Assembly: GCA_038044745.1 (NCBI GenBank)
Contig: JBBSZK010000009.1
Coordinates: 245-64,244 of the forward strand
Reading direction: 5' to 3'
Source of the DNA: Nanobdellota archaeon
Lineage (GTDB): Archaea > Nanobdellota > Nanobdellia > Pacearchaeales > GW2011-AR1
DNA length: 64,000 bases
Shown: one piece after another, positions 1-64,000 of the stretch
Layout of the letters: every line of letters begins with the position of its first letter
How positions within the stretch are numbered: the stretch's first letter is position 1
Notes under the pieces: generated by a model
What the model saw: only the letters and a program-made list of their open reading frames with translations
The model's database searches: none
Told to the model about the DNA's origin: nothing
Position numbers and translations under genes: made by a program

Positions 1-1104
1 TGTAAGGTCGCCCACAATCTGTGCATCTATCTCTCGAGCTTTGCCCCCTGCATAGTCTCCGGTTTCAGGACCCAAGATGCCATCAACACCAACGGGGCAA
101 ATGATATCAAGGCCATTATGGTGCCCCACATCATAATCTTCTTTACCATGACCCGGTGCGCAGTGCACAAGTCCGGTTCCATCAGACACGGTTACGTATC
201 GTGGCGCAGATACCACGCGATATCCTTTTTTTACTTCAATGCGCGTGTGTCGTGAAACGGGGTTTTCATATGTCCACCCGACAAGATCGGCACCCTTCCA
301 TGTTGTAACTAACGTATAACCCATTTCAAATTCTTGCATACGTTGCGGTACGAGGTCCTGCGCTATAATCCAATGCTCTCCTGCACTCGTTTTAATTTCA
401 TTATAGGAAATGTCGGGATGCACCATAACGCCTGTGTTCGCAGGGAGCGTCCACGGCGTTGTCGTCCAAATAATCAGAAACGTGTTTTTTCGATTCTTGA
501 CCGGAAATTTGACGTACACGGCGCGATCTTTCTGCACACCATACTCAATTTCGTTAAATGCAACGGCCGTAGCACACCGAGGACATACGTGCACAGGGTA
601 CGCACCTTTATAGAGCAGTTTTTTTTCGTACGCCTTTTTCAAAACAGCCCATATAGACTCAATGTATTCATCAGAAAGCGTAATATATGGGTTATCCCAA
701 TCCATCCAGACGCCTAAATTTTTGAACTCTTCGTTCATAACGCCGATATATTGCGTTGCATATTCGCGACATTTCTTAATAAACGCTTCAACACCATACG
801 CTTCTATATCTTGTTTTGATCGTGAACCAATTTCCTTTTCAACTTGCAGCTCAATAGGGAGCCCATGAGTATCGTATCCGGGTCGATCGAAAACATCACG
901 CCCTTGCATACGTTGCGAACGTATGGCCACATCTTTGAGCACCTTGTTAAGGGCAGTACCCATATGAATGTGGCCTGTTGCATACGGAGGACCATCCATA
1001 AGGTAAAACGGTTTTCCATGCGCACACTTTTTCTTCACCTTCTGGTATATATGTTCTTTCTCCCAGAACGCAAGAACATCCTTTTCGGAAACAAGCGGTG
1101 GCAT
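1..1104 (-). CDS. ileS: Isoleucyl-tRNA synthetase, N-terminal 368 codons; the gene runs off the left window edge
   Basis: Absent from the ORF track because no stop lies in the window. Manual reverse translation from ATG at 1104-1102 gives MPPLVSEKDVLAFWEKE... It contains the class I HIGH-type motif PPYATGHIHMGTA, plus TTPWTLPAN and GTGLVHCAPGHGKEDY, all typical of IleRS. The frame stays open to position 1. Confidence 0.85.
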   Translation of the reverse strand, partial: MPPLVSEKDVLAFWEKEHIYQKVKKKCAHGKPFYLMDGPPYATGHIHMGTALNKVLKDVAIRSQRMQGRDVFDRPGYDTHGLPIELQVEKEIGSRSKQDIEAYGVEAFIKKCREYATQYIGVMNEEFKNLGVWMDWDNPYITLSDEYIESIWAVLKKAYEKKLLYKGAYPVHVCPRCATAVAFNEIEYGVQKDRAVYVKFPVKNRKNTFLIIWTTTPWTLPANTGVMVHPDISYNEIKTSAGEHWIIAQDLVPQRMQEFEMGYTLVTTWKGADLVGWTYENPVSRHTRIEVKKGYRVVSAPRYVTVSDGTGLVHCAPGHGKEDYDVGHHNGLDIICPVGVDGILGPETGDYAGGKAREIDAQIVGDLT

Positions 1105-1128
1105 ATCGTAAACCCGAGTGCGTTCCTT

Positions 1129-1533
1129 TTATACCTTACTCTCCCATGCGCCGCGAACACGGGTCCATCGACGTCGATAACTCAGGAATAATGCAATCCC
1201 CGAACAGGCAAATATCGCTCCCGATCCTTGAGCAATCGCCTCTTGTTCGAACACGAGCGAAAGCACCATTGCCAAAACACTCACTCCCATAAGAGCCATA
1301 AACCATGGTCTTCCGAGCACCAACTCATCGCGCCCCAGCCAGGCAAGGTACACTCCTAAAGGAATCACTCCTGCCATGAACAGCAAGGCGCTGTCGACAG
1401 ACCATGCCACAAAAAACAGAGTTGCAATCGTAGCTACAAGAGCCCCAATAAACAGGGCAGAATATTCTTTAGCCACAATAAGCACAATCGCAGTCACAAA
1501 AAAAACGCCACCCAATAGATAAAGTGTAAACAT
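1129..1533 (-). CDS. Small integral membrane protein (about 4 TM helices), function unknown
   Basis: ORF 1129..1614 trimmed to the internal Met (MFTLYLLGGVFFVTAIV...) so that it abuts the CBS gene. The sequence is strongly hydrophobic. Confidence 0.55.
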   Translation of the reverse strand: MFTLYLLGGVFFVTAIVLIVAKEYSALFIGALVATIATLFFVAWSVDSALLFMAGVIPLGVYLAWLGRDELVLGRPWFMALMGVSVLAMVLSLVFEQEAIAQGSGAIFACSGIALFLSYRRRWTRVRGAWESKV

Positions 1534-1534
1534 A

Positions 1535-1912
1535 TTAATCGAATAGAAAATCCTTCTCGTTCGATTCTTCCGCCTCGGGAAGCAAATCTTTGCTCGAAAC
1601 AATGCCCACAACAACCCTCTCTTTTAACAAAGGTATGAAATTAATTCTGTTCTTCTTGAGAATTTTTATGACTTGTGCAGGAGAATCATCTATATCTGCA
1701 AAAATAATGGAAGTGGTCATGATCTCAGAGACAAACTCTTTATGGCCAAAATGTTTCACTAAATCTTCTTTAGTAACTATTCCTTCAATTTTGTTCGGTT
1801 TCCCGACCAAGGCCCCCAAACTATTTGTCTTTGTTAACAGCTTCGCAACGTCCTCTAATTTTTCCTTGGAAGAAACAAACACGGGTTTTCTCATCACGTC
1901 TTTCAGACTCAT
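1535..1912 (-). CDS. CBS-pair domain protein
   Basis: 125 aa with two CBS-like repeats (VMRKPVFVS...GALVG...GIVTKEDL and IMTTSIIFADID...IPLLKERVVVGIVSSKDLL). Confidence 0.7.
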   Translation of the reverse strand: MSLKDVMRKPVFVSSKEKLEDVAKLLTKTNSLGALVGKPNKIEGIVTKEDLVKHFGHKEFVSEIMTTSIIFADIDDSPAQVIKILKKNRINFIPLLKERVVVGIVSSKDLLPEAEESNEKDFLFD

Positions 1913-1947
1913 AAGCCCGAGAAAAACGTCCTCTTATTTAAAAGTGC

Positions 1948-3195
1948 CTATCGTCCACGTCCACGACCGAACGAACCTCGAGAACCATATCGTCCGCTAC
2001 TACGCCCACTGCCTCGACGCGAATCAAACGGTCTGCCACGCCCACCGCCCCTAAATGAGCTCCTGCGTTCTATGCGCAGTTGAATGGGCTCGAGTTCAGG
2101 CACGGGAGTCTGTTCTATCTTGAGCGTGTCATCTCGTAAAACCATCCTAAAGTTATCATAATCTCGGTCAGACACCAAGCTCAAGGCCTTGCCTTCACTA
2201 CCTGCACGCGCAGTGCGTCCAATGCGATGAATGTATTCTTTGCTGTTGGGGGGAAGGTCATAATTATACACATGTGAAACGCCCTTGATGTCAAGTCCCC
2301 GCGCGGCAACATCAGTGCACACAAGTACATAGAACTCATTGGTTCGAAATATCTCCATAATTCGGTTGCGTCGAGATTGAGTAAGCCCCCCATGGATTGC
2401 GAGCGCTTGAACACCATTTGCCTTCAAATGCGTAGCTACAAAGTCAGCATTATGGCGAGTATTGCAAAAGACCATCACCAATCCGCGCTTTTCTTGTTTA
2501 AGCAGATGCACTAACAGTGAAAATTTCAAGTGCTTTGGAACATCATAAAACGTCTGAACCAATTTACTGGGGTCTACACGCTCGCCTGCAGAAACTTCCG
2601 AAGGAGATTTCATGTAGCGTTGTGCGATATGCGCAATATCGGGCGATATGGTCGCCGAGAACAAAAGGGTCTGTCTATCGCGAGGGCATGCTTCAATAAT
2701 GTGCGTAACGTCTTCGATAAATCCCATGTCCAGCATACGGTCCGCCTCATCAAGGATTAATACTTTTATTTTAGAAAGTCTGAAGCTTCCGCGCTCGAGA
2801 TGATCTAAAATACGCCCGGGTGTTCCAACAACAATATCTGCGCGTTCAAGCGCATCTATCTGCGGAGCCATGCCCACACCACCGTAAATAATCGCCGTGT
2901 GAAGTTTCGTATGGCGTGCGAATTTTTGTAAAGACACCCCCACCTGCTCGGCGAGCTCTCGCGTAGGGGCCAATATAAGGGATTGTATTCCTTCTCCATG
3001 ACGAAGGTTTTCAATGAGTCCTGCGCCAAATGCAAGCGTTTTACCCGACCCTGTTGCGGAACATCCGATAACATCTTTGCCCGCAAGCCCGAGGGGAATT
3101 GTTTTCTCCTGAATGTCGGTGGGTTCATGGATGTGCAACTGACTCAATGTGCGCAAAAACGCTTCACTCAATCCTAAATCGCTAAAGGAAACCAT
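1948..3195 (-). CDS. DEAD-box ATP-dependent RNA helicase with RGG-rich C-terminal tail
   Basis: Q-motif region, Walker A AxTGSGKT (SATGSGKTLAF), PTRELA, DEAD (ILDEADRM), SAT, HGGLTQSRR and the HRIGRTARAG motif. The tail is RGGGRGRPFDSRRGSGRSSGRYGSRGSFGRGRGR. Confidence 0.92.
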   Translation of the reverse strand: MVSFSDLGLSEAFLRTLSQLHIHEPTDIQEKTIPLGLAGKDVIGCSATGSGKTLAFGAGLIENLRHGEGIQSLILAPTRELAEQVGVSLQKFARHTKLHTAIIYGGVGMAPQIDALERADIVVGTPGRILDHLERGSFRLSKIKVLILDEADRMLDMGFIEDVTHIIEACPRDRQTLLFSATISPDIAHIAQRYMKSPSEVSAGERVDPSKLVQTFYDVPKHLKFSLLVHLLKQEKRGLVMVFCNTRHNADFVATHLKANGVQALAIHGGLTQSRRNRIMEIFRTNEFYVLVCTDVAARGLDIKGVSHVYNYDLPPNSKEYIHRIGRTARAGSEGKALSLVSDRDYDNFRMVLRDDTLKIEQTPVPELEPIQLRIERRSSFRGGGRGRPFDSRRGSGRSSGRYGSRGSFGRGRGR

Positions 3196-3243
3196 ATCGT
3201 ATATTCGACATAAAAATGCGCAAAAGTACCTTTTTATAGTTAA

Positions 3244-3654
3244 CTAATGAACGCCCATCTCTTTTGCTCGCTTTCTATGCGCGGCAAGTGAATCAATACT
3301 CCAAAAAGTAGCTCCCTGCAAGAAAAGAAAGAACGTCGCTGCTGCGAGTCCAAAATCTCGAACGCCTAAGGGCGTAAATCCTATGCTCACTGTGATTCCT
3401 AAAAGATGGAGTGACAGCACAAGAGCTGAAAACCTTGTATATAATCCGATAAGCAGGAACGTTCCTAGTGTTAATTCAAGAAGCCCATTGAACACAACGA
3501 TATTTGCCGAAGTGATTGCTACGCTGGTCAAAAAAGAGGGAACAAACCCTGTCCAATTATCAGGAGCATACACTTGTTGGAACCCAAAGTACAGAAAGAC
3601 GAACGCCATAGCTATTCGCAAAAATACGGGTGCGTAGAAGGGTAATGGTTTCAT
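3244..3654 (-). CDS. DoxX-family membrane protein
   Basis: 136 aa with 4 predicted TM segments. N-terminus LRIAMAFVFLYFGFQQV resembles DoxX. It lies 1 nt downstream of the cytochrome b5-like gene. Confidence 0.6.
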   Translation of the reverse strand: MKPLPFYAPVFLRIAMAFVFLYFGFQQVYAPDNWTGFVPSFLTSVAITSANIVVFNGLLELTLGTFLLIGLYTRFSALVLSLHLLGITVSIGFTPLGVRDFGLAAATFFLFLQGATFWSIDSLAAHRKRAKEMGVH

Positions 3655-3655
3655 G

Positions 3656-4102
3656 TTAGTTTCCCAAGGGCCCCTTCACATCAAAGTCCCCTATAAACGT
3701 GGCCACTTTTACAAGAAGTCCGGCTTTGCTTGTGCCGTGTTGTCGCGTGAATGCCTGCTCAAACTCACTCGCGCTACCACAATAACGAGCAATTGCGTTT
3801 GTACCGCCCGGATGTCGATCGAGGTACGAGGTCATATCGTACACTTTTCCTTTATACGCAATCCAGCAATCACTTGCACTCGCGTGTTGAGCCAAGGTAG
3901 CAATAGGAATCAGCGTCGACTCGGTTGTACCTCCCGTACCCGAAGAGGACTGGTTCGCAGACGCAGTAGTAGTGGCGGTAGCGTTTTCTATTCGAAGAAG
4001 GCTATCAGAGGTATCAGAGGTTCCTTGATACACGCGAACTAAAAAGCTGAATCCGAACACCAATAAAATAATAAGTCCTGCAAGAATAATCTTCAAATTC
4101 AT
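3656..4102 (-). CDS. Membrane-anchored cytochrome b5-like heme/steroid-binding domain protein
   Basis: N-terminal TM helix, Ser/Thr-rich linker, then HASASDCWIAYKGKVYDMTSYLDRHPGG, which matches the cyt b5-like HPGG core. Confidence 0.7.
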   Translation of the reverse strand: MNLKIILAGLIILLVFGFSFLVRVYQGTSDTSDSLLRIENATATTTASANQSSSGTGGTTESTLIPIATLAQHASASDCWIAYKGKVYDMTSYLDRHPGGTNAIARYCGSASEFEQAFTRQHGTSKAGLLVKVATFIGDFDVKGPLGN

Positions 4103-4159
4103 ACAAAAACGAAAGACAATTCCCTTATAAACATTATGAACAAACAGGAAACTAGTTAA

Positions 4160-4555
4160 ATGATCGCGCTTTTCATTAATATGCGAAAAGGAACTTCGCG
4201 TTGGCTTTATTGGACGCCAAGAATCATTTCAATCGTGTTTATTCTATTTTTAGCGCTGTTCTCCCTTGATGTTATAACTCCCGAAGCAACCTTTTGGCAA
4301 ATACTCGGAGGACTCGTTATGCACAACATCCCCGTGTTCATTTTAATCATCGTGCTTGTCGTTGCATGGAAACGCGAATATGTGGGTGCGATTGCATTCG
4401 CACTTGCAGGGCTGCTTTACCTCCTTCTCATGCTCATAAGCGCGATTAGAAATCCCCTCGAGTGGTATGCCCTCTCCTATTCGGTTATCATTGCAGGACC
4501 CGCATTTGGTATCGCCATGCTCTTTTATCTTAACTGGAAAAAGAAGAACCGTTAA
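4160..4555 (+). CDS. Integral membrane protein, unknown function
   Basis: 131 aa with 4 hydrophobic segments. An alternative start exists at Met8 (4181). Confidence 0.6.
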   Translation: MIALFINMRKGTSRWLYWTPRIISIVFILFLALFSLDVITPEATFWQILGGLVMHNIPVFILIIVLVVAWKREYVGAIAFALAGLLYLLLMLISAIRNPLEWYALSYSVIIAGPAFGIAMLFYLNWKKKNR

Positions 4556-5106
4556 AGGAGTCTCGTGCGTTTCTCTCGTGTATGGCTGACAATACGCTCA
4601 ATGCGTTTGTGCTGCGTCTCTACTTGTTTTGCACGAGCAAGCCAACGCAGGTAGGTTCGCCTTACAGAAGGTGAAAATGCCTGAAATTGTTTTAGAAGTC
4701 CTTCTTGTTCTAACGCCCGCTTCAACGAGGAGGGAATCTGAGGGTTTTTGGGGATTCCATGGTCATGCGTGGGTTTTGAAAGCCCTTCCTTATATCGTCG
4801 TATACCTTCAGGAGCCATCTTGCCTTCGGAGAGTAATTGCTTAGCATAGCGCAACGTGTTGTCACTCCATTTACTCGTGTCGGTTCGTCGAGCGAATCGC
4901 CGAACATACGTGTCCTCATCAATACGTTTAAGGATAGTGTCAATCCATCCAAAACAAATCGCATCATGCATTGCTTCCTGATGAGAAAGAGAAGGTCTGC
5001 CGGTATGTTTCTTGTATACAAGAAGTTCAACGCGTGTCTCTTTCAGATGATTATCAGAAAGCCATAGTCTCCATGCATCCCGCGTGTTAGCTTCAATACG
5101 CTTCAT
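4552..5106 (-). CDS. YdeI/OmpD-associated (bacteriocin-protection-like) family protein
   Basis: AICFGWIDTILKRIDEDTYVRRFARRTDTSKWSDNTLRYAKQLLSEGKMAPEG matches the remembered YdeI/OmdA family core. Confidence 0.6.
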   Translation of the reverse strand: MKRIEANTRDAWRLWLSDNHLKETRVELLVYKKHTGRPSLSHQEAMHDAICFGWIDTILKRIDEDTYVRRFARRTDTSKWSDNTLRYAKQLLSEGKMAPEGIRRYKEGLSKPTHDHGIPKNPQIPSSLKRALEQEGLLKQFQAFSPSVRRTYLRWLARAKQVETQHKRIERIVSHTREKRTRLL

Positions 5107-5142
5107 TTCTAAAAAAAGAAAAAGACCTACATAAAACTATCT

Positions 5143-5610
5143 TTAGTTTGCAGATTCGTCAGAATCCTCGGAGTCATCTGACGCGTCAGACTCAACGGAG
5201 TTTTCTGATTCTGTATCATCGCTTTCAAGAACGTCTTCGGATTCGTTATCACCGACCATTTCCAAGTCTGCGAGGGTAAGGAGTATTTTATCCAGTTTTG
5301 CATTAATCTGTTTGAGTTGGTCAAGGGATACGTTTGATTGCGGCCCCGTTCTTTCGGAAGTTCGCGGTCTAAACGACGGGCGTGCATCGCCGTCAGGCCT
5401 AAAGCATTCACTGCAAAAGACAGGTTTCGTACCAGTTGGCCGAAAAGGAACTTGACAATGTTTTCCACACTTACTACACTCTGCATCGTGCATCTGTGGT
5501 CGTCCTCGGTCCGCATTTCGATCGCGGTTAAATCTACTTCTGCTCTCAAAGCTACTTGGTCGACCACCAAATCTGCGACCTTCTCGATTATCTCGTCCAA
5601 AATCTCTCAT
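5143..5610 (-). CDS. CxxC-x17-CxxC zinc-finger protein with Arg-rich N-terminus and acidic tail
   Basis: CSKC-17 aa-CSEC exactly fits the CxxC-x17-CxxC domain. The N-terminus is RGG/RDR-rich and the C-terminus is an SDE-rich acidic tail. The overlapping ORF 5127..5600 is judged spurious. Confidence 0.7.
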   Translation of the reverse strand: MRDFGRDNREGRRFGGRPSSFESRSRFNRDRNADRGRPQMHDAECSKCGKHCQVPFRPTGTKPVFCSECFRPDGDARPSFRPRTSERTGPQSNVSLDQLKQINAKLDKILLTLADLEMVGDNESEDVLESDDTESENSVESDASDDSEDSDESAN

Positions 5611-5763
5611 AGAGAATCAGACAGAAGTGCTCTTATAAAGGTATGTATGGGTCTAAACAGCACCGAGGTAGTTGAGCACGTCTGCAGGCAGGGCACGTAA
5701 TCTTTGCTTTTTCATCCTATCCGTTACTCTCTCGTTATTTAAAATTTTCTTAGATTATGGCGT

Positions 5764-6084
5764 TTAACCAAAAAAACTAGCGTAGACCAATAAGGAAATA
5801 AAAAATACAAGCGTTATGAGGACAAGCATCCCAATCGTATGCCCAAGCAGAGAAATAGCCTCTTTCTTTTTTCCATCAACATATAACATGGCCGGCTTCC
5901 CAAACACCAAAAACCCTGTGATGGCAGCAGAGCAAACAAACAACAAAAGCATAGCCATGGGGATAAGTATAGTCTCCTTTGACCCTTGAAAAACCTGCAG
6001 AGAAAAAATAAATGTTACTATTAGGGCGATATAGGCTGCCGTTCCCACAGAATCAATAAGTGCCCGTTTTAGTAAGGGATTCAT
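5764..6084 (-). CDS. Small membrane protein (3 TM), unknown function
   Basis: ORF 5764..6153 trimmed to Met24 (MNPLLKRALIDS...). The upstream extension would read through the 13-bp att-like repeat at 6129-6141. Confidence 0.55.
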   Translation of the reverse strand: MNPLLKRALIDSVGTAAYIALIVTFIFSLQVFQGSKETILIPMAMLLLFVCSAAITGFLVFGKPAMLYVDGKKKEAISLLGHTIGMLVLITLVFFISLLVYASFFG

Positions 6085-6128
6085 GTCAAAGAATAGCGTT
6101 CGTCTTTTTAAACGATTGGAAAGATAAG

Positions 6129-6141
6129 TACGCCCGGACCA
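6129..6141. repeat. Direct repeat of the tRNA-Ser 3' end (distal att-like site)
   Basis: tacgcccggacca is 13/13 identical to 7298-7310 in the same orientation. That site comprises 2 flanking nt, the discriminator, the acceptor 3' strand and 3 nt of the T-stem of tRNA-Ser. Confidence 0.8.
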
Positions 6142-6230
6142 AACCCGGCTCACTTTTGCATAATCCGTGGGACTCTATTGATTAGGTACTTCTGTATGTT
6201 TCGCGAGTTTTATAAATCTTGTCGATAAGC
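6142..6230 (+). repeat. Conserved element left arm (copy S)
   Basis: Shares an ordered motif series with copies A and B: cac/catttg, attaggtac (6181-6189), and the TATA-like tttataaatcttgtcgata (6208-6226). Confidence 0.6.
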
Positions 6231-6277
6231 AAGTGACCAACGGAAGATTTATATACCGGTAAGATATTCTTACCTTC

Positions 6278-6544
6278 ATGGAAATAGAACTTACAAAAAT
6301 AAGTAGTAAGGGACAAATAGTCATACCCTTAGATGTGAGAAGAAAACTTGCTCTTAAGGATGGAGAAACATTTGCAGTTTCTACTGAAGATGATTTAATT
6401 GTATTGAAAAAGGTAAAAAACCCTATGGAAGCAGATGATTTGCGTACTCTTAAAGAGATAAAAGAGGCGTGGAAAGAGATTGCCAAAGGAAAATATCGAA
6501 AGATGAACAAAGAAGATTTCCTCAAGGAAATTGATACATGGTAA
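6278..6544 (+). CDS. AbrB/SpoVT-family antitoxin
   Basis: SSKGQIVIPLDVRRKLALKDGETFAV is a SpoVT/AbrB swapped-hairpin motif. The stop TAA is immediately followed by the ATG of the toxin gene. Confidence 0.8.
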   Translation: MEIELTKISSKGQIVIPLDVRRKLALKDGETFAVSTEDDLIVLKKVKNPMEADDLRTLKEIKEAWKEIAKGKYRKMNKEDFLKEIDTW

Positions 6545-6790
6545 ATGGTAGAATATATCTTTACAGAAAAATTTGAGAAGGAATTTAGAAAAGCAGACAA
6601 TTCTATTAAAGAAAAAGCACGAAAGCAAATAAAAAAGATACTTGAAGACCCAGAAACCGGAAAACCATTACGATACGATCTAAAAAGCGAGAGAACTGTT
6701 TATGTTAAACCCTTTAGAATAATCTACTCGTTCTCGAATAACACAATCTACTTCCTACGATTTGAACATCGTGGCGAAGTTTACGAGTAA
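6545..6790 (+). CDS. RelE/ParE-family toxin
   Basis: 81 aa. KFEKEFRK..., GKPLRYDLKSERTVYVKPFRIIYSF..NTIYFLRFEHRGEVY matches the RelE/ParE fold pattern. It is contiguous with the antitoxin gene. Confidence 0.8.
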   Translation: MVEYIFTEKFEKEFRKADNSIKEKARKQIKKILEDPETGKPLRYDLKSERTVYVKPFRIIYSFSNNTIYFLRFEHRGEVYE

Positions 6791-6843
6791 GAATCGGCAA
6801 TTCTATATTGGCTAATCTGCAGGAAGGCACTAACTAGATTGTG

Positions 6844-7203
6844 TTATGAGAAAAGCAAAAACTGATGTCCTTCTTCAACTTGAGGAATTTTTCCAGTTAA
6901 GTAAGTTTTGACGGTTTCCCAAAATCCTTTCGGTTTTCTTTCATTCAATATTCGACCCACATAGTCTTCTCCGTGTCTTCGCGTGAGCGCAACAACCGCT
7001 CCTCTCGCTTCGAAAGCTGGATGGTTATCACTTAAAGCTAGAAGTCGTTCGTTTTCATGAAAAGGTTTAGTTTTTTGTTGAGCAATGTAAAACTCAATTC
7101 TTGCTTCTAAAACATCTGATGACACAGAACTAAGTCTATCCGCTCTTGCTTGAACTTTCAGAGCATTATGGAACTCAAACGAGTAACCGAATCCACTTAT
7201 CAT
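6844..7203 (-). CDS. Hypothetical protein (119 aa), cargo of the tRNA-Ser islet
   Basis: Clean ORF with no recognisable motif. Confidence 0.5.
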   Translation of the reverse strand: MISGFGYSFEFHNALKVQARADRLSSVSSDVLEARIEFYIAQQKTKPFHENERLLALSDNHPAFEARGAVVALTRRHGEDYVGRILNERKPKGFWETVKTYLTGKIPQVEEGHQFLLFS

Positions 7204-7299
7204 ATAAAATCCTCTAAGACCAGCTTTTTAAGCCTTTCTAGAGTGCCCTCATTTAATCTGATTTTATCGAAGCCCCATGAAAAATGCAAAAGTGTAATA

Positions 7300-7384
7300 C
7301 GCCCGGACCAGGATTTGAACCTGGGAAACGCTTGCGCGTAACGAGATTAGCAATCTCGCGCCGTAACCGCTGGGCCATCCGGGC
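7300..7384 (-). tRNA. tRNA-Ser (anticodon GCU)
   Basis: Reverse complement is GCCCGGA TG GCC..GGC G CGAGA TTGCTAA TCTCG. It has a long variable arm (ACGC-GCAA-GCGT), T-arm CCAGG TTCAAAT CCTGG, acceptor TCCGGGC and discriminator G. CCA is not encoded. Confidence 0.9.
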
Positions 7385-7453
7385 ACGACTGTCCGAGATA
7401 AAAGTCGTTTATAAGTGTTGCCCTTGAAACAATCTGCCAAAAAGTAAGCGCAT

Positions 7454-7681
7454 TCATCGTTTCGCCTTCTTTTCAGCACGAATTATCATTTCTTTCTTAA
7501 GGCCCAAAAATACACCGCCTTCTTTACCTCCGACATACGTCGATTCACCAGGCTTGATGATATCGTTCAACGCGCTAAGTTCAACGTCAATATGAGTAAT
7601 CTGTGCACGCGATTTACCTTTCAGATGAATATACACATCAGCCGTGCCGATTTTCAGTTTGCCCTCGCCTGGCCCGCTCAT
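7454..7681 (-). CDS. Hypothetical small protein (75 aa)
   Basis: Start overlaps the stop of the upstream SGNH hydrolase gene by 4 nt (7678-7681), suggesting co-transcription. No motif recognised. Confidence 0.5.
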   Translation of the reverse strand: MSGPGEGKLKIGTADVYIHLKGKSRAQITHIDVELSALNDIIKPGESTYVGGKEGGVFLGLKKEMIIRAEKKAKR

Positions 7682-8340
7682 GGAATAAGCCTCTGCTTAA
7701 TAAGACTCTCACGAACGATTTCAAATATTTTTTGATGACCTTCATTGTTCAAATGTACTCCATCGGGAAACATCTTCTGATACCTCAACATCTTCTTGAT
7801 CGGGGTGTAAATATCAATAAATGGAGTCTTTTCTCTTGCACAAATCTGAGCAACGCGCGCATCGTACTGCTCAATGTATTTTTCTTTATACGAGCAGTCT
7901 TTCAACCAAGGAATCGGGTCAACACGCGACTCGTCAATAGGTTTGCTACTAAAGAAAATCACATGATTCGTATAGGTTTTGGCGATCTTGATAATCTTCC
8001 GAACATTCTCACCATAGGTATCAATAGAAACATGAAACTTTTTCGTTTTATTGTTAAATATTGCATCGTTCGTTCCGACTGAGACAAGTATAATGACCTC
8101 TTCGCCTTCGTCTTTGAGTTCTAAACGTCGCTCTGTTTCGAATGTAATGCGTTTCAGAATTCCTTCCGATGTATCTCCCGAAATTCCCAAATTGTAAACC
8201 ATATAATACAGACTAGCGTCTTTCAATTGTTTCTCATCAAGATAATGTCTGAAACGTTGTACCCACCCTCCTTCTAAATCCCAAGCCCCATAGGTAATAC
8301 TTGTGCCAAAGACAAGAATAATCGTCATTGGCCTACGCAA
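7678..8340 (-). CDS. SGNH/GDSL-family hydrolase
   Basis: Block I LVFGTSITYG, block II GISGDTS, block III VGTNDA, block V DGVHLNNEGH. Confidence 0.8.
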   Translation of the reverse strand: MRRPMTIILVFGTSITYGAWDLEGGWVQRFRHYLDEKQLKDASLYYMVYNLGISGDTSEGILKRITFETERRLELKDEGEEVIILVSVGTNDAIFNNKTKKFHVSIDTYGENVRKIIKIAKTYTNHVIFFSSKPIDESRVDPIPWLKDCSYKEKYIEQYDARVAQICAREKTPFIDIYTPIKKMLRYQKMFPDGVHLNNEGHQKIFEIVRESLIKQRLIP

Positions 8341-8361
8341 GAGAACAGGATTAAAATACCT

Positions 8362-8778
8362 TTACATCCAATAGCCAATAATCGCACCCTGTATCAGGAG
8401 TGCAACAAGCCAATGCGTCGCATTAATCAAAAAAAGAGTGATTGATTTACCTTCCCACAACACCGAGCCCAGTGTAATAGTGGCGACGAATCCAAGCCAG
8501 ACCCAAAAGCCCATCGAAATACCGCCAAGTACACCAATAGCACCACTCAACGAAACAAGAAACGCAAGCATCCATGCCATAACAATTTGTGCGATGAGCC
8601 CCACAATCATCGAAACGACCATAGAATTATTTTTTGATGCGCCCGCTTTAGAACGCTTCATTTCGCGCGCCCATACACCCCCGAACAGAACGGAAGAATA
8701 CCAGAACCATCCTGCCATAAAGCTCACAATGGCAGCAACAATAACCGGAAGTATAGAAACACTAAATGCAAACCCCAT
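8362..8778 (-). CDS. DUF1761-like membrane protein
   Basis: 138 aa with 4 TM segments. N-terminus ...IVSFMAGWFWYSSVLFGGVWAREM resembles DUF1761. Confidence 0.6.
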   Translation of the reverse strand: MGFAFSVSILPVIVAAIVSFMAGWFWYSSVLFGGVWAREMKRSKAGASKNNSMVVSMIVGLIAQIVMAWMLAFLVSLSGAIGVLGGISMGFWVWLGFVATITLGSVLWEGKSITLFLINATHWLVALLIQGAIIGYWM

Positions 8779-8853
8779 TCATGTACCAGAGGTTCGCTCT
8801 TTAAAAACCTGTCGAAGGAATGTTTAAAAGCCCTACGTGATGACAATATACAT

Positions 8854-8929
8854 AGCGGGGTAGAGCAGCCTGGAGTGCTCGTCGGGCCCATAACCCGGAG
8901 GTCGTGCGGTTCAAATCCCACCCCCGCTA
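8854..8929 (+). tRNA. tRNA-Met (anticodon CAU), initiator-like, with atypical features
   Basis: A1:U72 acceptor (AGCGGGG/CCCCGCT), D-stem GAGC/GCTC, anticodon stem with three G:C pairs (GGG/CCC) and loop CCCATAA. Position 33 reads C rather than U, and the T-stem only pairs if one C is bulged (GTG-C-GG / CCCAC). Confidence 0.75.
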
Positions 8930-8940
8930 CTCTAATTCCC

Positions 8941-9408
8941 ATGATTAGAAAAGCCACAGAAGTCGATTTCTCGAGCATATATGATTTGCATGTGGAAATG
9001 ATACAAAAATTGCTTACCCTCAATCCCAAAAGATTCGAATTAAAGAAAAATGAGCGAGAAACATTCAAGTCTTATTTTGCAGAATATCTGAAAGATCCGC
9101 GAAAATGCATATACGTATCGGAAAGAGACGGGCTTGTGATAGGGTACGGATCTGCAAGAATAGAAAGAAGCGTTAGCTTTGAAAAATATCCTGAACACGG
9201 ATGGGTGTCAGAGGTTTCCGTAAGAGAAGATTTTCAGAACAGGGGCATCGGAGGCGAGTTAATGGACGCGATTCTTGCCTTTTTCAAGAGCCATAATCTC
9301 GTCGCAACTTATTTTTTAGTTGAAACAAATAATCTGCAGAGTATAAGGGCATGGGAGAAAAAAGGGTTTGTGAAGGAGCTTGTTTGCTTCCACAAGGAGA
9401 TGTCATGA
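8941..9408 (+). CDS. GNAT-family N-acetyltransferase
   Basis: ORF 8875.. trimmed to Met23 because the upstream part overlaps the tRNA. The acetyl-CoA binding motif is VREDFQNRGIGGELMDAI. Confidence 0.75.
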   Translation: MIRKATEVDFSSIYDLHVEMIQKLLTLNPKRFELKKNERETFKSYFAEYLKDPRKCIYVSERDGLVIGYGSARIERSVSFEKYPEHGWVSEVSVREDFQNRGIGGELMDAILAFFKSHNLVATYFLVETNNLQSIRAWEKKGFVKELVCFHKEMS

Positions 9409-9974
9409 AACGTGTCTTCATCATACACGGCTGGGGCGGTTCACCACAAGAACGCATGATTGCGTCGATAGCACATCATCTTGAACTGCGTGGGCTCGAG
9501 GTACACGTGCTTACCATGCCCCACACGAACGAGCCTACTATTTCTGAGTGGGTTGCGCATCTTGTCGCCGAAGTTGGTACTATCGACAAAGACACGTTTT
9601 TTGTAGGTCACAGCATTGGTTGTCAGACAATTCTCCGTTTTCTTGAAAAACAAAAACGTGCGTGTGGTGGTGCTGTCTTTGTCGCAGGATGGTTTACTTT
9701 GCAAGGGCTTGAAACGCCCGAAGAAGAGGCCATCGCAGCACCATGGCTCGAAACGTCATTTGACTATGAAAAAATAAAGAAAAATCTCCCACGTTCAGTT
9801 GCAATCTTCTCGGACAACGACCCGTTTGTACCGCTCGATAACAAAGACATCTTCCGAGCGAAACTCGGGTCAGAGATTATCGTAGAAGACAACAAAGGCC
9901 ATTTCACCGAAGGCGACGGCGCCGTTGAATCTATAACGGTGTGCAATGCGCTCCTTAGACTTGCGAACGCATAA
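9405..9974 (+). CDS. Alpha/beta hydrolase, YdeN/RBBP9-like serine hydrolase
   Basis: Trimmed to MKRVFIIHGWGGSP (ATGA overlap with the GNAT stop). Nucleophile elbow is GHSIGC. Confidence 0.6.
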   Translation: MKRVFIIHGWGGSPQERMIASIAHHLELRGLEVHVLTMPHTNEPTISEWVAHLVAEVGTIDKDTFFVGHSIGCQTILRFLEKQKRACGGAVFVAGWFTLQGLETPEEEAIAAPWLETSFDYEKIKKNLPRSVAIFSDNDPFVPLDNKDIFRAKLGSEIIVEDNKGHFTEGDGAVESITVCNALLRLANA

Positions 9975-10023
9975 TATCTTTCTTTCCTCAGAACCTTTTT
10001 AAACCTTCATTCTACGACGTTGC

Positions 10024-10623
10024 ATGAAAAACGATGCCATCGTGTTTCTTTCCCCCAACGCGTATCAATCCCTTTTGGTCTCTGCGGTAGAGGTATATCC
10101 TCGAGAAACCAATGGCCTGCTCACGGGATACAAATTGCCTGATGGGAATTATCGAGTAGAACATGCCCATCCCTTTCAAACGTCAGAGCGAGGCTTTGAA
10201 TGGACTTGTGAAGGAAATAATTCGGCCGTAAAACGTGTACAAACGCTTCTTGCTGCGCTTAATGGACAACCATCGAGGCCCCATGCTATCGGAGGGTATC
10301 ACAGTCATCCTCAAAGAAGGGCTCTCGCAAAAGTTTCACCTTCAGAGAAAGACCTCGCATGGGTGCGCGAGAAACTCTCCCGAATACCTGAAGAAAACTC
10401 ATGGCTTGAACTTATCATGAGAGTTGACGTTCCGTTTCTCGAAAGACCTTCAGAGAAAGGGCCAACGCATTATCGCAGACTGAAAAAACTTAGAACAACC
10501 GTACGACACGCCCCCACAAAAGCGTATGGCTTTCTCACGGGTGCATTTCTCATACATCCTGAAGAAGGATATGATGAACTGCGGGTCGAATTAGCGCAAA
10601 AACCTCAACACGAATCAATTTAA
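10024..10623 (+). CDS. JAB/MPN (JAMM) domain metalloprotease-like protein
   Basis: E..NGLLTGY early, then GGYHSHPQRRALAKVSPSEKD (HSHP...S..D JAMM motif). Confidence 0.7.
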   Translation: MKNDAIVFLSPNAYQSLLVSAVEVYPRETNGLLTGYKLPDGNYRVEHAHPFQTSERGFEWTCEGNNSAVKRVQTLLAALNGQPSRPHAIGGYHSHPQRRALAKVSPSEKDLAWVREKLSRIPEENSWLELIMRVDVPFLERPSEKGPTHYRRLKKLRTTVRHAPTKAYGFLTGAFLIHPEEGYDELRVELAQKPQHESI

Positions 10624-10645
10624 ACTGCCTATTCTCACGATATTC

Positions 10646-11332
10646 ATGTTCCTCATAGGTATAGACGACGCAGGCCGAGGGCCGATTATCGGACCTATGA
10701 TACTTGCAGGCGTTTTGATTGAAAAAGAGCAGGAACAAGACCTCAAAAAACTTGGCGCAAAAGATTCCAAATTGCTGTCACATCCTGAACGTATGCGCAT
10801 TGCAGAACTCATTCACAAAGAAGTAAAAAAGTCTCACGTGGTGCTCGCAACACCTGCAGAAATCGATGAGGCTATTTTTTCCGGGGAAAATCTTAACACG
10901 CTCGAAGCACGCAAAATGGCGGACGTCATTAATAACCTCAATACCTCGTCAGAGAAAATTAAAGTTATTGTAGATTGTCCGTCGATTAACACGGTGGCGT
11001 GGCGCGAAAAGCTTTTATCCTTTATTAAGAAAAAAACAAATCTCGACGTCGTGTGTGAACATAAGGCCGATTTTAATCACCCTGTTGTATCGGCGGCATC
11101 CATACTCGCGAAAGTGCGCCGAGAAGAAGAAGTCGCGCAATTGAAAAAACGCTACGGTGAACTGGGTTCGGGATACCCTGCAGACCCCATAACAAAATCT
11201 TTTCTAAAAGAAAACGGCAAGGAATTAGAAACCACCGGTATTTTTCGTAAATCATGGGCAACCTGGAAAGAGATGTTTCCCGATAGCCTCACATCACACG
11301 AAAAAAGCGCACAACAAACAAAATTATTCTAA
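10646..11332 (+). CDS. rnhB: Ribonuclease HII
   Basis: IGIDDAGRGPIIGPMILAGV at the N-terminus, DSKLLS, and ASILAKVRREEE, typical of RNase HII. Confidence 0.9.
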   Translation: MFLIGIDDAGRGPIIGPMILAGVLIEKEQEQDLKKLGAKDSKLLSHPERMRIAELIHKEVKKSHVVLATPAEIDEAIFSGENLNTLEARKMADVINNLNTSSEKIKVIVDCPSINTVAWREKLLSFIKKKTNLDVVCEHKADFNHPVVSAASILAKVRREEEVAQLKKRYGELGSGYPADPITKSFLKENGKELETTGIFRKSWATWKEMFPDSLTSHEKSAQQTKLF

Positions 11333-11749
11333 TCCGGAAATATAGCTGTGCGTTGCTTCTCGGGTTTTATCCATAATTCTCAATTCTTCGGCAGGTAATT
11401 CTGGTTCATCATACCCTGGAGTCGTAATAAATCGAAGGCCGCTAACCGTACGCGCATCACAACCTATGTTGCTGTATCCCTCAAAGGGAAGCAGGTTTGC
11501 TCCCTTTTTTATTTGCTCAAGAGATGCGTACATCAGTCCAGAAATCTCGAGCGAATGCATCTCGGGAGGCGTAGCGGAAAGGAGAAGATCGGTTTCATGT
11601 TCTCGGGGAGGAGTGGTCATGCCTCGTCGTAGGATATATCCTATCTCTCGTACACCTAACGTTGTCTGTAAATGCCCCATAAGTCCTACAAGTTCCCCTT
11701 CTGCGAGAGGACGCTCGAATTCGACTGTACTTCGTTCTATTAACCCCAT
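11324..11749 (-). CDS. Hypothetical protein (141 aa)
   Basis: Clean ORF convergent with rnhB. No motif recognised. Confidence 0.5.
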   Translation of the reverse strand: MGLIERSTVEFERPLAEGELVGLMGHLQTTLGVREIGYILRRGMTTPPREHETDLLLSATPPEMHSLEISGLMYASLEQIKKGANLLPFEGYSNIGCDARTVSGLRFITTPGYDEPELPAEELRIMDKTREATHSYISGLE

Positions 11750-11843
11750 AGCAAGCTCTTTTTTAAGCGCTATTTAATCTTTGTGGCGGACGTCTTGTCA
11801 GCATCAGAGATTTTAAATAACTCCTCCTCGATAGCCGCTTAGT

Positions 11844-14786
11844 ATGGCATATATCAAGAAGCTGGTGATGCATGGGTTCAAATCGTTCGCGAATAAGACA
11901 GAAATCTTCTTTGATAAAGGAATCAATGTGATTATTGGCCCCAACGGTTCTGGAAAATCTAATATTTCAGATGCGCTTTGTTTTGTACTCGGTCGTTTGT
12001 CCACCAAGTCAATTCGTGCCGCAAAGGCAAAAAATCTTCTTTTCATGGGCTCTAAATATGTTAAACCTGCTCGAGAGGCCGTTGTTGAAATGGTGTTTGA
12101 CAATAGCGATAGCGCGTTCGGCGTACATGCGGATGAGGTGAGCATTATGCGCACAGTGCGCAATAACGGGTTGAGCGTGTACAAAATAAATGGCGAAGTG
12201 AAGACGCGTGCAGATATTATAGAGGCACTTGCGCAGGCAGGTATCGACCCCCATGGATTTAATCTCGTTCTCCAGGGTCAAATCCAAGCAGCTGTAGGCA
12301 TGCACCCTGAAGAACGCCGCAAGGTCGTCGAGGAAGTCGCAGGAATCTCTATTTACGAAGCGCGTAAAGAGAAGTCGTTGCACGAGCTTGAGAAAACCGA
12401 TGAAAAACTAAAGGAAATTAACGCCATCCTACGCGAGAGAACGGCCTTCTTAAGGAATCTAGAAAATGAACGCCAGCAAGCGCTCAAGTTCAAAGAGCTT
12501 GAACTGACGGTAAAACGCTGTAAGGCTTCCATATTGAGTCGCAGAGCTGCCGAAAAAGAAGATGAACTAGCGTCTATACAAACGTCTCTTGAGGAAAAGA
12601 CTGCTCAAAAAGACACATTACGCGGAAAAGTCGAATCCTTCCAAAAAGAAATAGAAGGGCTCAACGAACGCATACGTCAGATTAACAAGCATATTCAAAG
12701 CGCGACAGGTGTCGAACGCGAGGCGCTCCAGAATACAATCACCAATCTAAAAGCCGAATTAGAAGGGCTTCGCGTGAGAAAAGAAAACTTCGAACATCGT
12801 AAATCGGAGGTTGAACGTCGTATAGCCGAGATAACACGAGCAATTCCTCTGCATGAAACGGAAATAAAGGAACTTAAGAGAGAGTCTCCGCTCGCCGCAA
12901 AAAAACAGGCAGAAATCGCTCAAAAAAAACAGGAACTTGCCCGTATCGAAGAAGAGCGCCGCCATGCTTATTCACTCAAGACCGAACTCAACGCATTCAG
13001 AGACAGGATTAGGGACAAGGAAACACAGCGTGCCCGAATTACAGGGGAATCAGATGCACTCATTAAACAGCTCGAGGAGTACACGTACAATCTTATCTAC
13101 ACCGACGCCGAAGCATGTAAAAAAGCACTCATACATCTAACACAGACAGTTCAGCAAAAAAGAGCGCGTATCTCTGAGCTTGCGACAATGGAGCTTGAAG
13201 CTACAAAACTCGTTTCCATAGGGGAAACTGAGATAAGTGCGGCTCGAAAAATTCAAGGGCAAGTGGCACAAATAGATATTTGCCCGCTCTGTCAAAGTAA
13301 AATGACGCAGGAACACATTACCCATGTTGCGGAAGAAACCAACGCAACGATAGAACGAGCGACAAAAATACGTGAAACCGAATCACAGCGCATAAAAGAC
13401 ATACAGAAAGAACACACGCTTGTGCTTGCAGAAATACGTGAAACCGAAAGAAATCTTTCTGACCACGAACGCGAGCTTTCTCGCCATCACATCACGCTCG
13501 ATAAAAAAGAGTATCTCAAACGCCTCGTCGAACAAGAAAAAGCATTGGGAGTTGAACTAAAACAATTGAACGAGAAACGCGATACACTTCAGCAGAAAAC
13601 GCTCGATGTCGGCCACATAGAAGAAAGTTATGTGGCAAAAATGCATGAAATTGAAGAAATCTCCTCGCGCACCGATGAAAACATTGACCAAACACTCATA
13701 TTCAAAGAGCGCGAATTAGAAAAGCTTCGAGAAAAAATAAAGTTCGATACAGGAGAAATAGAACAGATTGCCTCGGAGATACACAATTTCGCAGCATCTA
13801 TAACCTCAAAATCGAAACTGCTCGACGTCAAGGTAAAAGAAGAAGAAGCGCTTGCTGTCCGTTTTAAAAAACTATTTGAAGAAAGAGATGCTTTACAAGA
13901 ATCGATTCAACATCAGAGTTTTGAAGCAAACGAAGTGCAGAGCCAGGTACGCCAGATCGAGGATCAAATGAACTATCTTAAAATAGGAAATGCAAAATTA
14001 GATGCTGAACGAGAAGCAATTCAAATGGAACTTTCCGAATATGCAGGGCTCGAACTCATTAAAGCATCCATGGCTATGCTCGAGGAGCGTTTGCAAAAAA
14101 CGCAGGCAACTCTGCACACGATTGGTTCCATCAATCTACGTGCACTCGACATTTACGACCAGATGAAGCAAGAGTATGACCGCGTGCAGGAAAAAGTAAA
14201 TACGCTTGTAAAAGAAAAAGAAGACATCCTCAAAATCATAGAAGAAATTGACAACAAGAAAAAGCGCACTTTTATGCGCACCTTTAATCAGATTAATGAA
14301 CTGTTCAGTACCAACTTTTCAAAACTCTCAACAAAAGGCCAGGCGTTTCTCCAAATAGAAAATGAAGAAGACTTGTTTGCGGGCGGCGTAAGTATTGTGA
14401 TTCGTATGGGCAAAGGTAAATATTTTGATGTGGCTTCACTGTCTGGAGGGGAAAAGACGCTGGTTGCGCTTTCACTCCTCTTTGCAATCCAGGAGTACAA
14501 GCCTTATCACTTCTATATCTTCGATGAGATAGACGCGGCACTCGATAAACGAAACTCAGAGCGACTTTCGGCCCTCCTACGGCAGTATATGCGTTCAGGC
14601 CAATATATTACCATCACGCATAACGATGCGCTCATCATGGACGCAAACATCCTCTACGGCGTAAGCATGCACGAAGGCGTATCAAAGATACTGAGCCTTA
14701 AGATGGGCGAAGAAGTCGCTGAAAAGGTCGCAGAAGTGTTCAAACCATCAGATAATCAGGATAACTCTGGAGACGTGTCCGCATAA
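11844..14786 (+). CDS. SMC-head ATPase (980 aa) with long coiled coils and a central CxxC hook-like motif instead of a hinge
   Basis: N-terminal FKSF...GPNGSGKSNISDALCFVLG (SMC Walker A). C-terminal LSGGEKTLVALSLLFAIQEYKPYHFYIFDEIDAALD (SMC signature plus Walker B). The middle is all heptad-like sequence, with ICPLCQ at nt 13281-13292 (about aa 480-483 of 980). No Gly-rich globular hinge segment is visible. Confidence 0.85.
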   Translation: MAYIKKLVMHGFKSFANKTEIFFDKGINVIIGPNGSGKSNISDALCFVLGRLSTKSIRAAKAKNLLFMGSKYVKPAREAVVEMVFDNSDSAFGVHADEVSIMRTVRNNGLSVYKINGEVKTRADIIEALAQAGIDPHGFNLVLQGQIQAAVGMHPEERRKVVEEVAGISIYEARKEKSLHELEKTDEKLKEINAILRERTAFLRNLENERQQALKFKELELTVKRCKASILSRRAAEKEDELASIQTSLEEKTAQKDTLRGKVESFQKEIEGLNERIRQINKHIQSATGVEREALQNTITNLKAELEGLRVRKENFEHRKSEVERRIAEITRAIPLHETEIKELKRESPLAAKKQAEIAQKKQELARIEEERRHAYSLKTELNAFRDRIRDKETQRARITGESDALIKQLEEYTYNLIYTDAEACKKALIHLTQTVQQKRARISELATMELEATKLVSIGETEISAARKIQGQVAQIDICPLCQSKMTQEHITHVAEETNATIERATKIRETESQRIKDIQKEHTLVLAEIRETERNLSDHERELSRHHITLDKKEYLKRLVEQEKALGVELKQLNEKRDTLQQKTLDVGHIEESYVAKMHEIEEISSRTDENIDQTLIFKERELEKLREKIKFDTGEIEQIASEIHNFAASITSKSKLLDVKVKEEEALAVRFKKLFEERDALQESIQHQSFEANEVQSQVRQIEDQMNYLKIGNAKLDAEREAIQMELSEYAGLELIKASMAMLEERLQKTQATLHTIGSINLRALDIYDQMKQEYDRVQEKVNTLVKEKEDILKIIEEIDNKKKRTFMRTFNQINELFSTNFSKLSTKGQAFLQIENEEDLFAGGVSIVIRMGKGKYFDVASLSGGEKTLVALSLLFAIQEYKPYHFYIFDEIDAALDKRNSERLSALLRQYMRSGQYITITHNDALIMDANILYGVSMHEGVSKILSLKMGEEVAEKVAEVFKPSDNQDNSGDVSA

Positions 14787-15250
14787 GCTCTCATCTCTTC
14801 TAAAAAAAGAGGAAGGGTTATTCCCTGTTTATGTAATATCTGGGCCCCCAAACACCCTTCTAACAAAAGAATGCCCCCTAGAAGACAATCAGGGTCAACC
14901 TCTCCTCGGTTTAACAGGCAAGTCATACGAGTGGCGTATTTGTTTTGAATGCAATCGTAAGCCCTGCTCGGAAGGAGATGTGTCGCCCCTATGATGGCTC
15001 TGTCAGGTTCAGAAACACGCCCACAAGGATTCCATTTATCAATAAGGGGCCACAAGCGAAGAGGAGGTGCCCTAAGCCGAATGAGCGTCATACTACACCC
15101 TCCTTGCTGTACGATCCCTGCAAGAAGATGGTCTGTCCGAATAAACTCCTGCCTCGATTCGTACGCAAAGTTACGTGCATTATTGAGAACAAGGTTTGCT
15201 GATTGCCCATAAGGGGTCTCGGGAGCATATCTTTCCACCATAGTTTCCAA
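14756..15250 (-). CDS. Clp N-terminal (double Clp_N repeat) domain protein
   Basis: Two repeats of the Clp_N type (FIRTDHLLAGIVQQGG... and VDPDCLLGGILLLEGCLGAQILHKQGIT). The 3' end overlaps the SMC-like gene by 31 nt (convergent). Confidence 0.5.
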   Translation of the reverse strand: METMVERYAPETPYGQSANLVLNNARNFAYESRQEFIRTDHLLAGIVQQGGCSMTLIRLRAPPLRLWPLIDKWNPCGRVSEPDRAIIGATHLLPSRAYDCIQNKYATRMTCLLNRGEVDPDCLLGGILLLEGCLGAQILHKQGITLPLFLEEMRAYADTSPELS

Positions 15251-15327
15251 TATAGTCTAAAGCCTATATAAAAATATATCCTCTCCCCTAAGGGAGAGTA
15301 AGTAAAAAAATAAAAAAATAAAGGGAG

Positions 15328-16542
15328 TTAGTAGTAACTCTCTCCGAATTCTTCCGATTTCTGTGGTTTTCTAGTTAAGAGTACGATGAGTACAATAACC
15401 AGAACGACAAAGATTACGGCAAGGACAACAGTGAGAACAACAGAGGCGTTAACCTTCTGTGCACTGCCCTCAACGGTCGCAGCAAAGCTCTCTTGTTTGA
15501 CGAGTTCGCCATCCGAGCTGATAGTAACGTCGAAGGTGTAGTCGCCCTCTTCAGAGGCCGATGCCGTCAACTGTACTGTCTTACTCGAACCAGCGGGGAC
15601 AACGACAAGGCCATCATCAGCTTCGACGGTTAGACCCTTCGAAGTTTTGATAACAAGGTCGTATACCTTGATTTCGTCACCAGAGTTTACAATCGTAATG
15701 CTGTAGACTTTTTCTTCGTCTGCAGCGAACGATTTGCTAGTGCTCGGCGAGAGTACGCGGCTTTCAGCGCCAGCGCCTACAACTACAATGCGCTTGGTGC
15801 GCACTGAGCTGGAGTCACTGTTGTATGCTTCAAGTTCGATGGTGTAAACACCAGGGGCTGCATTCTGCGGAATGTTCAAATACATTCTGCGTTCAACAGC
15901 GTCTTCCTTATCAGGGTGAGACTGGTCTTCAGCAGTTAAATCGCTGAAATACGCAGTGTTGCTCACACCGAGTTCAGGAATCGTGGCTCGAACATACGTG
16001 TCCTCAGCCATTTGGCGTCCGCGGTTCTTCAAGACCACATCAAGGGCAAGTGTTTGACCTGCCTTAAGTTGGTCTACGCTATCAACCGACAAGATTTCAA
16101 CAAGATATGACTCTCGTTGAACCTCAAGGTCGATACGGCGTTCACTCGCGAGACGAGCGTTACTTTCAACAGTGACGACAAGAACGAGGTCTTCGCTCGG
16201 GTCGATGTCGAAAGGCATCTTGATATTCAACAGCCTGCTATAGGTGTTGTTTGTCAGGACGTCAAAGCGCTCGCTGACTTCAGAAATACCGCTTTCTCCG
16301 ATGACTCGAGCCATGACGCGAACGTCTGTCTCGTCGCCCGTTGCCGTGAAAATAACACGGACAGGGACAGTCTCACCGGCAAAAACAGCGGCAGTTCCAT
16401 TGCCAAAGCTCTCGATACCGTTTACCGTAACCCGGTCAATAGATGCGAAAGCGCTCACGCTTGAAGCTAGGAAAGCTACAAGTGCGAGAATCGCAACCAT
16501 AGAAACCATAAGTTTCATTGACTTCATGGGTTGGTGGTTCAT
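15328..16542 (-). CDS. Cell-surface (S-layer-like, Ig/CARDB-type repeats) protein with signal peptide and C-terminal TM anchor
   Basis: N-terminal hydrophobic signal (LMVSMVAILALVAFLASSVSAFA), beta-rich repeated modules, and a C-terminal VVLTVVLAVIFVVLVIVLIVLL anchor followed by a basic stop-transfer. Confidence 0.6.
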   Translation of the reverse strand: MNHQPMKSMKLMVSMVAILALVAFLASSVSAFASIDRVTVNGIESFGNGTAAVFAGETVPVRVIFTATGDETDVRVMARVIGESGISEVSERFDVLTNNTYSRLLNIKMPFDIDPSEDLVLVVTVESNARLASERRIDLEVQRESYLVEILSVDSVDQLKAGQTLALDVVLKNRGRQMAEDTYVRATIPELGVSNTAYFSDLTAEDQSHPDKEDAVERRMYLNIPQNAAPGVYTIELEAYNSDSSSVRTKRIVVVGAGAESRVLSPSTSKSFAADEEKVYSITIVNSGDEIKVYDLVIKTSKGLTVEADDGLVVVPAGSSKTVQLTASASEEGDYTFDVTISSDGELVKQESFAATVEGSAQKVNASVVLTVVLAVIFVVLVIVLIVLLTRKPQKSEEFGESYY

Positions 16543-16569
16543 ATTTAATTGAAAATCAGACCCAGAAGT

Positions 16570-16586
16570 GCTTTATAAACTTTATG
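16570..16586. promoter_or_regulatory. TATA/BRE-like promoter cassette gctttataaactttatg
   Basis: The TATA centre lies about 35 nt upstream of the surface-protein ATG (16542, minus strand). The same 17-mer occurs at 39993-40009 upstream of the island gene at 40024. Confidence 0.45.
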
Positions 16587-16670
16587 GTAGCAACACTTTA
16601 TTAGTAATTATGGAGTGACAAAACTTATATATCCAGTATACCGCGATATACCAGATACTACGCGCGTACC

Positions 16671-16922
16671 ATGCCCACAACTACGATAAAACTTGATACT
16701 AAGACAAAAGAACGCATAGATAAGCTGCGCGTCTACAAGCGTGAAACATACGATGAAATCGTGCAATCTGTGCTTACCATACTTAATTTGTGTAAGGTAA
16801 ACCCCGAACGCGCTCGCGCGCGGCTCATGGCTATTGATAACGCCCGTCGCAAAGGAAAGATTACACGAGGCTCTGCTGATGAGCCAGCGCGAGCCCCACA
16901 ATACAATCGTCAATCATTGTAG
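16671..16922 (+). CDS. Small ribbon-helix-helix-like protein
   Basis: TIKLDTKTKERIDKLRVYKRETYDEIVQSVL resembles RHH antitoxin-like archaeal proteins. The 3' end overlaps the convergent endonuclease IV-like gene. Confidence 0.45.
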   Translation: MPTTTIKLDTKTKERIDKLRVYKRETYDEIVQSVLTILNLCKVNPERARARLMAIDNARRKGKITRGSADEPARAPQYNRQSL

Positions 16923-17640
16923 GTGATTCGTTAATAAGTGTGATTGCATGGTCTCGGGGAAGGTTCTCGAGGAGCGTTTTCCACGCTTCTTTTTCGGTAG
17001 TCAGGTGGTGTTTCTCTCCTTTCTCCCCATAGGCAATGCCCGAAAAATGCACATGCCAGTGTTTCTGCGGAAAGAGGACCTTTACTTTTTCATAATCAAC
17101 TCGTTTCTCCCGAGCCAGGATATGCGCAAAATCGATGCAAAATCCGCATCCCGTTTCCCGCACCAACCGCGCAATCTCTTCAACACTCCCGAATACATTC
17201 ACTTTCCCCATGGTTTCAGGAGCAAGAATGATGGTCCACGCATTTTGATGTATCTCTTTCATCAGCGCTTCAATCCCTTGTTTAATAGTTTGGTAACTCG
17301 CTTCTCTATCTTTCCCATAATACCCCGGATGAATAACGACACGATGTGCGCCCAGCCAGTGCCCTACCTTGCAACACTCAATAATGCGCTGATGAGTGGC
17401 TTTCCGTGTAGCAGGTTCTTCAGATGCGAGATTGACAAAGTACGGCGCATGAATACTCAAGGCAATGTCAAGCTCCTTGGCTTTCTTTCCTATTGCTCGT
17501 GCATCCGCCTCTTGCTTGATATACGCTCCATACGTGAATGCAATCTCACACGCCCGAAATCCATGTGCATGATACATCTCAAGCGTTGTAATCGCCGTTT
17601 TCACGGGTCCGAGGCCTGCGGGTCCTATAGACAGAGTCAT
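16861..17640 (-). CDS. Endonuclease IV-like / xylose-isomerase-like TIM-barrel protein
   Basis: LSIHAPYFVNLAS, VVIHPGYYG, APETMGK, CIDFAHILA and HVHFSG match the AP endonuclease family 2 metal-ligand pattern. Confidence 0.6.
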   Translation of the reverse strand: MTLSIGPAGLGPVKTAITTLEMYHAHGFRACEIAFTYGAYIKQEADARAIGKKAKELDIALSIHAPYFVNLASEEPATRKATHQRIIECCKVGHWLGAHRVVIHPGYYGKDREASYQTIKQGIEALMKEIHQNAWTIILAPETMGKVNVFGSVEEIARLVRETGCGFCIDFAHILAREKRVDYEKVKVLFPQKHWHVHFSGIAYGEKGEKHHLTTEKEAWKTLLENLPRDHAITLINESPTMIDDCIVGLALAHQQSLV

Positions 17641-18012
17641 AGCAAAAATTACTTAAACCAATTAATAAAGCCTCTGACATGAGCCTCAAGTTTACTTCTG
17701 GACAAGACCATGTTCTCTCTGCGCGAGGAGTGTATAAGGTGAGTCAACATGAGAGATGTATTTCATTAAGAGAAAAGTGTCGTAAAGAGCCAAATGTTTC
17801 CCTCATGTTCTTTCTACAATATAGCTCCTGCAACACGCAGCCTGCAAAGACAAGACGCAATCTTTTCGAGCGTATTGAATCAAAAGTTTTCGCAGAAGCA
17901 AGGCGTCACGAGGTCGTCTTGATTATGGACGTGAGTGCTTGTCCCGTGGGCAAGTTAGAAGGATACTCTGACGAAGGGTATTTAGTAACTGCACAAGGAT
18001 ATCAAGCACAAT

Positions 18013-18480
18013 CTACGAAGAGAATATAGTCGCGTTCTGTAGCGCACCTTTCACATCAGCGATATTCTCAATGAGGTATTGGTGCAACTTTTTAATAATC
18101 AATCCTTGCAAGTCTTCTTTTAATCTCCCATGACAGAGCGACATGTCTTTATGAGGGTATGCCACGACGCCAAGCGGATAACTGCATAACATACCATGCC
18201 CTTCAAATGTACGCAACTCCAAGTCCCCTTCCTTCGCTTGTAGCAAGGTTACCTCAATTTCACATACGTCTCCCACGCGCCGAACAAGGGTATACGTCCA
18301 CGAAGCTTCAGATTCTTCGTTTATGTACGAAGCACGTGAACAACCAGCCATATGGTCTTGAAAACAGGCGTACGTTTCGCACGGAGTAGGTTTGAACGTG
18401 TAATAAAGTGCAAATGCTACTGCAAGCGCAAGAAGCAATACCAACACAATAGTCCCCGTCTCTTTTTGCATATAACGCAC
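18013..18480 (-). CDS. Hypothetical membrane-anchored Cys-containing protein
   Basis: N-terminal TM (IVLVLLLALAVAFALYY) followed by a domain containing 6 Cys. Confidence 0.5.
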   Translation of the reverse strand: MRYMQKETGTIVLVLLLALAVAFALYYTFKPTPCETYACFQDHMAGCSRASYINEESEASWTYTLVRRVGDVCEIEVTLLQAKEGDLELRTFEGHGMLCSYPLGVVAYPHKDMSLCHGRLKEDLQGLIIKKLHQYLIENIADVKGALQNATIFSS

Positions 18481-18524
18481 AAGAAATTATTCTATTTAAA
18501 GATACCTTCCAAGAAATGCAAATC

Positions 18525-19682
18525 TTACAAACTAATAAGTTCTACTTTCGTGTCTTCAACATTCGAGAAAGTTCGTGCGGCTACGTACGAAACACCCACT
18601 TCCTCACAGGCGCGAATAACGCCTCCTGTTGCAGCACCATCAATCACAAGCGCGAACACAGGGTCGCGTGAGCGTTCAATACCGGTGACAAGAGAGAGCG
18701 AAGAAATAACTTTCATAACTTCCAGAGAACGATTGAGAAGCGCAGCTTTCTTGGTGTCCTTAATTGTAAGATAGACTTCTTTTATCTTTTTTTTTACGTC
18801 GTCTTTGGAAAGCGAAGGTGTTTCTACAACCTCTGTAGTTTCAGATACACCCTCATCGCCCATGCGTCGCAACCGATAGAGAAATTCAGACGTAGGCCAG
18901 CGCTTGCGAAGACTCATCAAAATCTCTTTGCCTTCAAGTTCTTCAACTTCCTTTCCATCAGGGGCAACCGCCACATACGCAATTTTTGCATGGGTAGTAA
19001 CATTTTTAGCAATAAGGCGACCTCCACGGTCTCCATCTACAAAAAGAGTAATCTCTTTTTCTTCACTTAAACGTGCAATATCTTTAGGCAGCTTTGCCCC
19101 AGTCATACCAATTACATTGTTAACGCGATTTTTTATGAGGTTGACGACGTCTGCACGGCCTTCAACTACAATAATTTCATTACCTGAAATATCTCCGCAT
19201 GGGAGCTTATCCTCTCCGTACTCCGCAATACGCGCAATACGCGCTTCTTCTCGAACGCTCTTTGCAAGCGAACTTCCTTCGTTCGGGTCAAGTCCTTCAA
19301 GCAGTTTCTTTGCACGTTCAACAATATAATCTCGCTTATTTCCTCGTACATCCTCAATCTTCATAACCTCTATCTTGGCTTCGGTTGGTCCGATACGATC
19401 AATTGTTTCAAGCGTAGCCGCAATAATAGTCGTTTCAGATTTATCAAGTGCACTCGGGAGGCGTATTTCTCCGACGGATTTGCCATCGACTATATTCAAA
19501 TCAACTTCGATACGACCAATTTTACCTTCTTTCTGTAATTCACGCATCTCAAGTTCAGCACCAAGTAATCCTTCAGTCTGGCCAAAGATAGCTCCGATTA
19601 CATCAGGTTTTTCGACAGGCCCTTCAGCTCGAAAGCTGGCGTAGACCATGTACTTTATCGATACGGGGCTTATTTTTGCCAT
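18525..19682 (-). CDS. dnaG: Archaeal DnaG-type primase (Toprim domain)
   Basis: N-terminus MAKISPVSIKYMVYASFRAEGPVEKPDVIGAIFGQTEGLLG is characteristic of archaeal DnaG. Toprim motifs are IVVEGRADV and FVDGDRGG. Confidence 0.88.
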   Translation of the reverse strand: MAKISPVSIKYMVYASFRAEGPVEKPDVIGAIFGQTEGLLGAELEMRELQKEGKIGRIEVDLNIVDGKSVGEIRLPSALDKSETTIIAATLETIDRIGPTEAKIEVMKIEDVRGNKRDYIVERAKKLLEGLDPNEGSSLAKSVREEARIARIAEYGEDKLPCGDISGNEIIVVEGRADVVNLIKNRVNNVIGMTGAKLPKDIARLSEEKEITLFVDGDRGGRLIAKNVTTHAKIAYVAVAPDGKEVEELEGKEILMSLRKRWPTSEFLYRLRRMGDEGVSETTEVVETPSLSKDDVKKKIKEVYLTIKDTKKAALLNRSLEVMKVISSLSLVTGIERSRDPVFALVIDGAATGGVIRACEEVGVSYVAARTFSNVEDTKVELISL

Positions 19683-20126
19683 AGTTTTTTTCTACTTACA
19701 CATCTCTAAGAAACCAGTACTCTCTTGCGAGAGGGACTCAATCGAGTTCAGTGAATATGATTGTGATGGTCTCTACACGTAGTGTAAATTATCAATCTTG
19801 GTAGAAACGCCTATTTAAACCTTCTCTTCAAAGAAAGATGCAAAAAGCACGAGCAATATCTCCTTTATATTTCTTTCTGCTAAAAAAATAATCGATAAAA
19901 ACATAAGAATATTTATATACCCCGTCGGTATTCAGGGCTCGTAAAAAAGATGGTGACGAAATCAAATCGTGCTGTAGCCGAACCGTCGTTCTCGGCTTCA
20001 GAAGAAACAGAGGAATTCGATGTAACGCTCGAAGACCTTGCCGACGGTCTTGACTCCATGTCAGAAGACTAATTCTTTTTATTTTATTTTTGCAAACTTT
20101 TTTAAAGAAGACCTCGTGAAAAAGAC

Positions 20127-20624
20127 ATGTCTTTTTTTCATCGTCGAACCGTTCTTGGAAAAAAAAAGGTTCCCTTTGTACAATATAAAATTCGTACAAT
20201 GCATGAAGGATCTGAAAATAATCGTAAAGACCTTGCCGACTTAACGGGGCTTGACGGTTTAGGAAAACCTCGCAATGATCCAAGAATTACCCCGATAGGA
20301 ATACATCTTCGTAAGTATGGTCTCGACGAGCTCCCTCAACTATACAATCTGCTTCGCGGAGACATGACTTTTGTGGGCATACGACCTCATACCGAATCAG
20401 AATGGGCTAGCTTTTCAGAAGATCATAGAAAAAATGCCCTCGAATATAAACCGGGGCTATTCCCTGCGGCGCTTGCAGAAGGTATCCCCGATACAATCGA
20501 CAGATTAATTCTTTCTGAGCAAAAATATCTTGCCTCAAAAAAAGAACGCCCATTCAAAACCGACGCAATTTATCTTGCCAAATTGTTCTATCAGTTTATT
20601 TGGAAAGGTCTACGAAGTCGTTAA
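20127..20624 (+). CDS. Bacterial-type sugar (phosphoglycosyl) transferase catalytic domain, lacking the N-terminal membrane helix
   Basis: VQYKIRTM, RITPIGIHLRKYGLDELPQLYNLLRGDMTFVGIRP match the Bac_transf core. An in-frame stop lies 21 nt upstream of the ATG. Confidence 0.7.
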   Translation: MSFFHRRTVLGKKKVPFVQYKIRTMHEGSENNRKDLADLTGLDGLGKPRNDPRITPIGIHLRKYGLDELPQLYNLLRGDMTFVGIRPHTESEWASFSEDHRKNALEYKPGLFPAALAEGIPDTIDRLILSEQKYLASKKERPFKTDAIYLAKLFYQFIWKGLRSR

Positions 20625-20637
20625 GATTATTAAAAAA

Positions 20638-21231
20638 TTACCTTACAAAAGAATTGTTCATGCTCTCTTTCAGCTTGAAGTAATCTCTAATGTTCCCTAA
20701 TTTTTCATACAATGCGAGTAGCTGTTGTTGAGCTTCATGTTTTTCGGGGGCAGTGAGTTCAAGAGTAAGAAGTTTCTCATACGCCTTCTTAGCTTGATTG
20801 CGTTTATCTACACGGAGAAAATTCTTAGCCTCGACCGCATAATAATTCTTGAGCAACGTTCGCAAGCCAGATTTTTCAATTTCCGTTGCGAGCGCAAGCG
20901 TCTGCTGAAATACAAAATCGGCTTCAGAATAGTTGCCTCCCTTAATGTATAATTCAATCGATTTCATAAAATCGTTTATCTTCGCTTTAAACGTCGTGTT
21001 AATATCTGCAGCGTTGCGAAGCAAGCGTGCAGATTCAAGATACATGGATTTTGATTCGTACAGGCGCGATAAAATAGTCATCACGTGCTTCTTCGTATCA
21101 AAGTCAAGTCCCGACGACAACGCACGTTGTAAATAATCAATCTTGACATAATCGCCCATCGTCGCAAGTTTAGCATCAATTTCTTGCCGCGACCTCTCTT
21201 GAATCCCTCTCATGTATGCCAAAAAGCGCAT
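20638..21231 (-). CDS. Hypothetical all-helical (TPR-like) protein
   Basis: 197 aa with helical-repeat character. No catalytic motif. Confidence 0.5.
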   Translation of the reverse strand: MRFLAYMRGIQERSRQEIDAKLATMGDYVKIDYLQRALSSGLDFDTKKHVMTILSRLYESKSMYLESARLLRNAADINTTFKAKINDFMKSIELYIKGGNYSEADFVFQQTLALATEIEKSGLRTLLKNYYAVEAKNFLRVDKRNQAKKAYEKLLTLELTAPEKHEAQQQLLALYEKLGNIRDYFKLKESMNNSFVR

Positions 21232-21464
21232 TTCTTTTTAAGCATTATGGTGTTCTATACCGCAACACGTACTAATCCTCAAGTTTAGAGGGTTTCTTGC
21301 ATACCCGGTGTAAGTGATGCCCAATTCACCTGCGACAGAAGCGGCAGGCGTCTACGTCCCCCACACCACACGCGAGAGCGATATGCGAGCCCGTTGACTA
21401 AGTTCTTCGACAATTGCTTCCTGTTCAGTCATAGCTCTAAGAATAAAGTAATCTTTTTTAAACG

Positions 21465-21599
21465 TTAGCGTTTCTTTTTTTTATGCGTTGCATTCCAGCG
21501 TTTTAACTTACGCACTTTAGAAGCTTTGGACTTGCCACTTGCGCCACGACTATGCTTTGAATTCTTTTTCGCTACTTTTTTCTTTGTTTTCCGTTTCAT
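21465..21599 (-). CDS. Possible 44-aa highly basic micro-protein
   Basis: Below the ORF-track cutoff. Manual translation gives MKRKTKKKVAKKNSKHSRGASGKSKASKVRKLKRWNATHKKKKR. Its composition resembles small ribosomal or nucleic-acid-binding proteins. Confidence 0.3.
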   Translation of the reverse strand: MKRKTKKKVAKKNSKHSRGASGKSKASKVRKLKRWNATHKKKKR

Positions 21600-21994
21600 G
21601 AGTATAGCCGACGCACCGGACTCGGTGAATAAGTGCCGTCAACACTCCTCGTGTCAATCTTAACCTATCGATGCGTTGTAACGGTGATCTTACTCGCCCA
21701 TGATGTCAGGCGTAACATGCGCAGATTTCATGTGAAGAGTTATAGTCCGGTCTTCACATTCATAGTCGAACGCATGACAGAGGCCGCATCAGTAGCATCC
21801 TTTCCAGGACAACCGCTGATTGCGTCAGCAGAGGACTCACTTAATCGAGGTATTTAATCATAACCTATCACTAAAGAAGCACTACACGTTCACTCAATGA
21901 AAACAAGACGCACGAAGGTCTCATGGAGTAAATAATAAACCTTATAGTAGTAACTAAGCTAAACTTTTAAATAGGGCTTGTTTGTGGAAAAACC

Positions 21995-22786
21995 ATGACA
22001 GAAACACAGTATGGTATGAAAAAAGCAACGCACTCGTTGCCTGAACGAAGTATACTAGTAGTTCCCCACAAAGATAAGAATTTGCAAGTTAGTTATCCTG
22101 CCTTTGGGCCTAGGGGGTATAACGCCAATGTAACTGAAATGAACAAGAAATATTCTCATTCAGCAGAACGTCCCGAAATCTCGTTTCGAGAACCAATGAC
22201 TTCGGAATCTATTGCTGCAGTCGCTTATGGGTTCGGAAGTAAAGGAGATGTCGATGCCAAACGTGATATTCTCGATCCGCGATGGTTACAACTTGGCAGA
22301 ATTATTCTAACCTCTGAAGGCGTATTTGCTAATCCCCCACGCGACGCACAGGGGAATATCTTTTCTGATGAAAAAAGTCTTAAAGCGCTCTTAAACAGGG
22401 TCACAAACGTTAATGGTATTTATCTAGCCCCTAACAATGTTGGTTTTGCCCCCTATGAAAGCTTTACGCGAGGCGTACAAGATTGCAATACCTTTGCCGA
22501 AGGTGGGCTTGCACGCCTTTTAGAACATACGCCTGCCAAGATGGCTGAACAGTTGCGCGCCATTGCATCACCTAAGAACTACAAGAACGGCGTTAATGTC
22601 TGGGGATTTGACTCTGTAAGCACGCCTGTTGTGAATGTTGCGAGTCTGTTTTTCAGCTGGGTCTTCGACGAGAGGTTGGTTGTCGACGGCGGCGGATGGG
22701 GCGACGGCGGCGGATGGGGCGACGGCGGCGGCTATGCGTTTGGGGTGTTAAGGTCTGGCGAAGCCAGTGCGCAAAAAAGTAAATAG
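21995..22786 (+). CDS. Hypothetical protein with C-terminal GGGWGD tandem repeats
   Basis: 263 aa with no recognised domain. The C-terminus is VVDGGGWGDGGGWGDGGGYAFG. Confidence 0.6.
   Translation: MTETQYGMKKATHSLPERSILVVPHKDKNLQVSYPAFGPRGYNANVTEMNKKYSHSAERPEISFREPMTSESIAAVAYGFGSKGDVDAKRDILDPRWLQLGRIILTSEGVFANPPRDAQGNIFSDEKSLKALLNRVTNVNGIYLAPNNVGFAPYESFTRGVQDCNTFAEGGLARLLEHTPAKMAEQLRAIASPKNYKNGVNVWGFDSVSTPVVNVASLFFSWVFDERLVVDGGGWGDGGGWGDGGGYAFGVLRSGEASAQKSK
22685..22733 (+). repeat. 18-bp tandem repeat (2.7 copies) gacggcggcggatggggc, coding
   Basis: Units at 22685-22702 and 22703-22720, plus a partial unit at 22721-22733. They encode DGGGWG repeats. Confidence 0.85.
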
Positions 22787-22995
22787 AGAGTTTTATACCC
22801 TTAAAAAGACCTTACAGTCCAAGCAGGTATCTCTTGCTCGCTATCTCGTTTAATCTACCCCTCTTTAAAGTCCCGAAGATGCAACAATACAGATTTGAAT
22901 ACGTTCGAGTTATTTGCAAGATGCTTACAAAAACGCACCAATTCTTTTAGTCTTAGGAAAAAATATTAAGAGAAATATAAACCAAAAACAGAGTT

Positions 22996-24276
22996 TTAAA
23001 CTTTCTTCGGAGTAATCTCGATGCAGACACCCGCAGCAACAGTGGCTCCGGCATCACGAATAGCAAACTGTGCCATCTTCGGATTCTTCGCCTGTGTTTC
23101 CAAAACCAAGTTACCAATAGGTTTGATTCGTACCTTAGCAAGATCCCCATTCTTCAAGAAGTCAGGGTTAGCTGTCTTCTGCCCATCGGGACTAATTTTT
23201 TCAATCAACTCAACGAATGAGCAAGGCACTTGTGCCGTGTGCACGTGAAAGACGGGCGTATACCCCTTCGCAATAACGGTCGGATGTGAAATAACTGCAA
23301 TCTGAGCAACAAATTCTTCTGCAATAGTTGCAGGGTTAGCTGCATCGCAAACAACATCTCCGCGTGCAACGTCTTTCTTTCCAATACCTCGAATGTTAAT
23401 TCCTACGTTATCTCCCGCTTCAGCAGAAGGCAACTGTTCATGGTGCATTTCAATCGTCTTGATTTCACCATTGACTCCAGTTCCCGATCTTCCCGGAAGA
23501 ATAACCACTTTCTGGTTGAGCTTCATAACACCGGTCGCAATCTTTCCAACAGGAACCGTTCCAATACCCGTAATTTCATACACGTCCTGAAGAGGCATGC
23601 GAAGCGGCAAGTTCGTCAGCTTCTCAGGCATGGCAAACAAATCGAGTTGCTCAAGGACCGTGGGACCTTTGTACCAAGACATATTCGCCGACTTCTTGGC
23701 AACATTGTCTCCCTTGAATCCAGAGACTGCAAGGAAAGTAATAGTATCCACCTTAAATCCGGCCTGCTTCAATACGGCAGAAACATCTTCTTTGGTCTTG
23801 TTAAATGCATCTTCTTTGTAATCTACAGCGTCCATCTTATTAATAACAACAGCAACTTGCTTAACACCCATCGTTCGAAGCAACCACGCATGTTCCTTCG
23901 TTTGGGGTTGGGTTCCATCTTTAGCAGAAACGGTTAAGAATGCACAGTCTGCTTGAGACGCGCCCGTAATCATGTTCTTAATGAAGTCTTTGTGTCCGGG
24001 AGCATCAATAATAGTAACTTCATACTTGTTCGTAACTAACTTTTGATACGAAAGGTCAATTGTAACTCCACGCTCTCTTTCTTCCTTGAACTTGTCCATA
24101 ACGAACGCAAACTCAAAACCAACTTTACCCTTCTCTTGAGCTTCCTGCTTCAACTTATCAATCTCTTGCTGAGAAATCTTTCCAGAATCAAACATAAGGC
24201 GACCTATTGTCGTCGATTTACCGTGGTCAACGTGCCCAACGAACACAACGTTCAAGATTGGTTTTTCTTTTGCCAT
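22996..24276 (-). CDS. tuf: Translation elongation factor EF-1alpha (aEF1A)
   Basis: [18 protein letters not shown] and the full three-domain length of 426 aa. Confidence 0.95.
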
Positions 24277-24348
24277 GTTTAGTAACGTGTGTAAAAAATC
24301 AGGGTATTTAAACTTTTCGCGCTTTAAAAAAAAGACGCGCGCCTTTTC

Positions 24349-24936
24349 TTATCGAGCATCTCGTTCACCGGCACGTTCCGCTTTCAAAATCCATTTCACC
24401 TTCTTGTGATGCGAAGTCCACGGCGTATTCAAGCTTGTTATTTCCGTTACTCTCGTCGGAGAAATACCCACAAACCACAATGCGGCCCATTGTATCATTT
24501 TGATGCCGGGCACGCGATAGATAATATGATTTAATGCCCACGGCCCGCCCGTCGTGGTAATGAGTCGCGCACTTCGTCCTTTAAGATAGCGGTGCCACCC
24601 CCATCCGCCTCGACGATACCTAAATGCAAACCCTGATGTCAACACACGGTCAAGAAAACCCTTCAAGAGCGCAGGTGGCCCGCCCCACCACGTCGGATAC
24701 ACCAACACAAGATGATCTGCCCAAAGAATAAGCTTCTGCATTTTCTGCAAGTCACTTTCAAGTGCAGGAGCACCTCGATAATCGTGAGCACCGATCGCAT
24801 CAAACTCCAAGTCAATCAGTTTAACATATCTAACAGTAGCTTTATTTCGTTTCGCCCCCCTGATGTACGCATCAGCAAGTGCGCCACAATAACTTTTAAC
24901 ACGGGGATGCCCCAGAATAACAAGAATCTTCTTCAT
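24349..24936 (-). CDS. Flavodoxin-like fold NAD(P)H-dependent oxidoreductase (quinone reductase type)
   Basis: Trimmed to MKKILVILGHPRVKSYCGALADAY... The sequence YPTWWGGPPALLKGFLDRV is typical of the Flavodoxin_2 family. Confidence 0.7.
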   Translation of the reverse strand: MKKILVILGHPRVKSYCGALADAYIRGAKRNKATVRYVKLIDLEFDAIGAHDYRGAPALESDLQKMQKLILWADHLVLVYPTWWGGPPALLKGFLDRVLTSGFAFRYRRGGWGWHRYLKGRSARLITTTGGPWALNHIIYRVPGIKMIQWAALWFVGISPTRVTEITSLNTPWTSHHKKVKWILKAERAGERDAR

Positions 24937-24986
24937 AACAACAAAACGACACAAACCTTATTAAACTTGTTCTTCTCTAAAAAAAT

Positions 24987-25181
24987 ATGGACCACCAAAA
25001 AGAGGCCGTTGTTGGAGGAGACACCGTCGTTGAAGATGGAAGTTACAAACTCGTCGCAACCTTGCAACCGTTCGAAATAACGCATCTCGTATTAACAAGT
25101 TCGAAAGGTGACAAGCGCGTCTGGCGCGTGCAAGAATTGTCAGAAAAAGATGTTTCTTTTAAAATTGAGAAGTTTAACTAG
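24987..25181 (+). CDS. Hypothetical small protein (64 aa)
   Basis: Beta-rich small ORF with a promoter-like AT tract upstream. Confidence 0.4.
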   Translation: MDHQKEAVVGGDTVVEDGSYKLVATLQPFEITHLVLTSSKGDKRVWRVQELSEKDVSFKIEKFN

Positions 25182-25402
25182 CAAAACTTATGCATAGGAT
25201 GTTCGTTTGACAGGGTTTTCAAAGCGGGCGATTTTTTCACAACCTCTGAATCAATAATACGTCCCTTGCTTTGTTCGATGCGCATGACTTCTTCGCTAAT
25301 AAATCGTTCAATTTGTTTACTCATACTAATACCCTCTTTCTTGCAATGGCTCGAATATTTCTTGTAAATACTTTCGTCCAGATTGAATGTTTTCAAGGCC
25401 AT
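25178..25402 (-). CDS. Small CopG/RHH-like protein
   Basis: Trimmed to MALKTFNLDESIYKKYSSHCKKEGISMSKQIERFI (RHH-like strand-helix-helix). Confidence 0.45.
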   Translation of the reverse strand: MALKTFNLDESIYKKYSSHCKKEGISMSKQIERFISEEVMRIEQSKGRIIDSEVVKKSPALKTLSNEHPMHKFC

Positions 25403-25516
25403 TATCGTCCCTTTAATTACATAAATAATCTTAATAAACATTTCGCCAGAATGCCGCAGTAAATGTACCCAAACATAAAACAGCAATAAATTATTAAATA
25501 AGGTTATTTAATTACC

Positions 25517-25765
25517 CTAGGGCGTCTGATTCGTGCTGGCGTTCTCAAAGAGCGCATGTATGCGCGCCTTCGCATTCTCATCAAGAGCACCAGAGCGCAA
25601 GTCGCAATAAGTCCCCATGGGTAAACAAATTTCGATTGCACACTCGGAGGTAGCATAATTACTAAACGTTGTTCGAAATCCGCAAAAAGGATTAAAAAAG
25701 TAATAGGTGGCCGCGATTGCGACCACGGCGATAATTATTGCCATAATCCAAAGAGCTCTTCTCAT
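25517..25765 (-). CDS. Small membrane-anchored Cys-containing protein
   Basis: N-terminal TM (ALWIMAIIIAVVAIAATYYFF), then 4 Cys. Confidence 0.45.
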   Translation of the reverse strand: MRRALWIMAIIIAVVAIAATYYFFNPFCGFRTTFSNYATSECAIEICLPMGTYCDLRSGALDENAKARIHALFENASTNQTP

Positions 25766-25813
25766 AATCCATAACTTCCTCCTTTATTTAAATACATTTA
25801 CTCTCTCTTTTAT

Positions 25814-26224
25814 TTAATGCAGTCTTCCTTGTTCTTCACGAAATATCTTAAGCGCACACTCGTAATCAAAACCATCATGGGTGTCTCTAAACTCCCTCCA
25901 TTCATGGTCCAGAAAATTAGATCCCGAATGGCTACTAGACCCAAAACGAAGTGCAGGATCGTATCCGGTATGGCGAGCAGCACATGTAAATTGGGCTCGT
26001 GCAAAATCTTCTTTTCCCGCAGCTAAATCACAGAGCGCCGCAAGGTAGTGCATATCGGCCATGCATTCGTTGTGATATCCTCGATTCTCACCCCAGACCG
26101 CACGTGTTGCTAGTTTTGTCGCATGAACAAAATCATGGCCTTTTTGGTCTAATCTTCTAGGATCAATACCAATCGTAGCACACCCAATACGTCCAGGGTC
26201 TAACAAATCAAGAGCCGTACGCAT
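25814..26224 (-). CDS. Hypothetical protein (136 aa)
   Basis: Clean ORF directly downstream of EF-2. No motif recognised. The overlapping ORF 25810..26004 was rejected. Confidence 0.5.
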   Translation of the reverse strand: MRTALDLLDPGRIGCATIGIDPRRLDQKGHDFVHATKLATRAVWGENRGYHNECMADMHYLAALCDLAAGKEDFARAQFTCAARHTGYDPALRFGSSSHSGSNFLDHEWREFRDTHDGFDYECALKIFREEQGRLH

Positions 26225-26254
26225 AGAGTGTTCTAAAAAATGGAGCTTATAAAA

Positions 26255-28447
26255 TTATTGGTTCTCGCTCAAACCCTTGCGAGTACGAATTTTAGCGACC
26301 ACGGCAAGTTGTAATTCACGCGGGAGCGGTTTGAAATGCTGGTCCACAAGGCTCGAAATACCTCTGCCCTCAGTAGCGCTTCGCAAATCATTACTCCATC
26401 CAATCATCTCGGCAACAGGAATATGCGCCTTAACCACGACTTGCCCTGCTTCCTGTTGTACATCAACCAATACGCCTCGCTTACTCGCAACTAAGTTCGT
26501 GACGGTACCCATAAAATCAAGAGGTGCCTCAATAAGGTGGGTTTGAATAGGTTCGAGCATACCAGCTCCTGCCGCACGCATACCATCAACACAAGCCGCG
26601 CGAACAGCAGGGTACACTTGCGCAGGACCCCTATGCATATGGTCTACATGAATCTTAATATCCTGCAAGATGACTTTCGTCTTTGTGAGCTGCTCTCGTG
26701 CAAGCGGACCGCCGTCAACCACAAGCTTCCATCCATCTAGCAATGATTCAATAATTTCCCCCAAGAGAACGATTCCTCTCGTTCGGTCTTCAAACACGTT
26801 TCCTTTGTAAATTTCTTTGTACTGGCGTGCTTCTTCACCATCGATGCCCATTTCTTCAAGCTTTTTCCATACTTCTTCTGCTTTTTTCTTGAATCGCGTT
26901 TCGGGTAACTTTCCTTCTTGAATCGCTTGGAATACGGCATCTTCCAAAGGCTCAATGCTCATAAAAAAGATGTTGTGTCCATTTGGTGTACGCGCTTCAA
27001 TCTTACCCGATGCCTTGCTTACCGTCTCACGGTAGACTACAATCGGAGGACCCATCTTAACTTCGAGCCCCTTTTCCGTCTTGATTCTGTTTTCAATAAT
27101 CTCCAGATGCAGTTCTCCCATGCCTGACATTAAGTTCTCCCCCGTTTCTTCATTGATTTCAATTTTAATGCTCGGGTCTTCCTTTCCTACCTTTCTAAGA
27201 ACATCAATCAGTTTAGGCAAATCTGCAGAACGAACGACTTCAATCGATTTGGTAATAACGGGCTGGAAAATATGTTTAATGGCCTCAAAAGCAGGTACAT
27301 CTTCAGTTGAAATCGTGTCTCCAACGTCCGTGTTCAGACCGACCAATGCAATAACGTTTCCCGCAGGAACGTTATCAACTTGTCGAGGTTTGATGCCCTC
27401 ATACACGAGAACTTGCTGAATTCTTGTCTTTTGTTTGGTTAACGTAGAATATACTTCCATACCATTGGTTATCGTGCCAGAGAATAATCGTCCGGCATAA
27501 ACTTCCTTGCCCACACGAGGATCAATAATAATACGTGTCACCACGAATGCAACCTTTCCCGATTTGTCGCACATCATAAGATTTTGACCAAACTGGCTCT
27601 CGAGTTCACCGCTCCATATTTTTGGAATGCGGTACTTCTGAGCTTCAAGCGGGTTAGGCAAGTGTTTAACAACCATGTCTAAAATAACTTCATGCAAAGG
27701 CGCGTTTTCCCACACCCAATCCTTGCGCTGCTTTTCATCTTCAAACTCATAAATTTTGTAAATATCCTTGAAACTAATATTCTTCTTCTTCATGTACGGC
27801 ACGCTCAACGCCCAGTTTTCTCGGGCGCTTCCAAATGCGACACTTCCATCAGCAACGTTCACTTGCCACTTTGCGGCGTATTCCGGTTCAGCAATCTGTT
27901 GCAAGAGTAAGTTAAACTGAGCAATAATCTTCATGAATCGCTCCTGCATCTGTTCAGGCGTAACCTTCAATTCTTTGATAAGACGGTCAACTTTATTGAT
28001 GAACAACACAGGCTTCACGCGCTCGCGCAACGCTTGTTTGAGCACCGTTTCAGTTTGGGGCATAATGCCCTCAACAGCACAGACCAGAACAACGGTTCCA
28101 TCAATTGCGCGCATGGCCCGTGTAACGTTTCCCGAGAAGTCCACGTGACCGGGTGTGTCAATTAAATTAATAAGATATTCTTGTCCATGAAATTCGTGCG
28201 GCATCGAAACGTTCGCCGCATCAACCGTCATAAGCCTTTCTTGTTCGTCTGAATGTTGCCAAGTCGTCATTCCCTCTTCAAGGTCTCCCGCATTCTTAGA
28301 TGCCATCATACCTGCGGCTGCAAGCAGGTTATCAGTAAACGCCGTTTTACCATGGTGAATGTGCGCACTCGTCGCTATATTGCGGATGTTAGCCTGGTGG
28401 CTAATCAAACGACTAATCTTGCTCAATCCTGTTTCCTTATCTGCCAT
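26255..28447 (-). CDS. fusA: Translation elongation factor EF-2 (aEF2)
   Basis: AHIHHGKT, DTPGHVDF, NKVDR, and the diphthamide-loop HVDHMHRGPAQ. Length 730 aa. Confidence 0.95.
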   Translation of the reverse strand: MADKETGLSKISRLISHQANIRNIATSAHIHHGKTAFTDNLLAAAGMMASKNAGDLEEGMTTWQHSDEQERLMTVDAANVSMPHEFHGQEYLINLIDTPGHVDFSGNVTRAMRAIDGTVVLVCAVEGIMPQTETVLKQALRERVKPVLFINKVDRLIKELKVTPEQMQERFMKIIAQFNLLLQQIAEPEYAAKWQVNVADGSVAFGSARENWALSVPYMKKKNISFKDIYKIYEFEDEKQRKDWVWENAPLHEVILDMVVKHLPNPLEAQKYRIPKIWSGELESQFGQNLMMCDKSGKVAFVVTRIIIDPRVGKEVYAGRLFSGTITNGMEVYSTLTKQKTRIQQVLVYEGIKPRQVDNVPAGNVIALVGLNTDVGDTISTEDVPAFEAIKHIFQPVITKSIEVVRSADLPKLIDVLRKVGKEDPSIKIEINEETGENLMSGMGELHLEIIENRIKTEKGLEVKMGPPIVVYRETVSKASGKIEARTPNGHNIFFMSIEPLEDAVFQAIQEGKLPETRFKKKAEEVWKKLEEMGIDGEEARQYKEIYKGNVFEDRTRGIVLLGEIIESLLDGWKLVVDGGPLAREQLTKTKVILQDIKIHVDHMHRGPAQVYPAVRAACVDGMRAAGAGMLEPIQTHLIEAPLDFMGTVTNLVASKRGVLVDVQQEAGQVVVKAHIPVAEMIGWSNDLRSATEGRGISSLVDQHFKPLPRELQLAVVAKIRTRKGLSENQ

Positions 28448-28471
28448 CGTAAATTGCGTAAGCGTTCATAC

Positions 28472-28494
28472 AAAAAACGCTTTTTAAAAGTTCC
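28472..28494 (-). promoter_or_regulatory. Promoter (TATA/BRE) of the EF-2 gene
   Basis: Plus strand reads aaaaaacgctttttaaaagttcc. The TATA-like core at 28481-28490 is centred about 39 nt upstream of the ATG. It is 22/23 identical to 30161-30183. Confidence 0.55.
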
Positions 28495-28550
28495 TATTGA
28501 GCAAAAAAAGAATAAAACAGAAAAATAAAAATAAATGAAAAACGTTGTTC

Positions 28551-28763
28551 TTATTTGAACAACTGTATCAACATCCAAAGTCCCGATAAGGCAACTAAGA
28601 TGTAGACAATAGAGGCAAGCATTGGAATGCTGCCCAACAAAAGGGCTACAAGATCCCAGCTGTAATTGACGCCGCTAAAACTGGCAAGGCCTACAAGACC
28701 CCAGTTTAACGCACCAATAACCACCAAGATTGATGCAATCCATTCAAGTGCACTTCTTCCCAT
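28551..28763 (-). CDS. DUF378-family small membrane protein
   Basis: VVIGALNWGLVGL... and two TM helices are characteristic of DUF378. Confidence 0.65.
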   Translation of the reverse strand: MGRSALEWIASILVVIGALNWGLVGLASFSGVNYSWDLVALLLGSIPMLASIVYILVALSGLWMLIQLFK

Positions 28764-28813
28764 ATAACACCTCCTTGAAACACCGACGAGAAACGAATAT
28801 TTAAAGGTTCTGT

Positions 28814-29134
28814 TTATCTGTTTTTTATTGTTCTAAAATACGTTGGATTTACAGGGCAAAATTTGCATAGTTCAGTTGTTTGCGATATATTTAAAATCGT
28901 TTGATCTTCATACATAGAATTAAGGTAATCAAACCGAGTAAGTGCGCAGACTTCTCCTGCAAGATAAATTATCTCTTTAATCTGAACATCGAGCATTTCT
29001 TTAGGCATACTTCCTGCGTCCATCATCCATAAAACTTTGGACTCTCTCGTTTTTTGTACAAGTTCCTCGAGCTCGCTTAGACGAGTTTCCCACCTAACGA
29101 AATCAATCGCAGAAATTGGAAAAAGAACATCCAT
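28814..29134 (-). CDS. Hypothetical protein (106 aa) directly downstream of rps7
   Basis: The start lies 2 nt after the S7 stop. AT-rich orphan with no motif recognised. Confidence 0.5.
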   Translation of the reverse strand: MDVLFPISAIDFVRWETRLSELEELVQKTRESKVLWMMDAGSMPKEMLDVQIKEIIYLAGEVCALTRFDYLNSMYEDQTILNISQTTELCKFCPVNPTYFRTIKNR

Positions 29135-29136
29135 TG

Positions 29137-29730
29137 TTAACGAGCAGCGTCTGCTTGCTTCTCGGCGTCATTCTTCTTGCTCAACGCATAACTTTCCATG
29201 TTTCCATCAGCCGCTTTAATTATTTCATTGGCAAGTGACTCGGCCATTTTAATTTTCTTTCCAAACGATTTTTGATAGGCCCCTTGCACAATCCATCTAA
29301 TCGCAAGATTTACACGGCGAAGTGGACTTACGTCAACGGCCTGAGGATAGCGCGCGCCACCGTATTCAATCGTCGTCGTTTCATCACGAGGAGACGCATT
29401 TTCAATGGCTTTCACTAGTATCTGAAGTGGATTTTCTTTTTTCTTTTCTTGAATAATGCGAAGCGTCTCAATAACCATTCCCATGTTTTTATTGTATTTT
29501 CCCGAGGACCACGAAGTGATAATTTTATGCTTCTTACCTACGTGTCCCGGAACTGCAAGTCGGTTCGCAATGCGTTCTAACAAATGCGTTTTCGCAGCAC
29601 CAAACTTAGTGACATGTCGTCCATGCGACTTGACAAGCAACCGAGGCTCAATGTTAACATACGGCTTCAAAGCTTGGTCGTTCACTACAACATTTTCCAC
29701 AGAATACAAATCAAGTGTGTTAAAACTCAT
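29137..29730 (-). CDS. rps7: 30S ribosomal protein S7
   Basis: 197 aa. ...LLERIANRLAVPGHVGKKHK... and the NASPRDETTTIEYGGARYPQAVDVSPLRR core of archaeal uS7. Confidence 0.92.
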   Translation of the reverse strand: MSFNTLDLYSVENVVVNDQALKPYVNIEPRLLVKSHGRHVTKFGAAKTHLLERIANRLAVPGHVGKKHKIITSWSSGKYNKNMGMVIETLRIIQEKKKENPLQILVKAIENASPRDETTTIEYGGARYPQAVDVSPLRRVNLAIRWIVQGAYQKSFGKKIKMAESLANEIIKAADGNMESYALSKKNDAEKQADAAR

Positions 29731-29731
29731 A

Positions 29732-30148
29732 TTAACGACGTCCCTTCTCTATCTTACCCTTCCACAAAAGGTGAAGTGGCTGATCATTTACTTTAATCAC
29801 TTTGTAACGAATACCGGGAATATCTCCTTTGGTACGCCCTTGTTTTCCGCCAATGCGTTCAATGATAACTTCATCATGTTCATCAACAAACTTCTGTGCA
29901 AGATTACCAGGAATAAATGCGCCGACTGAAGTGCCATTCTTAATCAGCTGAACTTTGCAACACTTTCTCATCGCAGAGTTGGGCTGCTTTGCTTCTTTCT
30001 GGAATTTAGAAACAACAATTCCCTTGGCCTGATGTGAACCTCCGGTAGGATCAAATTTCTTTCGAGTAACACGCTTTTTGAATGCCTTCTGTCTCCATTT
30101 AAATCGACGAGCGTCCTTCTTTATTTTGCGCGCATTCATTAATCCCAT
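29732..30148 (-). CDS. rps12: 30S ribosomal protein S12
   Basis: KQPNSAMRKCCKVQLIKNG...AFIPG... is typical of uS12. Confidence 0.92.
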   Translation of the reverse strand: MGLMNARKIKKDARRFKWRQKAFKKRVTRKKFDPTGGSHQAKGIVVSKFQKEAKQPNSAMRKCCKVQLIKNGTSVGAFIPGNLAQKFVDEHDEVIIERIGGKQGRTKGDIPGIRYKVIKVNDQPLHLLWKGKIEKGRR

Positions 30149-30160
30149 GGTCGTCCTTAG

Positions 30161-30183
30161 AAAAAACGCTTTTTAAATGTTCC
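30161..30183 (-). promoter_or_regulatory. Promoter (TATA/BRE) of the S12-S7 unit
   Basis: Plus strand reads aaaaaacgctttttaaatgttcc, with the TATA centre about 27 nt upstream of the S12 ATG. Near-identical to the EF-2 promoter. Confidence 0.55.
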
Positions 30184-30185
30184 CT

Positions 30186-30599
30186 CTATACAATCTTAAT
30201 TTGTTTGCCAAACAAATCATACACAATTGCAGAGAGCTCAAGTAGACGCGCCTTATTGCGTCCAATCAACGCCGCTTTATACTGTCCTCCGGCAGTTATA
30301 ACCGCTTCCTCACCCTGAACTTCTAGAGATTTAAATCCTACAGGTTCAACAATATCCCGCACAAACCGTTCAATATCTTCAATCCCTCTCGCTTCTTTAA
30401 TCACTTTTATTTTTCTGCCAAGTGTGTCCTGGATTTCGCGAACATTTCTTCCGCTTGTACCTATAGCTTTACTCATCAAGTCACTGGGCACCGCAAAAAC
30501 GATGGCATTATTATACACAAAACAGTTATGGGTCTTTATTCGCGTAACGCGGTCAAACAAATTAATGTATCGCATGGTCTGCATATTAATGATTGTCAT
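30186..30599 (-). CDS. nusA: Archaeal NusA-like protein (two KH domains)
   Basis: 137 aa in the conserved position between L30e and S12. KH GxxG-like motifs are present (GTSGRNV, GRNKARL). Confidence 0.85.
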   Translation of the reverse strand: MTIINMQTMRYINLFDRVTRIKTHNCFVYNNAIVFAVPSDLMSKAIGTSGRNVREIQDTLGRKIKVIKEARGIEDIERFVRDIVEPVGFKSLEVQGEEAVITAGGQYKAALIGRNKARLLELSAIVYDLFGKQIKIV

Positions 30600-30835
30600 T
30601 TTTTAACTCCAAACGCTTCGCAAAAGAATGCAAGCGCAAGCTTGTCAGTCAGTTCACGCTTATTCAATTCAAGATGCTCTATTTCAACCCCTGTTTTTTC
30701 TAAGGATGCAAGCAATCCAACACGAACGTCGCTCGGAACAAAAACTTTTTGAATTTTCTTAGCATGTTTAGTGCATTCCCGTACACCAAAAAATATTTTA
30801 TCAGCCTTAATAAACGCGTGTAATTCAGACACCAT
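30596..30835 (-). CDS. rpl30e: 50S ribosomal protein L30e (short, 79 aa)
   Basis: Conserved position downstream of rpoA and L7Ae/L30e-like sequence (FGVRECTKHAK...VFVPSD...). Shorter than the usual length of about 100 aa. Confidence 0.7.
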   Translation of the reverse strand: MVSELHAFIKADKIFFGVRECTKHAKKIQKVFVPSDVRVGLLASLEKTGVEIEHLELNKRELTDKLALAFFCEAFGVKK

Positions 30836-30878
30836 TTTTAATAATTCTCCAGTAGGTTACTATATAAATGTATTGCCG

Positions 30879-33800
30879 TTATTCGGACTTTTTCGCTTTC
30901 TCTTTCTCGATTTCTTTATTTACAAGCGGACCCGTAACCTTCACCAGCAGACCGGGAAGCCCAGTACCGACGGGAACAGGCTGGTTGAGAATAATGTTCT
31001 CAATAACTGAAGAGAGTTCGTCTTTCTTGCCTTGAATTGTTGCATTGATAAATTCTTTATCTGGAGTTTCAAACGCCGCACGAGCGAACACGCTTGACTT
31101 GTCCGAAACGATTCCCATACGCGTGACTCCCTTCACCATTCCTCCAGAGGTCATTGCATCAGAAATCAAGTCAAGATGGCGCAAGTTAATTTCCAAACCC
31201 TGACTATCTATAACTTTTTTAATTTCATTCATAATCGTTTGCCGCGCAGCCTCAATGCCGAGTACATTCGCCACCTCGTGGATATCGTTCGAAGTAACTT
31301 TATCCTTGTTGATTCCTTTAACAGTCATAACATCTTGCAAGTTGCTTCCTGCAGTAAGAACGACATAATCCTTGTCGCGCTGAGCCACAACAACTTGAGC
31401 GATGTTCTTAAGCCCAGACACTGCAGTTCGCTTCAACTTTTCTTTGAGCTTATACATGTCTCTGAAAGTCATTTCTTCAGCGTTAATTGTCACGCGCAAA
31501 TCTTTGCCTTTACACGAGAATCCCTTATCGTTAAGGCGGTCAACAATTGTTTGCGCTCCCACGTGCACCTGTTTGAGCGCATTAGCATCAAGCTCAATTT
31601 CAATTTTTTTACCAGAAAAGTCGATTTTTACTTCTCTCATAATCTCTTCAAGCTTCACTTCTTTTATCTTCTCAGCAATCACACGAGCGTCTTTCTCATT
31701 GTTATGTTCTTTGTCAAGATAAATCTCCATAAGAGGGGTACTTGGTTTCTTTCGAGCGTCAAATATTTCAATAAGACGTGGAAGTCCCAAGGTAATCTGC
31801 ATTTCCGCAACTCCTGCCGAGTGGAACACGTTCAATACCATTTGCGTTGAAGCTTCACCGAACGATTGTGCGGTTACCACACCCACTGCTTCTCCCGCAG
31901 GAACTTCTTTGCCAAGATGCAACATTGAAACATCAATGCCGTCGCCCCCAAATGCAAACTGCACGATGTTACCTGAAGCATCACGAACCGTATGGTCATA
32001 TTCTACGCGGAGGTCTTGCAGTGCGCTAACGAGCCGACGATATAAGTATCCAGACTTAGGGGTTCTGAGTGCTGTGTCCATAAGCGCGTCTCGCCCGGTA
32101 ATCGCCCCAAAGAAGTACTCGGTAGGTTTGAGTCCTTGGAAGAAAGATGACTTGATGAATCCACGTGCTTCCGGCCCAAGATCGCCACGTGCGAAGAACG
32201 GCAACGTTCTGCCACTGTATCCAAAATTAATACGTTGGCTCCAAAGAATCTGTTGCCCTACCGAACATCCGATTTGCGTAATGTTAAGTGCGCTTCCTCC
32301 AGCCTTAGACGCAATCATCTTGTTAATATTGCTATCAACAGGGAAGTTTGACTTAACGATGTTACCTGCACGCGAACGCACCTCGTTCAACACTTGTGAA
32401 ATCTTAACTTCTCGCGTTTCCGCAACCGTCTTGCCGGGGATGGGCGTAAGATTCCCTGCATCCGCATCACGAATAATCTCCTGTGTCTTTCGTTCAGCAT
32501 CTTCAATAATTTCGTTCGTGCTTTCCTTCACCTTGGCGGGCACGTTCAAGTCTTGAAGTGAAAGAGTATATCCACGTCTTGTCAAGTAATTAGCACCCAA
32601 TGTAAATGCGCGTTGAACTGTTTGAAGCGCGTCATCGCGTCCGCACTGTTTGTCAATTGCTTTAATCAAATCGCCAGCTTCAGCCGCAAAGGTCCCATCT
32701 CCAATAAGTTCTCGAGGCAATACAATCTTGGAATTTTCAGGAAGTATTTTTGAGAACACATCGACGCCGACTGCCTCTTTGGTTTTCTGATTATTGAGAA
32801 CGCCGCATGCAAAGAGCAATTGGTCCGCTTCCGCTTTAGAAATGGTATCGGTACTCATAATATAGGCACCCGTAACCGCGTCGGCAATGGTTCCGATAAG
32901 ATTGATATTGTTCTTGGAAGACATGATATTTTGTTTAACTTCAAGCAAAATTGTCGCCTCAGCACGCGCTTCCTCAGTCTGTGGGGAGTGAATGTTCATT
33001 TCATCTCCATCGAAGTCAGCGTTATAGGGGAAACATACGGCCGGATGTAACCTGAACGTTCGGTTGGGGAGTACACGCACATAGTGGGCCATAAGACTTT
33101 GTTTGTGCAATGAGGGGTGTCGGTTGAACAGAACAATATCTCCGTCCTCTAAATGACGCTCAATCTTATATCCAGGCTGAATCTCATTGCATAATTCTTC
33201 TTTTAATTCTGCAGTGATGCGTTTGCGTTTTCCATCGGGGCGCATGACGTAGTTGGCTCCGGGGTGTTCATCGCCACGTCGAATCAAGTTTTTCATACGG
33301 TCCATATTCATAGTCGTAACGCTCTCGGAAACAGTAATTGTTTTTGCAATCTCAAGCGGAATGCCTACTTCATTTATGTTCAAATAGGGGTCAGAGGACA
33401 CGACGGTACGCGCAGAAAAGTTAACACGCTTTCCAGCAAGGTTCTTACGAATGCGTCCTTCCTTTCCTTTAATACGCTCGGTAATCGTCTTCAACGGCTG
33501 ACCCGAACGGTGTCTTGCAGGAGGAATCTTGGTCAAGGTATTATCAAAATACGTCGTTACGTGATATTGCAATAAGTCCCACAGGTCTTCAATAATAACT
33601 TCGGGCGCCCCCGCATTCAGGTTTTCCCATAGGCGCTGGTTAGCACGAATAATATCCGACATCTTGTGCGTCAAGTCGTCTTCACTGCGCTCTCCAGATT
33701 CAAGTGTGATGCTCGGTCGCACGTTAACGCTTGGTACGAGCAACTGAGACAAAATGGCCCATTCAGGACGACAGTTCTTCGAGTTAACACCAACTTTGCG

Positions 33801-34322
33801 CATTTCTTCATCAGAAATTTTAATTAAAATCTCTCTGATTTCTGTGGGAAAGATACGTTTGGTGCCCACCATGAATGAACTGGGCTTTTCAAGCTTAACT
33901 TTTTCATGAGGTTCATTGCAATGCGGACATACTTTTTTGTCACGCGCTTTTTTTGCACGATCAACCGGACCTAATGCCGCTTGTTTTTCATCACTTAACA
34001 AGAGCTTACCACATTTGAGGCAAAAACTTCGCAAAAATAGTTCGATAAGCGGAATATACTTAATGTGAATAACAGGTCGTGCAAGTTCGATGCTTCCAGG
34101 GTATCCTGGGCATTCCTTCATCGTTGCACCGTCGGTACGACAGCGCACGCCAGGATCGATCGCACCCAATCGGAGATCCATAAGACCTCCATCCACGGGG
34201 AAACCGTCAACGTCATACAATTCGGGCGTAACAATCTTGGCGACGCTCAACTTCTTAATCAAGTCGGGACTAAGCAAACTGAAGCGCAATGCTTTCACTC
34301 GTTTTCTTACAGGGTATTCCAT
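30879..34322 (-). CDS. rpoA: DNA-directed RNA polymerase subunit A, A' and A'' regions fused in one 1147-aa ORF
   Basis: Zinc-binding N-terminus, NADFDGDEMN active site (about aa 434-443), bridge-helix region. It continues without a stop (about aa 800-815, nt about 31880-31925) into GEAVGVVTAQSFGEASTQMVLNVFHSAGV...TLGLPRLIEIFDARK and GIEAAR...RHLDLISDAMT...NQPVPVGTG, which are A'' hallmarks. Confidence 0.92.
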   Translation of the reverse strand: MEYPVRKRVKALRFSLLSPDLIKKLSVAKIVTPELYDVDGFPVDGGLMDLRLGAIDPGVRCRTDGATMKECPGYPGSIELARPVIHIKYIPLIELFLRSFCLKCGKLLLSDEKQAALGPVDRAKKARDKKVCPHCNEPHEKVKLEKPSSFMVGTKRIFPTEIREILIKISDEEMRKVGVNSKNCRPEWAILSQLLVPSVNVRPSITLESGERSEDDLTHKMSDIIRANQRLWENLNAGAPEVIIEDLWDLLQYHVTTYFDNTLTKIPPARHRSGQPLKTITERIKGKEGRIRKNLAGKRVNFSARTVVSSDPYLNINEVGIPLEIAKTITVSESVTTMNMDRMKNLIRRGDEHPGANYVMRPDGKRKRITAELKEELCNEIQPGYKIERHLEDGDIVLFNRHPSLHKQSLMAHYVRVLPNRTFRLHPAVCFPYNADFDGDEMNIHSPQTEEARAEATILLEVKQNIMSSKNNINLIGTIADAVTGAYIMSTDTISKAEADQLLFACGVLNNQKTKEAVGVDVFSKILPENSKIVLPRELIGDGTFAAEAGDLIKAIDKQCGRDDALQTVQRAFTLGANYLTRRGYTLSLQDLNVPAKVKESTNEIIEDAERKTQEIIRDADAGNLTPIPGKTVAETREVKISQVLNEVRSRAGNIVKSNFPVDSNINKMIASKAGGSALNITQIGCSVGQQILWSQRINFGYSGRTLPFFARGDLGPEARGFIKSSFFQGLKPTEYFFGAITGRDALMDTALRTPKSGYLYRRLVSALQDLRVEYDHTVRDASGNIVQFAFGGDGIDVSMLHLGKEVPAGEAVGVVTAQSFGEASTQMVLNVFHSAGVAEMQITLGLPRLIEIFDARKKPSTPLMEIYLDKEHNNEKDARVIAEKIKEVKLEEIMREVKIDFSGKKIEIELDANALKQVHVGAQTIVDRLNDKGFSCKGKDLRVTINAEEMTFRDMYKLKEKLKRTAVSGLKNIAQVVVAQRDKDYVVLTAGSNLQDVMTVKGINKDKVTSNDIHEVANVLGIEAARQTIMNEIKKVIDSQGLEINLRHLDLISDAMTSGGMVKGVTRMGIVSDKSSVFARAAFETPDKEFINATIQGKKDELSSVIENIILNQPVPVGTGLPGLLVKVTGPLVNKEIEKEKAKKSE

Positions 34323-34323
34323 G

Positions 34324-37300
34324 TTATTCGTATTTGTTCTTCAACTCAAACGTTGTAAGAATGTGCATAGCCAATAGTTCATCAACAAGCAATTTAAATG
34401 CATAGGATACTTCGATAGGTTCAACGTCCGTGCTTCCCGTGACAGGACAGTACGTTTTGTTTCTAATACGGTCTCGTATCGCAAGGTGGCCGCTGTTCGT
34501 TGCAACGTATAAGGTTGTTTTATCTGAATCGTACCGTTCTTTCAAGAGGAGCGATGCTCCGTGAGCCACAAGCGCTTGTTGTTCCATCTCTCCCAATCGA
34601 AGCGCGCCACCACGTGCACGACCTTCAGTCGGCTGGCGCGTCAAAAGCGCAACTTTACCCGATGCACGCGCATGAATCTTATTACTCACCATATATCGTA
34701 GCTTAAGATAATACATGGTGCCGATGTAAATCTTGGCTTCCATCTTCTTACCCGTAATCCCGTTATACATAGTTTCTTTACCATCATATCGGAAGCCCAT
34801 CTCTCGGAGAGTGCCCTCAAGCTCTTCGACTTTCGCACCCGTAAACGCCGTACCATCAACATGTCGTCCGCTCACCGCAGCAGTTTTACCTGCAAGGAGT
34901 TCAATCAGATATCCAAGAGTCATACGACTCGGAATACCATGCGGATTGAATATCAAGTCAGGCCTGATTCCACGAGAAGTAAAGGGAATATCTCTTGGAT
35001 CTGCAATAAGTCCCACAACTCCTTTCTGCCCGTGCGGTGTAGAGAACTTATCTCCAGGTTCGGGCAATCGCAAGTCGCGAATACGTACTTGTGCAATTTT
35101 GTTTCCATCGTTGTCTGCCGTGATAAATACGGCATCAACCGTGCCCTTCTCTTCTTGACGTATAACGGTACTTGCTTCTTTCTTCGATTGAATGCTAATG
35201 TCTTTCGCCTCAGACAAGAATTTAGGCGGCGTGGTTTTTCCAATAACAACGTCTCCCGAGTGAACGGCTGCTTCAGGATACGCAATTCCATCATCTTCAA
35301 GATATTGATACGAGGCTTCAGTACGATATCCCGCGACGTCTTTATCAGGTACAAGAATCTCATCTTTAAGTCCGCCCGTATATTGCAATTCGGTCGCCTT
35401 ATAGGGTCGGAAGTACGTGCTGCGCCCCATACCACGGTCAACGCTTCCTCTATTAAGGATAACGGCGTCTTCTACGTTGTATCCCTCAAAGGGCATAATC
35501 GCAACAACAAGGTTCTGTCCCGACGGATACGCTTCAAGTGTATCATACATGAAACTCTTGACAAGCGGATGCTGCGGATAATGAAGGATGGAAACATCGG
35601 TATCTAATCGTGTAAGATAATTAGCTGCATAAATACCGAGTGACTGTTTAAGAGTCTTGCTTCCACGATTGAGACGAGAAGACTGGTCATGGTTGCCGAA
35701 CGGTACGAGCGAAGTGATAAGCCCAAAGACATCAATTAAGTCTACTTCAAGATGTGTCGTCGTTTCGTTGATTTTATCGGGATAGAGCGCAACAAATGCG
35801 TCTTCTTCTTCAGAAGCATCAAGGTATTCAATAATTCCTTCTTTAACCAAGTCAGTCCAGCTCAATTTTCCTTGTTCAAGCATCAAGATGTGTTCATCCT
35901 TCAACAGAGGCGAACCCTCTTTAACAATAATAAGGGGGCGCAGTACACGACCAATCTCTGTAGAAATGACCGCTGAACCCGTCTCACTCTTACTTTGAAT
36001 GCTCAATTCAGGGGGAAATTCTCCCTGTCGTCGTGCTTCACGAACACTGCGAACAAAATCAACTACCGATCGTACGCTTCCGATAAATCGTCCATTGAAG
36101 AAGACATCAGTCCCTTGACCTTCAGAGCTCAATCCAAGACTTTGGAATCGCTTGAGTGCACGCGCTTCATCAAACTGTACGGTCGTAGAAACACGAGCAA
36201 GAATCGCAAGGTTCTTGCGCAGACCGATCTCGGTACCTTCAGGTGTTTCGGTGGGACAGAATCGACCGTAGTGTGTCGGGTGCAAGGTTCGTGCCATGAA
36301 ATTTTCCTGCTCTCCTGGGAGCATACTTGAGACGCGCTGTAACTGTGAAAGAATCGCAAGGTAATTAGTCTTATCCATGTTTTGCGTAACACCTGTGCGC
36401 TCGCCAATCCACGAACCAGTCGCGATAGCGCTCTCAATACGTTGTGTGAATAGAGTAGATTTAGCGACGGTCTTAATAGAATAGAACTTCTTTCGCTTCA
36501 TAACTTTCTGAAGCGAATATTGAATATCTCTCACAAGAATGCTTAAGTTGATTCTGAACAAATCGGAAAGTAAGTCTCCCGTAAGCTTGACGCGCTTGTT
36601 TGCATAATGGTCTTTGTCGGTGCGCATCTTGGTATCCATCTTTGCATTAAGAAATTGTTTGATGAGCTTACAGAGCGTGACTGCCTTTTCTTCACGCGCG
36701 TTCTTATCAAGTCCAATGTGTGGCAAAAGAAAATCATCAATGCGTTTCTTTGTGCGATCAAGAATTTCTTTCTTCGTGCCCTGAATAGACGCCTTTTCTG
36801 CAATAGAGAGCAGAGCATCTTCAGGTGTTTGGATAGATGCGTATTCATATAGATTGACAATAACACAATCATCTTCTTTACCGATGTGCTTTGCAATGTC
36901 TGCTTCCTTTGTAAGGCCAAGTGCCTTTAACAACACGACTGCAGGAATATTCTTCAATCGGCTGAACGTAACGTCAAGAATACCTTCATTAGTTTCAGTA
37001 ATAGTGGTAGGGATACGATATGTCCCACGTTGTGAGAAAAGGCGAAGCATGAGGCCGTTGCGTCCCTCTTCAAGGAACGGCTGATTGGATGCAAGGTCCT
37101 CGGCCATGACCATGATACGCTCATTTCCATTGACAACGAAATATCCGCCCGGGTCAAGCGGGTCGATATAGTTCTCAACAAGTTCCTCTTTGTTCATACC
37201 AAATGTATTACAAGCCGCGCTACGAACCATAATGGGAATACGTCCGATTTCAACTTCGCCACTATCGTTCTGATCGCCGTACTTGGCGCTCAATTCGACA

Positions 37301-37569
37301 AAAACGGGAGCAGAGTACGTCAGGCTTCGCAAACGCGCTTCGGTAGGAGTAATTTGGCTAACACTTCCATCTGCTTCAATTGTATCAGGCTTACCAATGC
37401 GGACTTTTCCAAGTGTCACATCAACATCTTCTTTATTTGAGGTTTCATTAACTTCGTTCACAATTTGCTGCATGCGATTGTGCACAAAATCGTTGAAGCT
37501 TCGAATGTTTGATTCAACAAGCGAGTGCTGCTCAAGATATTTTTTGATAAGGAGATGTTTTTCTTTCAT
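34324..37569 (-). CDS. rpoB: DNA-directed RNA polymerase subunit B (unsplit, 1081 aa)
   Basis: Full-length Rpb2-like sequence, including HGQKGV, GEMEQQALVAHGA and a C-terminal Cys cluster region. Confidence 0.95.
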   Translation of the reverse strand: MKEKHLLIKKYLEQHSLVESNIRSFNDFVHNRMQQIVNEVNETSNKEDVDVTLGKVRIGKPDTIEADGSVSQITPTEARLRSLTYSAPVFVELSAKYGDQNDSGEVEIGRIPIMVRSAACNTFGMNKEELVENYIDPLDPGGYFVVNGNERIMVMAEDLASNQPFLEEGRNGLMLRLFSQRGTYRIPTTITETNEGILDVTFSRLKNIPAVVLLKALGLTKEADIAKHIGKEDDCVIVNLYEYASIQTPEDALLSIAEKASIQGTKKEILDRTKKRIDDFLLPHIGLDKNAREEKAVTLCKLIKQFLNAKMDTKMRTDKDHYANKRVKLTGDLLSDLFRINLSILVRDIQYSLQKVMKRKKFYSIKTVAKSTLFTQRIESAIATGSWIGERTGVTQNMDKTNYLAILSQLQRVSSMLPGEQENFMARTLHPTHYGRFCPTETPEGTEIGLRKNLAILARVSTTVQFDEARALKRFQSLGLSSEGQGTDVFFNGRFIGSVRSVVDFVRSVREARRQGEFPPELSIQSKSETGSAVISTEIGRVLRPLIIVKEGSPLLKDEHILMLEQGKLSWTDLVKEGIIEYLDASEEEDAFVALYPDKINETTTHLEVDLIDVFGLITSLVPFGNHDQSSRLNRGSKTLKQSLGIYAANYLTRLDTDVSILHYPQHPLVKSFMYDTLEAYPSGQNLVVAIMPFEGYNVEDAVILNRGSVDRGMGRSTYFRPYKATELQYTGGLKDEILVPDKDVAGYRTEASYQYLEDDGIAYPEAAVHSGDVVIGKTTPPKFLSEAKDISIQSKKEASTVIRQEEKGTVDAVFITADNDGNKIAQVRIRDLRLPEPGDKFSTPHGQKGVVGLIADPRDIPFTSRGIRPDLIFNPHGIPSRMTLGYLIELLAGKTAAVSGRHVDGTAFTGAKVEELEGTLREMGFRYDGKETMYNGITGKKMEAKIYIGTMYYLKLRYMVSNKIHARASGKVALLTRQPTEGRARGGALRLGEMEQQALVAHGASLLLKERYDSDKTTLYVATNSGHLAIRDRIRNKTYCPVTGSTDVEPIEVSYAFKLLVDELLAMHILTTFELKNKYE

Positions 37570-37775
37570 CAGATGACGACCCGATAGTATTCTTGTTTAC
37601 CATCTCCTACAATTCGCTCAATTTTTATGACATCGCCTCGTTGCGCGCCTTCCGGAACACCAGAATCAGTCGCCTTTATCTTCGGTAATTGTCCAACAGA
37701 AATACGGAACGTATCTAGAAGTTTTTTCAACTCTTCCGGTTTTAGCTTCGTGTGTTTGGGCTGTAGGATGTGCAT
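37569..37775 (-). CDS. rpoH: DNA-directed RNA polymerase subunit H
   Basis: 68 aa. HILQPKHTKLKPEELKKLLDTFRISVGQLPKI...DVIKIER is Rpb5-C-like, in the conserved position upstream of rpoB. Confidence 0.88.
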   Translation of the reverse strand: MHILQPKHTKLKPEELKKLLDTFRISVGQLPKIKATDSGVPEGAQRGDVIKIERIVGDGKQEYYRVVI

Positions 37776-37881
37776 TTGTAACGGCGAAATGACGTTGGTA
37801 AACGGGATAACAATTCTGTATAAAAGTGGCTTTTTAAATGTATCGCCCGCACCCTAATTTCAGGCAACATAGTGCTGGTCT

Positions 37882-37892
37882 CCGACGGGATT
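37882..37892. repeat. Fossil fragment of the tRNA-Lys T-arm
   Basis: ccgacgggatt is identical to 50029-50039 in the same orientation, 64 nt left of att copy A. Confidence 0.45.
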
Positions 37893-37955
37893 CCCGAAGG
37901 TTCAAAAGAACCGAGGGGGACTAAGGATTGCAATCCTTAGGATGTTCAAATCCAA

Positions 37956-37967
37956 ATGGCCCCGACG
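37956..37967. repeat. Direct repeat of the tRNA-Lys 3' end (att copy A)
   Basis: atggccccgacg is 12/13 identical to 50023-50035 in the same orientation. Confidence 0.7.
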
Positions 37968-38064
37968 ACCCTAACGCATTTTGACTAAAACTTGGCGTAT
38001 TATTAGGTACAAGTTTTATACAAGATTATGTGATCTTCAGAATTTTTAAGGATTGTCGAGATAC
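37968..38064 (+). repeat. Conserved element left arm (copy A)
   Basis: Aligns with 39296-39388 and 6142-6230 through an ordered series: cattttg, ggcgta, attaggtac (38002-38010), ttatac, and atttttaaggattgtcgaga (38042-38061). Confidence 0.65.
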
Positions 38065-38074
38065 AGTCTATCGA

Positions 38075-38398
38075 TTAGAAACCAAAAAGTCTTTCGTAAT
38101 CTTTGTGATTCATCCAATTGAGTAATGCTGCGATTATCTCAATTTGTCCTCCAGATGTAATAGAATAGAGCAATCTCCAACCAGTCGGAAGATCATAAAT
38201 CCATAAGTTATTTAGATTATATTTATCAATCAACTTTTTAGGAATTAACTCTTTTTTCACGTTTCTTCCGCAAGAGAAGTTTTCCTGAATTGCACCTACT
38301 GCGCGTATTATTCCTTTCTTTATTGGGTCGTTATCAGATAACTCATTAAAGCTTTCTTCAAGTTCTTGGTCTACAAAGATCACTTTATCAGGTTTCAT
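38075..38398 (-). CDS. RelE/ParE-like toxin (107 aa)
   Basis: C-terminal NLWIYDLPTGWRLLYSITSGGQIEIIAALLNWMNHKDYERLF fits the RelE/ParE pattern (..W.....yRl.Y.i.....i.i..i..H..Y). It overlaps the upstream partner gene by 4 nt. Confidence 0.5.
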   Translation of the reverse strand: MKPDKVIFVDQELEESFNELSDNDPIKKGIIRAVGAIQENFSCGRNVKKELIPKKLIDKYNLNNLWIYDLPTGWRLLYSITSGGQIEIIAALLNWMNHKDYERLFGF

Positions 38399-38685
38399 AG
38401 TTTAATGGCCGGTCTGTTCTTTATTTTTTCAAAGAATGCAGGATTCCAAATATAAACGAGAAATCCTTCATTATCATATGCTATCTTTCCAATGCTTTCC
38501 AGATATTCAATAATAACTTGAAACGTTTGCCACATTACCTTGCGAGGAAGATTATTGAACAGTTCTGTTTTTTTGAATTCTCCGCTATGTTTCTCAATAA
38601 ATTTCTCAGCCATTAGCACAGTCTGTAAGGTGGGAGATCGTGCAAATTCTGATTTCTTCTCGCTTGTTAGTTCCATATCAATCAT
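38395..38685 (-). CDS. Putative antitoxin / winged-helix protein (96 aa)
   Basis: Translationally coupled (ATGA overlap) to the RelE-like gene. No strong motif. Confidence 0.4.
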   Translation of the reverse strand: MIDMELTSEKKSEFARSPTLQTVLMAEKFIEKHSGEFKKTELFNNLPRKVMWQTFQVIIEYLESIGKIAYDNEGFLVYIWNPAFFEKIKNRPAIKL

Positions 38686-38776
38686 ATCAATTGATATTAT
38701 TTAAACTTTCCGGTTTTAATGATTGTCGAGAAGAGAAATCGTTAAAGTCTACGATTTAAAGCGAATATCTTTCTCT

Positions 38777-39172
38777 TTACTTAACTCTTTTACTTCTACC
38801 TTCTAAGTCCTTTCTCATCTTATCAAGATTATGTTTCGAAGGAAATACTATAAGTCCATCAACTTGGTGCTTGTTTCCATCATACTCAAAATACCCGAGA
38901 TTGTATAAACTAAACCAAGATTTTTCTACAGTAGTGAATTTCCAAGACTTAGGAATATCAGCAGGTTCATTCATAACAATAACTAAATCAATATCAGAAC
39001 CGATTTGATTTCTATAAGGTTCTTTGTAAAGACCAAATTTTCTTTCAGCAAGAGAGGCCCAAACATAGGCTTCTTTGACACTACTAGATTTAGATAGAAG
39101 TTTTTTAATAAAGTCTTCAGCTTTAACCCAGACGTCATCCTGGTCAGCATATAGGATTTTTTCTGGTTTCAT
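38777..39172 (-). CDS. Minimal nucleotidyltransferase-domain protein
   Basis: GSDIDLVIV (G-S...D-x-D NTase motif). 131 aa. No adjacent HEPN partner. Confidence 0.6.
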   Translation of the reverse strand: MKPEKILYADQDDVWVKAEDFIKKLLSKSSSVKEAYVWASLAERKFGLYKEPYRNQIGSDIDLVIVMNEPADIPKSWKFTTVEKSWFSLYNLGYFEYDGNKHQVDGLIVFPSKHNLDKMRKDLEGRSKRVK

Positions 39173-39178
39173 AAAGAT

Positions 39179-39198
39179 TCTCGATATTATCTAAACTG
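39179..39198 (-). repeat. Inverted copy of the terminal TATA-like/ATCGAGA motif (right end of islet 1); probably also the NTase promoter
   Basis: Plus strand tctcgatattatctaaactg. The reverse complement tttagataatatcgaga lies 7-27 nt upstream of the NTase ATG. Confidence 0.45.
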
Positions 39199-39282
39199 AA
39201 TAACTTAACTATAAAAGTCTTATTAAGCGACTTGTATAATCCTTGTACATACAAAAACTACGAAATTTGACAAAAATATATG

Positions 39283-39295
39283 ATGGCCCCGACGG
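39283..39295. repeat. Direct repeat of the tRNA-Lys 3' end (att copy B)
   Basis: atggccccgacgg is 13/13 identical to 50023-50035 in the same orientation. Confidence 0.8.
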
Positions 39296-39388
39296 CCCTA
39301 GTACATTTTGTCCATTTTTCGGCGTAGTGATTGGTACAAGCCTTATACAGATTCTCTAGACATAAGCGATTTATAAATATTGTCTAGA
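39296..39388 (+). repeat. Conserved element left arm (copy B), ending in the 23-nt TIR gcgatttataaatattgtctaga
   Basis: See copy A. The TIR partner lies at 49936-49958. Confidence 0.65.
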
Positions 39389-39421
39389 AGAATTGCAAAA
39401 ATCAATCTGAGGTTGTTCTAC

Positions 39422-39958
39422 TTATGCTGTTCCAGGTCGGATATAAAAATAACCTTTGCAATTTTCAGAAACTCCGGACAAATCCCTCTTAAGAATTTTT
39501 TCAGAGTCAATACCTTTTCCACCAATCCATAAAGGCGATTGATGACCTGAATTGAGAGGCAATCCATTGTAGTGGCTGTCTATTTCTAGTAATCTAGAAA
39601 GATTGCCTGGACCTTGAGCAAATCCTCGTGAACCTGCCCCATCTCTAATTTCTGCAGCAATAAGGGTAACGCAAGAGGGTTTTCCAAATTTACCTGTCGC
39701 AATGTCTACAAGGTGCTTACCATATTTAGTGCTAACCGAAACAATTCCTGAAGCGTATTTTATTCCTTCAGAAGCCGTCTTTGCATCTCCTTGATAAGCG
39801 GCTACTTCATGTAGTTGCGCATATAGTGTTGCTGAACCCTCGCGTCCTACAACAAAAACACGTCCTAATAGATCTTGAGCCACATCAACTGCAGGTCTAG
39901 CAAAAAAGTCATGACTAAGCTGTGTCTTTCGATGTGGAATGTCAAATCCTTTGGCCAT
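39422..39958 (-). CDS. DNA-3-methyladenine glycosylase (MPG/AAG family)
   Basis: FFARPAVDVAQDLLGRVFVV...EVAAYQGD...A...GPGNLSRLLEID matches the MPG family layout. Confidence 0.7.
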   Translation of the reverse strand: MAKGFDIPHRKTQLSHDFFARPAVDVAQDLLGRVFVVGREGSATLYAQLHEVAAYQGDAKTASEGIKYASGIVSVSTKYGKHLVDIATGKFGKPSCVTLIAAEIRDGAGSRGFAQGPGNLSRLLEIDSHYNGLPLNSGHQSPLWIGGKGIDSEKILKRDLSGVSENCKGYFYIRPGTA

Positions 39959-39992
39959 TATGTGTTACTCTGTAATGGTTACATAAACATAA

Positions 39993-40009
39993 GCTTTATA
40001 AACTTTATG
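39993..40009 (+). promoter_or_regulatory. TATA/BRE-like promoter cassette gctttataaactttatg
   Basis: TATA centre about 24 nt upstream of the ATG at 40024. Identical 17-mer at 16570-16586. Confidence 0.5.
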
Positions 40010-40023
40010 CTGACCCTCTTTAT

Positions 40024-41040
40024 ATGGAAAAAAGACCCGAATATAAGGGGACTTTTCAAGACCTCTGTGTAGACCAAGTAAGGCGTGGAAATAGCTATGC
40101 GTCTGGTTTTTTAAAAGATGGTAAAAGTGCTCTTGCTCTTGCATTAGAACGTGCGAAACGTATTGGTCTTCCTACTGAGGTAATACATAGAGCAGAAGAA
40201 AGAGGCATGCTTGAATCAGAAGCAGGTAAGTCCGTACTTGCTAACAGTTCTTACAGCCTTTTAATGAGACAAAAGCCCGCAGTTATTAATAGTGTGAAGA
40301 AAACCTTTTTCTTGAGCGATTCAGAAGTAAATCATCTTCTCACGGCCGCTGTGGGGGATGGTCTTCTTCTTATGGATGATGAACATTCTGAAATTAAAAT
40401 CCTCGCGTCAGACGAAGAACATACTATTATTACGACTAATGCTGATGAGGTACTCGCTACTAGAAAAGTTGAGACGGAAAGCGAAAGATTAGACAGGGTA
40501 CAAAAAGAAATTAACAAACAAATAGATAACAGAAATAAAAGAGAGAAAGTAAGAGTAATCAAAGGAGACGATTGCATCTCCTCTAAAAATCTGTCAGAAA
40601 GCGCACTAGAATACCTCAGAAAGAACAAGTATAAGGAAATCTCATTCAAAGGAATAATATCGGGAAATAAGCAGAAATATTTCATTAAGCCTAAAAAGAG
40701 TGAAAGTCCGCAACACATATTCTGCGTGTATGATATTGCATCATATCTGAAAAGCTTCACAGAAAAAGTGTTTACCTATCATGCCGTTAAAGCAGATATC
40801 GTGTTTGAAGTGAATGGAAAAGAATATGCGATTGAAGTTGAAACAGGCAAGATGATGAAACATAAAAAAGAAGAGCTAAAGAAGAAAGTAGAGAATCTTA
40901 ACAATAAATATCAAGACAGATGGTTCTTTGTTGTGACTGATAGAAATTTAAGAACAAAATATGCTAAATTAGGTACGACCTATGATAAAAGACACCTAAC
41001 AAGCGTTATTAATCGCATTGTCAGTGATTCTGCCAACTGA
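40024..41040 (+). CDS. Chimeric protein: N-terminal segment resembling the extreme C-terminus of VirB4/HerA-FtsK-type transfer ATPases (no P-loop) plus a C-terminal PD-(D/E)xK nuclease-like domain
   Basis: N-terminal part: ...FFLSDSEVNHLLTAAVGDGLLLMDDEHSEIKILASDEEHTIITTNADEV. C-terminal part: VKADIVFEVNGKEYAIEVETGK (D...E.E.K-like). No Walker A motif anywhere. Confidence 0.4.
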   Translation: MEKRPEYKGTFQDLCVDQVRRGNSYASGFLKDGKSALALALERAKRIGLPTEVIHRAEERGMLESEAGKSVLANSSYSLLMRQKPAVINSVKKTFFLSDSEVNHLLTAAVGDGLLLMDDEHSEIKILASDEEHTIITTNADEVLATRKVETESERLDRVQKEINKQIDNRNKREKVRVIKGDDCISSKNLSESALEYLRKNKYKEISFKGIISGNKQKYFIKPKKSESPQHIFCVYDIASYLKSFTEKVFTYHAVKADIVFEVNGKEYAIEVETGKMMKHKKEELKKKVENLNNKYQDRWFFVVTDRNLRTKYAKLGTTYDKRHLTSVINRIVSDSAN

Positions 41041-41131
41041 CAGCCTATTGTCAGTAGGATTTAAGGTCTTTTCAGCCAAATTTCAGCCGTTCATCGACGA
41101 ACTTATAAAAGTAGGACTGCGTATTGTCAGT
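41017..41131 (+). repeat. Three direct copies of ATTGTCAGT (iteron-like)
   Basis: Copies at 41017-41025, 41047-41055 and 41123-41131. The second forms the palindrome actgaca-gcctat-tgtcagt with upstream sequence. Related to the ATTGTCGAGA end motif. Confidence 0.5.
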
Positions 41132-41221
41132 TAACGATTTCTCTCTTTCTCTTCTTCTCTCTGCCTCTCGGACAGATGGTGGGGGCCGGTGCAGCGCTAG
41201 GAATTACATTTTTAATAAGCG

Positions 41222-41257
41222 ACACCACGTCTTTTTTTTGAAGAACTGACGTGGTGT
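41222..41257. terminator. Hairpin with T8 loop between convergent island genes
   Basis: 10-bp stem acaccacgtc / gacgtggtgt (41222-41231 and 41248-41257). The 16-nt loop begins with tttttttt. Confidence 0.35.
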
Positions 41258-41280
41258 GCTTTGGGCTACCCGAGTATTAA

Positions 41281-42831
41281 TTAAAATTTAGTCGCGTTGA
41301 TAAACGCAGAAACTTGATTTACAATTTCTGAATAAGTTATGCTCTGATTTTCCCACACATTCAAGATACGGAAAAGAGAAGGCATGTTAGTAAACGACTC
41401 TCCTGTAATGATATAGTTAAACACCCACGTTTGATTATTGAGAACGGTTGCTCTATTGAAATTGCCTAAATATTGTTCTCCCAATTGGTTAAACAAATAA
41501 ACTTGTCGATTATTGAGGATAAAATTATTAGGTAGGGAGGCATTGATACCCTGCTCTATGGCCAAATCTCCTTCACTATTGTTTGCCCCATATACAACTA
41601 CAAGTTTTGGCCTGCGGCTTACATTTGTGTCGTCTTTGCCTGCTATTCTCACTTCTTTTCCAGTTGTATAAAAGCCAACGAAACCAGTGCTAAATCTATC
41701 ACTCGTAAGTCCCTTTTCAAAGTCTCGACCTGCTTCTTCTGATAAAGGAATGTCTATAAATTCAAGCGTTTGATAACCATTCTCGCTGTAGAACGATGCA
41801 TTGCCCATATCGTTATAAAATTGACAATTGCCCTGACAGCTAGGAGTGGTATCGCTGTAACTTCCGCTCCATCCCTCCATGGGGGTAACTCCTAGATATA
41901 CGTTTTGTGAAGAAGGTGAGGCGGTTGTAAGAAATAACTCAAGATTCACAGATTGCACTGCTGAAGAATCTGATATTGAAGAAATATTCCAGTCTATATT
42001 TGCACGAGCCATACGCCCCAGATCAGAAGGAATCACTATAAGTTCTCCCGCCTGAAGATAGGTCGAAGGATTATTAGTTCTAGTGTAAGTAGAGGTCGTA
42101 GCATTGGTACGATTGATAATATAGCCATTCCATAAAATTGCACTCGAATCCAAACTTAGACTGGGATCAATAATAAGAGGATATTGTATATCGGGATATG
42201 CCAAAAATGAAGTAGGAACATGTACAGTAATGTTACTTCCAGTATTTTCATAGACAAGATCAAGACACAGACCTTTTGCATCACATATAAATGGGGGAAG
42301 AATAGTGAAGTCTGCATCTCCCTCCTTAGAAAATACCAAATTAATGCCTTCTTGTGATGAGGCCCCTAGGGGATTATTAATAACGATTTCTTCCTTGAGT
42401 AAAGTTGGCAAATAATGATATCTCACATCAACATCATTAATGACATTAGAATAAAATATACTATTTTCTCGCATTGAAGGAGTAAATGTTGGGGTCGCGC
42501 CATTAATCTCTATGAGTTTCATAGAAATACTTTGTCCATGACGGAAAGCAGTGATAGTTCCATCAGCACGAGCTTCCGCACGATAGTAATAATCTCTTGT
42601 GCAGTATTTAGTAATTTCAGATTCTGAGCACTGGGAGAAACTTTCATCAATCTCCCCCCAACGTCCATTGTTACCTTTCCAATACTTATCGTAAGAGTAG
42701 ATTTGAGCAGTACACGAACTACCCTCGCAGACAGTATCCCAATTGGAGCCGTAATTTGTTTCTTGAGCATATACGAAGGTCGAACTAATAAATATCAGAA
42801 AAATGGTCAACATAAAGTAAATCTTACTCAT
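41281..42831 (-). CDS. Secreted protein (516 aa), possibly with a DNRLRE-like beta-sandwich
   Basis: Signal peptide MSKIYFMLTIFLIFISSTFVYAQE. Asn/Ser/Thr-rich and beta-rich. The segment ANIDWNISSISDSSAVQSVNLELFLT is reminiscent of DNRLRE domains. Confidence 0.7.
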   Translation of the reverse strand: MSKIYFMLTIFLIFISSTFVYAQETNYGSNWDTVCEGSSCTAQIYSYDKYWKGNNGRWGEIDESFSQCSESEITKYCTRDYYYRAEARADGTITAFRHGQSISMKLIEINGATPTFTPSMRENSIFYSNVINDVDVRYHYLPTLLKEEIVINNPLGASSQEGINLVFSKEGDADFTILPPFICDAKGLCLDLVYENTGSNITVHVPTSFLAYPDIQYPLIIDPSLSLDSSAILWNGYIINRTNATTSTYTRTNNPSTYLQAGELIVIPSDLGRMARANIDWNISSISDSSAVQSVNLELFLTTASPSSQNVYLGVTPMEGWSGSYSDTTPSCQGNCQFYNDMGNASFYSENGYQTLEFIDIPLSEEAGRDFEKGLTSDRFSTGFVGFYTTGKEVRIAGKDDTNVSRRPKLVVVYGANNSEGDLAIEQGINASLPNNFILNNRQVYLFNQLGEQYLGNFNRATVLNNQTWVFNYIITGESFTNMPSLFRILNVWENQSITYSEIVNQVSAFINATKF

Positions 42832-43160
42832 AGTTTCTGTTTACCTCCATATTTCAACCAAGCAATTGAACAGGATAACAGATAAGCCACGAATAAGGGC
42901 ATTAATACAATGAAAAGATATGTTAATATCAACTCATTGAATGTCGTACAGCTACAATGACAGCCCACTTTTATGATAAGATACTTACTGTAGTCCGTAC
43001 AGCCATCAAATCCGCCTCTTTCACAAAAACATCTCATGCTTCCAAATACAGTCCAGGATAATATTAGCCAGAATACAAATAATATTACGAGAGTAACTAT
43101 TTTAAATCGAGTTGGTCGCCAAAACCCATTCGTCTTTTGTTGCAGCACTATCTTTTTCAT
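42828..43160 (-). CDS. Cys-rich small membrane protein (110 aa)
   Basis: Two TM helices flank CFCERGGFDGCTDYSKYLIIKVGCHCSC. The ORF has a 4-nt overlap with the downstream gene. Confidence 0.6.
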   Translation of the reverse strand: MKKIVLQQKTNGFWRPTRFKIVTLVILFVFWLILSWTVFGSMRCFCERGGFDGCTDYSKYLIIKVGCHCSCTTFNELILTYLFIVLMPLFVAYLLSCSIAWLKYGGKQKL

Positions 43161-43161
43161 C

Positions 43162-46100
43162 CTAAATTGTAACTCCTATTCTATCCATTTCTATGTAGTT
43201 ACTACTGGTTGCTAAAAATGTAGCATTATAACTTCCAGAAGTGGAATAATTATGATAAATATATACAAAAATAGCTTCCGCAGGCTGTAAATGAAATAGC
43301 AGAGTAGAATCCTTGATATCCTCTCCAGAATCAAATTGCCAGGTTATATTTGCTATATTGAAGTTGGCAGTATTGTTCAATTCTACTAAAAAGACACGTT
43401 CAGTACTATTCGTATAAACTTCCTTGAAATTAACAATTTGTAAGTCATTGTCTACCCCGAAGGTGTTGGTCATTGCACTAGAATTCGTGTTAGCACCATC
43501 ACTTGCTAATACCTTGATTTTATAAGTAGTGCCATCTGGAAGATCGCTTGAATTTATAGAGTAAGAAGTCTGATTGAGATCAAGAGCCACCGTACTATAA
43601 GTAGTCCCGTTATCGGGACTGACTAAGATGGCATAACTTAATGTATCTCCATCTGAGTCAGAAGCAGTCCAATTTATGGTTAGTTCCTGATTACTAAATA
43701 TTTGACTACCTGGATAAGAAGTTAAAGTGAGAGCAGGCACATGTGCGGATACATTTCGCGTATCTTTAGTCACACCGTCTTTCTTTAATATGAATTTGGA
43801 AAAGCTCTGATTAAAGGGGATAGTAAATGCAAAGGCAGTTTCATTTATTTGAGTAGAATTGCTTCCAAGTAAAAAGTAAGTAAAAGAAACATCGAAACTA
43901 AAGTTGTAAACTAAACCGTTAGTACTGTTATAGGCTTCAATAGTATAATTTCCAGTTTGATATTCAGTTTGATTAATTGCTAAACCCGCACCCACCGTGT
44001 AGAAGTTTTCAAATCTTCCCGTATCAGAAGATCCATTGATAATCCCCGATACAACAATACGGGATGTTGTAGATATAGGGGTTGCATGTTTAAATTCCTG
44101 AAGTAGATGCTCATAAGACTCGTCAGAAATCCAGTTTCTCTTTGTAACCAAAAGATTCCCCATAAAGTTAGATAAGGGATCTGTATAAAGGGGATCGACT
44201 GTAAGAGGGCTCAAGGTGGAGGCAGGGCAACCATCTGGAGCGCATCCCGCATCCAAGATCTCATCATTGTTGGCATCACCATTTGGACAAAGATCCGTAA
44301 AGCCAAGGAAAGAATTTTGAGACGACCATTCATCACTATCGTATTCATCACAAAATCCATAAGTGTGACCGAGTTCATGGGCGGCAACATGATCTAGAAC
44401 ATTATAGTCTTCGAGGTCAGCTTCGACTAGCACTCCATTGTTAAACATACTACTAACTCCATGTGTACCTTGGTCTCCAAAGATGTTATCTGCAAACCAA
44501 TGAAAAGGAACTATCCCGACAGCTCTTTCAGGGAGTTCGCCAGCTATCAACGTGCTTCTATAAACTCTATGCATCAATAAGGGGAAACCAACCCCATAAG
44601 GGGCTCTTTCGGCTATATTGCTTTGGATACCTGTTCGATTAGTCTTTGCGATTAAACCAGTATCGCTTAAAGGATAGGTTTTCTTTATAAAATCAATAGA
44701 ATCACTAGCCACATTATCAAAGTTCCCAGCATTATCAACAGAAACAAAAGTCACGCTTAGGTTCCTAGTAGCGCTTACATTAACTACCTTTTTAGCGACT
44801 CCACCGAAGACCGCAACCTTCACTTCCTTATTATTGCCGGCAACATCGGGTTTAAAGTAGAAATCAATAGTTTTCATAGTCTCTGTTGCGTTAAATATAG
44901 CGGTAGTTGAATTCTTTAAAACATTATCAAAATACAAACTAACCAAAACTTGTGAATTGGAAGAAGCGTTTATCTCAGTTCTGACTAAAGTTTTTCGGTC
45001 CTTAACTAATTCTGTGTTTTCGATGACCTGGGCTAATCTCATGCTATTTATATTTCCAGACCCGTTGTTTTCATACCATTCTACAAAATCTGTAAAACCT
45101 CGCGCACCCACTACATCTATAGCCTCATCCCCATTTAAGTCTACACTCTGTAAAAAGGAAACTCCGTTGCCAGTGGAAGTTATAGTTTTCCTAGTCCAAT
45201 TCAATGACGAACCACTGTTCTCATACCACGATATTTTAAAATCATTATCTGATCCGCTTACAACATCAACATCTCCATCGCCGTCAAAATCTGCTGCAGA
45301 TACAGCAACTGCTCCGTCAGCGCTTGTGTTAATTATTCTACCGGTCCAACCTGCAGGAATTGAACCATTGTTCTCATACCAAGCAACCTTATCATCGTTT
45401 CGAGAAGCACTTAATACATCCATATCTCCATCACTATCCAAGTCAGTTGCATATACGGAACGAGCGTCATCCGCTGTGGTGTTTATAGTTCTTGTTGTCC
45501 AAGTCAGGGGGCTTCCACCATTATTTTGATACCATTCTATTTTATCGTTATCTCTTGATGCACTAATAACATCAGTATCATTGTCCTTGTCCATATCTAT
45601 AGCATATAACGATCGTATCTCTCCAACTGATGAAACCAATACATTCTCCGTCCAGGTTGGGGGAGACCCACCATTATTTTTAATAAAATAAATTTCGCCC
45701 AAGCCTAAACTTTCACCAACTATAATGTCCATTCGTCCATCTTTGTCTAAGTCCGCAACAATTACAGTTCTTGGAGAATAAGGAGGCCCGAGATTGCTCA
45801 CAGTTCGGTTTGTCCATCCTGGCGGACTCGATCCGTTGTTCTGGTACCAAATGACTTGGCCATTATCAACACCGGTATGAGATACACTTACAACATCGAT
45901 ATAAGTATCATTATTTATATCTGCTGCGAAAACTGCTTTAGGCGAAAGAAAGGAAGTGGCTATTGATCTCTCAATCCAAGTTGAGCCATTGTTTTCGTAC
46001 CAAGCTATCTTCTTATCATTCTCTGATGAACTTACTACATCAAGATCCCCGTCTTTGTCTATGTCTGCAGTATACAATCCAGTTGCCCAGTCTGCAGAAG

Positions 46101-46827
46101 AACCGATTACATGTGTGGTCCATCCCAATTCAGGGTCAATTGCTAATTCCTGCAATTGAGCCAAATCCACGTTTAGTTCTAAATCAATATAATTGCGATT
46201 TTCTTTAGAATAAACTGATACCTTATAATCAAAGTTTAAAATATCTTTAAAATCATAATAATTGTTCCCAAAATAAATAACATTCCCATCTAAATAAGTC
46301 TCTTCATCAGTTGAAGAGGCATCTCTTTTGTTCTCAAAGGCTCTAAAATATGTCGGAACAGTCGACAAAGTATAATTTGTCCCATTCCAAATAACTGTGG
46401 AAGAATCAATTTCGTATCTTACATTAAGTTTTACAGTTCTTGATTCAGCTAGTAAGTTTTTAATAAAATAAGTTTGTTTCACAGGTTTTTCTTTAGTGTT
46501 AAAGAGACTTGTATCGTGCTGGCGATAATCACTTTTAACTTCTAGATTGTTGAATTTAAATGTGCTACCATGTTCACCATTCGTTTTCTGGATGTTCTCT
46601 GTGTTAAAATCCTTAGAAGAAGAGATATCAAAAACTATATTTTTATATCCCTTTAAATATGAAAATTTAGTTAAAGCGTTTGTATCGTCGAGATTTTTTA
46701 TTTCTTTATTCTTAACTATTCCTACTTGGTCCTTAGAAATTACAAAATTAGCTTGGAACAAAACAAGAAAAAGCACACCGAGGGCAATAAATCCTATAGA
46801 AAATAGATATGCTCCTCTTCTACCCAT
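43162..46827 (-). CDS. Giant surface protein: TM anchor, 7 FG-GAP/VCBS repeats (beta-propeller), HExxH zinc-metalloprotease domain, Ig/FN3-like modules
   Basis: Trimmed to MGRRGAYLFSIGFIALGVLFLVLF. Seven DxDxDGxxD-type repeats (ADIDKDGDLDVVSSS ... VDLNGDEAIDVVGA), each followed by WYENNGS-like strands. HVAAHELGHTYGFCDEY. C-terminal LTINWTASDSDGDTLSY module. Confidence 0.8.
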   Translation of the reverse strand: MGRRGAYLFSIGFIALGVLFLVLFQANFVISKDQVGIVKNKEIKNLDDTNALTKFSYLKGYKNIVFDISSSKDFNTENIQKTNGEHGSTFKFNNLEVKSDYRQHDTSLFNTKEKPVKQTYFIKNLLAESRTVKLNVRYEIDSSTVIWNGTNYTLSTVPTYFRAFENKRDASSTDEETYLDGNVIYFGNNYYDFKDILNFDYKVSVYSKENRNYIDLELNVDLAQLQELAIDPELGWTTHVIGSSADWATGLYTADIDKDGDLDVVSSSENDKKIAWYENNGSTWIERSIATSFLSPKAVFAADINNDTYIDVVSVSHTGVDNGQVIWYQNNGSSPPGWTNRTVSNLGPPYSPRTVIVADLDKDGRMDIIVGESLGLGEIYFIKNNGGSPPTWTENVLVSSVGEIRSLYAIDMDKDNDTDVISASRDNDKIEWYQNNGGSPLTWTTRTINTTADDARSVYATDLDSDGDMDVLSASRNDDKVAWYENNGSIPAGWTGRIINTSADGAVAVSAADFDGDGDVDVVSGSDNDFKISWYENSGSSLNWTRKTITSTGNGVSFLQSVDLNGDEAIDVVGARGFTDFVEWYENNGSGNINSMRLAQVIENTELVKDRKTLVRTEINASSNSQVLVSLYFDNVLKNSTTAIFNATETMKTIDFYFKPDVAGNNKEVKVAVFGGVAKKVVNVSATRNLSVTFVSVDNAGNFDNVASDSIDFIKKTYPLSDTGLIAKTNRTGIQSNIAERAPYGVGFPLLMHRVYRSTLIAGELPERAVGIVPFHWFADNIFGDQGTHGVSSMFNNGVLVEADLEDYNVLDHVAAHELGHTYGFCDEYDSDEWSSQNSFLGFTDLCPNGDANNDEILDAGCAPDGCPASTLSPLTVDPLYTDPLSNFMGNLLVTKRNWISDESYEHLLQEFKHATPISTTSRIVVSGIINGSSDTGRFENFYTVGAGLAINQTEYQTGNYTIEAYNSTNGLVYNFSFDVSFTYFLLGSNSTQINETAFAFTIPFNQSFSKFILKKDGVTKDTRNVSAHVPALTLTSYPGSQIFSNQELTINWTASDSDGDTLSYAILVSPDNGTTYSTVALDLNQTSYSINSSDLPDGTTYKIKVLASDGANTNSSAMTNTFGVDNDLQIVNFKEVYTNSTERVFLVELNNTANFNIANITWQFDSGEDIKDSTLLFHLQPAEAIFVYIYHNYSTSGSYNATFLATSSNYIEMDRIGVTI

Positions 46828-46849
46828 CTCCGACCGATGAGAGTCTACT

Positions 46850-48595
46850 TTAAATAAGTTTCTGTAGCTGGATTCTGGAAAGAGGAAGATTGTCAACATT
46901 GTTATTATCTCCATTGAACAGATAGGTCTCATCGCAGAATCCGTCTTTCTGCTTGTCTAAACAAGTCTCGCTAAAGCCTGTTCCATCAGGCTTCGCCCAA
47001 TAATTCCCGCCGACAAAGGGGCCACCCACAATATTTGAACTCTTCTGCTTAGTAGTATTTCCATAATTAGACCCAGTTACACCTGCATTATTCCAATTAT
47101 TGAAATAATTATTGTATAGTTTATTCCCAAAGGTAGTAGGGCCATCCATCCGCAACCCTTGAGCGTTAGAATAAATATAATTTTGAGTAAACGTGTTTAA
47201 AGAAGATTCCGATAAATAAAAGCCGTAAGTGTCAATCGATCTCACAGTATTGTTTATGAGAGTATTGTTTCGAGAGTTAGTAAACCTAAACCCGTAGGTT
47301 GCAAAGATGTCTCCGCCATCAATAAGATTATTGGAGAATTTGTTGCTATTTGAATTTTCAGCGACTATGGAAATGTAAATCGATTCAAACTTATTGTCTT
47401 TTATAATATTATTTCCTTGTTTTAAATGCATTCCCCATCCAGGGATATTAAAGAAAGTATTGTTTATAATAAGCCCGCTGGAATGAGTTTTCATGCCCAC
47501 ATCGTAATCTGAAATTATACAATTTTTTACTGTTACTCCTGACTGTAAAACAGTTATCCCCGCAGCGTCATGAGGAGAATAAATATGCGCATAATTACAG
47601 TCCAAGGTAATTCCTGCCTTATTTATCTTAATTCCTTGTGGTAGTCGATAAGAACCTAAGCACAATTTGGTGTCATTCATTATCACAAACCCATCGGTAG
47701 GAGATACGCAGTGCCAACCATCAAATTCAATAAAGGGAAGATGATCTTGATTTTGCTCGTCTATTATGAGCGGGTTATCACAGATGCCATCTCTATCGGA
47801 GTCTCCACAAAACTCATCCCTATTATCGTAATTACTCCAATAATTACCTCCTATAGGAAGAGAGAAATCCCATACATTTCCACCGTTATTGACGACTTGA
47901 ACTTCGTTTTCGACAAAATTATTGTTGTAAACCTCGTTACTTGGAGAAACAATAGATATTCCCCTTTTATTATAGGTTATATCGTTATCCTTGACCTCAT
48001 TGAAACTTGATCCAGAACCTAAAGATACTCCATTTTCATTAGAAAAGACTACATTGCTAATAAAACTATTATTAGTAGACGAATCGACGACTATCCCACT
48101 AGCCTTATTGTCCGAAATATTATTATTTAAAAGGGCAATAGTCTGGGAGTTAGATATTAAAAAAGCGTTAGAGTTATGATATAATGCATTATTAGAGAAA
48201 GTATTATTGCTAGAGCCAGCAATAGATAGGGCATAGTCGTTAGTCGAAAGAACGTTATTAGTTACGAGATTATGTGCAGAGTTATTAAAATAAATTCCTT
48301 GAGAGAAGTTCTCAATCTTACCATATTTTACTGAAAAAGAATCGAATCCATTATTTAGAACTCCCGTACCTTCGCCATTGCCTACAATTTTATGGCCGAA
48401 TAGATTTAAGTAAACATTATTTGCTTGGATTGTCAGGCAAGTTCCACTTGCTGCGATATCGTTCTGTAAAACATAAATTTCATTCTCAACGTCTAAGGTC
48501 TGACAACCGTATAAATTGCGAGCGCTTGTAAAATTTAATATAAATACAAGAAGGAATAAAATAGAAACTAATCTTATCAACCTCATTCGTAGCAC
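46850..48595 (-). CDS. Right-handed parallel beta-helix (PbH1/NosD-like) repeat protein, secreted or anchored
   Basis: N-terminal hydrophobic segment, then many N-x-I/V-x-x-N repeats (NNVLSTNDYALSIAGSSNNTFSNNALYHNSNAF...). Confidence 0.75.
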   Translation of the reverse strand: MLRMRLIRLVSILFLLVFILNFTSARNLYGCQTLDVENEIYVLQNDIAASGTCLTIQANNVYLNLFGHKIVGNGEGTGVLNNGFDSFSVKYGKIENFSQGIYFNNSAHNLVTNNVLSTNDYALSIAGSSNNTFSNNALYHNSNAFLISNSQTIALLNNNISDNKASGIVVDSSTNNSFISNVVFSNENGVSLGSGSSFNEVKDNDITYNKRGISIVSPSNEVYNNNFVENEVQVVNNGGNVWDFSLPIGGNYWSNYDNRDEFCGDSDRDGICDNPLIIDEQNQDHLPFIEFDGWHCVSPTDGFVIMNDTKLCLGSYRLPQGIKINKAGITLDCNYAHIYSPHDAAGITVLQSGVTVKNCIISDYDVGMKTHSSGLIINNTFFNIPGWGMHLKQGNNIIKDNKFESIYISIVAENSNSNKFSNNLIDGGDIFATYGFRFTNSRNNTLINNTVRSIDTYGFYLSESSLNTFTQNYIYSNAQGLRMDGPTTFGNKLYNNYFNNWNNAGVTGSNYGNTTKQKSSNIVGGPFVGGNYWAKPDGTGFSETCLDKQKDGFCDETYLFNGDNNNVDNLPLSRIQLQKLI

Positions 48596-48660
48596 AATAA
48601 TAAAGAGTATTTAGATTTTTTCTTTTATAGTCTTCTTTTATAGATCTTCTGCGGTTGATT

Positions 48661-49797
48661 TTAACACCCTTGATGTTGTCCTCTATCCGAAGTTATCAAC
48701 TTGCCTTCAGAATTAAAATGAGACAAACCATTATGCTCAAAAACATGGTCAATACAACACATATCGGGACGATAATCTAGAATCATAATCTCTCCTGGTT
48801 TTGTATTAACTCTGTCCTTAAGGTCTTGCGGTAGATGACGTTCCATAGCAGCCTGATGCCATTTTAGAACTATTTGTTTAGGATCTGCATGATTAGGATA
48901 AAATCCACACACTTCTAGTTTTCCAAAATCGTGTGACGCAAGTAAGACGCCTTTTTTCTCTAAACCGCTTAGATGTCTTTTTGACTCCTCAACATTAGCA
49001 GAGGCTTCATGCAAGGGTATTCCATATTGTTCAACTTCTCGTACGGGCATGAAAACGGTAAGATAATAAGAAATTATTTTATTATCTAAGAACCTCTGTT
49101 GTAGATCAACCAACGTAGGAACACTATCATTAACTCCTCTAATGATTGCAGGCTGACCCCTTATTTGTACACCTGCTTGTTGCAGTTTTCGTGTAGTCTC
49201 GCCTGAATGTTCATTCATCTCCCCCGGATGGTTAATCTGTGCAATAACGCTTACTTGCTTTCCTTTTCGTTGATTTGTTTCGTAAAAGAAATCAAGCAAT
49301 TGTTCATCTCGTAAGTGTTCTGGATTGTACGCCAGACTTTTAGTTGCGAATCTAACCAATCTTACGCCATCATGGTCTATTAATCTTTTGATGACTTCGG
49401 CAAGCTTCTGCGTTTTAATAAGTGCAGCAGGATCGCCCCCAGTGAATAGAATATTATTTACTTCAGGATGATCGGCTAGATACTCTAAAGCTCTATCAAC
49501 TCTTTGCTCAATAGGAACTCGTTCTTTATCTTCATGTCTAATTTCATTGACCTTATAACAAAACTGACAGTTAGAAACACATCGATCATCTAAATGGAAT
49601 AGTAATGTCGGTTTGTATTTGTGTTGAATAAAATGATCCCCATTATGTCTATAAGAAGCATTTCCATAAGGGTCAAACCTTCCTTTAAAGGGTTTAGAGG
49701 CAATAGGAGGAACAACAACGTTAGTCATTTGAGTTCTATAAGGCTCAGATTGAGAGGCAATAAGATCAGTATAGAATCGAGTCACCTTGAAAGGCAT
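48661..49797 (-). CDS. KamA-family radical SAM enzyme (lysine 2,3-aminomutase-like)
   Basis: HKYKPTLLFHLDDRCVSNCQFCYK (CxxxCxxC in the KamA context), followed by FTGGDP. Confidence 0.75.
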   Translation of the reverse strand: MPFKVTRFYTDLIASQSEPYRTQMTNVVVPPIASKPFKGRFDPYGNASYRHNGDHFIQHKYKPTLLFHLDDRCVSNCQFCYKVNEIRHEDKERVPIEQRVDRALEYLADHPEVNNILFTGGDPAALIKTQKLAEVIKRLIDHDGVRLVRFATKSLAYNPEHLRDEQLLDFFYETNQRKGKQVSVIAQINHPGEMNEHSGETTRKLQQAGVQIRGQPAIIRGVNDSVPTLVDLQQRFLDNKIISYYLTVFMPVREVEQYGIPLHEASANVEESKRHLSGLEKKGVLLASHDFGKLEVCGFYPNHADPKQIVLKWHQAAMERHLPQDLKDRVNTKPGEIMILDYRPDMCCIDHVFEHNGLSHFNSEGKLITSDRGQHQGC

Positions 49798-49935
49798 GTG
49801 AGATTCGCCTAAAGCTTGGGATCGTGCAGACCCTTTTTACAATACTACAATATTTTAAATCTTAAATCGACTGTCTGTATGGAAAACGGACTCAGATCCA
49901 TCATCCTTTAAATAAAAAATTACCGATATACTCCA

Positions 49936-49958
49936 TCTCGACAATACTTATAAATCGC
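49936..49958 (-). repeat. Right terminal inverted repeat of the 10.7 kb island
   Basis: The reverse complement gcgatttataagtattgtcgaga matches 39366-39388 at 21 of 23 positions. Confidence 0.6.
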
Positions 49959-50023
49959 CCCAATCTTAATGTGCTACTTATCTGCTTACAAAAAACCCGC
50001 TCTGTGATGTGCCAAAATGGTTA

Positions 50024-50155
50024 TGGCCCCGACGGGATTTGAACCCGCGACACCTGGATTACCTCAACAAAGATTCTTCATTGTCTTTTTGAGGGACAAC
50101 GGAAATCGCTCTGTTGTAAAAGTCCAGTACTCTAACCGGGCTGAGCTACGGAGCC
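50024..50155 (-). tRNA. tRNA-Lys (anticodon UUU) with 57-nt intron at the canonical 37/38 position
   Basis: Reverse complement GGCTCCG TA GCTC..GAGT A CTGGA CTTTTA [57-nt intron] A TCCAG GTGTC GCGGG TTCAAAT CCCGT CGGGGCC A. The intron ends can pair (CAACA / TGTTG), consistent with a bulge-helix-bulge. The 3' end overlaps the att core. Confidence 0.85.
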
Positions 50156-50194
50156 GTACCGAAAAACAGTTTAGTTAATTTTTAAATGCTCGCT

Positions 50195-50518
50195 TTAAGA
50201 AAAACTTTCTTGCGCCTTGCGTTCAATCATATCCGCAGTTAATGCGCCGGTATGGCGGTCCACGAGCTCACCTTTCTTGAAAAACAACGTGGTCGGAATA
50301 GACATCACGCGGAAACGTCCCGCAAGTTCATACTGTTCATCAACATCGACCTTCCCAAAGTGTATCTTGCTAAGCTTTTCAGCCGCCTTTTTGAACTGGG
50401 GCTCCATCATTTTGCACGGACCACACCATTCGGCATGAAAATCAACAATAGCGTTTCCTTGGGAGATAAACGCATCAAACGACGCAGAGTCAAGCTCCTT
50501 AATCATCTTTCTACTCAC
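50195..50518 (-). CDS. trxA: Thioredoxin
   Basis: WCGPCK active site. 107 aa. Lies downstream of the RNR gene. Confidence 0.9.
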   Translation of the reverse strand: MSRKMIKELDSASFDAFISQGNAIVDFHAEWCGPCKMMEPQFKKAAEKLSKIHFGKVDVDEQYELAGRFRVMSIPTTLFFKKGELVDRHTGALTADMIERKAQESFS

Positions 50519-50592
50519 GTGCTACGATTAATAAATCTTTGTTCGATAGGGTTCGGATAAAAATCTTCAATTATCTTCGCTAAAGGGAGTAG

Positions 50593-53500
50593 TTATTCGC
50601 CGCATCCAGAACGCGTCGTCTGGTTGCACGAGTTACACGTAATCGCGCAGTTACCAATGCGTTTAGCAGGTCCACCACACAGCGGGCAGACAATGCCTTC
50701 ATTGAGTCCGAAATCTTTAATCGTCTTTTGTTCTTCAATCGTTTCAATCTCAGGCATAGTTTTTATTTCGAACTCAACTTTTCCCGCACCCGGGCCAAAA
50801 TTATTGAGCATAAATTGAGCGACATAGTCAACAATTGAACTCGCATTCCGAATGCGAACGGCTTTCTCATCAAGTTCTCCACCGTTAACATTTTTCACAA
50901 ACCCGGCGGGCTCAAACTTTGAGTATCGGAATTTATTGAACAAGATATCGACAGGAATCCCATATTGCAAGTTGAGTGAAACGGAAGTAGCCCACGAGTC
51001 CATAAGTCCCCTAATCGTCGATCCTTGCTTGGACATTGTAACAAAAATCTCTCCAGGCGAACCGTCATCGTACAATCCAACCGTGATGTACCCCTCATGC
51101 CCTGTAATATCAAATTTATGAGTAACTGACTTGCGCGTCTGAGGCAGCCTCCTACGTTCACTTATCGATTCTATGGTCGCTTCTTTCTTTACGCGTTCTC
51201 CTTCGGTCTTTTGTGTGTTAAGGGGCTGACTGCGCTTGCTGTTTTCACGGTAAATCGCTACTGCTTTCAAGCCCTGCTCCCATGCAAATACATACGTTTC
51301 AGCAATATCATCAACCGTCGTATGCTCGGGCATGTTAACTGTCTTGCTAATCGCTCCTGAGACAAACGGTTGCGTAACTCCCATCATCTTAATGTGCCCA
51401 CGATGATGAATATATCGTTTTCCCTTCGCGGCCTTGAACGCGCAATCAAATATCGCTAAGTGCTCATCACGAAGTTCAGCAGCGCCTTCAATCGTGTCAT
51501 TAGCATCAATGTAATTAACAATAGCCTGAATCGCTTCAGGACTGTACCCAAGCGTTTTGAGTGCAAGGGGCACCGAGCGATTGACTATTTTGAGCATACC
51601 TCCTCCCGCAAGTACCTTGTATTTCACAAGCGCAATATCAGGTTCAACACCGGTTGTATCGCAGTCCATCATGAACGCGATAGTTCCCGTCGGAGCAAGT
51701 ACTGTCATTTGCGAATTACGGTATCCATAAATCTCACCCAAGCGTACGGCGTCATCCCAGCAGTCCCACGCCTCGTTAACGAGGTATCGTAAATCGGAAG
51801 GAATCTTATTGACTTCAATCTTCTTAACCGCATCGCGATGCATTCGCATAACTTCAAGCATAGGTTCGCGATTGCGTGCGAATCCGGGGAAGGGCCCCAC
51901 CGCGTGCGCGACCTCTGCGGACATGCGATACGCCTCACCGCACATAATCGCGGTAACGGCCGCGGCAACTGCGCGACCTTCATCGGAATCGTATGGCAAA
52001 CCCAAACTCATCAGGAGTGCGCCAAGGTTTGCATATCCCAATCCGAGGGGTCGATAATCGTGTGAGTTGCGGGCAATCTTAGCAGTAGGATAACTCGAGC
52101 CATCAACAAAAAGCTCCATCGCGAGTGAAAACGTACGAACAACGCGCTTAAATCGCTCGACATCAAACTTGCCCTCTTCCGTTCTAAATCGCATGAGGTT
52201 TATGGATGCAAGATTACACGCACTATCGTCAAGGAACATGTATTCGCTGCAATTGTGAATAGTAATACCATTAGCAACAAAACTATGCGTTATCGGTTCA
52301 GTCAAATCGTATACGGATTGTACTCCTTCATACACGAGGGAAGCCACACGTTCGAAGGGAACGTCCCTATAGCTTTCAACGTGTACATTCAATCTTTCTA
52401 ATGCTTTTTGCTTAGGAGACTCAGACATAAATCCGATAAGCTTTTGAAAGACGTGTCGGCTCGAACGAGAAATACGCAACGAATACATCTCTCGTATGGT
52501 ATATTCTTTAAGTCCTCCTTTTCCATCAGGTAACAATGAAGTCGATTTACCCGCTCGACGATTTTTGTATAATTTACTTCTGATACCAAATCCAAGCAGC
52601 ATAAGTTGCACATCTTTTAGCAGTTGTAAACTAGTTGAATCGAGAGCAACATATTGAGATTTGTCACCATAATTGGCCACGGTTCCATCGGCACTAAACA
52701 ATCCTTGCAGGACATACTTTTGAGCTCCCAGAGGGAGGGCAAAAATAGCATCAGAGAGACATTTTTGATGTGAAAGATTAGAAATGTTTACCAACCGACT
52801 GATTTCTTGTATCAAAGTAGTGTTCGTTACGACATATTTTCCTGACGTTTGTGTAAGTTGTACCGTAGCAGGAGATAATTTATGGGTTTGTCGTTCATAG
52901 TTCTCTGCGACATAGGCCGCAAACTTTTGTAGAATAGATGCTTCCTGCTCTTTATGCATGGTGATCTGTATTCCTCGGTTGGCATTAACAGTTCCGCCAC
53001 ATCCATCCCCTAAATAAACCCCTATCAATTGATACAACGTTTGATCTTTTTCATCAATGGTTTCAAGAGGTGCCACAGCAGAATTAGGTATGAGGAGCAA
53101 ATCATCTTTTGTCAACTCACACGCGGAAACGAATCCTCTATTTACGGTAAACACTTTATGATCTCCCGTTAATTTTAGCTCGTAACCCGATTCGGTGGAG
53201 AGTGTATAAACAGGTTTTTCTCCAGTTTTAAAAGAGCCCTTTATAGCCGACGCTTGAATGAATCCCGTGTTGGTTAAAATAGTCGTTGGTTTTTCAAGAA
53301 GAGAATCGATACGGCGCCATGTTCCATTCTCACTGAGCACACGAGTATCTCCAGTTACACAAGGATTGCTTGCGTTAATGCGCCCACTGTTCTTGCATGT
53401 ATGCCAGGTATTAACTGTCGTGTCAAACTGCACGCCCGGATCACCGCAAATCCAGGTTCCCTCAGCTATTTTATGCATAATCTCTTTTGCCTTGAACGTT

Positions 53501-54582
53501 TCGCAGGGCTTAGCGGTGCTTACAAACCGTGTCTGCCAGTCACCCTCGTGCTTAACCGCTTCCATAAAGCTATCGGGCGCGCGCACCGACATGTTACAGT
53601 TCTGAAACGCAATAGAACTATATGCTTCTCCGTTAAGCCCTCCACTATATCCTTGTTCAATCAAAGCCCATGCTTTTTTCTCCTCTTTCTGCTTGGATTC
53701 AATGAATTCAATAACATCGGGATGGTCGACATTAAGAATTTCCATCTTGGCCGCACGTCGAGTCTTTCCGCCAGACTTGATGATGCCCGCATACGCATCG
53801 TATCCTTTCATAAATGAAACGGGACCCGAGGCACGACCGCCACCCGTCAATTTTTCTTTTGAACTTCTAAGCGGAGAACGATTAGTACCGGTTCCTGAAC
53901 CTGCCTTAAAAAGCATAGCTTCTGATTGTTGAAGGGCCATGATGGAGTCCATATTATCCTCGATGCTTTGAATGAAACACGCAGAACATTGGGGGCGATC
54001 ATCTGATCGCTCGGCGTGCACGATACTATCGGTGGCAGCATCCCACTTCCAGGCAGACACACCGCCCGCATTGCGATCATATTCTTGGTTAGTTCCTGCA
54101 TTAAACCACACGGGAGAGTTAAACACGGCCATTTGGCTAAGGCAGATTGCCGCAACCTCATCGCGCAACCGTTCTGAACCTGCTAAATCCAAATATCCCT
54201 GCTTCAGCGCCTGACGGGCAGTATAACGTGCAACTCGCCCAATAAGTTGCTCAACCGAATGTTCACGTTCGCCTTTCGCTTGATCTCCCCAGAAATATTT
54301 GCTTGCTACAACTTTAATTGCGAGAGGCGACCAAAAGTCAGGGCGTTTAACGTTCGGCTGAACAAAAATAACTTTTCCCATATCATCGGTGACCTTAACT
54401 TCTTCCGTAACCCATGATAAAGGATTACCGTAAATATCGTATTCAAACGGGCTTTTTCCTTCGTACGTGAAAAATCGTTCAAGCACAAGCGGGCGAACCT
54501 GACTTGAGGGCTGAACGCTCGCTCGTACGAGGTCGAACCCGCCGATACCTTCTCCCGATCCTGTTTCGCTTAATGGTTGCAT
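50593..54582 (-). CDS. nrdJ: Class II (B12-dependent type) ribonucleotide reductase, interrupted by one intein; C-terminal Cys4 zinc ribbon
   Basis: RNR core motifs (GSGTGTNRSPLRSS...GGGRASGPVSFM; NASNP-C...-CSEYMFLDD catalytic loop). C-terminal CPLCGG...CAITCNSC. 959 aa without the intein. Confidence 0.85.
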   Translation of the reverse strand: MQPLSETGSGEGIGGFDLVRASVQPSSQVRPLVLERFFTYEGKSPFEYDIYGNPLSWVTEEVKVTDDMGKVIFVQPNVKRPDFWSPLAIKVVASKYFWGDQAKGEREHSVEQLIGRVARYTARQALKQGYLDLAGSERLRDEVAAICLSQMAVFNSPVWFNAGTNQEYDRNAGGVSAWKWDAATDSIVHAERSDDRPQCSACFIQSIEDNMDSIMALQQSEAMLFKAGSGTGTNRSPLRSSKEKLTGGGRASGPVSFMKGYDAYAGIIKSGGKTRRAAKMEILNVDHPDVIEFIESKQKEEKKAWALIEQGYSGGLNGEAYSSIAFQNCNMSVRAPDSFMEAVKHEGDWQTRFVSTAKPCETFKAKEIMHKIAEGTWICGDPGVQFDTTVNTWHTCKNSGRINASNPCVTGDTRVLSENGTWRRIDSLLEKPTTILTNTGFIQASAIKGSFKTGEKPVYTLSTESGYELKLTGDHKVFTVNRGFVSACELTKDDLLLIPNSAVAPLETIDEKDQTLYQLIGVYLGDGCGGTVNANRGIQITMHKEQEASILQKFAAYVAENYERQTHKLSPATVQLTQTSGKYVVTNTTLIQEISRLVNISNLSHQKCLSDAIFALPLGAQKYVLQGLFSADGTVANYGDKSQYVALDSTSLQLLKDVQLMLLGFGIRSKLYKNRRAGKSTSLLPDGKGGLKEYTIREMYSLRISRSSRHVFQKLIGFMSESPKQKALERLNVHVESYRDVPFERVASLVYEGVQSVYDLTEPITHSFVANGITIHNCSEYMFLDDSACNLASINLMRFRTEEGKFDVERFKRVVRTFSLAMELFVDGSSYPTAKIARNSHDYRPLGLGYANLGALLMSLGLPYDSDEGRAVAAAVTAIMCGEAYRMSAEVAHAVGPFPGFARNREPMLEVMRMHRDAVKKIEVNKIPSDLRYLVNEAWDCWDDAVRLGEIYGYRNSQMTVLAPTGTIAFMMDCDTTGVEPDIALVKYKVLAGGGMLKIVNRSVPLALKTLGYSPEAIQAIVNYIDANDTIEGAAELRDEHLAIFDCAFKAAKGKRYIHHRGHIKMMGVTQPFVSGAISKTVNMPEHTTVDDIAETYVFAWEQGLKAVAIYRENSKRSQPLNTQKTEGERVKKEATIESISERRRLPQTRKSVTHKFDITGHEGYITVGLYDDGSPGEIFVTMSKQGSTIRGLMDSWATSVSLNLQYGIPVDILFNKFRYSKFEPAGFVKNVNGGELDEKAVRIRNASSIVDYVAQFMLNNFGPGAGKVEFEIKTMPEIETIEEQKTIKDFGLNEGIVCPLCGGPAKRIGNCAITCNSCNQTTRSGCGE
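52252..53361 (-). mobile_element. Intein (370 aa) with LAGLIDADG homing-endonuclease domain, inserted in the RNR catalytic NPC/SE loop
   Basis: Starts CVTGDTRVL (aa 408). Block B is TGDHKV. LAGLIDADG motifs are LIGVYLGDGCG and VLQGLFSADGTV. It ends VANGITIHN followed by +1 Cys (aa 778). Removal restores ...INASNP-CSEYMFLDD. Confidence 0.88.
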
Positions 54583-54588
54583 AGAGTG

Positions 54589-55029
54589 TTATACTAGTGA
54601 TTTAATTTCTTTTTTGAAGTCAGAAACATCGGTGAAATCCCGATAGACTGACGCAAAACGTATGTAGGCCACCTTATCAACCTTACGCAATTCATGAGAC
54701 ACGAGTTCACCAATAACGGTTGTTTTTATTTCTTTGCCTTTTTTTCGTACACGTTCTTCAATTCGATTTGTCATAGCTTCAATTTGTTCCTCACTCACGG
54801 GGCGTTTCTCGCAGGCTTTATGTATTCCTGTTATTATCTTGATGCGGTCGAACGGTTCACGCCGCCCATCTTTTTTGATAACGCGCAGTTCACTCCATTC
54901 CACTGTTTCTCGGGTCGAGAAGCGTCTGCCACATTTAAGGCATTCGCGTCGGCGCCGAGTAATGGCATCGGTATCCCGCTTATCGGTCACTTTGGTCTCC
55001 GCATGGGAGCAAAACGGGCACTGCATCAA
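54589..55029 (-). CDS. nrdR: Transcriptional repressor NrdR (zinc ribbon plus ATP-cone)
   Basis: MQCPFCSHAETKVTDKRD...RRRRECLKCGRRFST...VAYIRFASVYRDF closely matches bacterial NrdR. It lies 6 nt upstream of the RNR gene. Confidence 0.9.
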   Translation of the reverse strand: MMQCPFCSHAETKVTDKRDTDAITRRRRECLKCGRRFSTRETVEWSELRVIKKDGRREPFDRIKIITGIHKACEKRPVSEEQIEAMTNRIEERVRKKGKEIKTTVIGELVSHELRKVDKVAYIRFASVYRDFTDVSDFKKEIKSLV

Positions 55030-55056
55030 TATCCTCCTTTTGTAACTCTGAAATTA

Positions 55057-55072
55057 ACACAACCTGTTGTGT
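55057..55072 (-). promoter_or_regulatory. NrdR box 1 (16-bp palindrome acacaacctgttgtgt)
   Basis: Arms ACACAAC / GTTGTGT are perfectly complementary. It lies 28-43 nt upstream of the nrdR ATG. Confidence 0.65.
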
Positions 55073-55088
55073 TAAACGCCTCGTAAAA

Positions 55089-55104
55089 ACACAACTGCTT
55101 GTGG
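55089..55104 (-). promoter_or_regulatory. NrdR box 2 (acacaactgcttgtgg)
   Basis: Imperfect palindrome (CACAA/TTGTG). Its start is 32 bp from box 1, about three helical turns, which is the usual tandem NrdR-box spacing. Confidence 0.55.
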
Positions 55105-55181
55105 TAAACCCTTAGATTCTTTTTTAGAACTATTTAAACATTTATGTTCCACACGCATTACTTCATAGCATTTATAAAGAA

Positions 55182-55457
55182 ATGTTCGTGTTATACGCTA
55201 TGGATCCTTTCCTCGAACAACTTGCATCACAAATGGGGATTCCCATAGGGCTTCTTATCATTGCCTTGATTTGGTCGCTTGTCTGGAAGGCAATTGCTTT
55301 TTGGAAGACTGCGCGCAATAATCATATCATCTGGTTCGTTATATTTTTCATAGTTCACACGTTTGGAATTCTTGAAATTCTATACCTCTTTCTCTTCTCG
55401 AAGATATCTCTTGATAAAAATAAAACGTTGTCAAAAAAATCGAGGAAACGTCAATGA
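55182..55457 (+). CDS. DUF5652-like small membrane protein
   Basis: LIWSLVWKAIAFWKTARNNHIIWFVIFFIVHTFGILEILYLF matches the remembered DUF5652 core. The start may be Met7 (55200). Confidence 0.55.
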   Translation: MFVLYAMDPFLEQLASQMGIPIGLLIIALIWSLVWKAIAFWKTARNNHIIWFVIFFIVHTFGILEILYLFLFSKISLDKNKTLSKKSRKRQ

Positions 55458-55681
55458 ACACTCTATTCAAACGGCACCAAAAAGTGCGATTGCTCGTTGC
55501 TCCCCACGAAGAAGACATCGAGCCTTACACAGATCCTCCAGTAAAAATTGGCGCAGGAGCTATGGGATTCATCAATATTCTTCTGCCTAATGGAAGATAT
55601 CATGTGAAAATTCAGGACCAAGAAGGCAACGAACTTGCATACGTGGCCATGGACGAGGAACAACTAGAGGCATCAGCCTGA
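55454..55681 (+). CDS. Hypothetical small protein (75 aa)
   Basis: Overlaps both neighbouring genes by 1-4 nt, consistent with an operon. No motif. Confidence 0.5.
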   Translation: MNTLFKRHQKVRLLVAPHEEDIEPYTDPPVKIGAGAMGFINILLPNGRYHVKIQDQEGNELAYVAMDEEQLEASA

Positions 55682-56556
55682 TGATTTCGGTCGTCATCGC
55701 CTCGTATAAAGAGCCGCGAACGATTGGAAAAGCAATCAAAGTGTTAGCGTTACAACTTACGAAAAATGATGAAATTATCGTAACGGCTCCTGACATAGAA
55801 ACAAGAAACGCGGCTCGCGCAACACGTACAAACGGCATTCCGCTCGTTATACTCGTCGATAAAGGCAAGGGAAAACCGGCGGCGCTCAATCGCGCAGTAC
55901 AGAAAGCAAAATATCCTTTACTTCTGCTCACGGATGGAGACGTGCGTGTATCTTCAAACGCAGTTGAACGTTTAAAACAGCACAGCGCCAATATTCGCGT
56001 CGGCATTGTGACGGGTCGCGTTGTCGCCACCAATGCAAAAAAAACAATGCTCGGATTTTGGGCGTATGCGCTAAGTGAAGCGTTTCACGAATTGCGATTA
56101 AAGCGGCAACAGAAGGAAGGCGTTATCGCCACAGGGTATCTCTATCTCATACGGAAAAATCTCTTCCCCTTTATACCCGAAGACACGTTAGCCGACGATG
56201 CGTACGTGTCACATCACGTTCTCGCAACGGGGCACACTATCGTATACGAGCCTCGTGCCGAGGTCTACGTCAAATACCCCGCAAGCCTTCCTGACTGGTT
56301 GCGACAAAAAAAGAGAACAGCGGGTCGTGTGTATCAACTGGCTAAATTCTATCATATATCAAAACTACATTCATTCACGCAAGAGGTATCAGTCGGAGTA
56401 CTTGTACTTAAAAAAATAAGTTCTCTACAAGAAGTGTTCTGGCTCCTAGGGCTCTTCATCTTCAAACTATACGTGTGGGCACGTGTCTTCTTTGACTATC
56501 GTCTTTGGAAGCGCACGTTTAGCAAAGCGTGGGAACGAGTAGAAAGCACAAAGTAA
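55681..56556 (+). CDS. Family 2 glycosyltransferase
   Basis: ISVVIASYKEP..., LLLLTDGD (DxD), and a C-terminal TM segment. Confidence 0.75.
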   Translation: MISVVIASYKEPRTIGKAIKVLALQLTKNDEIIVTAPDIETRNAARATRTNGIPLVILVDKGKGKPAALNRAVQKAKYPLLLLTDGDVRVSSNAVERLKQHSANIRVGIVTGRVVATNAKKTMLGFWAYALSEAFHELRLKRQQKEGVIATGYLYLIRKNLFPFIPEDTLADDAYVSHHVLATGHTIVYEPRAEVYVKYPASLPDWLRQKKRTAGRVYQLAKFYHISKLHSFTQEVSVGVLVLKKISSLQEVFWLLGLFIFKLYVWARVFFDYRLWKRTFSKAWERVESTK

Positions 56557-56595
56557 CCAGTAACTTTTAATACGCATTCTTTTTCTCAAGAGCAA

Positions 56596-56669
56596 GGGGC
56601 CATGGGGTAGCCTAGTTAGCCTTCTACCATGGGGTGGTAGCGACCCCGGTGCGAATCCGGGTGGCCCCA
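56596..56669 (+). tRNA. tRNA-Pro (anticodon GGG)
   Basis: GGGGCCA TG GGGT..GCCT T CTACC ATGGGGT GGTAG CGAC CCCGG TGCGAAT CCGGG TGGCCCC A. Confidence 0.85.
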
Positions 56670-56681
56670 TTTATTCCCTAA

Positions 56682-56948
56682 TTAACTGCTCTTAATAAAA
56701 TAGACAAACCAAATAACAAATGTCATAACGGCAAGCACTATAAGAACAGTAATAATTTCGTTAAAAATTTTCTTTCTCTCTTCCTTGGGGCCCTCATAAT
56801 TAAGTCTCTTTACCGCCTCTCGATAAGTCTCTTTTTCTTCTTCACTCAACTCGCCCTGCGTCAACCCGCTTTGTTTAGGCTCAGATTTCTTATGGTCGTA
56901 CACGAATCGATGAGCTCCCCCCGTATTAACAATTTCTCGTATACCCAT
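56682..56948 (-). CDS. Hypothetical protein with C-terminal TM anchor (88 aa)
   Basis: Charged N-terminal part and C-terminal VLIVLAVMTFVIWFVYFI. Confidence 0.5.
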   Translation of the reverse strand: MGIREIVNTGGAHRFVYDHKKSEPKQSGLTQGELSEEEKETYREAVKRLNYEGPKEERKKIFNEIITVLIVLAVMTFVIWFVYFIKSS

Positions 56949-56994
56949 ATCTCTTTAGGATAAATCTGATATTTATATCTTGCTTATAGTAGAG

Positions 56995-58101
56995 TTAAAT
57001 AAGAGAATTCTTAATCTCTTTCACAATCCGTTGTATCTGCGTAGAAGAAAGCGCATCCCACAAACTTATTCTGATTGAACCATCAATCTCTTTCTTTCCA
57101 AGTCCGAGTGCGCGCAGCACGTAATCTTCTTTATCCCCATGCGATTCACACGCGCTACCCGTTGATATATAGATTCCTTTCTGTGAAAGGCGCGTAACAA
57201 GCATTTCGGCATCAACACGAGGAAATGAGACATGCACATTGTTTGCAAGTCGGTATACGCGAGAACCATTAACAACGCCCCCCATTTTTTCCAATTCATT
57301 CATTAAGAGATCTCTACTATGTGCTATCTTCTTCCAGTCTTTTTTCTTGACGTCTGCAACGGCAGTCGCAAACCCAACCGCCCCCGCTACGTTTTCCGTG
57401 CCACTACGAATTCCACGTTCCTGTCCTCCCCCAAACATCGCAGCCCCGAGATTGATTCCTTCTCGTACATACAAAATCCCGATGCCCTTGGGACCCCCGA
57501 TTTTATGCGCGGACGCTGAAAGCAAGTCAATGTTCATCGCTCGAACATCAATTCTTTCCTTTCCAAAACTCTGTGCCGCATCGGTATGAAAGAGCACATT
57601 TTTCTTGTGACAAAGAGTTCCAATTGTTCCAATGTCCTGTAACGTCCCCACAACGTTATTTGCATGCATGACTGACACAACAAGCGTGTTTTCATCGACC
57701 TCTTTTTCAAGCTGTGCGAAATCAATAAATCCCTCTGAATTGACAGGAAGCGTTACAATCGTGTACCCCCACGAACGCAAATACTCACACGGAGCCTTCA
57801 TCGACGCGTGTTCAATTGCGCTTACAATAATCTTTTTCTTTTTCGAGTGATGGGCAAGTCCGAAGAGGGCAAGGTTATTCGACTCGGTTGCTCCCGACGT
57901 GAAAATAAGCTCATGCGGTTTCGCGTGCAGTTCGCGAGCAAGACGCGTACGTGCATCGTTCAGTGCTTTGAGCGCCTGCTCTCCGAACGCATGGGGTGAA
58001 CTAGGGTTCCCATACGTGTGAGAAAAGTAAGGCCCCATCATCTTAACAACATTAGGAAAAACAGGCGTTGTCGATGCAGCATCAAGGTAGAGGGGATTCA
58101 T
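56995..58101 (-). CDS. Cysteine desulfurase (class V aminotransferase, NifS/IscS-like)
   Basis: PLP-lysine motif SAHKIGGPKGIG and active-site TGSACES. 368 aa. Confidence 0.85.
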   Translation of the reverse strand: MNPLYLDAASTTPVFPNVVKMMGPYFSHTYGNPSSPHAFGEQALKALNDARTRLARELHAKPHELIFTSGATESNNLALFGLAHHSKKKKIIVSAIEHASMKAPCEYLRSWGYTIVTLPVNSEGFIDFAQLEKEVDENTLVVSVMHANNVVGTLQDIGTIGTLCHKKNVLFHTDAAQSFGKERIDVRAMNIDLLSASAHKIGGPKGIGILYVREGINLGAAMFGGGQERGIRSGTENVAGAVGFATAVADVKKKDWKKIAHSRDLLMNELEKMGGVVNGSRVYRLANNVHVSFPRVDAEMLVTRLSQKGIYISTGSACESHGDKEDYVLRALGLGKKEIDGSIRISLWDALSSTQIQRIVKEIKNSLI

Positions 58102-58175
58102 TGCCTTCTAAAGGAAAAGTACTCTTAAAACCTTTCGGGCGCAAGGATTTTATAGCGTATTGTTCTCTCAAAGGC

Positions 58176-58814
58176 ATGCCTCTTTCGCTCAAAGTAAAAC
58201 GGCGCGTTATCGTATCAAGCTGGGTCGTGCTGGTGGTCCTCTTGTATATGTTCAAGAACGCTTCTTTTTTGGCTCGCGTTCTTTCAACCATGGGGCTCGT
58301 AGCCCTGTTTTACACAGTGGATCATTACTTCAAGGCCGATTTCAAACCTCGCCATTACCTTTTCATTTACTTTATGGCGGCAGCAGGATTTCTGCTGAGC
58401 CCACTCTATTATCTGTACTCCCTATACGATAAAATCCTGCATCTCATAGTCCCTATTTTGTTTTCATCGATAGTGTTTCATCTTGTCTCAAAATTACGGC
58501 TTGAGAAAAAGTGGGAGCTCTTCTTCACGTTTGCGATTGTGTTAGGTTCGCTGGCGCTTTTCGAGCTCGGAGAATTCGGCCTCGATTATTTCTTCAATAT
58601 GCAAATGCAAGGCGTCTATATGCGAGACGCCTCTGGCCTTGAAAAGTATGATATTCTTATGGACCGAAACGATGACACGATGGTCGACATACTATTGGGA
58701 ACGATTGGCTCGGGAGCGTATTGGCTTACTCGATTAACGCGCCACTCTATGCAGCAACGCGCTCGTCAGAAGCGGGTCGAATATCACAGGTCGAAATCAC
58801 ATCGAGCTCGCTAA
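58176..58814 (+). CDS. Integral membrane protein, unknown function
   Basis: ORF 58068.. trimmed to Met37 to avoid a divergent 5' overlap with the desulfurase gene. About 6 TM segments. Confidence 0.5.
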   Translation: MPLSLKVKRRVIVSSWVVLVVLLYMFKNASFLARVLSTMGLVALFYTVDHYFKADFKPRHYLFIYFMAAAGFLLSPLYYLYSLYDKILHLIVPILFSSIVFHLVSKLRLEKKWELFFTFAIVLGSLALFELGEFGLDYFFNMQMQGVYMRDASGLEKYDILMDRNDDTMVDILLGTIGSGAYWLTRLTRHSMQQRARQKRVEYHRSKSHRAR

Positions 58815-59175
58815 ATTCTTTGAACCCATAGTAAAACTTTCCTTCAAGCTCCCATGCAGGCAGCGAGGCAAGCCCCACACATTTAGTTTGAGCATCACAC
58901 GCACGTTTTTCAATAAGTTCCCATGCGACTATGCCAAAGAGCGCGTGTTGCGCATCGCAGTCGGCGCAATTTGCTGTTTCATAAAATACGGTTCCTTTTG
59001 AAGCGAGGCATTCAGCAAAAGCCATTTTTTGGTCTTCTCCCAATACATAGCCCGTTGTTTTAGAAAACCAATCTGAAAATAAATAGGTGCCTACAATAAT
59101 CACTACAAGCACGAAAAAAGTTGCAAAGACACGCGTTTGGGTGTTCATCTCTTCTAACGGACTAGAAACGTTCAT
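58747..59175 (-). CDS. Membrane-anchored thioredoxin-fold protein (VKOR-partner-like, CxxC = CADC)
   Basis: Trimmed to MNVSSPLEE... There is a TM helix, then GTVFYETANCADCDAQHALFG...C...LPAWELEGKFYYG, resembling the Trx-like domain found with VKOR/DsbB-type systems. Confidence 0.5.
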   Translation of the reverse strand: MNVSSPLEEMNTQTRVFATFFVLVVIIVGTYLFSDWFSKTTGYVLGEDQKMAFAECLASKGTVFYETANCADCDAQHALFGIVAWELIEKRACDAQTKCVGLASLPAWELEGKFYYGFKEFSELDVISTCDIRPASDERVAA

Positions 59176-59208
59176 AATGTTTATAAAGATACGGTTCACT
59201 AAACGACC

Positions 59209-59757
59209 ATGATAGGCTGGATTATTGGAGGCATTGGTGTTCTTGTCTTGCTCATTTTTATCTATTACTACAATCGCTTTAAAACGCTTGAGAATCGCAT
59301 TGACAACTCCCTGTCGCAGATTGACGTACAGCTCAAGAAACGAGCAGACCTTGTTCCGAATTTGATTGAGACCGTGAAAGGCTATGCCAAGCACGAAAAG
59401 TCCATTATGTTGGAAGTCACAAAAGCACGCGCCAGTGTGCTCGGTGCTTCAGATATACAAGGAAAAATGAAGGCCGGTGTTAAATTACAATCTGCGCTCG
59501 GTTCACTCTTTGCAGTTGCAGAAAACTATCCGCAGCTTAAGGCAAATGAAAACTTCGTACACTTGCAACAAGAATTATCTGCCATAGAGGACAAAGTGGC
59601 CTATGCGCGTCAGGCGTACACCGATTCAATTCTCGCATACAACAACAGCGTAGAAACCTTCCCTGGCGCCTTCTTCGCTAAATTGTACAGTCACAAAGAA
59701 AAGCCTTCGTTCCAAATTCCCGCAGAAGAACGGAAAGTGCCTAAAGTTAGTTTCTAA
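59209..59757 (+). CDS. lemA: LemA family protein
   Basis: N-terminal TM, then YNRFKTLENRIDNSLSQIDVQLKKRADLVPNLIETVKGYAKHE, a typical LemA sequence. Confidence 0.9.
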   Translation: MIGWIIGGIGVLVLLIFIYYYNRFKTLENRIDNSLSQIDVQLKKRADLVPNLIETVKGYAKHEKSIMLEVTKARASVLGASDIQGKMKAGVKLQSALGSLFAVAENYPQLKANENFVHLQQELSAIEDKVAYARQAYTDSILAYNNSVETFPGAFFAKLYSHKEKPSFQIPAEERKVPKVSF

Positions 59758-60284
59758 TGAAAGGCCCGCATGTTAATATAGAATTCAAGGCTCGCTGTTC
59801 AGATCTTGAGAGAGTTCGTATTATTCTTAAAGAGAGAGGGGCAGATTTCAAAGGTGTTGATCATCAGGTGGACACCTATTTTAACGTGAGAAAAGGAAGA
59901 CTCAAGCTCAGAGAGGGCTCGATTGAAAACCATCTCATTTTTTATGAACGTCAGGACACGTCAGGCTCCAAGCAGTCTAACGTCATTCTTTTTCCTACAG
60001 AACCTGATTCTATTATCAAATCAATGCTCACAAAGTCAAATGGTATCCTCGCGGTCGTGGATAAAAAGCGAGAGATTTATTTTATTGATAATGTAAAATT
60101 TCATCTTGACACCGTGGAAGGACTCGGTTCTTTTGTCGAAGTTGAAGCGATTGACTACGAGGGTTCCATGGGTGTGGATAAATTAAAAGCCCAATGCGAT
60201 TCGTACCAGGAATTGCTGAAAATACGCTCTGAAGACTTTATTGCCCATTCATATAGCGATATGATCCTGCAAGGCAATCTTTAA
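59757..60284 (+). CDS. CYTH-domain protein (class IV adenylyl cyclase / triphosphatase-like)
   Basis: NIEFKAR, QVDTYF, RLKLRE, LIFYER, and VEGLGSFVEVEA are CYTH signature strands. Confidence 0.8.
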   Translation: MKGPHVNIEFKARCSDLERVRIILKERGADFKGVDHQVDTYFNVRKGRLKLREGSIENHLIFYERQDTSGSKQSNVILFPTEPDSIIKSMLTKSNGILAVVDKKREIYFIDNVKFHLDTVEGLGSFVEVEAIDYEGSMGVDKLKAQCDSYQELLKIRSEDFIAHSYSDMILQGNL

Positions 60285-60308
60285 ATACAAACTTCTCGTC
60301 AGAGGAAA

Positions 60309-60902
60309 GTGAAAAAAGAGTTGTTTGTTTTCTTCTGTATGGGCCTTCTTTCTTTAAGTATGGTCCTTGTTACCGCAGAAGGCGCTTCTACGGGAGGCAC
60401 CACGACAGGCACCGAACGAACCGTTAACGCCGTTAATGCAGTGGCGTGCGAGACACGCGCAACAGTAAAAGAAAGAATACAATGTCGTATGCAATTCAGG
60501 TCAAACGTACAGTCTATCGAAGAGTCCTGTCGTGCGCTCTCTATAGACAAACAAGCTGCATGCAATCGCCTACAAAATGATGCGGCCCCGTGTTACGACA
60601 AGCCTGCAACCGAAAAAGCACTCTGTCTTCGAACCAACGCAGGTGTAGGAGCCGGAAAGCTCAATCGTTACGCAGCTACCGAACGACGTCACTATGCCGC
60701 GCTTTTAATGTACGAATTGCAAGAACGGATTGAGGCCAAGCAAGAAGCCGGAGCATTGACCGACGAACAGGCTGCCGACCTCATTGCACAGATAGTTGAC
60801 ATCAAGCAGGCGTTGCTCGCCAACGCGCCCCTCGATGAAGTCAAAACAAAAATGAGTGCATTCAAAGTCGCGTATCAAACGGCCATGGGGGCAACCGCAT
60901 GA
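60309..60902 (+). CDS. Secreted helical Cys-containing hypothetical protein
   Basis: Signal peptide MKKELFVFFCMGLLSLSMVLVTAEG. Confidence 0.55.
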   Translation: MKKELFVFFCMGLLSLSMVLVTAEGASTGGTTTGTERTVNAVNAVACETRATVKERIQCRMQFRSNVQSIEESCRALSIDKQAACNRLQNDAAPCYDKPATEKALCLRTNAGVGAGKLNRYAATERRHYAALLMYELQERIEAKQEAGALTDEQAADLIAQIVDIKQALLANAPLDEVKTKMSAFKVAYQTAMGATA

Positions 60903-61105
60903 AACAAAGCATTCTCATCGGCGCAGGTGTGCTTATAGCGCTTATCCTTGTAGGGTATATCATGTTCGGCAATGACGCCGACAATACTCCGGAACCCCGT
61001 ACGGATGGAATCAACGAAGAACTTTCCATTCAAGAGGAGCCTTCGCTCTCATCAGACGCTGACGTTTTCAACGAGTTTGACGCAGCACTTGACGGTCTCA
61101 GCTAA
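60899..61105 (+). CDS. Small membrane protein with acidic tail (68 aa)
   Basis: TM helix ILIGAGVLIALILVGYIMF. 4-nt overlap with the upstream gene. Confidence 0.5.
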   Translation: MKQSILIGAGVLIALILVGYIMFGNDADNTPEPRTDGINEELSIQEEPSLSSDADVFNEFDAALDGLS

Positions 61106-61146
61106 TCTTTCATCAGTTTTATATACTAAATTCGCAAAAGGTTTCT

Positions 61147-62043
61147 ATGCAACGCGTATCATTTGAAGACCAGATAACCAAGAACAAGCTCAAATCGGTG
61201 CTTCTCATGACGATAGTCATCGCCTTCTTTATCGTACTGGGTTACGTCGTTGCTCAACTGTTTGACCCCTCTTATTTTTTCATAATCATGATTATTTCAA
61301 TCATTTTCTCATTGGGGTATACGATTTTCAGCTATTATAACTCCGATAAAATTGCGCTCGCCTCAGTGAATGCAAAGCCCGCCTCGCCTACCGAACATCG
61401 TATGCTATTTCATGCAACCGAAAGCATGGCTATTTCTGCGGGACTACCTATGCCACGCCTATACGTAATGAATTCATCCGAAATAAACGCATTCGCATCA
61501 GGTCGCGACCCCAAACATGCAGTCATCTGTGTAACAACGGGGATGCTTGAAAAACTGAATAAACAAGAACTTGAAGGCGTCGTCGCACACGAAATGTCCC
61601 ACATTGCCAATTTTGACATCCGATTTATGACCGCAACTGCCATTCTCATTGGCATGATTTCTATTATTGCCGAACTCTTTCTTCGTAGCCTTTGGTTCTC
61701 AAATAATGATGAACGCGGAGGACGAGCCCAGCTCGTATTTCTCCTTGTAGGAATCGTGCTTTCTATCCTTGCCCCGATAGCCGCACAACTCGTTTCGCTT
61801 GCCATCTCGAGAAAGCGCGAATATCTCGCCGACGCAACGGGTGCAAAGTTCACACGGTATCCGCAAGGTCTCGCCAACGCCCTCAAAAAAATAAAGCACG
61901 AACATGTTTCAAAAAGCGAAATGCACCGATTTAACCGTGCAGTTGCGCCGTTATGTATTGCGAATCCCTTCAAGAAAGTATCTGGACTATTTGCGACACA
62001 TCCCGATATTAACGATCGAATTAGACGTTTGGAGCAGATGTAG
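61147..62043 (+). CDS. htpX: HtpX-like M48 zinc metalloprotease
   Basis: HEMSHI zinc motif, 4 TM segments, and REYLADATG downstream. Confidence 0.88.
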   Translation: MQRVSFEDQITKNKLKSVLLMTIVIAFFIVLGYVVAQLFDPSYFFIIMIISIIFSLGYTIFSYYNSDKIALASVNAKPASPTEHRMLFHATESMAISAGLPMPRLYVMNSSEINAFASGRDPKHAVICVTTGMLEKLNKQELEGVVAHEMSHIANFDIRFMTATAILIGMISIIAELFLRSLWFSNNDERGGRAQLVFLLVGIVLSILAPIAAQLVSLAISRKREYLADATGAKFTRYPQGLANALKKIKHEHVSKSEMHRFNRAVAPLCIANPFKKVSGLFATHPDINDRIRRLEQM

Positions 62044-63052
62044 ACTTTCTTCTTTCTAAATAAACAGGTAAATTTAATTCTTGGTAGAGCACAGACATGT
62101 TTACTATGTTTCTTATGTTTGAAATGTTAAAATGTTTTTCTAACTCTTTCCCTGAAGGGTATCTTTTTTCATTTTTTATTATCCTCAATATATATTTTTT
62201 AAATTCCTCTTTCCATAAATTAATGAGCGCAATATCCGGGATTTTAGCTCTTTTTCCGCCCATATTTCGTAAAGGGGGTACCAGATCAAGTATTTTATAA
62301 ATCTCGAATAAACTCTTGAAATAACTATAAAGGTCAAGATTTAATTCTTTTAATATTTCATTATAACCAGGTTTTATTTTTTCTTTTAGGTATTTATTCA
62401 GAACATAATTTAATATTTTCTCTCTCTTCAATTTCTTGCTTATATCTTCTTGATTCACAGAATGATCAAGGATAAAATCAAGATTATGCGTATCTTCAAT
62501 TTTTAAAGTTTTCATTAATTCTCCTCCTCTAATCAATCTGATATCTCCTCGTAAATTTAAATTATGGTCGCATAGGTCTGTGGTAGTTATTATAATTGCC
62601 TTATCTAAACTCTCTTTTCTTATAAAACTTTCAACCTGTTTTAGATCTCGTGATTTAAATTTTTCAAACTTATTATATGCCTTAAGCTCTATGCCTACTT
62701 TATCTTTTCCGTCAGTGGCTATGATGTCTATGCCTCTCTCCCTTATATTTCTATATTTAACTAATCTTAGGCCTAAATTTCCGATATTTTCTATTACAAT
62801 TTCAAGCAATAGTTGCGCTTTCCGGGACTTAATCTCTTGATTAGCAGTTATTTTATAAGTCAATCCCGCTTCTTTATATAAAAAATCAATGCTTTCTTCT
62901 ATTTTTAATTTGAAATTTCTTTGTAGTTCTCTTTTACTTGGAATATGTCCTCTTTTGTACTCTGCTCTAATGTAATCCATTAATTCCTTTTTTACTTGGG
63001 ATTTGGAGTTATTAGGTCTCTTTCCTTTGTAAAACAAAAGAACATAACTCAT
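62021..63052 (-). CDS. Mrr-like restriction-endonuclease-fold protein flanked by three HEARO-like (homing-endonuclease-associated) helical repeats
   Basis: Core RERGIDIIATDGKDKVGIELKAY (D...E.K). Repeats are KRGHIPSKRELQRNF...LYKEAGL, IKPGYNEILKEL...IYKILDL and KRYPSGKELEKHF...LYQELNL. Very AT-rich. Confidence 0.55.
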   Translation of the reverse strand: MSYVLLFYKGKRPNNSKSQVKKELMDYIRAEYKRGHIPSKRELQRNFKLKIEESIDFLYKEAGLTYKITANQEIKSRKAQLLLEIVIENIGNLGLRLVKYRNIRERGIDIIATDGKDKVGIELKAYNKFEKFKSRDLKQVESFIRKESLDKAIIITTTDLCDHNLNLRGDIRLIRGGELMKTLKIEDTHNLDFILDHSVNQEDISKKLKREKILNYVLNKYLKEKIKPGYNEILKELNLDLYSYFKSLFEIYKILDLVPPLRNMGGKRAKIPDIALINLWKEEFKKYILRIIKNEKRYPSGKELEKHFNISNIRNIVNMSVLYQELNLPVYLERRKSTSAPNV

Positions 63053-63207
63053 TTAGCTCTATGATTTTCTTCTATTTATATTTTTCTCATTTACCGATTG
63101 ATGAACGCATACGAAGATTAGAAGCAAGGTAATACGCGCCCTTCGCAGTTCCCAGCATTTTTTAGGTTTCATGCAAACAACTATATAACTGAGAAACCGT
63201 TCTAAGC

Positions 63208-63962
63208 ATGACTGAAGACCAAATATTGAATGCTTTCGAATCAGTGGGCATTCCTAAGATGCAAACAATCGTCTATTTAGATCTTCTTAAGAATAAAGAA
63301 TCTACAGCTCCCAAGTCTCAAAAAAACTAAAATGCATAGGGCTAATATATACGATACGTTAACAAAACTTAAAGAGAGAAACCTCGTCTACCTATTAAAT
63401 AAAGATGGAAAACAGGTGTTTGCCACACTATCAACTGATTTGATTATCAACGAAGAAAAAAATAAGTTAGAAAATCTAAAATCAGCGATGAATTACATAA
63501 AAACGACCTATGTATCTGGGCAAACTCCTAAAGTATACGCCTTAGAAGGGATTAACGCCGTAAAAAGCGTTTTATTCAGTCTTTTAGAAAAAATTCGGAC
63601 ATGTGGATTTATGGTCTTGCAGAAAACGAAAAAGTTATCAACGTTCTTAATGACAGGCTAATGCATTCATTTCATCTAGAACGAATAAAGAAACGACTTA
63701 ATCTCAAGCTTCTTTTTTATAAAATTCCTATAGAAGAAATAAAAACCCTCAGCAATCTTAAGTTTACCGAAGCCAGACTTTTGCCAAAAAAAACAACAGT
63801 CTAAAACGTCCCAAATTACTCAGATAGTCTGCGAAAAACTCAGTGTATATCCCGCTTTGGATTCAGCCCATTTACACGATTGTAATCGAAAGCGAAGTTA
63901 TCGCAAAAGAATACACTGATTTATATGATCTCATCTGGAGTTATTCTAAAAAAGTAATATAA
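63208..63962 (+). pseudogene. TrmB-family transcriptional regulator, disrupted by at least three frameshifts
   Basis: MTEDQILNAFESVGIPKMQTIVYLDLLKNKESTA... stops after the A7 run at 63320-63326. It continues in another frame as (K)MHRANIYDTLTKLKERNLVYL, then in further frames (MWIYGLAENEK..., ...VIESEVIAKEYTDLYDLIWSYSKKVI). Confidence 0.6.
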
Positions 63963-64000
63963 GTTTTCGAGGAGAAACGTCTTCTTTCATACAACAATTA

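Follow-up and report, generated by a model that had tools for sequence, protein, structure and literature searches.

A small integrase-less islet with a toxin–antitoxin pair at tRNA-Ser of a Nanobdellota archaeon, a probable member of a DPANN tRNA-integrating element family

Architecture of the islet

The locus lies in a 64-kb window, by which we mean the whole stretch of DNA that was analysed, and consists of an intact tRNA-Ser(GCU) gene and, beyond its 3' end, an islet bounded by two copies of a 13-bp repeat. The segment between the repeats has a length of 1,156 bp (6142-7297) and contains three genes:

6129-6141, distal copy of the 13-bp att core TACGCCCGGACCA, an exact repeat and partial copy of the tRNA-Ser 3' end
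6142-6260, plus strand, distal arm, with the inverted-repeat arm at 6151-6174, perfect over 6151-6160 (CACTTTTGCA)
6207-6229, family motif GTTTTATAAATCTTGTCGATAAG in the distal arm
6278-6544, plus strand, antitoxin, AbrB/MazE (SpoVT-AbrB fold), 88 aa, Pfam PF04014
6545-6790, plus strand, toxin, ParE/RelE superfamily, 81 aa, Pfam PF05016
6844-7203, minus strand, ORFan, 119 aa, predicted all-helical
7204-7297, minus strand, tRNA-proximal arm, with the inverted-repeat arm at 7271-7294, perfect over 7285-7294
7298-7310, proximal copy of the 13-bp core, comprising the tRNA-Ser 3' end and 2 nt
7300-7384, minus strand, tRNA-Ser(GCU), intact, the target gene (attB), identified by Rfam (56.6 bits) and ARAGORN

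TACGCCCGGACCA is present without mismatch in just two places of the whole 64-kb window, 6129-6141 and 7298-7310. Rfam places the tRNA at 7300-7384 on the minus strand and ARAGORN at 7299-7385; from the tRNA coordinates, the repeat is composed of two flanking nucleotides, the discriminator, the 7-nt 3' strand of the acceptor stem and 3 nt of the T-stem. An analytic estimate, for 18 offsets in the tRNA 3' region against 12 kb downstream, yields 0.0023 expected chance matches of an exact 13-mer. Inside the direct repeats, at spacings of 9 and 3 nt, lie the exact inverted decamers cacttttgca (6151-6160) and tgcaaaagtg (7285-7294). They extend to a pair of 24 nt with 79% complementarity (6151-6174 and 7271-7294), and the chance of finding such decamers so near to both direct repeats is about 3e-4 (analytic). 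Across the core, the inverted arm repeats are separated by 25 bp. Read outward from the tRNA, the sequence of the proximal arm is ttaCACTTTTGCATTTTTCATGGGGC..., and the extreme termini of the two islet ends are unlike, ...GGGTT-3' at one and ...GTGTAA-3' at the other. The G+C content of the islet is 36.2%, as compared to 43-44% in the flanks. A first-pass annotation of this DNA had described tRNA-derived 13-bp direct repeats, perfect inverted decamers inside them and an AT-richer interior, and all three descriptions hold: the repeats are identical in 13 of 13 positions, with the tRNA-Ser(GCU) 3' end as second copy, both decamers are exact and the G+C content drops as given above. The concern raised there, that the 13-mer might be a common motif, is not borne out within the 64 kb, where TACGCCCGGACCA is confined to these junctions.

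The antitoxin gene, with a TATA-like TTTATATA ahead of it at 6248-6255, encodes a protein that matches Pfam PF04014 above the cut-off (E=1.9e-8, 34.5 bits) and the AbrB domain of NCBIfam (E=1.2e-11). Directly past its stop codon begins the toxin gene, whose product matches Pfam PF05016 above the cut-off (E=4e-10, 40.6 bits) and the RelE/YafQ models of NCBIfam at sub-cut-off scores only. In the order of antitoxin and toxin, the adjacent frames, the sizes of the products and their Pfam matches, the pair resembles type II toxin–antitoxin modules of the AbrB/MazE plus RelE/ParE kind, and it is predicted to act as a type II addiction module and thereby to stabilise the islet. The ORFan on the opposite strand has no family match in Pfam, NCBIfam or phrog, and its sole match among 5.8 billion proteins is itself; with a single-sequence model (pLDDT 65), Foldseek retrieved nothing better than E=0.9. 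Its start codon and the tRNA end are 96 nt apart, which places it where the integrase gene starts in the autonomous relatives described below, and the protein has no similarity to the integrase profile. Neither an integrase nor a remnant of one was detected by domain scan and tblastn in the islet or in the 64-kb window. The Pfam and NCBIfam searches thus confirm the cargo that the first-pass annotation had proposed, an AbrB/RelE toxin–antitoxin pair and one orphan gene, and its statement that no integrase is present extends from the islet to the entire window.

An empty site in a sister genome

In the closely related L018 genome (GCA_964354995.1), which stems from the same aquifer, the flanks are 90-98% identical to those of the window and the tRNA-Ser gene is 98% identical to its counterpart. 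This gene ends ...TCAAATCCTGGTCCGGGCGTA and is directly followed by the flank that in the window is found beyond the distal repeat, with one copy of the 13-mer. The unoccupied site with a single core copy is present in L018-L022. A search for an empty site, suggested by the first-pass annotation, was therefore successful, and in no relative do the toxin–antitoxin genes stand at the same place without the repeats. The empty site in the sister genome identifies the islet as a real insertion; judged by alignment, the islet and one copy of the 13-bp core together are a clean insertion relative to this genome. In the co-resident strain L228, another integrase-less element with AbiE-like genes is inserted at the same core and flank. 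Three alleles of the tRNA-Ser site (empty, ParE/MazE islet and AbiE islet) are found among close relatives, and an integrase is found in none of them.

Two related elements at tRNA-Lys

The same window contains a second target gene with two elements in tandem:

37956-39295, element A, 1.3 kb, 32.5% G+C, with ATGGCCCCGACG(a) at 37956-37968 and ATGGCCCCGACGG at 39283-39295 as its boundaries
39283-50035, element B, 10.7 kb, 37.3% G+C, ending at the tRNA-Lys 3' end (50023-50035)
50024-50155, minus strand, intron-containing tRNA-Lys(UUU), the gene targeted by both A and B, Rfam 53.8 bits

The repeat ATGGCCCCGACGG at the tRNA-Lys 3' end (50023-50035) recurs at 39283-39295, where it is common to elements A and B, and with 12 of 13 positions at 37956-37967. 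Element A, which is missing from the relative L083, carries three small genes, one of them nucleotidyltransferase-like, and no integrase. The search of the window detected none in element B either; a 338-aa protein of this element (40024-41040) has a homologue beside an integrase in L074. All three elements of the window are thus devoid of integrase. A tRNA-like stretch at 37860-37955 gave no hit in an Rfam scan.

The distal arm at tRNA-Ser can be aligned to the left end of each tRNA-Lys element, and a profile of the left ends matches the right ends of the window's three elements on the opposite strand (E=1.4e-7, 8.9e-6 and 8.5e-5). The arms are imperfect inverted repeats of about 100 bp, common to all three. 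This homology of left and right ends agrees with the first-pass assignment of the insertions at tRNA-Ser and tRNA-Lys to one family, although what had been taken for a single member at tRNA-Lys proved to be two elements. The two sites had also been ascribed the same geometry. Spacers of 9 and 3 nt were found as described at tRNA-Ser, but those at tRNA-Lys are 8 and 3 nt; the repeat coincides with the tRNA 3' end in both cases, but at tRNA-Lys it is shifted by 1 nt.

A tyrosine integrase behind the same arms

The element family is widespread in DPANN archaea. A search with the arm pattern returned 117 genome hits, 22 of which are DPANN loci that agree with each other at further conserved positions outside the search pattern. 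Encoded in these loci is a tyrosine recombinase of XerA-like type (matches to PF00589, E=2.3e-8, and the phrog_1 integrase, E=6e-17) that is distant from solved XerA (E=1e-4) and stays under the curated cut-offs of NCBIfam. Its homologues comprise 2,407 proteins, and 347 metagenome loci were collected. In 29 of the 64 loci with enough upstream sequence, a tRNA on the same strand ends 77-400 nt before the integrase start, and at least 12 tRNA species adjoin the integrase. In relatives of the islet the integrase gene starts 77-100 nt past the tRNA gene, behind the same arm sequence, and the proximal arms of the window, that of the islet included, fit the arm consensus of 27 aligned loci, located directly past tRNA genes and before the integrase. 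The suggestion that one recombinase type acts on different tRNA genes is hence well matched by a tyrosine integrase family that adjoins at least 12 tRNA species with the same arm in between.

Arms of this kind occur together with an integrase in L142, L222, L198, L220 and others, and sequence comparison shows the arms of the islet to be homologous to those of such integrase-bearing relatives. In L222, a complete integrase-bearing element resides at tRNA-Pro; its 13-bp repeat CGGCGGGGGCATT directly follows TTCAAATCC, as in the window, and the distal arm with the family motif is present as well. L198 and L199 contain the identical core TACGCCCGGACCA twice, flanking a 2.6-kb integrase-less element. 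The RelE/ParE and AbrB/MazE proteins of the islet in L198 are each 42% identical to their counterparts in the window, and the integrase gene of the next element directly follows this toxin–antitoxin unit. A search among relatives, likewise proposed at first pass, therefore recovered both matching arms in many DPANN elements and a homologous toxin–antitoxin islet with an identical core. In the arrays L134/L207, L198 and L142, integrase-less units outnumber integrase-bearing ones, and geneless mini units of 67-85 nt also exist in the family. The arms contain a conserved TATA-box-like motif; the orientation of the cargo relative to the arms varies, and the motif does not always precede a gene.

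Distal repeats at integrase loci were sought as the longest exact repeat, a procedure that worked for L222 and L210 only, as most other elements exceed the 7-kb flank or are situated on short contigs. A short profile of the proximal arm gave 3 hits, which is too weak for systematic counts of arms. In a viral collection, the Lys-type arm pattern had 11 hits, all of them chance matches according to profile scoring, and the integrase alignment retrieved no relatives; circular contigs were absent among the integrase loci. An integrase on a 467-kb contig from the same sample, with similar coverage, was considered and rejected as a candidate for this genome, as protein accessions approximately 51,000 apart indicate a different MAG.

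Proposed mechanism of integration

The segment 6142-7297 is in all probability a small integrase-less integrated element of a DPANN family that inserts at tRNA genes and in its autonomous members encodes a tyrosine recombinase. Its arms, the 13-bp tRNA register and the array in L198 match integrase-bearing relatives, and for this reason we consider the islet a non-autonomous, CIME-like member of the family. A circular form would carry an attP site composed of the proximal arm, the 13-bp core and the distal arm, with the arms as imperfect inverted repeats of the type CAyTTTTG...GGG. The putative junctions would read ...TGCAAAAGTGTAA-TACGCCCGGACCA-AACCCGGCTCACTTTTGCA... in attP and ...GGAAAGATAAG-TACGCCCGGACCA-GGATTTGAACC... 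in attB. We infer the 13-mer in the free form, since neither the viral collection nor the contigs with integrase loci contained a circular or attP form. The integrase would pair attP with the T-arm and acceptor end of the tRNA gene and exchange strands inside the 13 bp of identity, and the outcome would be a tRNA rebuilt intact and a partial 13-bp copy left at the far end. The missing integrase may have been lost after integration, which fits the ORFan, as this starts where the integrase gene of the relatives starts, or it may have been supplied in trans by a related element, which fits the tandem arrays seen in relatives.

Two further observations weigh against this scheme. The separation of the arm repeats by 25 bp exceeds the classical 6-8 bp overlap of tyrosine recombinases. 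Taken alone, repeats of a uniform 12-14 bp at different tRNAs together with TIR-like ends would also suit a transposase that duplicates its target site.

Alternative explanations

The possibility that the repeats are coincidental, with the toxin–antitoxin genes as native chromosomal neighbours of tRNA-Ser, might draw on the shortness of a 13-bp repeat, but it is already refuted by the empty site in the sister genome and has practically no probability left in view of the chance expectations of 0.002 and 3e-4, the drop in G+C within the islet and the homology of its arms to those of many other elements. The inverted arms of about 100 bp and the fixed 13-bp repeat raised the question of a casposon-like or MITE-like transposon, a non-autonomous element; a transposase or Cas1-type casposase provided in trans would recognise its inverted terminal repeats, and cuts staggered by 13 bp at tRNA 3' ends and subsequent gap repair would then generate a 13-bp target-site duplication. 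Such an origin could account for the imperfect inverted repeats at the ends, for a constant repeat of 12-14 bp in the same tRNA register in Ser, Lys and Pro, and for the one repeat copy that tandem elements have in common, as casposons do (PMC4779613); casposons also use tRNA 3' ends, with 14-15-bp duplications and a T-loop motif TCAAATC (PMC6614799). However, we noticed neither Cas1 nor a family-B polymerase or DDE transposase among approximately 170 ORFs of the DPANN pattern loci or near the arms, which were checked by clustering and by eye, with Pfam applied to selected proteins only. The only recurrent recombinase is the tyrosine integrase, 77-100 nt from the tRNA and behind the conserved arm. 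Moreover, the two ends differ (...GGGTT-3' and ...GTGTAA-3'), neither resembles the casposon TCCCC-3', and the inverted repeats are set off from the direct repeats by 9 and 3 nt rather than starting at the junction. With a tyrosine integrase and no Cas1, PolB or DDE enzyme behind the same arms, we dropped this reading as unsupported and regard it as very improbable.

A different view takes islets without an integrase as the regular, cassette-like state of the system and not as products of decay. A small number of integrase-bearing elements would serve many small promoter-bearing cargo units that move in trans into tRNA sites and build up tandem arrays, and the system would be a counterpart in archaea, by its function, of integron cassettes or CIMEs. 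All three elements of the window lack an integrase, as do the three tRNA-Ser alleles of the close relatives; the arrays L134/L207, L198 and L142 are richer in integrase-less units, geneless units of 67-85 nt exist and the arms share a conserved TATA-like motif. Accretion followed by decay of autonomous elements would nevertheless yield the same pattern (PMC5704250). In addition, no excision products were present among the contigs examined, no integrase is encoded in the 64-kb window, the most promising integrase candidate of the sample is part of another MAG, the cargo may have either orientation with respect to the arms and the motif sometimes has no gene behind it. As an account of the islet, we consider this cassette-like form rather unlikely, and prefer the non-autonomous member of an integrase family as outlined above.

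Comparison with known systems

The islet belongs to a conventional integrase/att system and is not new in kind. Non-partitioned tyrosine-integrase elements at tRNA genes include those with pNOB8-type or 'type II' archaeal integrases and the P4-like bacterial islands. As in other tRNA-targeting integrase elements, the target is a tRNA 3' end, a direct repeat serves as the att core and the tRNA is restored; the autonomous relatives of the islet keep an intact integrase at the tRNA-proximal junction, and several family elements may stand in tandem at one tRNA. Unlike these elements, this copy is devoid of an integrase, and the family has arms of about 100 bp that are imperfect inverted repeats with a DPANN-specific motif. 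In well-known archaeal elements the att core spans roughly 30-50 bp, whereas in the present family it is short and uniform, 12-14 bp, and starts directly past the T-loop.

Cis-mobilisable elements (CIMEs), known from Streptococcus and other bacteria, are elements in which the genes for integration and transfer have been lost and attL and attR are kept (PMC5704250). The islet likewise keeps attL and attR and is without integration or transfer genes. CIMEs, too, form tandems with their relatives at a tRNA gene, and the toxin–antitoxin unit in L198 is accreted to an integrase unit with the same core. Accretion to an integrase-bearing element is thus seen in L198 but not in the window, and the islet has no integrase remnant. 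Unlike the bacterial CIMEs, the islet has an archaeal host and no connection with conjugation. By definition a CIME derives by deletion from an ICE or IME and is mobilised when accreted to a functional element; for the islet such an origin and mobilisation are possibilities only.

Family 2 casposons of Aciduliprofundum boonei and Methanosarcina mazei resemble the islet in their insertion at tRNA 3' ends, their TIR-like ends, a fixed short direct repeat (14-15 bp in casposons) and tandem copies with a common repeat. The loci of the islet family that were examined differ from them in having a tyrosine integrase in place of Cas1 and PolB, and the islet termini are asymmetric and not TCCCC, the conserved 3' terminus of the A. 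boonei casposon. With integron cassettes and IMEX, the islet family has in common small recombinase-less cargo units, tandem arrays at one site and a site of inverted symmetry. The site of the islet is, however, a tRNA 3' end rather than attI/attC or dif, and there is no platform of resident integrase and promoter; the supply of a recombinase in trans is a proposal made here.

Significance for DPANN archaea

The islet documents gene flux at the strain level in groundwater archaea of ultra-small size, a group with hardly any described mobile elements. Within one aquifer, a single tRNA-Ser site exists in three alleles, empty, with the ParE/MazE islet or with an AbiE-type islet, and these alleles are tied to a very large integrase family of more than 2,400 homologues that so far is annotated only generically. 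It is rather unlikely that DPANN archaea possess a cassette-like tRNA system in which few tyrosine integrases of one family shuffle many integrase-less units in trans. If true, this would be an integron analogue on tRNA att sites, with tandem arrays and a fast turnover of alleles at single tRNAs; conserved inverted arms and a 13-bp core matched to the tRNA would delimit each unit, and the cargo, for defence or addiction, would include ParE/MazE, AbiE, Fic, nucleotidyltransferase and DGR reverse transcriptase genes. For the integrase family as such, the att architecture is recognisable, a 13-bp core past the T-loop with inverted CAyTTTTG...GGG arms, and with this signature the boundaries of integrated elements in DPANN MAGs can be drawn and the annotation of tRNA fragments corrected.

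An empty site and further alleles at tRNA-Ser

The window is archaeal DNA from a Hainich groundwater metagenome, in a MAG labelled 'Nanoarchaeota archaeon' by NCBI; RpoB/RpoA, EF-2, EF-1 alpha and a tRNA with an intron are encoded in it. The 64 kb contain only two exact copies of the 13-mer TACGCCCGGACCA, 6129-6141 and 7298-7310; it is not a common motif. As Rfam sets tRNA-Ser(GCU) at 7300-7384 on the minus strand, the tRNA-side (proximal) copy of this core comprises 3 nt of the T-stem, the 7-nt acceptor 3' strand, the discriminator and two flanking nucleotides. Inside the repeats lie perfect inverted decamers (6151-6160 and 7285-7294), and this inverted identity extends to 24 nt at 79%. From base composition, the chance expectation for an exact 13-mer shared between the tRNA 3' region and 12 kb downstream is 0.0023; that for a perfect 10-nt inverted pair equally near both repeats is approximately 3e-4.

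Features of the two tRNA sites in the window
7300-7384, minus strand: tRNA-Ser(GCU), Rfam
50024-50155, minus strand: intron-containing tRNA-Lys(UUU), Rfam; missed by ARAGORN at default settings
37968-39282: element A, 1.3 kb, three small genes, without integrase
39296-50022: element B, 10.7 kb, MPG glycosylase, large secreted beta-helix and FG-GAP-like proteins, KamA-like radical SAM enzyme, without integrase
6207-6229, 38040-38061, 38717-38731, 39367-39388 and 49936-49957 (minus strand): arm motif TTT(A/T)TAAnnATTGTCGAGA

The 1,156-bp interior, here termed the Ser islet, has a G+C content of 36.2% against 43-44% in the flanks and encodes three proteins, an AbrB/MazE antitoxin, a ParE/RelE toxin and a 119-aa ORFan. 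The latter has no family match, its sole match among 5.8 billion proteins being itself, and its helical single-sequence model (pLDDT 65) matched no solved structure. Neither an integrase nor an integrase remnant was found in the 64-kb window. The observation in the first-pass annotation, made from the sequence alone, is confirmed. A further perfect 10-nt inverted repeat (6211-6220 and 6244-6253; TATAAATCTT and AAGATTTATA) connects the arm motif with the toxin-antitoxin operon's TATA box and may be bound by the AbrB-type antitoxin as an operator.

The GDSL lipase encoded in the flank served as a query, and the contigs of its homologues were looked up. In the sister genome GCA_964354995.1 (Hainich well H52), which has 90-98% DNA identity to the window flanks, tRNA-Ser ends in ...TTCAAATCCTGGTCCGGGCGTA and is directly followed by taatcatctttccgatcgtttaaaag... 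and the gene for a 106-aa membrane protein, the sequence that in the window follows the distal repeat. The site is empty there and has just one copy of the core, the outcome that the proposed comparison had sought, and the Ser islet is thereby shown to be a clean insertion with duplication of the 13-bp core. A third allele comes from a co-resident strain (coverage 10) in the sample that also yielded the window, where an identical 106-aa gene and distal core copy are preceded by a different integrase-less element of 3.2 kb with an AbiEi/AbiEii-like pair.

This co-resident locus (L228) carries a tRNA-Ser(GCU) of different sequence, with acceptor GCGGATG, at 6168-6255, and about 430 nt past it (6689-6700) TGGTCCGGGCGT, a remnant of the usual tRNA-Ser end, precedes the 3.2-kb element; a replacement tRNA may have arrived with an incoming element. 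In the sister genome, the gene of a 166-aa PAP2 phosphatase (L018:2275-2775) separates a 75-aa gene from tRNA-Ser; in the window this phosphatase gene is deleted between two 'gattgtttca' copies at about 7425-7440, leaving a stub of 36 codons.

Tandem elements at tRNA-Lys and a common arm architecture

As the 3' 13-mer of tRNA-Lys, ATGGCCCCGACGG, recurs at 39283-39295 and, with 12/13 matches, at 37956-37967, this site holds two tandem elements, A and B, that have the middle repeat in common. Both are AT-richer than their own flanks. The left ends of the Ser islet, A and B align with each other over about 110 nt, and a profile of them picks up the right ends on the other strand, as a right-end profile does the left ends (E 1.4e-7 to 8.5e-5). 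Judged by this cross-matching, all three elements therefore have imperfect inverted arms of about 100 bp, in support of the earlier proposal that the Ser and Lys ends belong to one family. From the core inwards, an arm consists of 3-9 nt, CAyTTTTG and GGG-rich positions, with a GTACAAGnnTTATACA box and/or the motif TTTATAAnnATTGTCGAGA deeper inside.

A scan for the arm pattern in one genome per species gave at least 117 matches, with 22 from DPANN MAGs among the matches listed. In these 22 loci further positions outside the pattern are conserved, ATTGTCGAGA being near-invariant with GGATAG downstream, and a GC-rich sequence resembling a tRNA 3' end lies about 100 nt upstream. The motif TTT(A/T)TAAnnATTGTCGAGA, with GGATAG 5-6 nt later, is strongly conserved in element arms of many DPANN MAGs; it is sometimes placed directly before Fic or reverse-transcriptase genes and sometimes divergent from the integrase start, and may act as a promoter, an operator or an arm-type binding site.

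Several observations concern the Lys region itself. A 338-aa protein of B (40024-41040, plus strand) contains a segment like the VirB4 C-terminus (NCBIfam E=1e-5, below cut-off) and has a C-terminus of PD-(D/E)xK nuclease-like appearance; a homologue (E=2e-11) adjoins a fragmented integrase in locus L074. Element A is absent from the sister MAG contig CAYHBQ010000012.1 (L083:5144-5214 versus window 37957-38027 and 39283-39353). That contig has a hybrid left arm, of A-type as far as GGTACAAGTTTTATACA and of B-type after, and it looks as if A was deleted when its left arm recombined with that of B, the two being direct repeats. A hairpin-rich stretch (37860-37955, plus strand), bordered by the rpoB upstream region and the outermost Lys repeat, contains an anticodon-arm-like stem-loop (CTAAGGATTGCAATCCTTAG) and GTTCAAATCC; it lies inside the alignment of L083 with the window (93% identity overall), has no Rfam match and is not a standard tRNA. 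A tRNA-Pro(GGG) at 56596-56669 was predicted by ARAGORN only and is unreported by Rfam at gathering score.

A tyrosine integrase family in related genomes

Casposons generate 14-15-bp duplications at tRNA ends, reading a T-loop motif TCAAATC (PMC6614799, PMC4779613), and the Ser and Lys elements resemble them in their inverted ends, a fixed short duplication at the tRNA 3' end and tandem copies with one common repeat. A casposon-like reading was considered first. It was dropped as very unlikely when ORFs of the DPANN pattern loci were clustered and a tyrosine recombinase proved to be the only recurrent recombinase; neither clustering nor inspection by eye brought Cas1, PolB or a DDE transposase to notice among these ORFs. 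Recurrent cargo consisted of Fic/DOC proteins (7 copies) and DGR-type reverse transcriptases. Such reverse transcriptases (RVT_1), with an RT-16 RNA (Rfam 82 bits), are family cargo at L074:3501-3649 and 3758-4798, L102 and L132.

The tyrosine recombinase of locus L142 matches PF00589 (E=2.3e-8) and phrog_1 (E=6e-17) and has distant similarity to XerA. A search with an alignment of three integrases led to 347 metagenome loci, the best 80 of which were kept, and a protein search returned 2,407 homologues at E<=1e-30, those with names being tyrosine-type recombinases/integrases of Nanoarchaeota or Pacearchaeota. Among the best 80 of the 347 loci, 64 had more than 300 nt upstream of the integrase, and in 29 of these a same-strand tRNA gene (twelve tRNA species in total) ends 77-400 nt before the integrase start; several further tRNAs or repeat-only copies were seen by eye. 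The tRNA is followed by a consensus of 1-6 nt, (t)ACyTTTTTG(G/T), about 10 nt and GGG. The proximal arms of the Ser islet (ttaCACTTTTGCATTTTTCATGGGGC) and of B (aaCCATTTTGGCACATCACAGAGCGGG) both fit, the latter being nearly identical to the arm of L168 at tRNA-Asp. At the level of sequence, the Ser islet arms are shown to be homologous to those of integrase-bearing relatives. One integrase family with a shared arm consensus at twelve tRNA species also bears out the idea of one recombinase type acting on different tRNA genes.

The integrase gene usually occupies the tRNA-proximal end and points away from the tRNA; a distal location, with the gene pointing toward the tRNA, is found in some others (L142, L144, L145 and L198 versus L220, L222 and others). 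Inversion of the interior between the inverted arms, should it occur, would produce this difference.

At tRNA-Pro, L222 presents a complete element of 7.76 kb with an integrase gene, whose 13-bp repeat CGGCGGGGGCATT begins right after TTCAAATCC, in the same register as in the window; the distal end of the element carries a TTTATAAATGTTGTCA motif. L142 has the geometry of the Ser islet, with 6 nt between the repeat and a 22-nt inverted repeat at one end and 7 nt at the other. In L198/L199 the 13-mer of the Ser islet itself is present twice; the first unit, of 2.6 kb and without integrase, encodes RelE/ParE and AbrB/MazE proteins 42% identical to the window pair, and the second begins with an integrase gene. 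A cognate integrase for this core therefore exists in nature, and accretion of an integrase-less toxin-antitoxin unit to an integrase-bearing one is directly observed.

Some units have no genes at all. The one in L210 (728-810) is 67 nt long; such units, of 67-85 nt there and in L175 (about 6670-6760), consist of a proximal and a distal arm only. With a core copy on either side, they follow a tRNA-Ser gene directly and are themselves followed by an integrase-bearing element.

Probable mechanism and possible origins

The Ser islet most probably arose by conventional site-specific integration at a tRNA gene, and the interpretation in the first-pass annotation is supported as a whole. On the model of tyrosine integrases, proximal arm, core and distal arm would together form a circular attP that pairs with the T-arm/acceptor end of the tRNA, strands being exchanged inside the 13-bp identity. 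A distance of 96 nt separates the ORFan start from the tRNA end, with a CTTAAAAA-like box ahead of that start, and in autonomous members the integrase starts 77-99 nt from the tRNA. Replacement or loss of the integrase gene fits as the origin of the islet, since the ORFan start sits at the corresponding position. Mobilisation in trans likewise fits, since the window holds three integrase-less elements, the co-resident strain a second integrase-less allele, and integrase-less units dominate the arrays in L134/L207 and L198. The best candidate for an integrase from the same sample was assigned to a different MAG than the window, and the search for circular forms found neither circular contigs among the integrase loci nor relatives of the integrase in the viral collection. 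That these elements constitute a cassette-like, trans-mobilised system at tRNA sites we consider unlikely.

Among described concepts, the bacterial CIME comes nearest; it retains attL and attR after the loss of its integration genes and frequently occurs in tandem accretions (PMC5704250). Full-text searches retrieved no paper on the present family, which is large and has so far been annotated only generically. It stands out by its compact core of 13 bp with inverted arms and by its many units that do not carry an integrase.

What the first reader, a model, noticed from the sequence alone, without database searches (positions are those of the whole stretch)
11844..14786. SMC-type heads joined by coiled coils with a central CPLC (zinc-hook-like) motif and no hinge domain
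The head motifs are of the SMC type rather than the Rad50 type: FKSF, GPNGSGKSNISDA, LSGGEKTLVALSLLFAIQ and FYIFDEIDAALD. However, the 980-aa protein has no globular Gly-rich hinge. Almost exactly at its midpoint (aa 480-483 of 980, nt 13281-13292) it has I-C-P-L-C-Q embedded in heptad sequence, which is how the Rad50/SbcC zinc hook is arranged. No mre11, scpA or scpB gene is adjacent. If this is the only SMC-family protein of the genome, chromosome organisation in this lineage may rely on a hook-dimerising SMC.
Basis: partly seen in the sequence, partly recalled or inferred. Interest (0 to 1): 0.6.

Follow-up and report, generated by a model that had tools for sequence, protein, structure and literature searches.

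The report
Natural SMC with zinc hook
This is the chromosome-organising SMC protein of a tiny DPANN (Pacearchaeota-type) archaeon in which the usual "hinge" that joins two SMC molecules has been replaced by the small zinc-hook joint of the DNA-repair protein Rad50, a swap otherwise reported only as a laboratory construct.

Summary
Window 11844-14786 (+) is an intact 980-aa gene with true SMC heads, no hinge domain and I-C-P-L-C-Q at aa 479-484.

- **Descent from Smc:** residues 1-450 and 490-954 align end to end with the canonical hinge-bearing Smc of the same phylum. About 229 residues (hinge plus adjoining coil) are replaced by about 39.
- **The replacement is Rad50-like:** by Pfam, by PDB profile search, by an HMM of the phylum's own Rad50 proteins and by predicted fold (best match 1L8D). 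It keeps the Rad50 signature CPxC-x4-T-x2-H.
- **Distribution:** the hook is in 120/120 database homologues and 80/80 species-representative loci. Hook-Smc is monophyletic and fills one order (0/29 sampled genomes have a hinge). Most other genomes of the phylum keep the hinge (359/401 sampled overall).
- **Partners:** the genome also encodes ScpA, ScpB and a separate mre11-rad50 operon, so this is not the only SMC-family protein.

Best reading: a working Smc-ScpAB complex whose arms are joined by a Rad50-derived zinc hook. Zinc binding and dimerisation are inferred, not shown.

I found no paper describing a natural case. The closest known thing is the engineered B. subtilis Smc(Zh) chimera. 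This scan has already reported the same protein in at least 15 other genomes.

The parts
11844..14786 (+). smc gene, 980 aa plus stop: hinge-less, zinc-hook Smc
   Evidence: ORF. SMC_N 218 bits. TIGR02169 519 bits in two pieces. Pyrococcus Smc 5xei E 2.9e-101.
11844..12347 (+). N-terminal half of the SMC ATPase head (aa 1-168), including Walker A GPNGSGKS (aa 32-39, nt 11937-11960)
   Evidence: PDB Smc head hits to aa 1-182. AF2 strands and helices for aa 3-166.
12348..13271 (+). N-terminal coiled-coil arm (aa 169-476). The part up to about aa 450 is of SMC origin. Predicted helix breaks at aa 205-215, 347-351 and 416-421.
   Evidence: AF2 secondary structure. The canonical-Smc HMM aligns aa 1-450 to model positions 1-451.
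13236..13349 (+). Rad50-like apex segment (aa about 465-502): the stretch whose similarity to the phylum's Rad50 hooks exceeds the coiled-coil background
   Evidence: Hook-anchored gapless similarity against heptad-shifted controls. Rad50 HMM alignment. hhalign consensus match.
13272..13307 (+). Hook loop (aa 477-488) with C480-P-L-C483 (nt 13281-13292), T488 and H491
   Evidence: AF2 loop between helices. C, P, C, T(+8) and H(+11) are invariant or nearly so. They align with Pf Rad50 CPVCGRELTDEH.
13308..14327 (+). C-terminal coiled-coil arm (aa 489-828), of SMC origin from about aa 490. Predicted breaks at aa 587-588, 608-613, 733-742 and 761-769.
   Evidence: AF2. The canonical-Smc HMM aligns aa 490-954 to model positions 681-1164.
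14328..14705 (+). C-terminal half of the SMC head (aa 829-954): signature LSGGE (nt 14439-14453) and Walker B FYIFDE (nt 14511-14528)
   Evidence: PDB Smc C-terminal head chains 3kta_B and 1xew_Y, E about 1e-36. Invariant columns.
14706..14783 (+). Poorly conserved, low-confidence C-terminal tail (aa 955-980)
   Evidence: pLDDT below 50 for aa 963-980. Homologues align only to aa 954.

Best explanation
The gene is the orthologue, by descent, of the canonical archaeal Smc of the Smc-ScpAB complex. In the common ancestor of one order of Nanoarchaeota (records named Pacearchaeota, Woesearchaeota or Nanoarchaeota), about 229 residues were replaced by about 40 residues carrying a Rad50-type zinc hook. 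The lost stretch comprised the hinge domain and the adjoining coil. The hook most likely came from a Rad50 of the same phylum. How it would work (inferred): each protomer folds back into an antiparallel coiled-coil arm of about 45 nm with C480/C483 at the tip. Two protomers share one Zn2+ through four cysteines, which gives the constitutive apex dimer that the hinge normally provides. ScpA bridges the ATPase heads and ScpB binds ScpA. The complex then acts on the chromosome as other Smc-ScpAB complexes do. Shown here: sequence anatomy, breakpoints, similarity of the apex to Rad50 hooks, predicted fold, clade distribution and presence of the partner genes. Inferred: zinc binding, dimerisation and cellular function.
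For: Heads are SMC. Scores are TIGR02169 519 bits against 115 bits for the best Rad50 model, and Pyrococcus Smc E 2.9e-101 against about 5e-13 for Rad50 heads. In the head tree Rad50 is separated by a branch with support 100, and hook-Smc is monophyletic (100) and nested among hinge-bearing Smc. The full-length model matches SMC chains best.

Breakpoints: aa 1-450 align to canonical-Smc model 1-451 (369 bits) and aa 490-954 to model 681-1164 (373 bits). The hinge Pfam core lies at about aa 510-635 in canonical relatives.

The apex is Rad50-like. Of 29 apex fragments, 26 hit Pfam Rad50_zn_hook, best E 1.4e-6. The top three PDB profile hits are the Rad50 hooks 6zff, 1l8d and 5gox. An HMM of seven Rad50 proteins from the phylum gives hook-centred domains with median 64.9 bits on 28 hook-Smc, against 17.9 bits on 19 canonical Smc. 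Consensus strings match over about 35 positions. The apex AF2 model (pLDDT 94.7) has 1l8d as its best PDB fold match, TM 0.70/0.84, rmsd 2.4 A.

Conservation and spread: CPxC in 120/120 and 80/80 homologues. The hinge profile is found in 359/401 genomes of the phylum but in 0/29 genomes of this order, all of which have the hook protein instead.

Partners: ScpA and ScpB are in this genome. In 41 genera of the family, ScpB is in 41/41 and ScpA in 39/41.

Synteny: RNase HII lies upstream of smc in 60/80 hook-Smc loci and in at least 4/19 hinge-Smc loci.

Feasibility: a B. subtilis Smc with the P. furiosus Rad50 zinc hook in place of the hinge supported normal growth on rich medium (PMC5344682; restated in bioRxiv 10.1101/2020.06.24.160820).
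Against: No experiment or multimer model shows zinc binding or dimerisation. The Pfam hook score of this particular protein is below the gathering cut-off (15.6-19.1 bits against 24.3). Foldseek E-values for the apex are weak (0.011), as expected for a helical hairpin. Similarity to Rad50 clearly exceeds the coiled-coil background only over aa about 465-502, so the donor cannot be identified from a tree. The genome is 87% complete, so a second, hinge-bearing Smc cannot be formally excluded for this organism; none was found in 29 genomes of the order, most of them over 90% complete.
Confidence: 0.85

Rival explanations
1. The CxxC apex arose by convergence after simple loss of the hinge. It is not derived from Rad50, though it may still bind zinc.
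For: The demonstrably Rad50-like stretch is short, about 40 aa. This protein's own Pfam hook score is below the cut-off.
Against: The shared pattern goes well beyond CxxC. It reads [IV]-x-x-[LMI]-D-x-C-P-x-C-x-x-x-[IV]-T-x-x-H-x-x-x-[IV]...K-I, and it matches the phylum's Rad50 consensus and Pf Rad50 CPVCGRELTDEH. Rad50 HMM scores are about 47 bits above the canonical-Smc control. Divergent hook-Smc lineages (genus g3 of the family and the sister family f2) keep the Rad50-typical C-K-Q.
Confidence: 0.08
2. The hook does not only make the constitutive Smc homodimer. It might bridge separate complexes, as proposed for Rad50 tethering, or pair with the cell's own Rad50 hook and so couple Smc-ScpAB to Mre11-Rad50.
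For: Smc and Rad50 in the same cell carry homologous hooks. Every one of the 17 Rad50 proteins examined in this order has CPTC..Q, while the Smc hook is CP[LVI]C in 25 of 28. This could reflect interplay between the two hooks.
Against: The fixed differences at three hook positions fit insulation between the two proteins at least as well as pairing. The difference may also be a single inherited change, because all 17 genomes are kin. ScpA and ScpB are retained as in ordinary Smc. The engineered hook chimera works as a plain homodimer (PMC5344682).
Confidence: 0.1
3. It is a Rad50/SbcC paralogue or an archaea-specific SMC-related protein (ASRP: ClsN, Sph1/2), families already known to have zinc hooks. 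In that case it is not an Smc orthologue.
For: ASRPs and Rad50 combine SMC-superfamily heads with a zinc hook (PMC9389158). NCBIfam ASRP and Rad50 models give weak hits.
Against: ASRP scores 104.7 bits (cut-off 300) and Rad50 115 bits (cut-off 700), against 519 bits for Smc. The head tree places it within Smc with support 100. The arms align with canonical Smc along their whole length. There is no adjacent mre11. It is the only Smc in genomes that keep ScpA and ScpB.
Confidence: 0.02
4. It is an assembly or binning artefact, or a decaying gene.
For: The genome is a metagenome-assembled, 13-contig draft.
Against: The same architecture, with an intact reading frame and invariant ATPase motifs, recurs in hundreds of independent assemblies from many studies.
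Confidence: 0.01

Closest known systems
Engineered Bacillus subtilis Smc(Zh): Smc with its hinge replaced by the Pyrococcus furiosus Rad50 zinc hook (Burmann et al. 2017, Mol Cell, PMC5344682)
   Same: Same architecture: SMC heads and arms with a Rad50 CPxC hook at the apex, working with ScpAB. The chimera supported normal growth on rich medium and near-normal arm alignment.
   Different: That protein is a laboratory construct with a hook from a foreign species. This one is natural, fixed in a whole archaeal order, and its hook resembles the Rad50 of its own phylum. The N-terminal arm helix (about 308 aa) is some 20 aa shorter than in hinge-bearing relatives.
Canonical prokaryotic/archaeal Smc of Smc-ScpAB (TIGR02169/TIGR02168; Pyrococcus Smc, PDB 5xei, 5xns, 4i99)
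   Same: Heads, joint, arms, ScpA/ScpB partners and the upstream RNase HII gene.
   Different: It has no SMC_hinge domain (PF06470) and falls below the TIGR02169 cut-off (519 against 729 bits). The apex is a 12-residue CPLC loop.
Rad50/SbcC zinc hook (PF04423; PDB 1l8d, 6zff, 5gox)
   Same: The CPxC-x4-T-x2-H motif sits at the tip of an antiparallel coiled coil. These are the best sequence-profile and fold matches of the apex.
   Different: The heads are not Rad50-type and there is no Mre11 partner gene nearby. The genome has its own separate mre11-rad50 operon.
Hinge-less SMC of marine Actinobacteria (Environ Microbiome 2025, PMC12153180)
   Same: An SMC lineage that lost the hinge domain.
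   Different: The authors state that the CxxC zinc-hook motif is absent from those proteins. They are bacterial and are a separate case.
Archaea-specific SMC-related proteins (ASRP: ClsN, Sph1/2; PMC9389158)
   Same: Archaeal SMC-superfamily proteins with a zinc-hook motif.
   Different: ASRPs are a distinct family with different heads (the NF045487 model is 593 positions long). This protein scores 104.7 bits against a cut-off of 300.

Membership tests
Prokaryotic Smc (Smc-ScpAB) | SMC-type ABC ATPase head (Walker A, signature LSGG, Walker B, D-loop) | tested here: met
   SMC_N 218 bits. Pyrococcus Smc heads E 1e-84 to 1e-101. Motifs are invariant in 68 homologues.
Prokaryotic Smc (Smc-ScpAB) | Head phylogeny inside SMC rather than Rad50 | tested here: met
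   Rad50 versus (hinge-Smc plus hook-Smc) split has support 100. Hook-Smc is monophyletic (100) and nested among hinge-Smc of the phylum.
Prokaryotic Smc (Smc-ScpAB) | Long antiparallel coiled-coil arms homologous to Smc arms | tested here: met
   The canonical-Smc HMM aligns aa 1-450 and 490-954 without internal loss. AF2 helices span aa 169-476 and 489-828.
Prokaryotic Smc (Smc-ScpAB) | Globular hinge dimerisation domain (PF06470) | tested here: not met
   No hit in the protein or the genome. AF2 shows no globular domain at the apex.
Prokaryotic Smc (Smc-ScpAB) | NCBIfam equivalog cut-off (TIGR02169 729 bits; TIGR02168 567 bits) | tested here: not met
   519 and 502 bits, each in two pieces flanking the missing hinge.
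Prokaryotic Smc (Smc-ScpAB) | Kleisin ScpA and ScpB encoded in the genome | tested here: met
   ScpA PF02616 51 bits and ScpB PF04079 107 bits. ScpB is in 41/41 and ScpA in 39/41 genera of the family. Physical binding was not tested.
Rad50/SbcC | CxxC zinc hook at the apex of the coiled coil | tested here: met
   Sequence motif and profile matches. Best fold match is 1l8d.
Rad50/SbcC | Rad50-type ATPase head | tested here: not met
   The best Rad50 NCBIfam model scores 115 bits against a cut-off of 700. Against the genome's own Rad50, only the signature region aligns, E 7e-4. Tree.
Rad50/SbcC | Mre11/SbcD nuclease partner, usually in an operon | tested here: not met
   The neighbours are unrelated. 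The genome's mre11 overlaps its true rad50 on contig C13.
Rad50/SbcC | Zn2+ coordinated by four Cys from two protomers | not testable with these tools
   Only monomer prediction was available. It needs multimer modelling with metal, or biochemistry.
ASRP (ClsN/Sph) | NCBIfam NF045487 equivalog cut-off of 300 bits | tested here: not met
   104.7 bits, in three stretches (best over aa 17-327).

The most novel reading that the evidence does not exclude
Once Smc acquired a Rad50-derived hook, two homologous zinc hooks coexisted in one cell, and they may have evolved a specificity code. All 17 Rad50 proteins examined in the hook-Smc order carry C-P-T-C-x-Q, against 1 of 14 Rad50 proteins in hinge-Smc orders. 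The Smc hook is C-P-[LVI]-C in 25 of 28. Either these differences insulate Smc-Smc pairing from Rad50-Rad50 pairing, or some cross-pairing physically couples chromosome organisation to double-strand-break repair.
Probability: 0.15. Interest if true: 0.75.

Novelty: new variant of a known kind. Interest (0 to 1): 0.6.

Why it matters
The role of the hinge has long been debated in the SMC field: as a DNA-binding site, as a possible DNA entry gate, or as a relay to the heads. Here a whole order of archaea, hundreds of species, runs its only Smc-ScpAB complex without any hinge and with a 12-residue zinc hook instead. If the inferred mechanism holds, constitutive apex dimerisation is the only hinge function that prokaryotic condensin strictly needs. 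This is the evolutionary counterpart of the 2017 B. subtilis chimera experiment. It provides natural sequences, with natural arm lengths and junctions, for structural and single-molecule work. It is a clear case of module exchange between two branches of the SMC superfamily. It also affects annotation: these proteins fall below the equivalog cut-offs (TIGR02169 and TIGR02168) and are variously labelled 'SMC', 'AAA family ATPase' or 'hypothetical'.

Tried and rejected
1. **Cryptic or separate hinge.** PF06470 was searched in the protein and the whole genome, and the AF2 model was inspected. None was found.
2. **Second metal site at the conserved C425.** Rejected: the Cys is kept in only 7/28 family members and is absent from canonical Smc.
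3. **Extending the Rad50-derived segment beyond the hook.** The long HMM alignments (about 300 aa) are inflated by coiled-coil composition. With heptad-shifted controls, only aa about 465-502 stand out. I therefore do not claim transfer of a long stretch of arm, and I did not attempt a donor tree.
4. **Foldseek on the apex.** The top hit is the Rad50 hook, but E-values are weak because any helical hairpin matches. I use it only as supporting evidence.
5. **L152 as an apparent exception without CPxC.** This was my script picking the wrong ORF; the hook is there.
6. **Conserved partner gene next to smc.** No kleisin is adjacent. RNase HII upstream and a surface protein downstream are syntenic, but the surface protein is convergently oriented and neither has a known functional link to Smc.
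7. **Dimer modelling with zinc.** Not available, because the prediction tool handles monomers only.
8. **The large representative-library search.** Not run, because its top-150 output could not separate independent hook acquisitions from this clade.
Full report
**Observation.** The window holds an uninterrupted 980-codon ORF at 11844-14786 on the + strand. I-C-P-L-C-Q lies at aa 479-484, and C480..C483 correspond to nt 13281-13292. Pfam reports SMC_N across the two ends (218 bits) and no SMC_hinge. It also gives a sub-threshold Rad50_zn_hook match at aa 469-504 (15.6 bits, cut-off 24.3). The whole genome is 749 kb in 13 contigs and 87% complete; the window is contig C9:245-64244. It has no match to the hinge profile PF06470.

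**The heads and arms are Smc.**
- NCBIfam scores the protein at 519 bits (TIGR02169) and 502 bits (TIGR02168), in two pieces that flank the missing hinge. The best Rad50 model scores 115 bits and ASRP 105 bits.
- Solved Pyrococcus Smc heads match at E 2.9e-101. Rad50 heads match at about 5e-13.
- I built an HMM from 19 full-length hinge-bearing Smc proteins of other families of the same phylum. Residues 1-450 align to model positions 1-451 (369 bits) and residues 490-954 to positions 681-1164 (373 bits).
- So 229 model positions are replaced by 39 residues. In canonical relatives the hinge Pfam core lies at about aa 510-635.
- A maximum-likelihood tree of concatenated head halves used 28 hook-Smc, 19 hinge-Smc and 7 Rad50 sequences. 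Rad50 is separated by a long branch (support 100). Hook-Smc forms one clade (support 100) nested among the hinge-Smc of the phylum.

**The apex is a Rad50-type hook.**
- I aligned 124-aa apex fragments from 29 diverse homologues. C, P, C, T(+8) and H(+11) are invariant.
- Of these 29 fragments, 26 hit Pfam Rad50_zn_hook, best E 1.4e-6.
- The profile's three best matches in the PDB are the Rad50 hooks 6zff, 1l8d (P. furiosus) and 5gox (human). CPLCqskiTeeH aligns with CPVCGRELTDEH.
- When the same profile is searched against 401 genomes of the phylum, the best hits outside the hook-Smc clade are the phylum's short Rad50 proteins (about 685-830 aa). They score 35-64 bits over almost the whole model.
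- Conversely, an HMM of seven of these Rad50 proteins places its best domain on the hook of every one of 28 hook-Smc (median 64.9 bits). On 19 canonical Smc the median is 17.9 bits.
- Consensus strings agree over about 35 positions. Smc reads "kl...I.kldiCPlCkskiT.eHi..i..e...kI" and Rad50 reads "ike.I..LD.CPlCkQ.Vt..Hk..vi.ee..KI".
- With a gapless, hook-anchored comparison and heptad-shifted controls, the excess similarity is confined to aa about 465-502. I therefore claim only an apex module of about 40 residues as Rad50-derived.

**Predicted structure.**
- The full-length AF2 model has mean pLDDT 76.6. It shows heads, two long helical arms with the usual discontinuities, and no globular domain at the apex. 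Helix 422-476 is followed by a loop at 477-488 and helix 489-586, with pLDDT 80-94 around the tip.
- Its best PDB matches are condensin Smc4/Smc2 and Pyrococcus Smc head fragments; TM normalised to the target reaches 0.87.
- The apex alone models at pLDDT 94.7 as a helical hairpin. Its best PDB fold match is 1l8d, the P. furiosus Rad50 zinc hook (TM 0.70/0.84, rmsd 2.4 A over 100 columns). The E-value is weak (0.011) because helical hairpins are common.

**Conservation and distribution.**
- All 120 best database homologues have CP[LIV]C at the same place and none has a hinge domain. They share 40-69% identity over aa 300-700 and are mostly 950-1000 aa; a few are about 1500 aa and contain inteins.
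- In one-genome-per-species collections, the 80 best loci all carry the hook. Their records are named Candidatus Pacearchaeota, Woesearchaeota or Nanoarchaeota.
- Across 401 sampled genomes of the phylum, 359 have a hinge, within ORFs of about 1165 aa. The window's family (0/27) and the two other sampled families of its order (0/1 each) have none.
- All of those genomes have the hook protein instead. That includes a divergent genus (g3) and the two sister families (f2, f3).
- The swap is therefore a single, old event that defines one order.

**Partners and context.**
- The genome encodes ScpA (C2:99618-100544, PF02616 51 bits) and ScpB (C7:110167-110682, PF04079 107 bits).
- In 41 genera of the family, ScpB was found in 41/41 and ScpA in 39/41.
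- A separate mre11-rad50 operon lies on contig C13. The mre11 gene (872-2059) overlaps rad50 (2056-4101; 681 aa; hook KIDMCPTCLQDV).
- Against the genome's own Rad50, the two best local alignments of the Smc are the ABC signature region (E 7e-4) and the hook (E 0.001).
- No kleisin or nuclease gene is adjacent to smc in the window.
- RNase HII lies upstream of smc in 60/80 hook-Smc loci, and also in at least 4/19 hinge-Smc loci despite their short flanks. This fits replacement of the hinge in situ.

**Mechanism.** The most likely reading is a normal Smc-ScpAB complex whose arms are joined at the tip by a Zn2+ shared between C480/C483 of two protomers. Feasibility is established by experiment. 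B. subtilis Smc carrying the P. furiosus Rad50 zinc hook in place of the hinge showed near-normal arm alignment and supported normal growth on rich medium (PMC5344682; restated). Human Rad50 also tolerates the reverse exchange (title of PMC6969161). Zinc binding, dimerisation and function of the natural protein are inferred, not shown.

**Comparison and novelty.**
- The protein is an Smc by descent but fails a defining feature of the family, the hinge, and the equivalog cut-offs. It has the Rad50 hook but fails the Rad50 head and Mre11 criteria. It is not an ASRP.
- Four full-text searches found no paper describing a natural Smc with a zinc hook. They combined SMC, hinge, zinc hook, DPANN, Pacearchaeota, Woesearchaeota, Nanoarchaeota and hinge-less.
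- The 'hinge-less SMC' reported in marine Actinobacteria explicitly lacks the CxxC. A library search cannot prove absence from the literature.
- Earlier reports of this same scan describe the same protein in at least 15 other genomes, with the same reading. I reached mine before reading them.

**An extra observation.** All 17 Rad50 proteins examined in the hook-Smc order have C-P-T-C-x-Q. Only 1 of 14 Rad50 proteins from hinge-Smc orders has CPTC. The Smc hooks are C-P-[LVI]-C in 25 of 28, and divergent lineages (genus g3, family f2) keep the Rad50-like C-K-Q. Because these genomes are kin, this may be one inherited change. It is nevertheless what one would expect if two homologous hooks in one cell had to be kept from cross-pairing.

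Noticed in passing
genome contig C13:872-4101 (outside the window); loci L154-L164 and L174-L178: The Rad50 of every genome examined in the hook-Smc order (17/17) has the hook C-P-T-C-x-Q. Rad50 proteins of hinge-Smc orders mostly have CP[LIV]C[KHRQ]Q, and only 1/14 has CPTC. This may be a specificity difference between the two hooks in one cell, or just a clade signature.
   Followed up: partly
proteins P0054, P0061, P0067, P0080, P0109, P0116, P0119 (relatives, about 1500 aa): Some hook-Smc orthologues carry an intein of about 520-535 aa with a LAGLIDADG domain. It is inserted inside the Walker A P-loop (GPNGSGK(S)|C....HN|SN).
   Followed up: partly
window 10646-11332 (+) and 15328-16542 (-): RNase HII upstream of smc is syntenic in 60/80 hook-Smc loci and in at least 4/19 hinge-Smc loci. 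A 404-aa surface-type protein, convergently oriented downstream, recurs in 52/80; it has weak sub-threshold matches to Ig-like-fold Pfam domains. No functional link to Smc is known for either.
   Followed up: partly
window 11324-11749 (-): A 141-aa ORF sits between rnhB and smc on the opposite strand. It has no Pfam match and a relative in only 1 of 80 related loci. It is either an orphan insertion in this lineage or not a gene.
   Followed up: no
window 14756-15250 (-): A 164-aa ORF with a weak Clp_N match (22.7 bits) overlaps the 3' end of smc by 31 nt in convergent orientation. It was found in none of 80 related loci.
   Followed up: no
window aa 425 of the Smc (nt 13116-13118): A Cys about 55 residues before the hook is invariant among the closest relatives (29/29 apex fragments) but is kept in only 7/28 across the family. 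It is not a general second metal ligand.
   Followed up: yes
loci L093, L120 and protein P0053: A few hook-Smc records are labelled Aenigmarchaeum, Bacillota or Parcubacteria. They are short contigs in metagenome bins and are probably mis-binned or mislabelled Pacearchaeota DNA.
   Followed up: no

Follow-up and report, generated by a model that had tools for sequence, protein, structure and literature searches.

The window, that is, the whole 64-kb stretch of DNA that was analysed, is archaeal, as indicated by unsplit RpoB, RpoA and RpoH encoded at 30879-37775, a tRNA intron, and leaderless genes whose ATG follows a TTTATAA/TTTAAATA box at a distance of about 30 nt. Sequence outside the window was taken from a 193-kb contig of the groundwater DPANN MAG GCA_964363815.1 (Hainich). 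Three low-GC stretches (GC 0.33-0.38 vs about 0.45 for the window) stand out in the 64 kb. Islands A (6130-7310), B (37956-39294) and C (39283-50035) are each flanked by direct repeats of 12-13 nt that copy a tRNA 3' end. The target of island A is a tRNA-Ser(GCT) gene (7299-7385, minus strand), whose 3' end (7298-7310) forms the proximal repeat, TACGCCCGGACCA, with the distal copy at 6129-6141. Islands B and C stand in tandem at one intron-containing tRNA gene (Lys-UUU or Thr-UGU; 50024-50155, minus strand; intron of 57 nt), and their repeat, ATGGCCCCGACG, occurs three times: the distal copy at 37956-37967, a middle copy, ATGGCCCCGACG(G), at 39283-39295 that is common to the right end of B and the left end of C, and the proximal copy at 50024-50035, which is the tRNA 3' end. 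The repeated core is made up of the last T-stem bases, the 3' strand of the acceptor stem and the discriminator base with one further nucleotide. Direct repeats that include the intact tRNA 3' end, together with foreign GC content and presence/absence polymorphism (island B is missing from the related locus L077), fit tRNA-site integrative elements.

A homologous arm of ~95 nt lies directly inside the distal repeat of all three islands, at 6142-6230 in A, 37968-38064 in B and 39296-39391 in C, all on the plus strand. The motifs follow the same order in each, namely CAYTTTTG, GGTAC..TACA and TTTATAA-nn-ATTGTCGAGA(T). In island A they are preserved as CACTTTTGCAT, GATTAGGTAC and a TATA/motif module, TTTTATAAATCTTGTCGATAA, at 6208-6228; the corresponding modules are ATTTTTAAGGATTGTCGAGAT at 38042-38062 in B and GATTTATAAATATTGTCTAGAA at 39368-39389 in C. 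Homology of the three left arms had been proposed in an earlier, sequence-only reading of this DNA, and local alignments against mononucleotide shuffles bear it out, with z=9.2 for B/C (0 of 500 shuffles reached the score), z=3.6 for A/C (2 of 500) and z=2.6 for A/B (9 of 500). Homology of the A arm rests more on the shared motif order and on profiles that span genomes: nhmmer, run with a profile of 10 arms, four of them from the window, recovers the left arms of A, B and C with E=1e-11, 1e-15 and 4e-15, respectively.

The right ends carry the same sequence in inverted orientation, to varying degrees. In island C, the right arm (49933-50023, minus strand; profile E=3e-16) is a full-length inverted copy; the left-arm profile alone matches it over ~105 nt (50029-49925) with E=9e-7, and its module, GCGATTTATAAGTATTGTCGAGAT, is the reverse complement of 49935-49958. 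The inverted match of 21 out of 23 positions between 39366-39388 and 49936-49958 that had been noticed earlier is real (91%) and part of this ~105-nt inverted feature. The right arm of B (39165-39282, minus strand), located upstream of a nucleotidyltransferase gene, is inverted and degenerate, retaining ATTTTTGTC, TGTACAAGGATTATACAAG and ATATCGAGAA. The motif copy at 39179-39198 had been described as weaker, and this right end as a whole is weaker, too, with E=0.11 against the left-arm profile and a pairwise z of 4.9. At the right end of A (7205-7298, minus strand), only the terminal 11-24 nt of the arm recur: a CACTTTTGCAT inverted repeat at 7271-7294 is clearly homologous and is 79% identical to 6151-6174, and the inverted copy tentatively placed at 7239-7260 is not significant (whole-arm z=1.5). 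This end also includes the leaderless promoter of a 119-aa gene. Because the left-arm profile also matches the inverted right end of C, and that of B weakly, the arms are, as judged from these alignments, imperfect terminal inverted repeats of ~100 nt. The previous description, homologous left arms plus a short inverted box, was sound but incomplete.

Read inward from the core, an arm consists of a spacer of 3-10 nt, a (C)CAYTTTTG(G) box, i.e. CCATTTTG(G), a GC-rich block (GTGGGC or TGGGAC), a T-run with a TGTAC..(G/A)TACA dyad (GGTACAAGyyTTATACA in B and C), 12-20 variable nucleotides and, finally, (G)ATTTATAA-nn-ATTGTCGAGAT. In this last element, a TATA-box-like TTTATAA is joined to ATTGTCGAGAT at fixed spacing, ~74 nt past the T-run. 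The distance from the T-run (CCATTTTG box) to the module box is 73-76 nt in 12 out of 17 arms, with a range of 64-83 nt, and the two modules of island C lie 71 and 66 nt from the core. Across a core, the junction reads CCATTTTG-core-CCAAAATG, and the inverted CCATTTTG boxes are 24-26 bp apart.

The decamer ATTGTCKAKA, representing the module box, has four exact matches in the 64 kb, compared with 0.65 expected by chance. They lie at 38052, 38722 and 39379 on the plus strand and at 49936-49945 on the minus strand; all four are within the islands, in line with the sequence-only reading, which had not noticed the motif elsewhere. The island A version is CTTGTCGATA (6218-6227). One match falls in a solo module, GGTTTTAATGATTGTCGAGA (38712-38732, plus strand), located in island B between a toxin-antitoxin-like operon and the nucleotidyltransferase gene; the extra copy reported at 38715-38731 is exact. 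Core-gene promoters have TTTATAA/TTTAAATA at the leaderless distance and no downstream box. The decamer box was not found in ~60 core-gene upstream regions of the window, which have only the TATA box in common with the module. One core promoter, upstream of 3656-4102, reads TTTATAAGGGAATTGTC and shares only ..ATTGTC. The module is thus cassette-specific and not a general promoter of this genome, and the possibility that the motif was the generic promoter consensus, named at the outset as what would refute the observation, can be set aside. Its TATA part varies as TATA boxes do (TTTATAA, TTTTTAA, TATTTAA, GTTATAA), with the adjacent 11-mer and the spacing fixed, and it points into the element wherever the boundaries are known.

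The idea that the module faces genes like a promoter did not hold for a proximal promoter: cargo genes have their own leaderless TATA boxes. These genes lie 60-170 nt from the module and are convergent with it about as often as co-oriented; half of the modules point at the 3' end of a convergent gene, and no gene start was found at leaderless distance downstream of the copies examined. Downstream of the box we found no ORF or conserved sequence, except for a loose GAT-rich run in some copies. A leaderless small ORF begun by the module was, therefore, rejected, only unrelated ORFs of 2-16 codons being present. A structured or antisense RNA gene was likewise rejected: RNAalifold predicted 0 pairs on 16 arms, no arm matched Rfam at the gathering threshold or at E<=1, and neither structure nor conservation was found downstream of the module. 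A scan for bacterial sigma-70 promoters and terminators was uninformative for an archaeon.

Archaeal repressors bind between the TATA box and the expected start site. The module has the hallmarks of a TBP/TFB promoter combined with a fixed, putative protein-binding box at the position where such repressors act. It also fits an arm-type site of a recombination complex, since it keeps a constant distance from the core-proximal box and is mirrored at the two ends. The best reading is that it is a putative protein-binding site, acting as an inward promoter/operator or as an arm-type site; we regard these as two possible roles of one site, not as alternatives.

We scanned 185,579 species genomes with a strict two-block pattern, CATTTTG-N55-63-TTWTAANNNTTGTCKAKA, and retrieved 14 contigs. 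Five of them are DPANN MAGs, with six matches, labelled Woesearchaeota or Nanoarchaeota. These matches cover most or all of the arm profile, with E values from 2e-12 to 1e-21, three of them (L080, L083 and L088) having themselves contributed arms to the profile. The other contigs matching the pattern showed no arm-profile match beyond a fragment. A stricter pattern retrieved 10 further metagenome contigs. In a viral contig collection, the strict pattern had no match and a loose one had 70 chance-like matches, none fitting the arm profile. Since the scans required the motif, its near-invariance among the matches is partly due to ascertainment, and its conservation across genomes is partly so by construction. 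Copies that were identified without imposing the motif (A, C, B-right, the solo module at 38712-38732, L087c, L093a and L095b) keep 7-11 of the 11 bases; L087c is identical to the island B module at 23 out of 24 positions, though it comes from a different genome. Similarity in the unconstrained middle of the arm (GTGGGC, GTTTTATGTACAAG..TACA) is, at the level of sequence, independent evidence of homology.

Nearly all arms in these genomes are preceded by an acceptor-stem-like core, the reverse complement of a tRNA acceptor/T-stem end, such as ACGCCCGGACCA, ACGCCCCCGCCGA or ATGGCCCCGACG. Same-orientation tandem arms were observed in L087 (three) and L093 (two), with junctions of the form CAAAATGG-N3-5-core-N9-CCATTTTG that match the B/C junction of the window. 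The first element of L093 has two near-perfect inverted arms flanked by ATGGCCTCGACG and ATGGCCCCGACG, and L095 contains, at ~956, a second solo module located between cargo genes and away from a core. The arms are real, element-specific features that recur across DPANN genomes. No description of them was found in the literature searched, in which they appear to be undescribed.

Comparison of close relatives points to mobility. In L077, the flanks are 93% identical to those of the window (rpoB flank), island C occupies the same site and island B is absent. Its single arm equals the left arm of B up to GGTACAAGTTTTATACA and the left arm of C from GATTCTC onward, and the switch between the two types falls within the 7-nt TTATACA of the dyad. 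This chimeric arm implies that B was lost or gained through a crossover within the TTATACA common to both arms. In L087, two tandem arms share 54 identical nucleotides that extend slightly past the dyad, beyond which they show no relationship. The three tandem arms of this locus carry different cores, so simple repeated insertion at one att site is not the explanation. Both mosaics would fit either homologous or microhomology-mediated arm exchange or a site-specific reaction at the dyad.

The cassettes carry toxin-antitoxin, Fic, nucleotidyltransferase and ATPase genes as cargo, in either orientation: Fic, PIN, ParE/MazE, nucleotidyltransferases of the AbiE and MNT types, an AAA_14/DUF4143 ATPase and, in addition, a reverse transcriptase. 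Pfam scans covered island ORFs of at least 80 aa and the cargo of related loci; no recombinase was found beside the arms among the cargo proteins of the window islands and the related loci. The islands keep putative att sites and have no integrase or transfer genes, the only transfer-related gene being a C-terminal fragment of the VirB4 family. In L094, a homologue of the island B nucleotidyltransferase is preceded by a full arm, which is homologous to the degenerate right arm of B; either end of a cassette can, therefore, face the tRNA.

No match to an integrase, Cas1, PolB, DDE enzyme or transposase came up among the window ORFs that were scanned, which were chiefly the longer ORFs and those of the islands. 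In the pre-computed annotation of ~20 kb of flanking contig, the sole entry for Cas1 or a transposase is a partial DDE transposase of the IS240 type, located where L102 ends. A candidate integrase elsewhere in the genome, as the sequence-only reading had envisaged, does exist: a 378-aa tyrosine recombinase is encoded on the same contig, 2.7 kb beyond the window (window-equivalent 66673-67809) and 17 kb away. On contig CAYIJL010000001.1, its gene spans about 127385-128521. It has the R..HxxR..Y motif and a C-terminal zinc ribbon, and it resides in a low-GC island together with a ThsB-TIR protein and an Mrr-like nuclease. Its homologues, 65-68% identical, are found near tRNA-Gln/Glu genes with Orc1/Cdc6. 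The homologue in L104 (65% identical) directly adjoins a tRNA-Glu gene, in an element bounded by a 13-nt repeat, TCGGCGGGAGCAT, that covers the tRNA positions also covered by the A, B and C repeats. This element shows, as far as sequence can, that exactly such a repeat geometry arises from an integrase family found in this lineage. The arm and the motif are absent from the integrase island of the contig and from four homologous integrase loci. The case for linking the cassettes to the 378-aa integrase is, therefore, circumstantial, consisting of repeat geometry and co-residence. Archaeal elements with an intact pNOB8-type tyrosine integrase resemble the cassettes in targeting tRNA 3' ends and in having short direct repeats, the L104 element (integrase plus Cdc6) sharing even the position of the 13-nt repeat. 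They differ in that the cassettes have no integrase, while the integrase-bearing relatives examined have neither the arm nor the ATTGTCGAGAT box.

On balance, we consider it probable, if by no means assured, that the arm is the conserved end of small integrative cassettes of Woesearchaeota-type DPANN archaea that have no recombinase of their own, and that the arms are att/terminal sequences moved in trans, as in cis-mobilizable elements (CIMEs). The right end has the same modules in inverted orientation, in island C at 71 and 66 nt from the core, so an excised circle would carry an imperfect palindrome of ~200 bp centred on the core, which could act as attP. Strand exchange would occur within the core, catalysed by a recombinase supplied in trans, most likely the zinc-ribbon-family tyrosine integrase encoded 17 kb away, and would allow tandem stacking of cassettes at a single tRNA gene, of which B and C are an example. 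The arms would also be substrates of arm-to-arm recombination that deletes or shuffles cassettes. The module may be the binding site of a family-specific protein on a TBP/TFB-type promoter, that is, an inward promoter with an operator that might double as the arm-type site of the recombination complex.

Several observations sit uneasily with this CIME-like reading. No recombinase was found next to any arm, and the integrase loci have neither arm nor motif. In tyrosine-integrase attP sites, the P and P' arms usually differ, and long inverted arms are atypical. The 24-26 bp separating the inverted CCATTTTG boxes is far above a 6-8-bp overlap region, and the tandem arms of L087 have different cores. 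Against promoter activity of the module stand the lack of gene starts at leaderless distance and the half of the modules that face a convergent 3' end.

The main rival is a casposon-like or transposon-like mechanism, in which non-autonomous elements would have arms that are true terminal inverted repeats (TIRs) bound by a transposase or casposase acting in trans, and the 12-13-nt repeats would be duplications of the target site, created at a set distance from the part of the tRNA gene that encodes the T-loop. Casposons have TIRs, 15-bp duplications abutting the tRNA T-psi-C segment and tandem insertion, and their casposase depends on the terminal nucleotides (PMC9939771). The cassettes share with Family 2 casposons the inverted ends, here of ~100 nt, the short duplications abutting the T-loop-coding part of the tRNA gene, here in different tRNAs, and the tandem arrays (PMC9939771), and no integrase lies within any element. 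However, their repeats measure 12-13 bp instead of 14-15 bp, and the two ends do not mirror each other at their extreme termini, where the bases differ; inverted similarity sets in only 3-10 nt inward of the repeat. TIRs placed at the termini next to a 14-15-bp duplication are, therefore, not what is observed. Most cassettes, moreover, have a left arm that is much better preserved than the right one. The scanned window ORFs include no Cas1, PolB or DDE match, Cas1 plus PolB being absent also from the ~20 kb of flanking annotation, and an integrase-bearing element in a related genome has the same repeat geometry. We consider this mechanism unlikely.

The arm could instead be a purely transcriptional module, a family-specific promoter plus operator at the cassette border, with the T-run possibly a terminator or insulator, no role in recombination and the rest of the arm kept by common descent. 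The TATA-like variability beside an invariant box at fixed spacing, the location of that box between the TATA box and the expected start site, the consistently inward orientation and the two solo modules away from cores (38712-38732; L095 ~956) would all suit such a role. Yet the cargo genes have leaderless promoters of their own and are convergent as often as co-oriented, there is no conserved transcript, ORF or structure downstream, and no regulator gene common to the cassettes was found in their cargo. The 73-76-nt spacing between module and CCATTTTG in 12 out of 17 arms and the mirroring at both ends of C suggest a fixed nucleoprotein architecture around the core. A role confined to transcription therefore seems improbable to us. 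A use of the T-run of the right arm as a tRNA terminator is an unproven side remark; the uninterrupted tRNAs of the window have no such T-runs downstream.

A bolder proposal is that of an undescribed DPANN gene-capture system anchored at tRNA genes, with dedicated recombination acting on the arms, either at the dyad or through a casposase-like or transposase-like enzyme that measures from the T-loop, and with the box as the recognition site of the machinery. We hold it to be doubtful; if true, the cassettes would be the archaeal counterpart, in function, of integrons or of miniature elements derived from casposons, and would work with no known integrase.

To our knowledge, very little is known about gene gain and loss in DPANN archaea, with their ~1-Mb genomes. 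The signature formed by a tRNA-end core, CCATTTTG and TTTATAA-nn-ATTGTCGAGAT marks a family of small cassettes in Woesearchaeota and Nanoarchaeota genomes that bring in toxin-antitoxin, Fic and further genes of defence type, stack in tandem and are polymorphic between close relatives, and it eases the mapping of this variable gene pool. The arms also point to recombination machinery acting in trans, and the invariant 11-mer offers a concrete handle for finding the binding protein. We see the system as moderately interesting, and as highly so should a new recombination mechanism underlie the arms.

An integron-like platform, in which cassettes would be exchanged by site-specific recombination at the TGTAC-N7-9-TACA dyad within the arms and not at the tRNA core, is in our view quite improbable. 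It would account for the switch of the L077 arm within the 7-nt TTATACA for the two L087 arms that are identical over 54 nt to just after the dyad, and for the different cores of the tandem arms at that locus. Chromosomal integrons carry toxin-antitoxin and defence genes in same-orientation arrays, as do the cassettes. More generally, integron cassettes and the pdif modules of Acinetobacter resemble the cassettes in being small, promoter-independent units of cargo (toxin-antitoxin, defence) with a recurring recombination site at their borders, one-orientation arrays and mosaic junctions. They differ in that the cassettes have no attC-type hairpin (0 pairs with RNAalifold, 16 arms), no IntI-like gene or Xer-type site was recognised, and the cassettes are anchored at tRNA ends. 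Furthermore, the only two mosaics are explained equally well if homologous or microhomology recombination took place at GGTACAAG and TTATACA, the longest stretches in common, and the dyad is weak or absent in A, C-right, L088, L090 and L091.

Chance similarity, a generic promoter consensus or a structured small RNA gene, to which the AT-richness of the arms, their TATA-like sequence and the core promoter upstream of 3656-4102 might have pointed, is effectively refuted by the shuffle and profile statistics, the recurrence in other DPANN genomes, the absence of the box from the core upstream regions and the RNAalifold and Rfam results.

For the CIME-like reading, the closest known precedent is found in Streptococcus, where CIMEs related to ICESt1 keep attL and attR after the loss of their integration genes and form tandem arrays at tRNA genes by accretion (PMC5704250). 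Several differences set the cassettes apart: they reside in an archaeal (DPANN) host, their cores are just 12-13 nt long, their arms are ~100-nt inverted repeats kept across many unrelated cargos and several tRNA targets, and no helper element with the same arms was found. Like CIMEs, they have no integration or transfer genes, lie at a tRNA 3' end and share one att copy in tandem. Island C adds a further likeness. Its 338-aa ORF corresponds to the C-terminal portion of an ATPase of the VirB4/TraC family, and a relative of this protein sits in a T4SS-like cluster in L004, in which no arms were found. Island C, therefore, resembles a decayed conjugative-type element, at least from its sequence, and a retained fragment of a VirB4/TraC-type ATPase is what would be expected of one.

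Each left core, that is, the tRNA 3'-end repeat bounding one of the low-GC islands A, B and C, is followed by a 9-nt spacer (6142-6150, 37968-37976 and 39296-39304, respectively) resembling the acceptor-stem portion of that core, as if this portion were present a second time in degenerate form. In island A, the core GCCCGGACCA precedes the spacer ACCCGGCTCA, while islands B and C share the core GCCCCGACG, followed by CCCTAACG and GCCCTAGTA, with differences that are mostly transitions. The arms of other genomes carry a spacer of the GCAAGAGAC type, unrelated to these acceptor-stem-like spacers. At a locus of another genome (L103 9330-9440), the tRNA-Gln end is copied downstream of tRNA-Gln (ATCCGGGTGGGGCTAT, 16 nt, one mismatch), only ~62 nt on, and this arrangement looks like a minimal att-flanked remnant adjoining an integrase and Cdc6 element. 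The only core promoter partly resembling the arm module (a TATA-like box plus a fixed motif) is that shared by the divergent genes 3656-4102 (-) and 4160-4555 (+), which have a single palindromic TATA box (TTTATAAGGGAATTGTC) in common.

The rpoH promoter and the island have a conserved, hairpin-rich stretch between them (37850-37955), which contains a perfect hairpin (CTAAGGAT-TGCA-ATCCTTAG), a second hairpin (GGTTC-AAAA-GAACC) and GTTCAAATCC, which pairs with the tRNA T-loop region as a 10-bp inverted repeat across the original attB. The stretch is 96-97% conserved in L077, a related genome without island B, and Rfam returned no match for it.

The tRNA at 50024-50155 (-), which contains a 57-nt intron, was found by Rfam and missed by ARAGORN at default settings. 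ARAGORN places the intron at position 36/37 and reads the tRNA as Thr(UGU); with the intron at the canonical 37/38 it would be Lys(UUU).

The homology of the 338-aa ORF of island C (40024-41040, +) to VirB4/TraC-like ATPases (PF19044) is limited to their C-terminal part, and the ORF is a truncated remnant. These ATPases are common in Nanoarchaeota, and a DPANN MAG contig (L004) carries an intact T4SS-like cluster with TrbC pilin, TrbL, TraC-like and VirB4 proteins.

A further low-GC island (0.27-0.37), separate from A-C, occupies 62000-64000 and continues beyond the window (5000-11032 of the rightward extension L100, equivalent to ~62.0-68.0 kb). It encodes a Mrr-like nuclease (62021-63052, -), a ThsB-TIR protein, a cold-shock protein and a 378-aa zinc-ribbon tyrosine integrase; neither a tRNA nor the arm motif was found in L100 5000-11032. 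A tRNA-end-like CCGAGTCCGAGCG precedes the integrase promoter region. On the other side (21238-21248 of the leftward extension L102), an IS240/IS6-family DDE transposase gene and an N6/N4 methyltransferase lie ~18-19 kb left of the window start in the same genome.

A class II ribonucleotide reductase (50593-54582, -) is split by an intein that bears a LAGLIDADG homing endonuclease, and it adjoins an NrdR-like regulator (54589-55026). RNA polymerase subunit A is divided into A' and A'' in most archaea; here it is one unsplit 1147-aa ORF (30879-34322, -).
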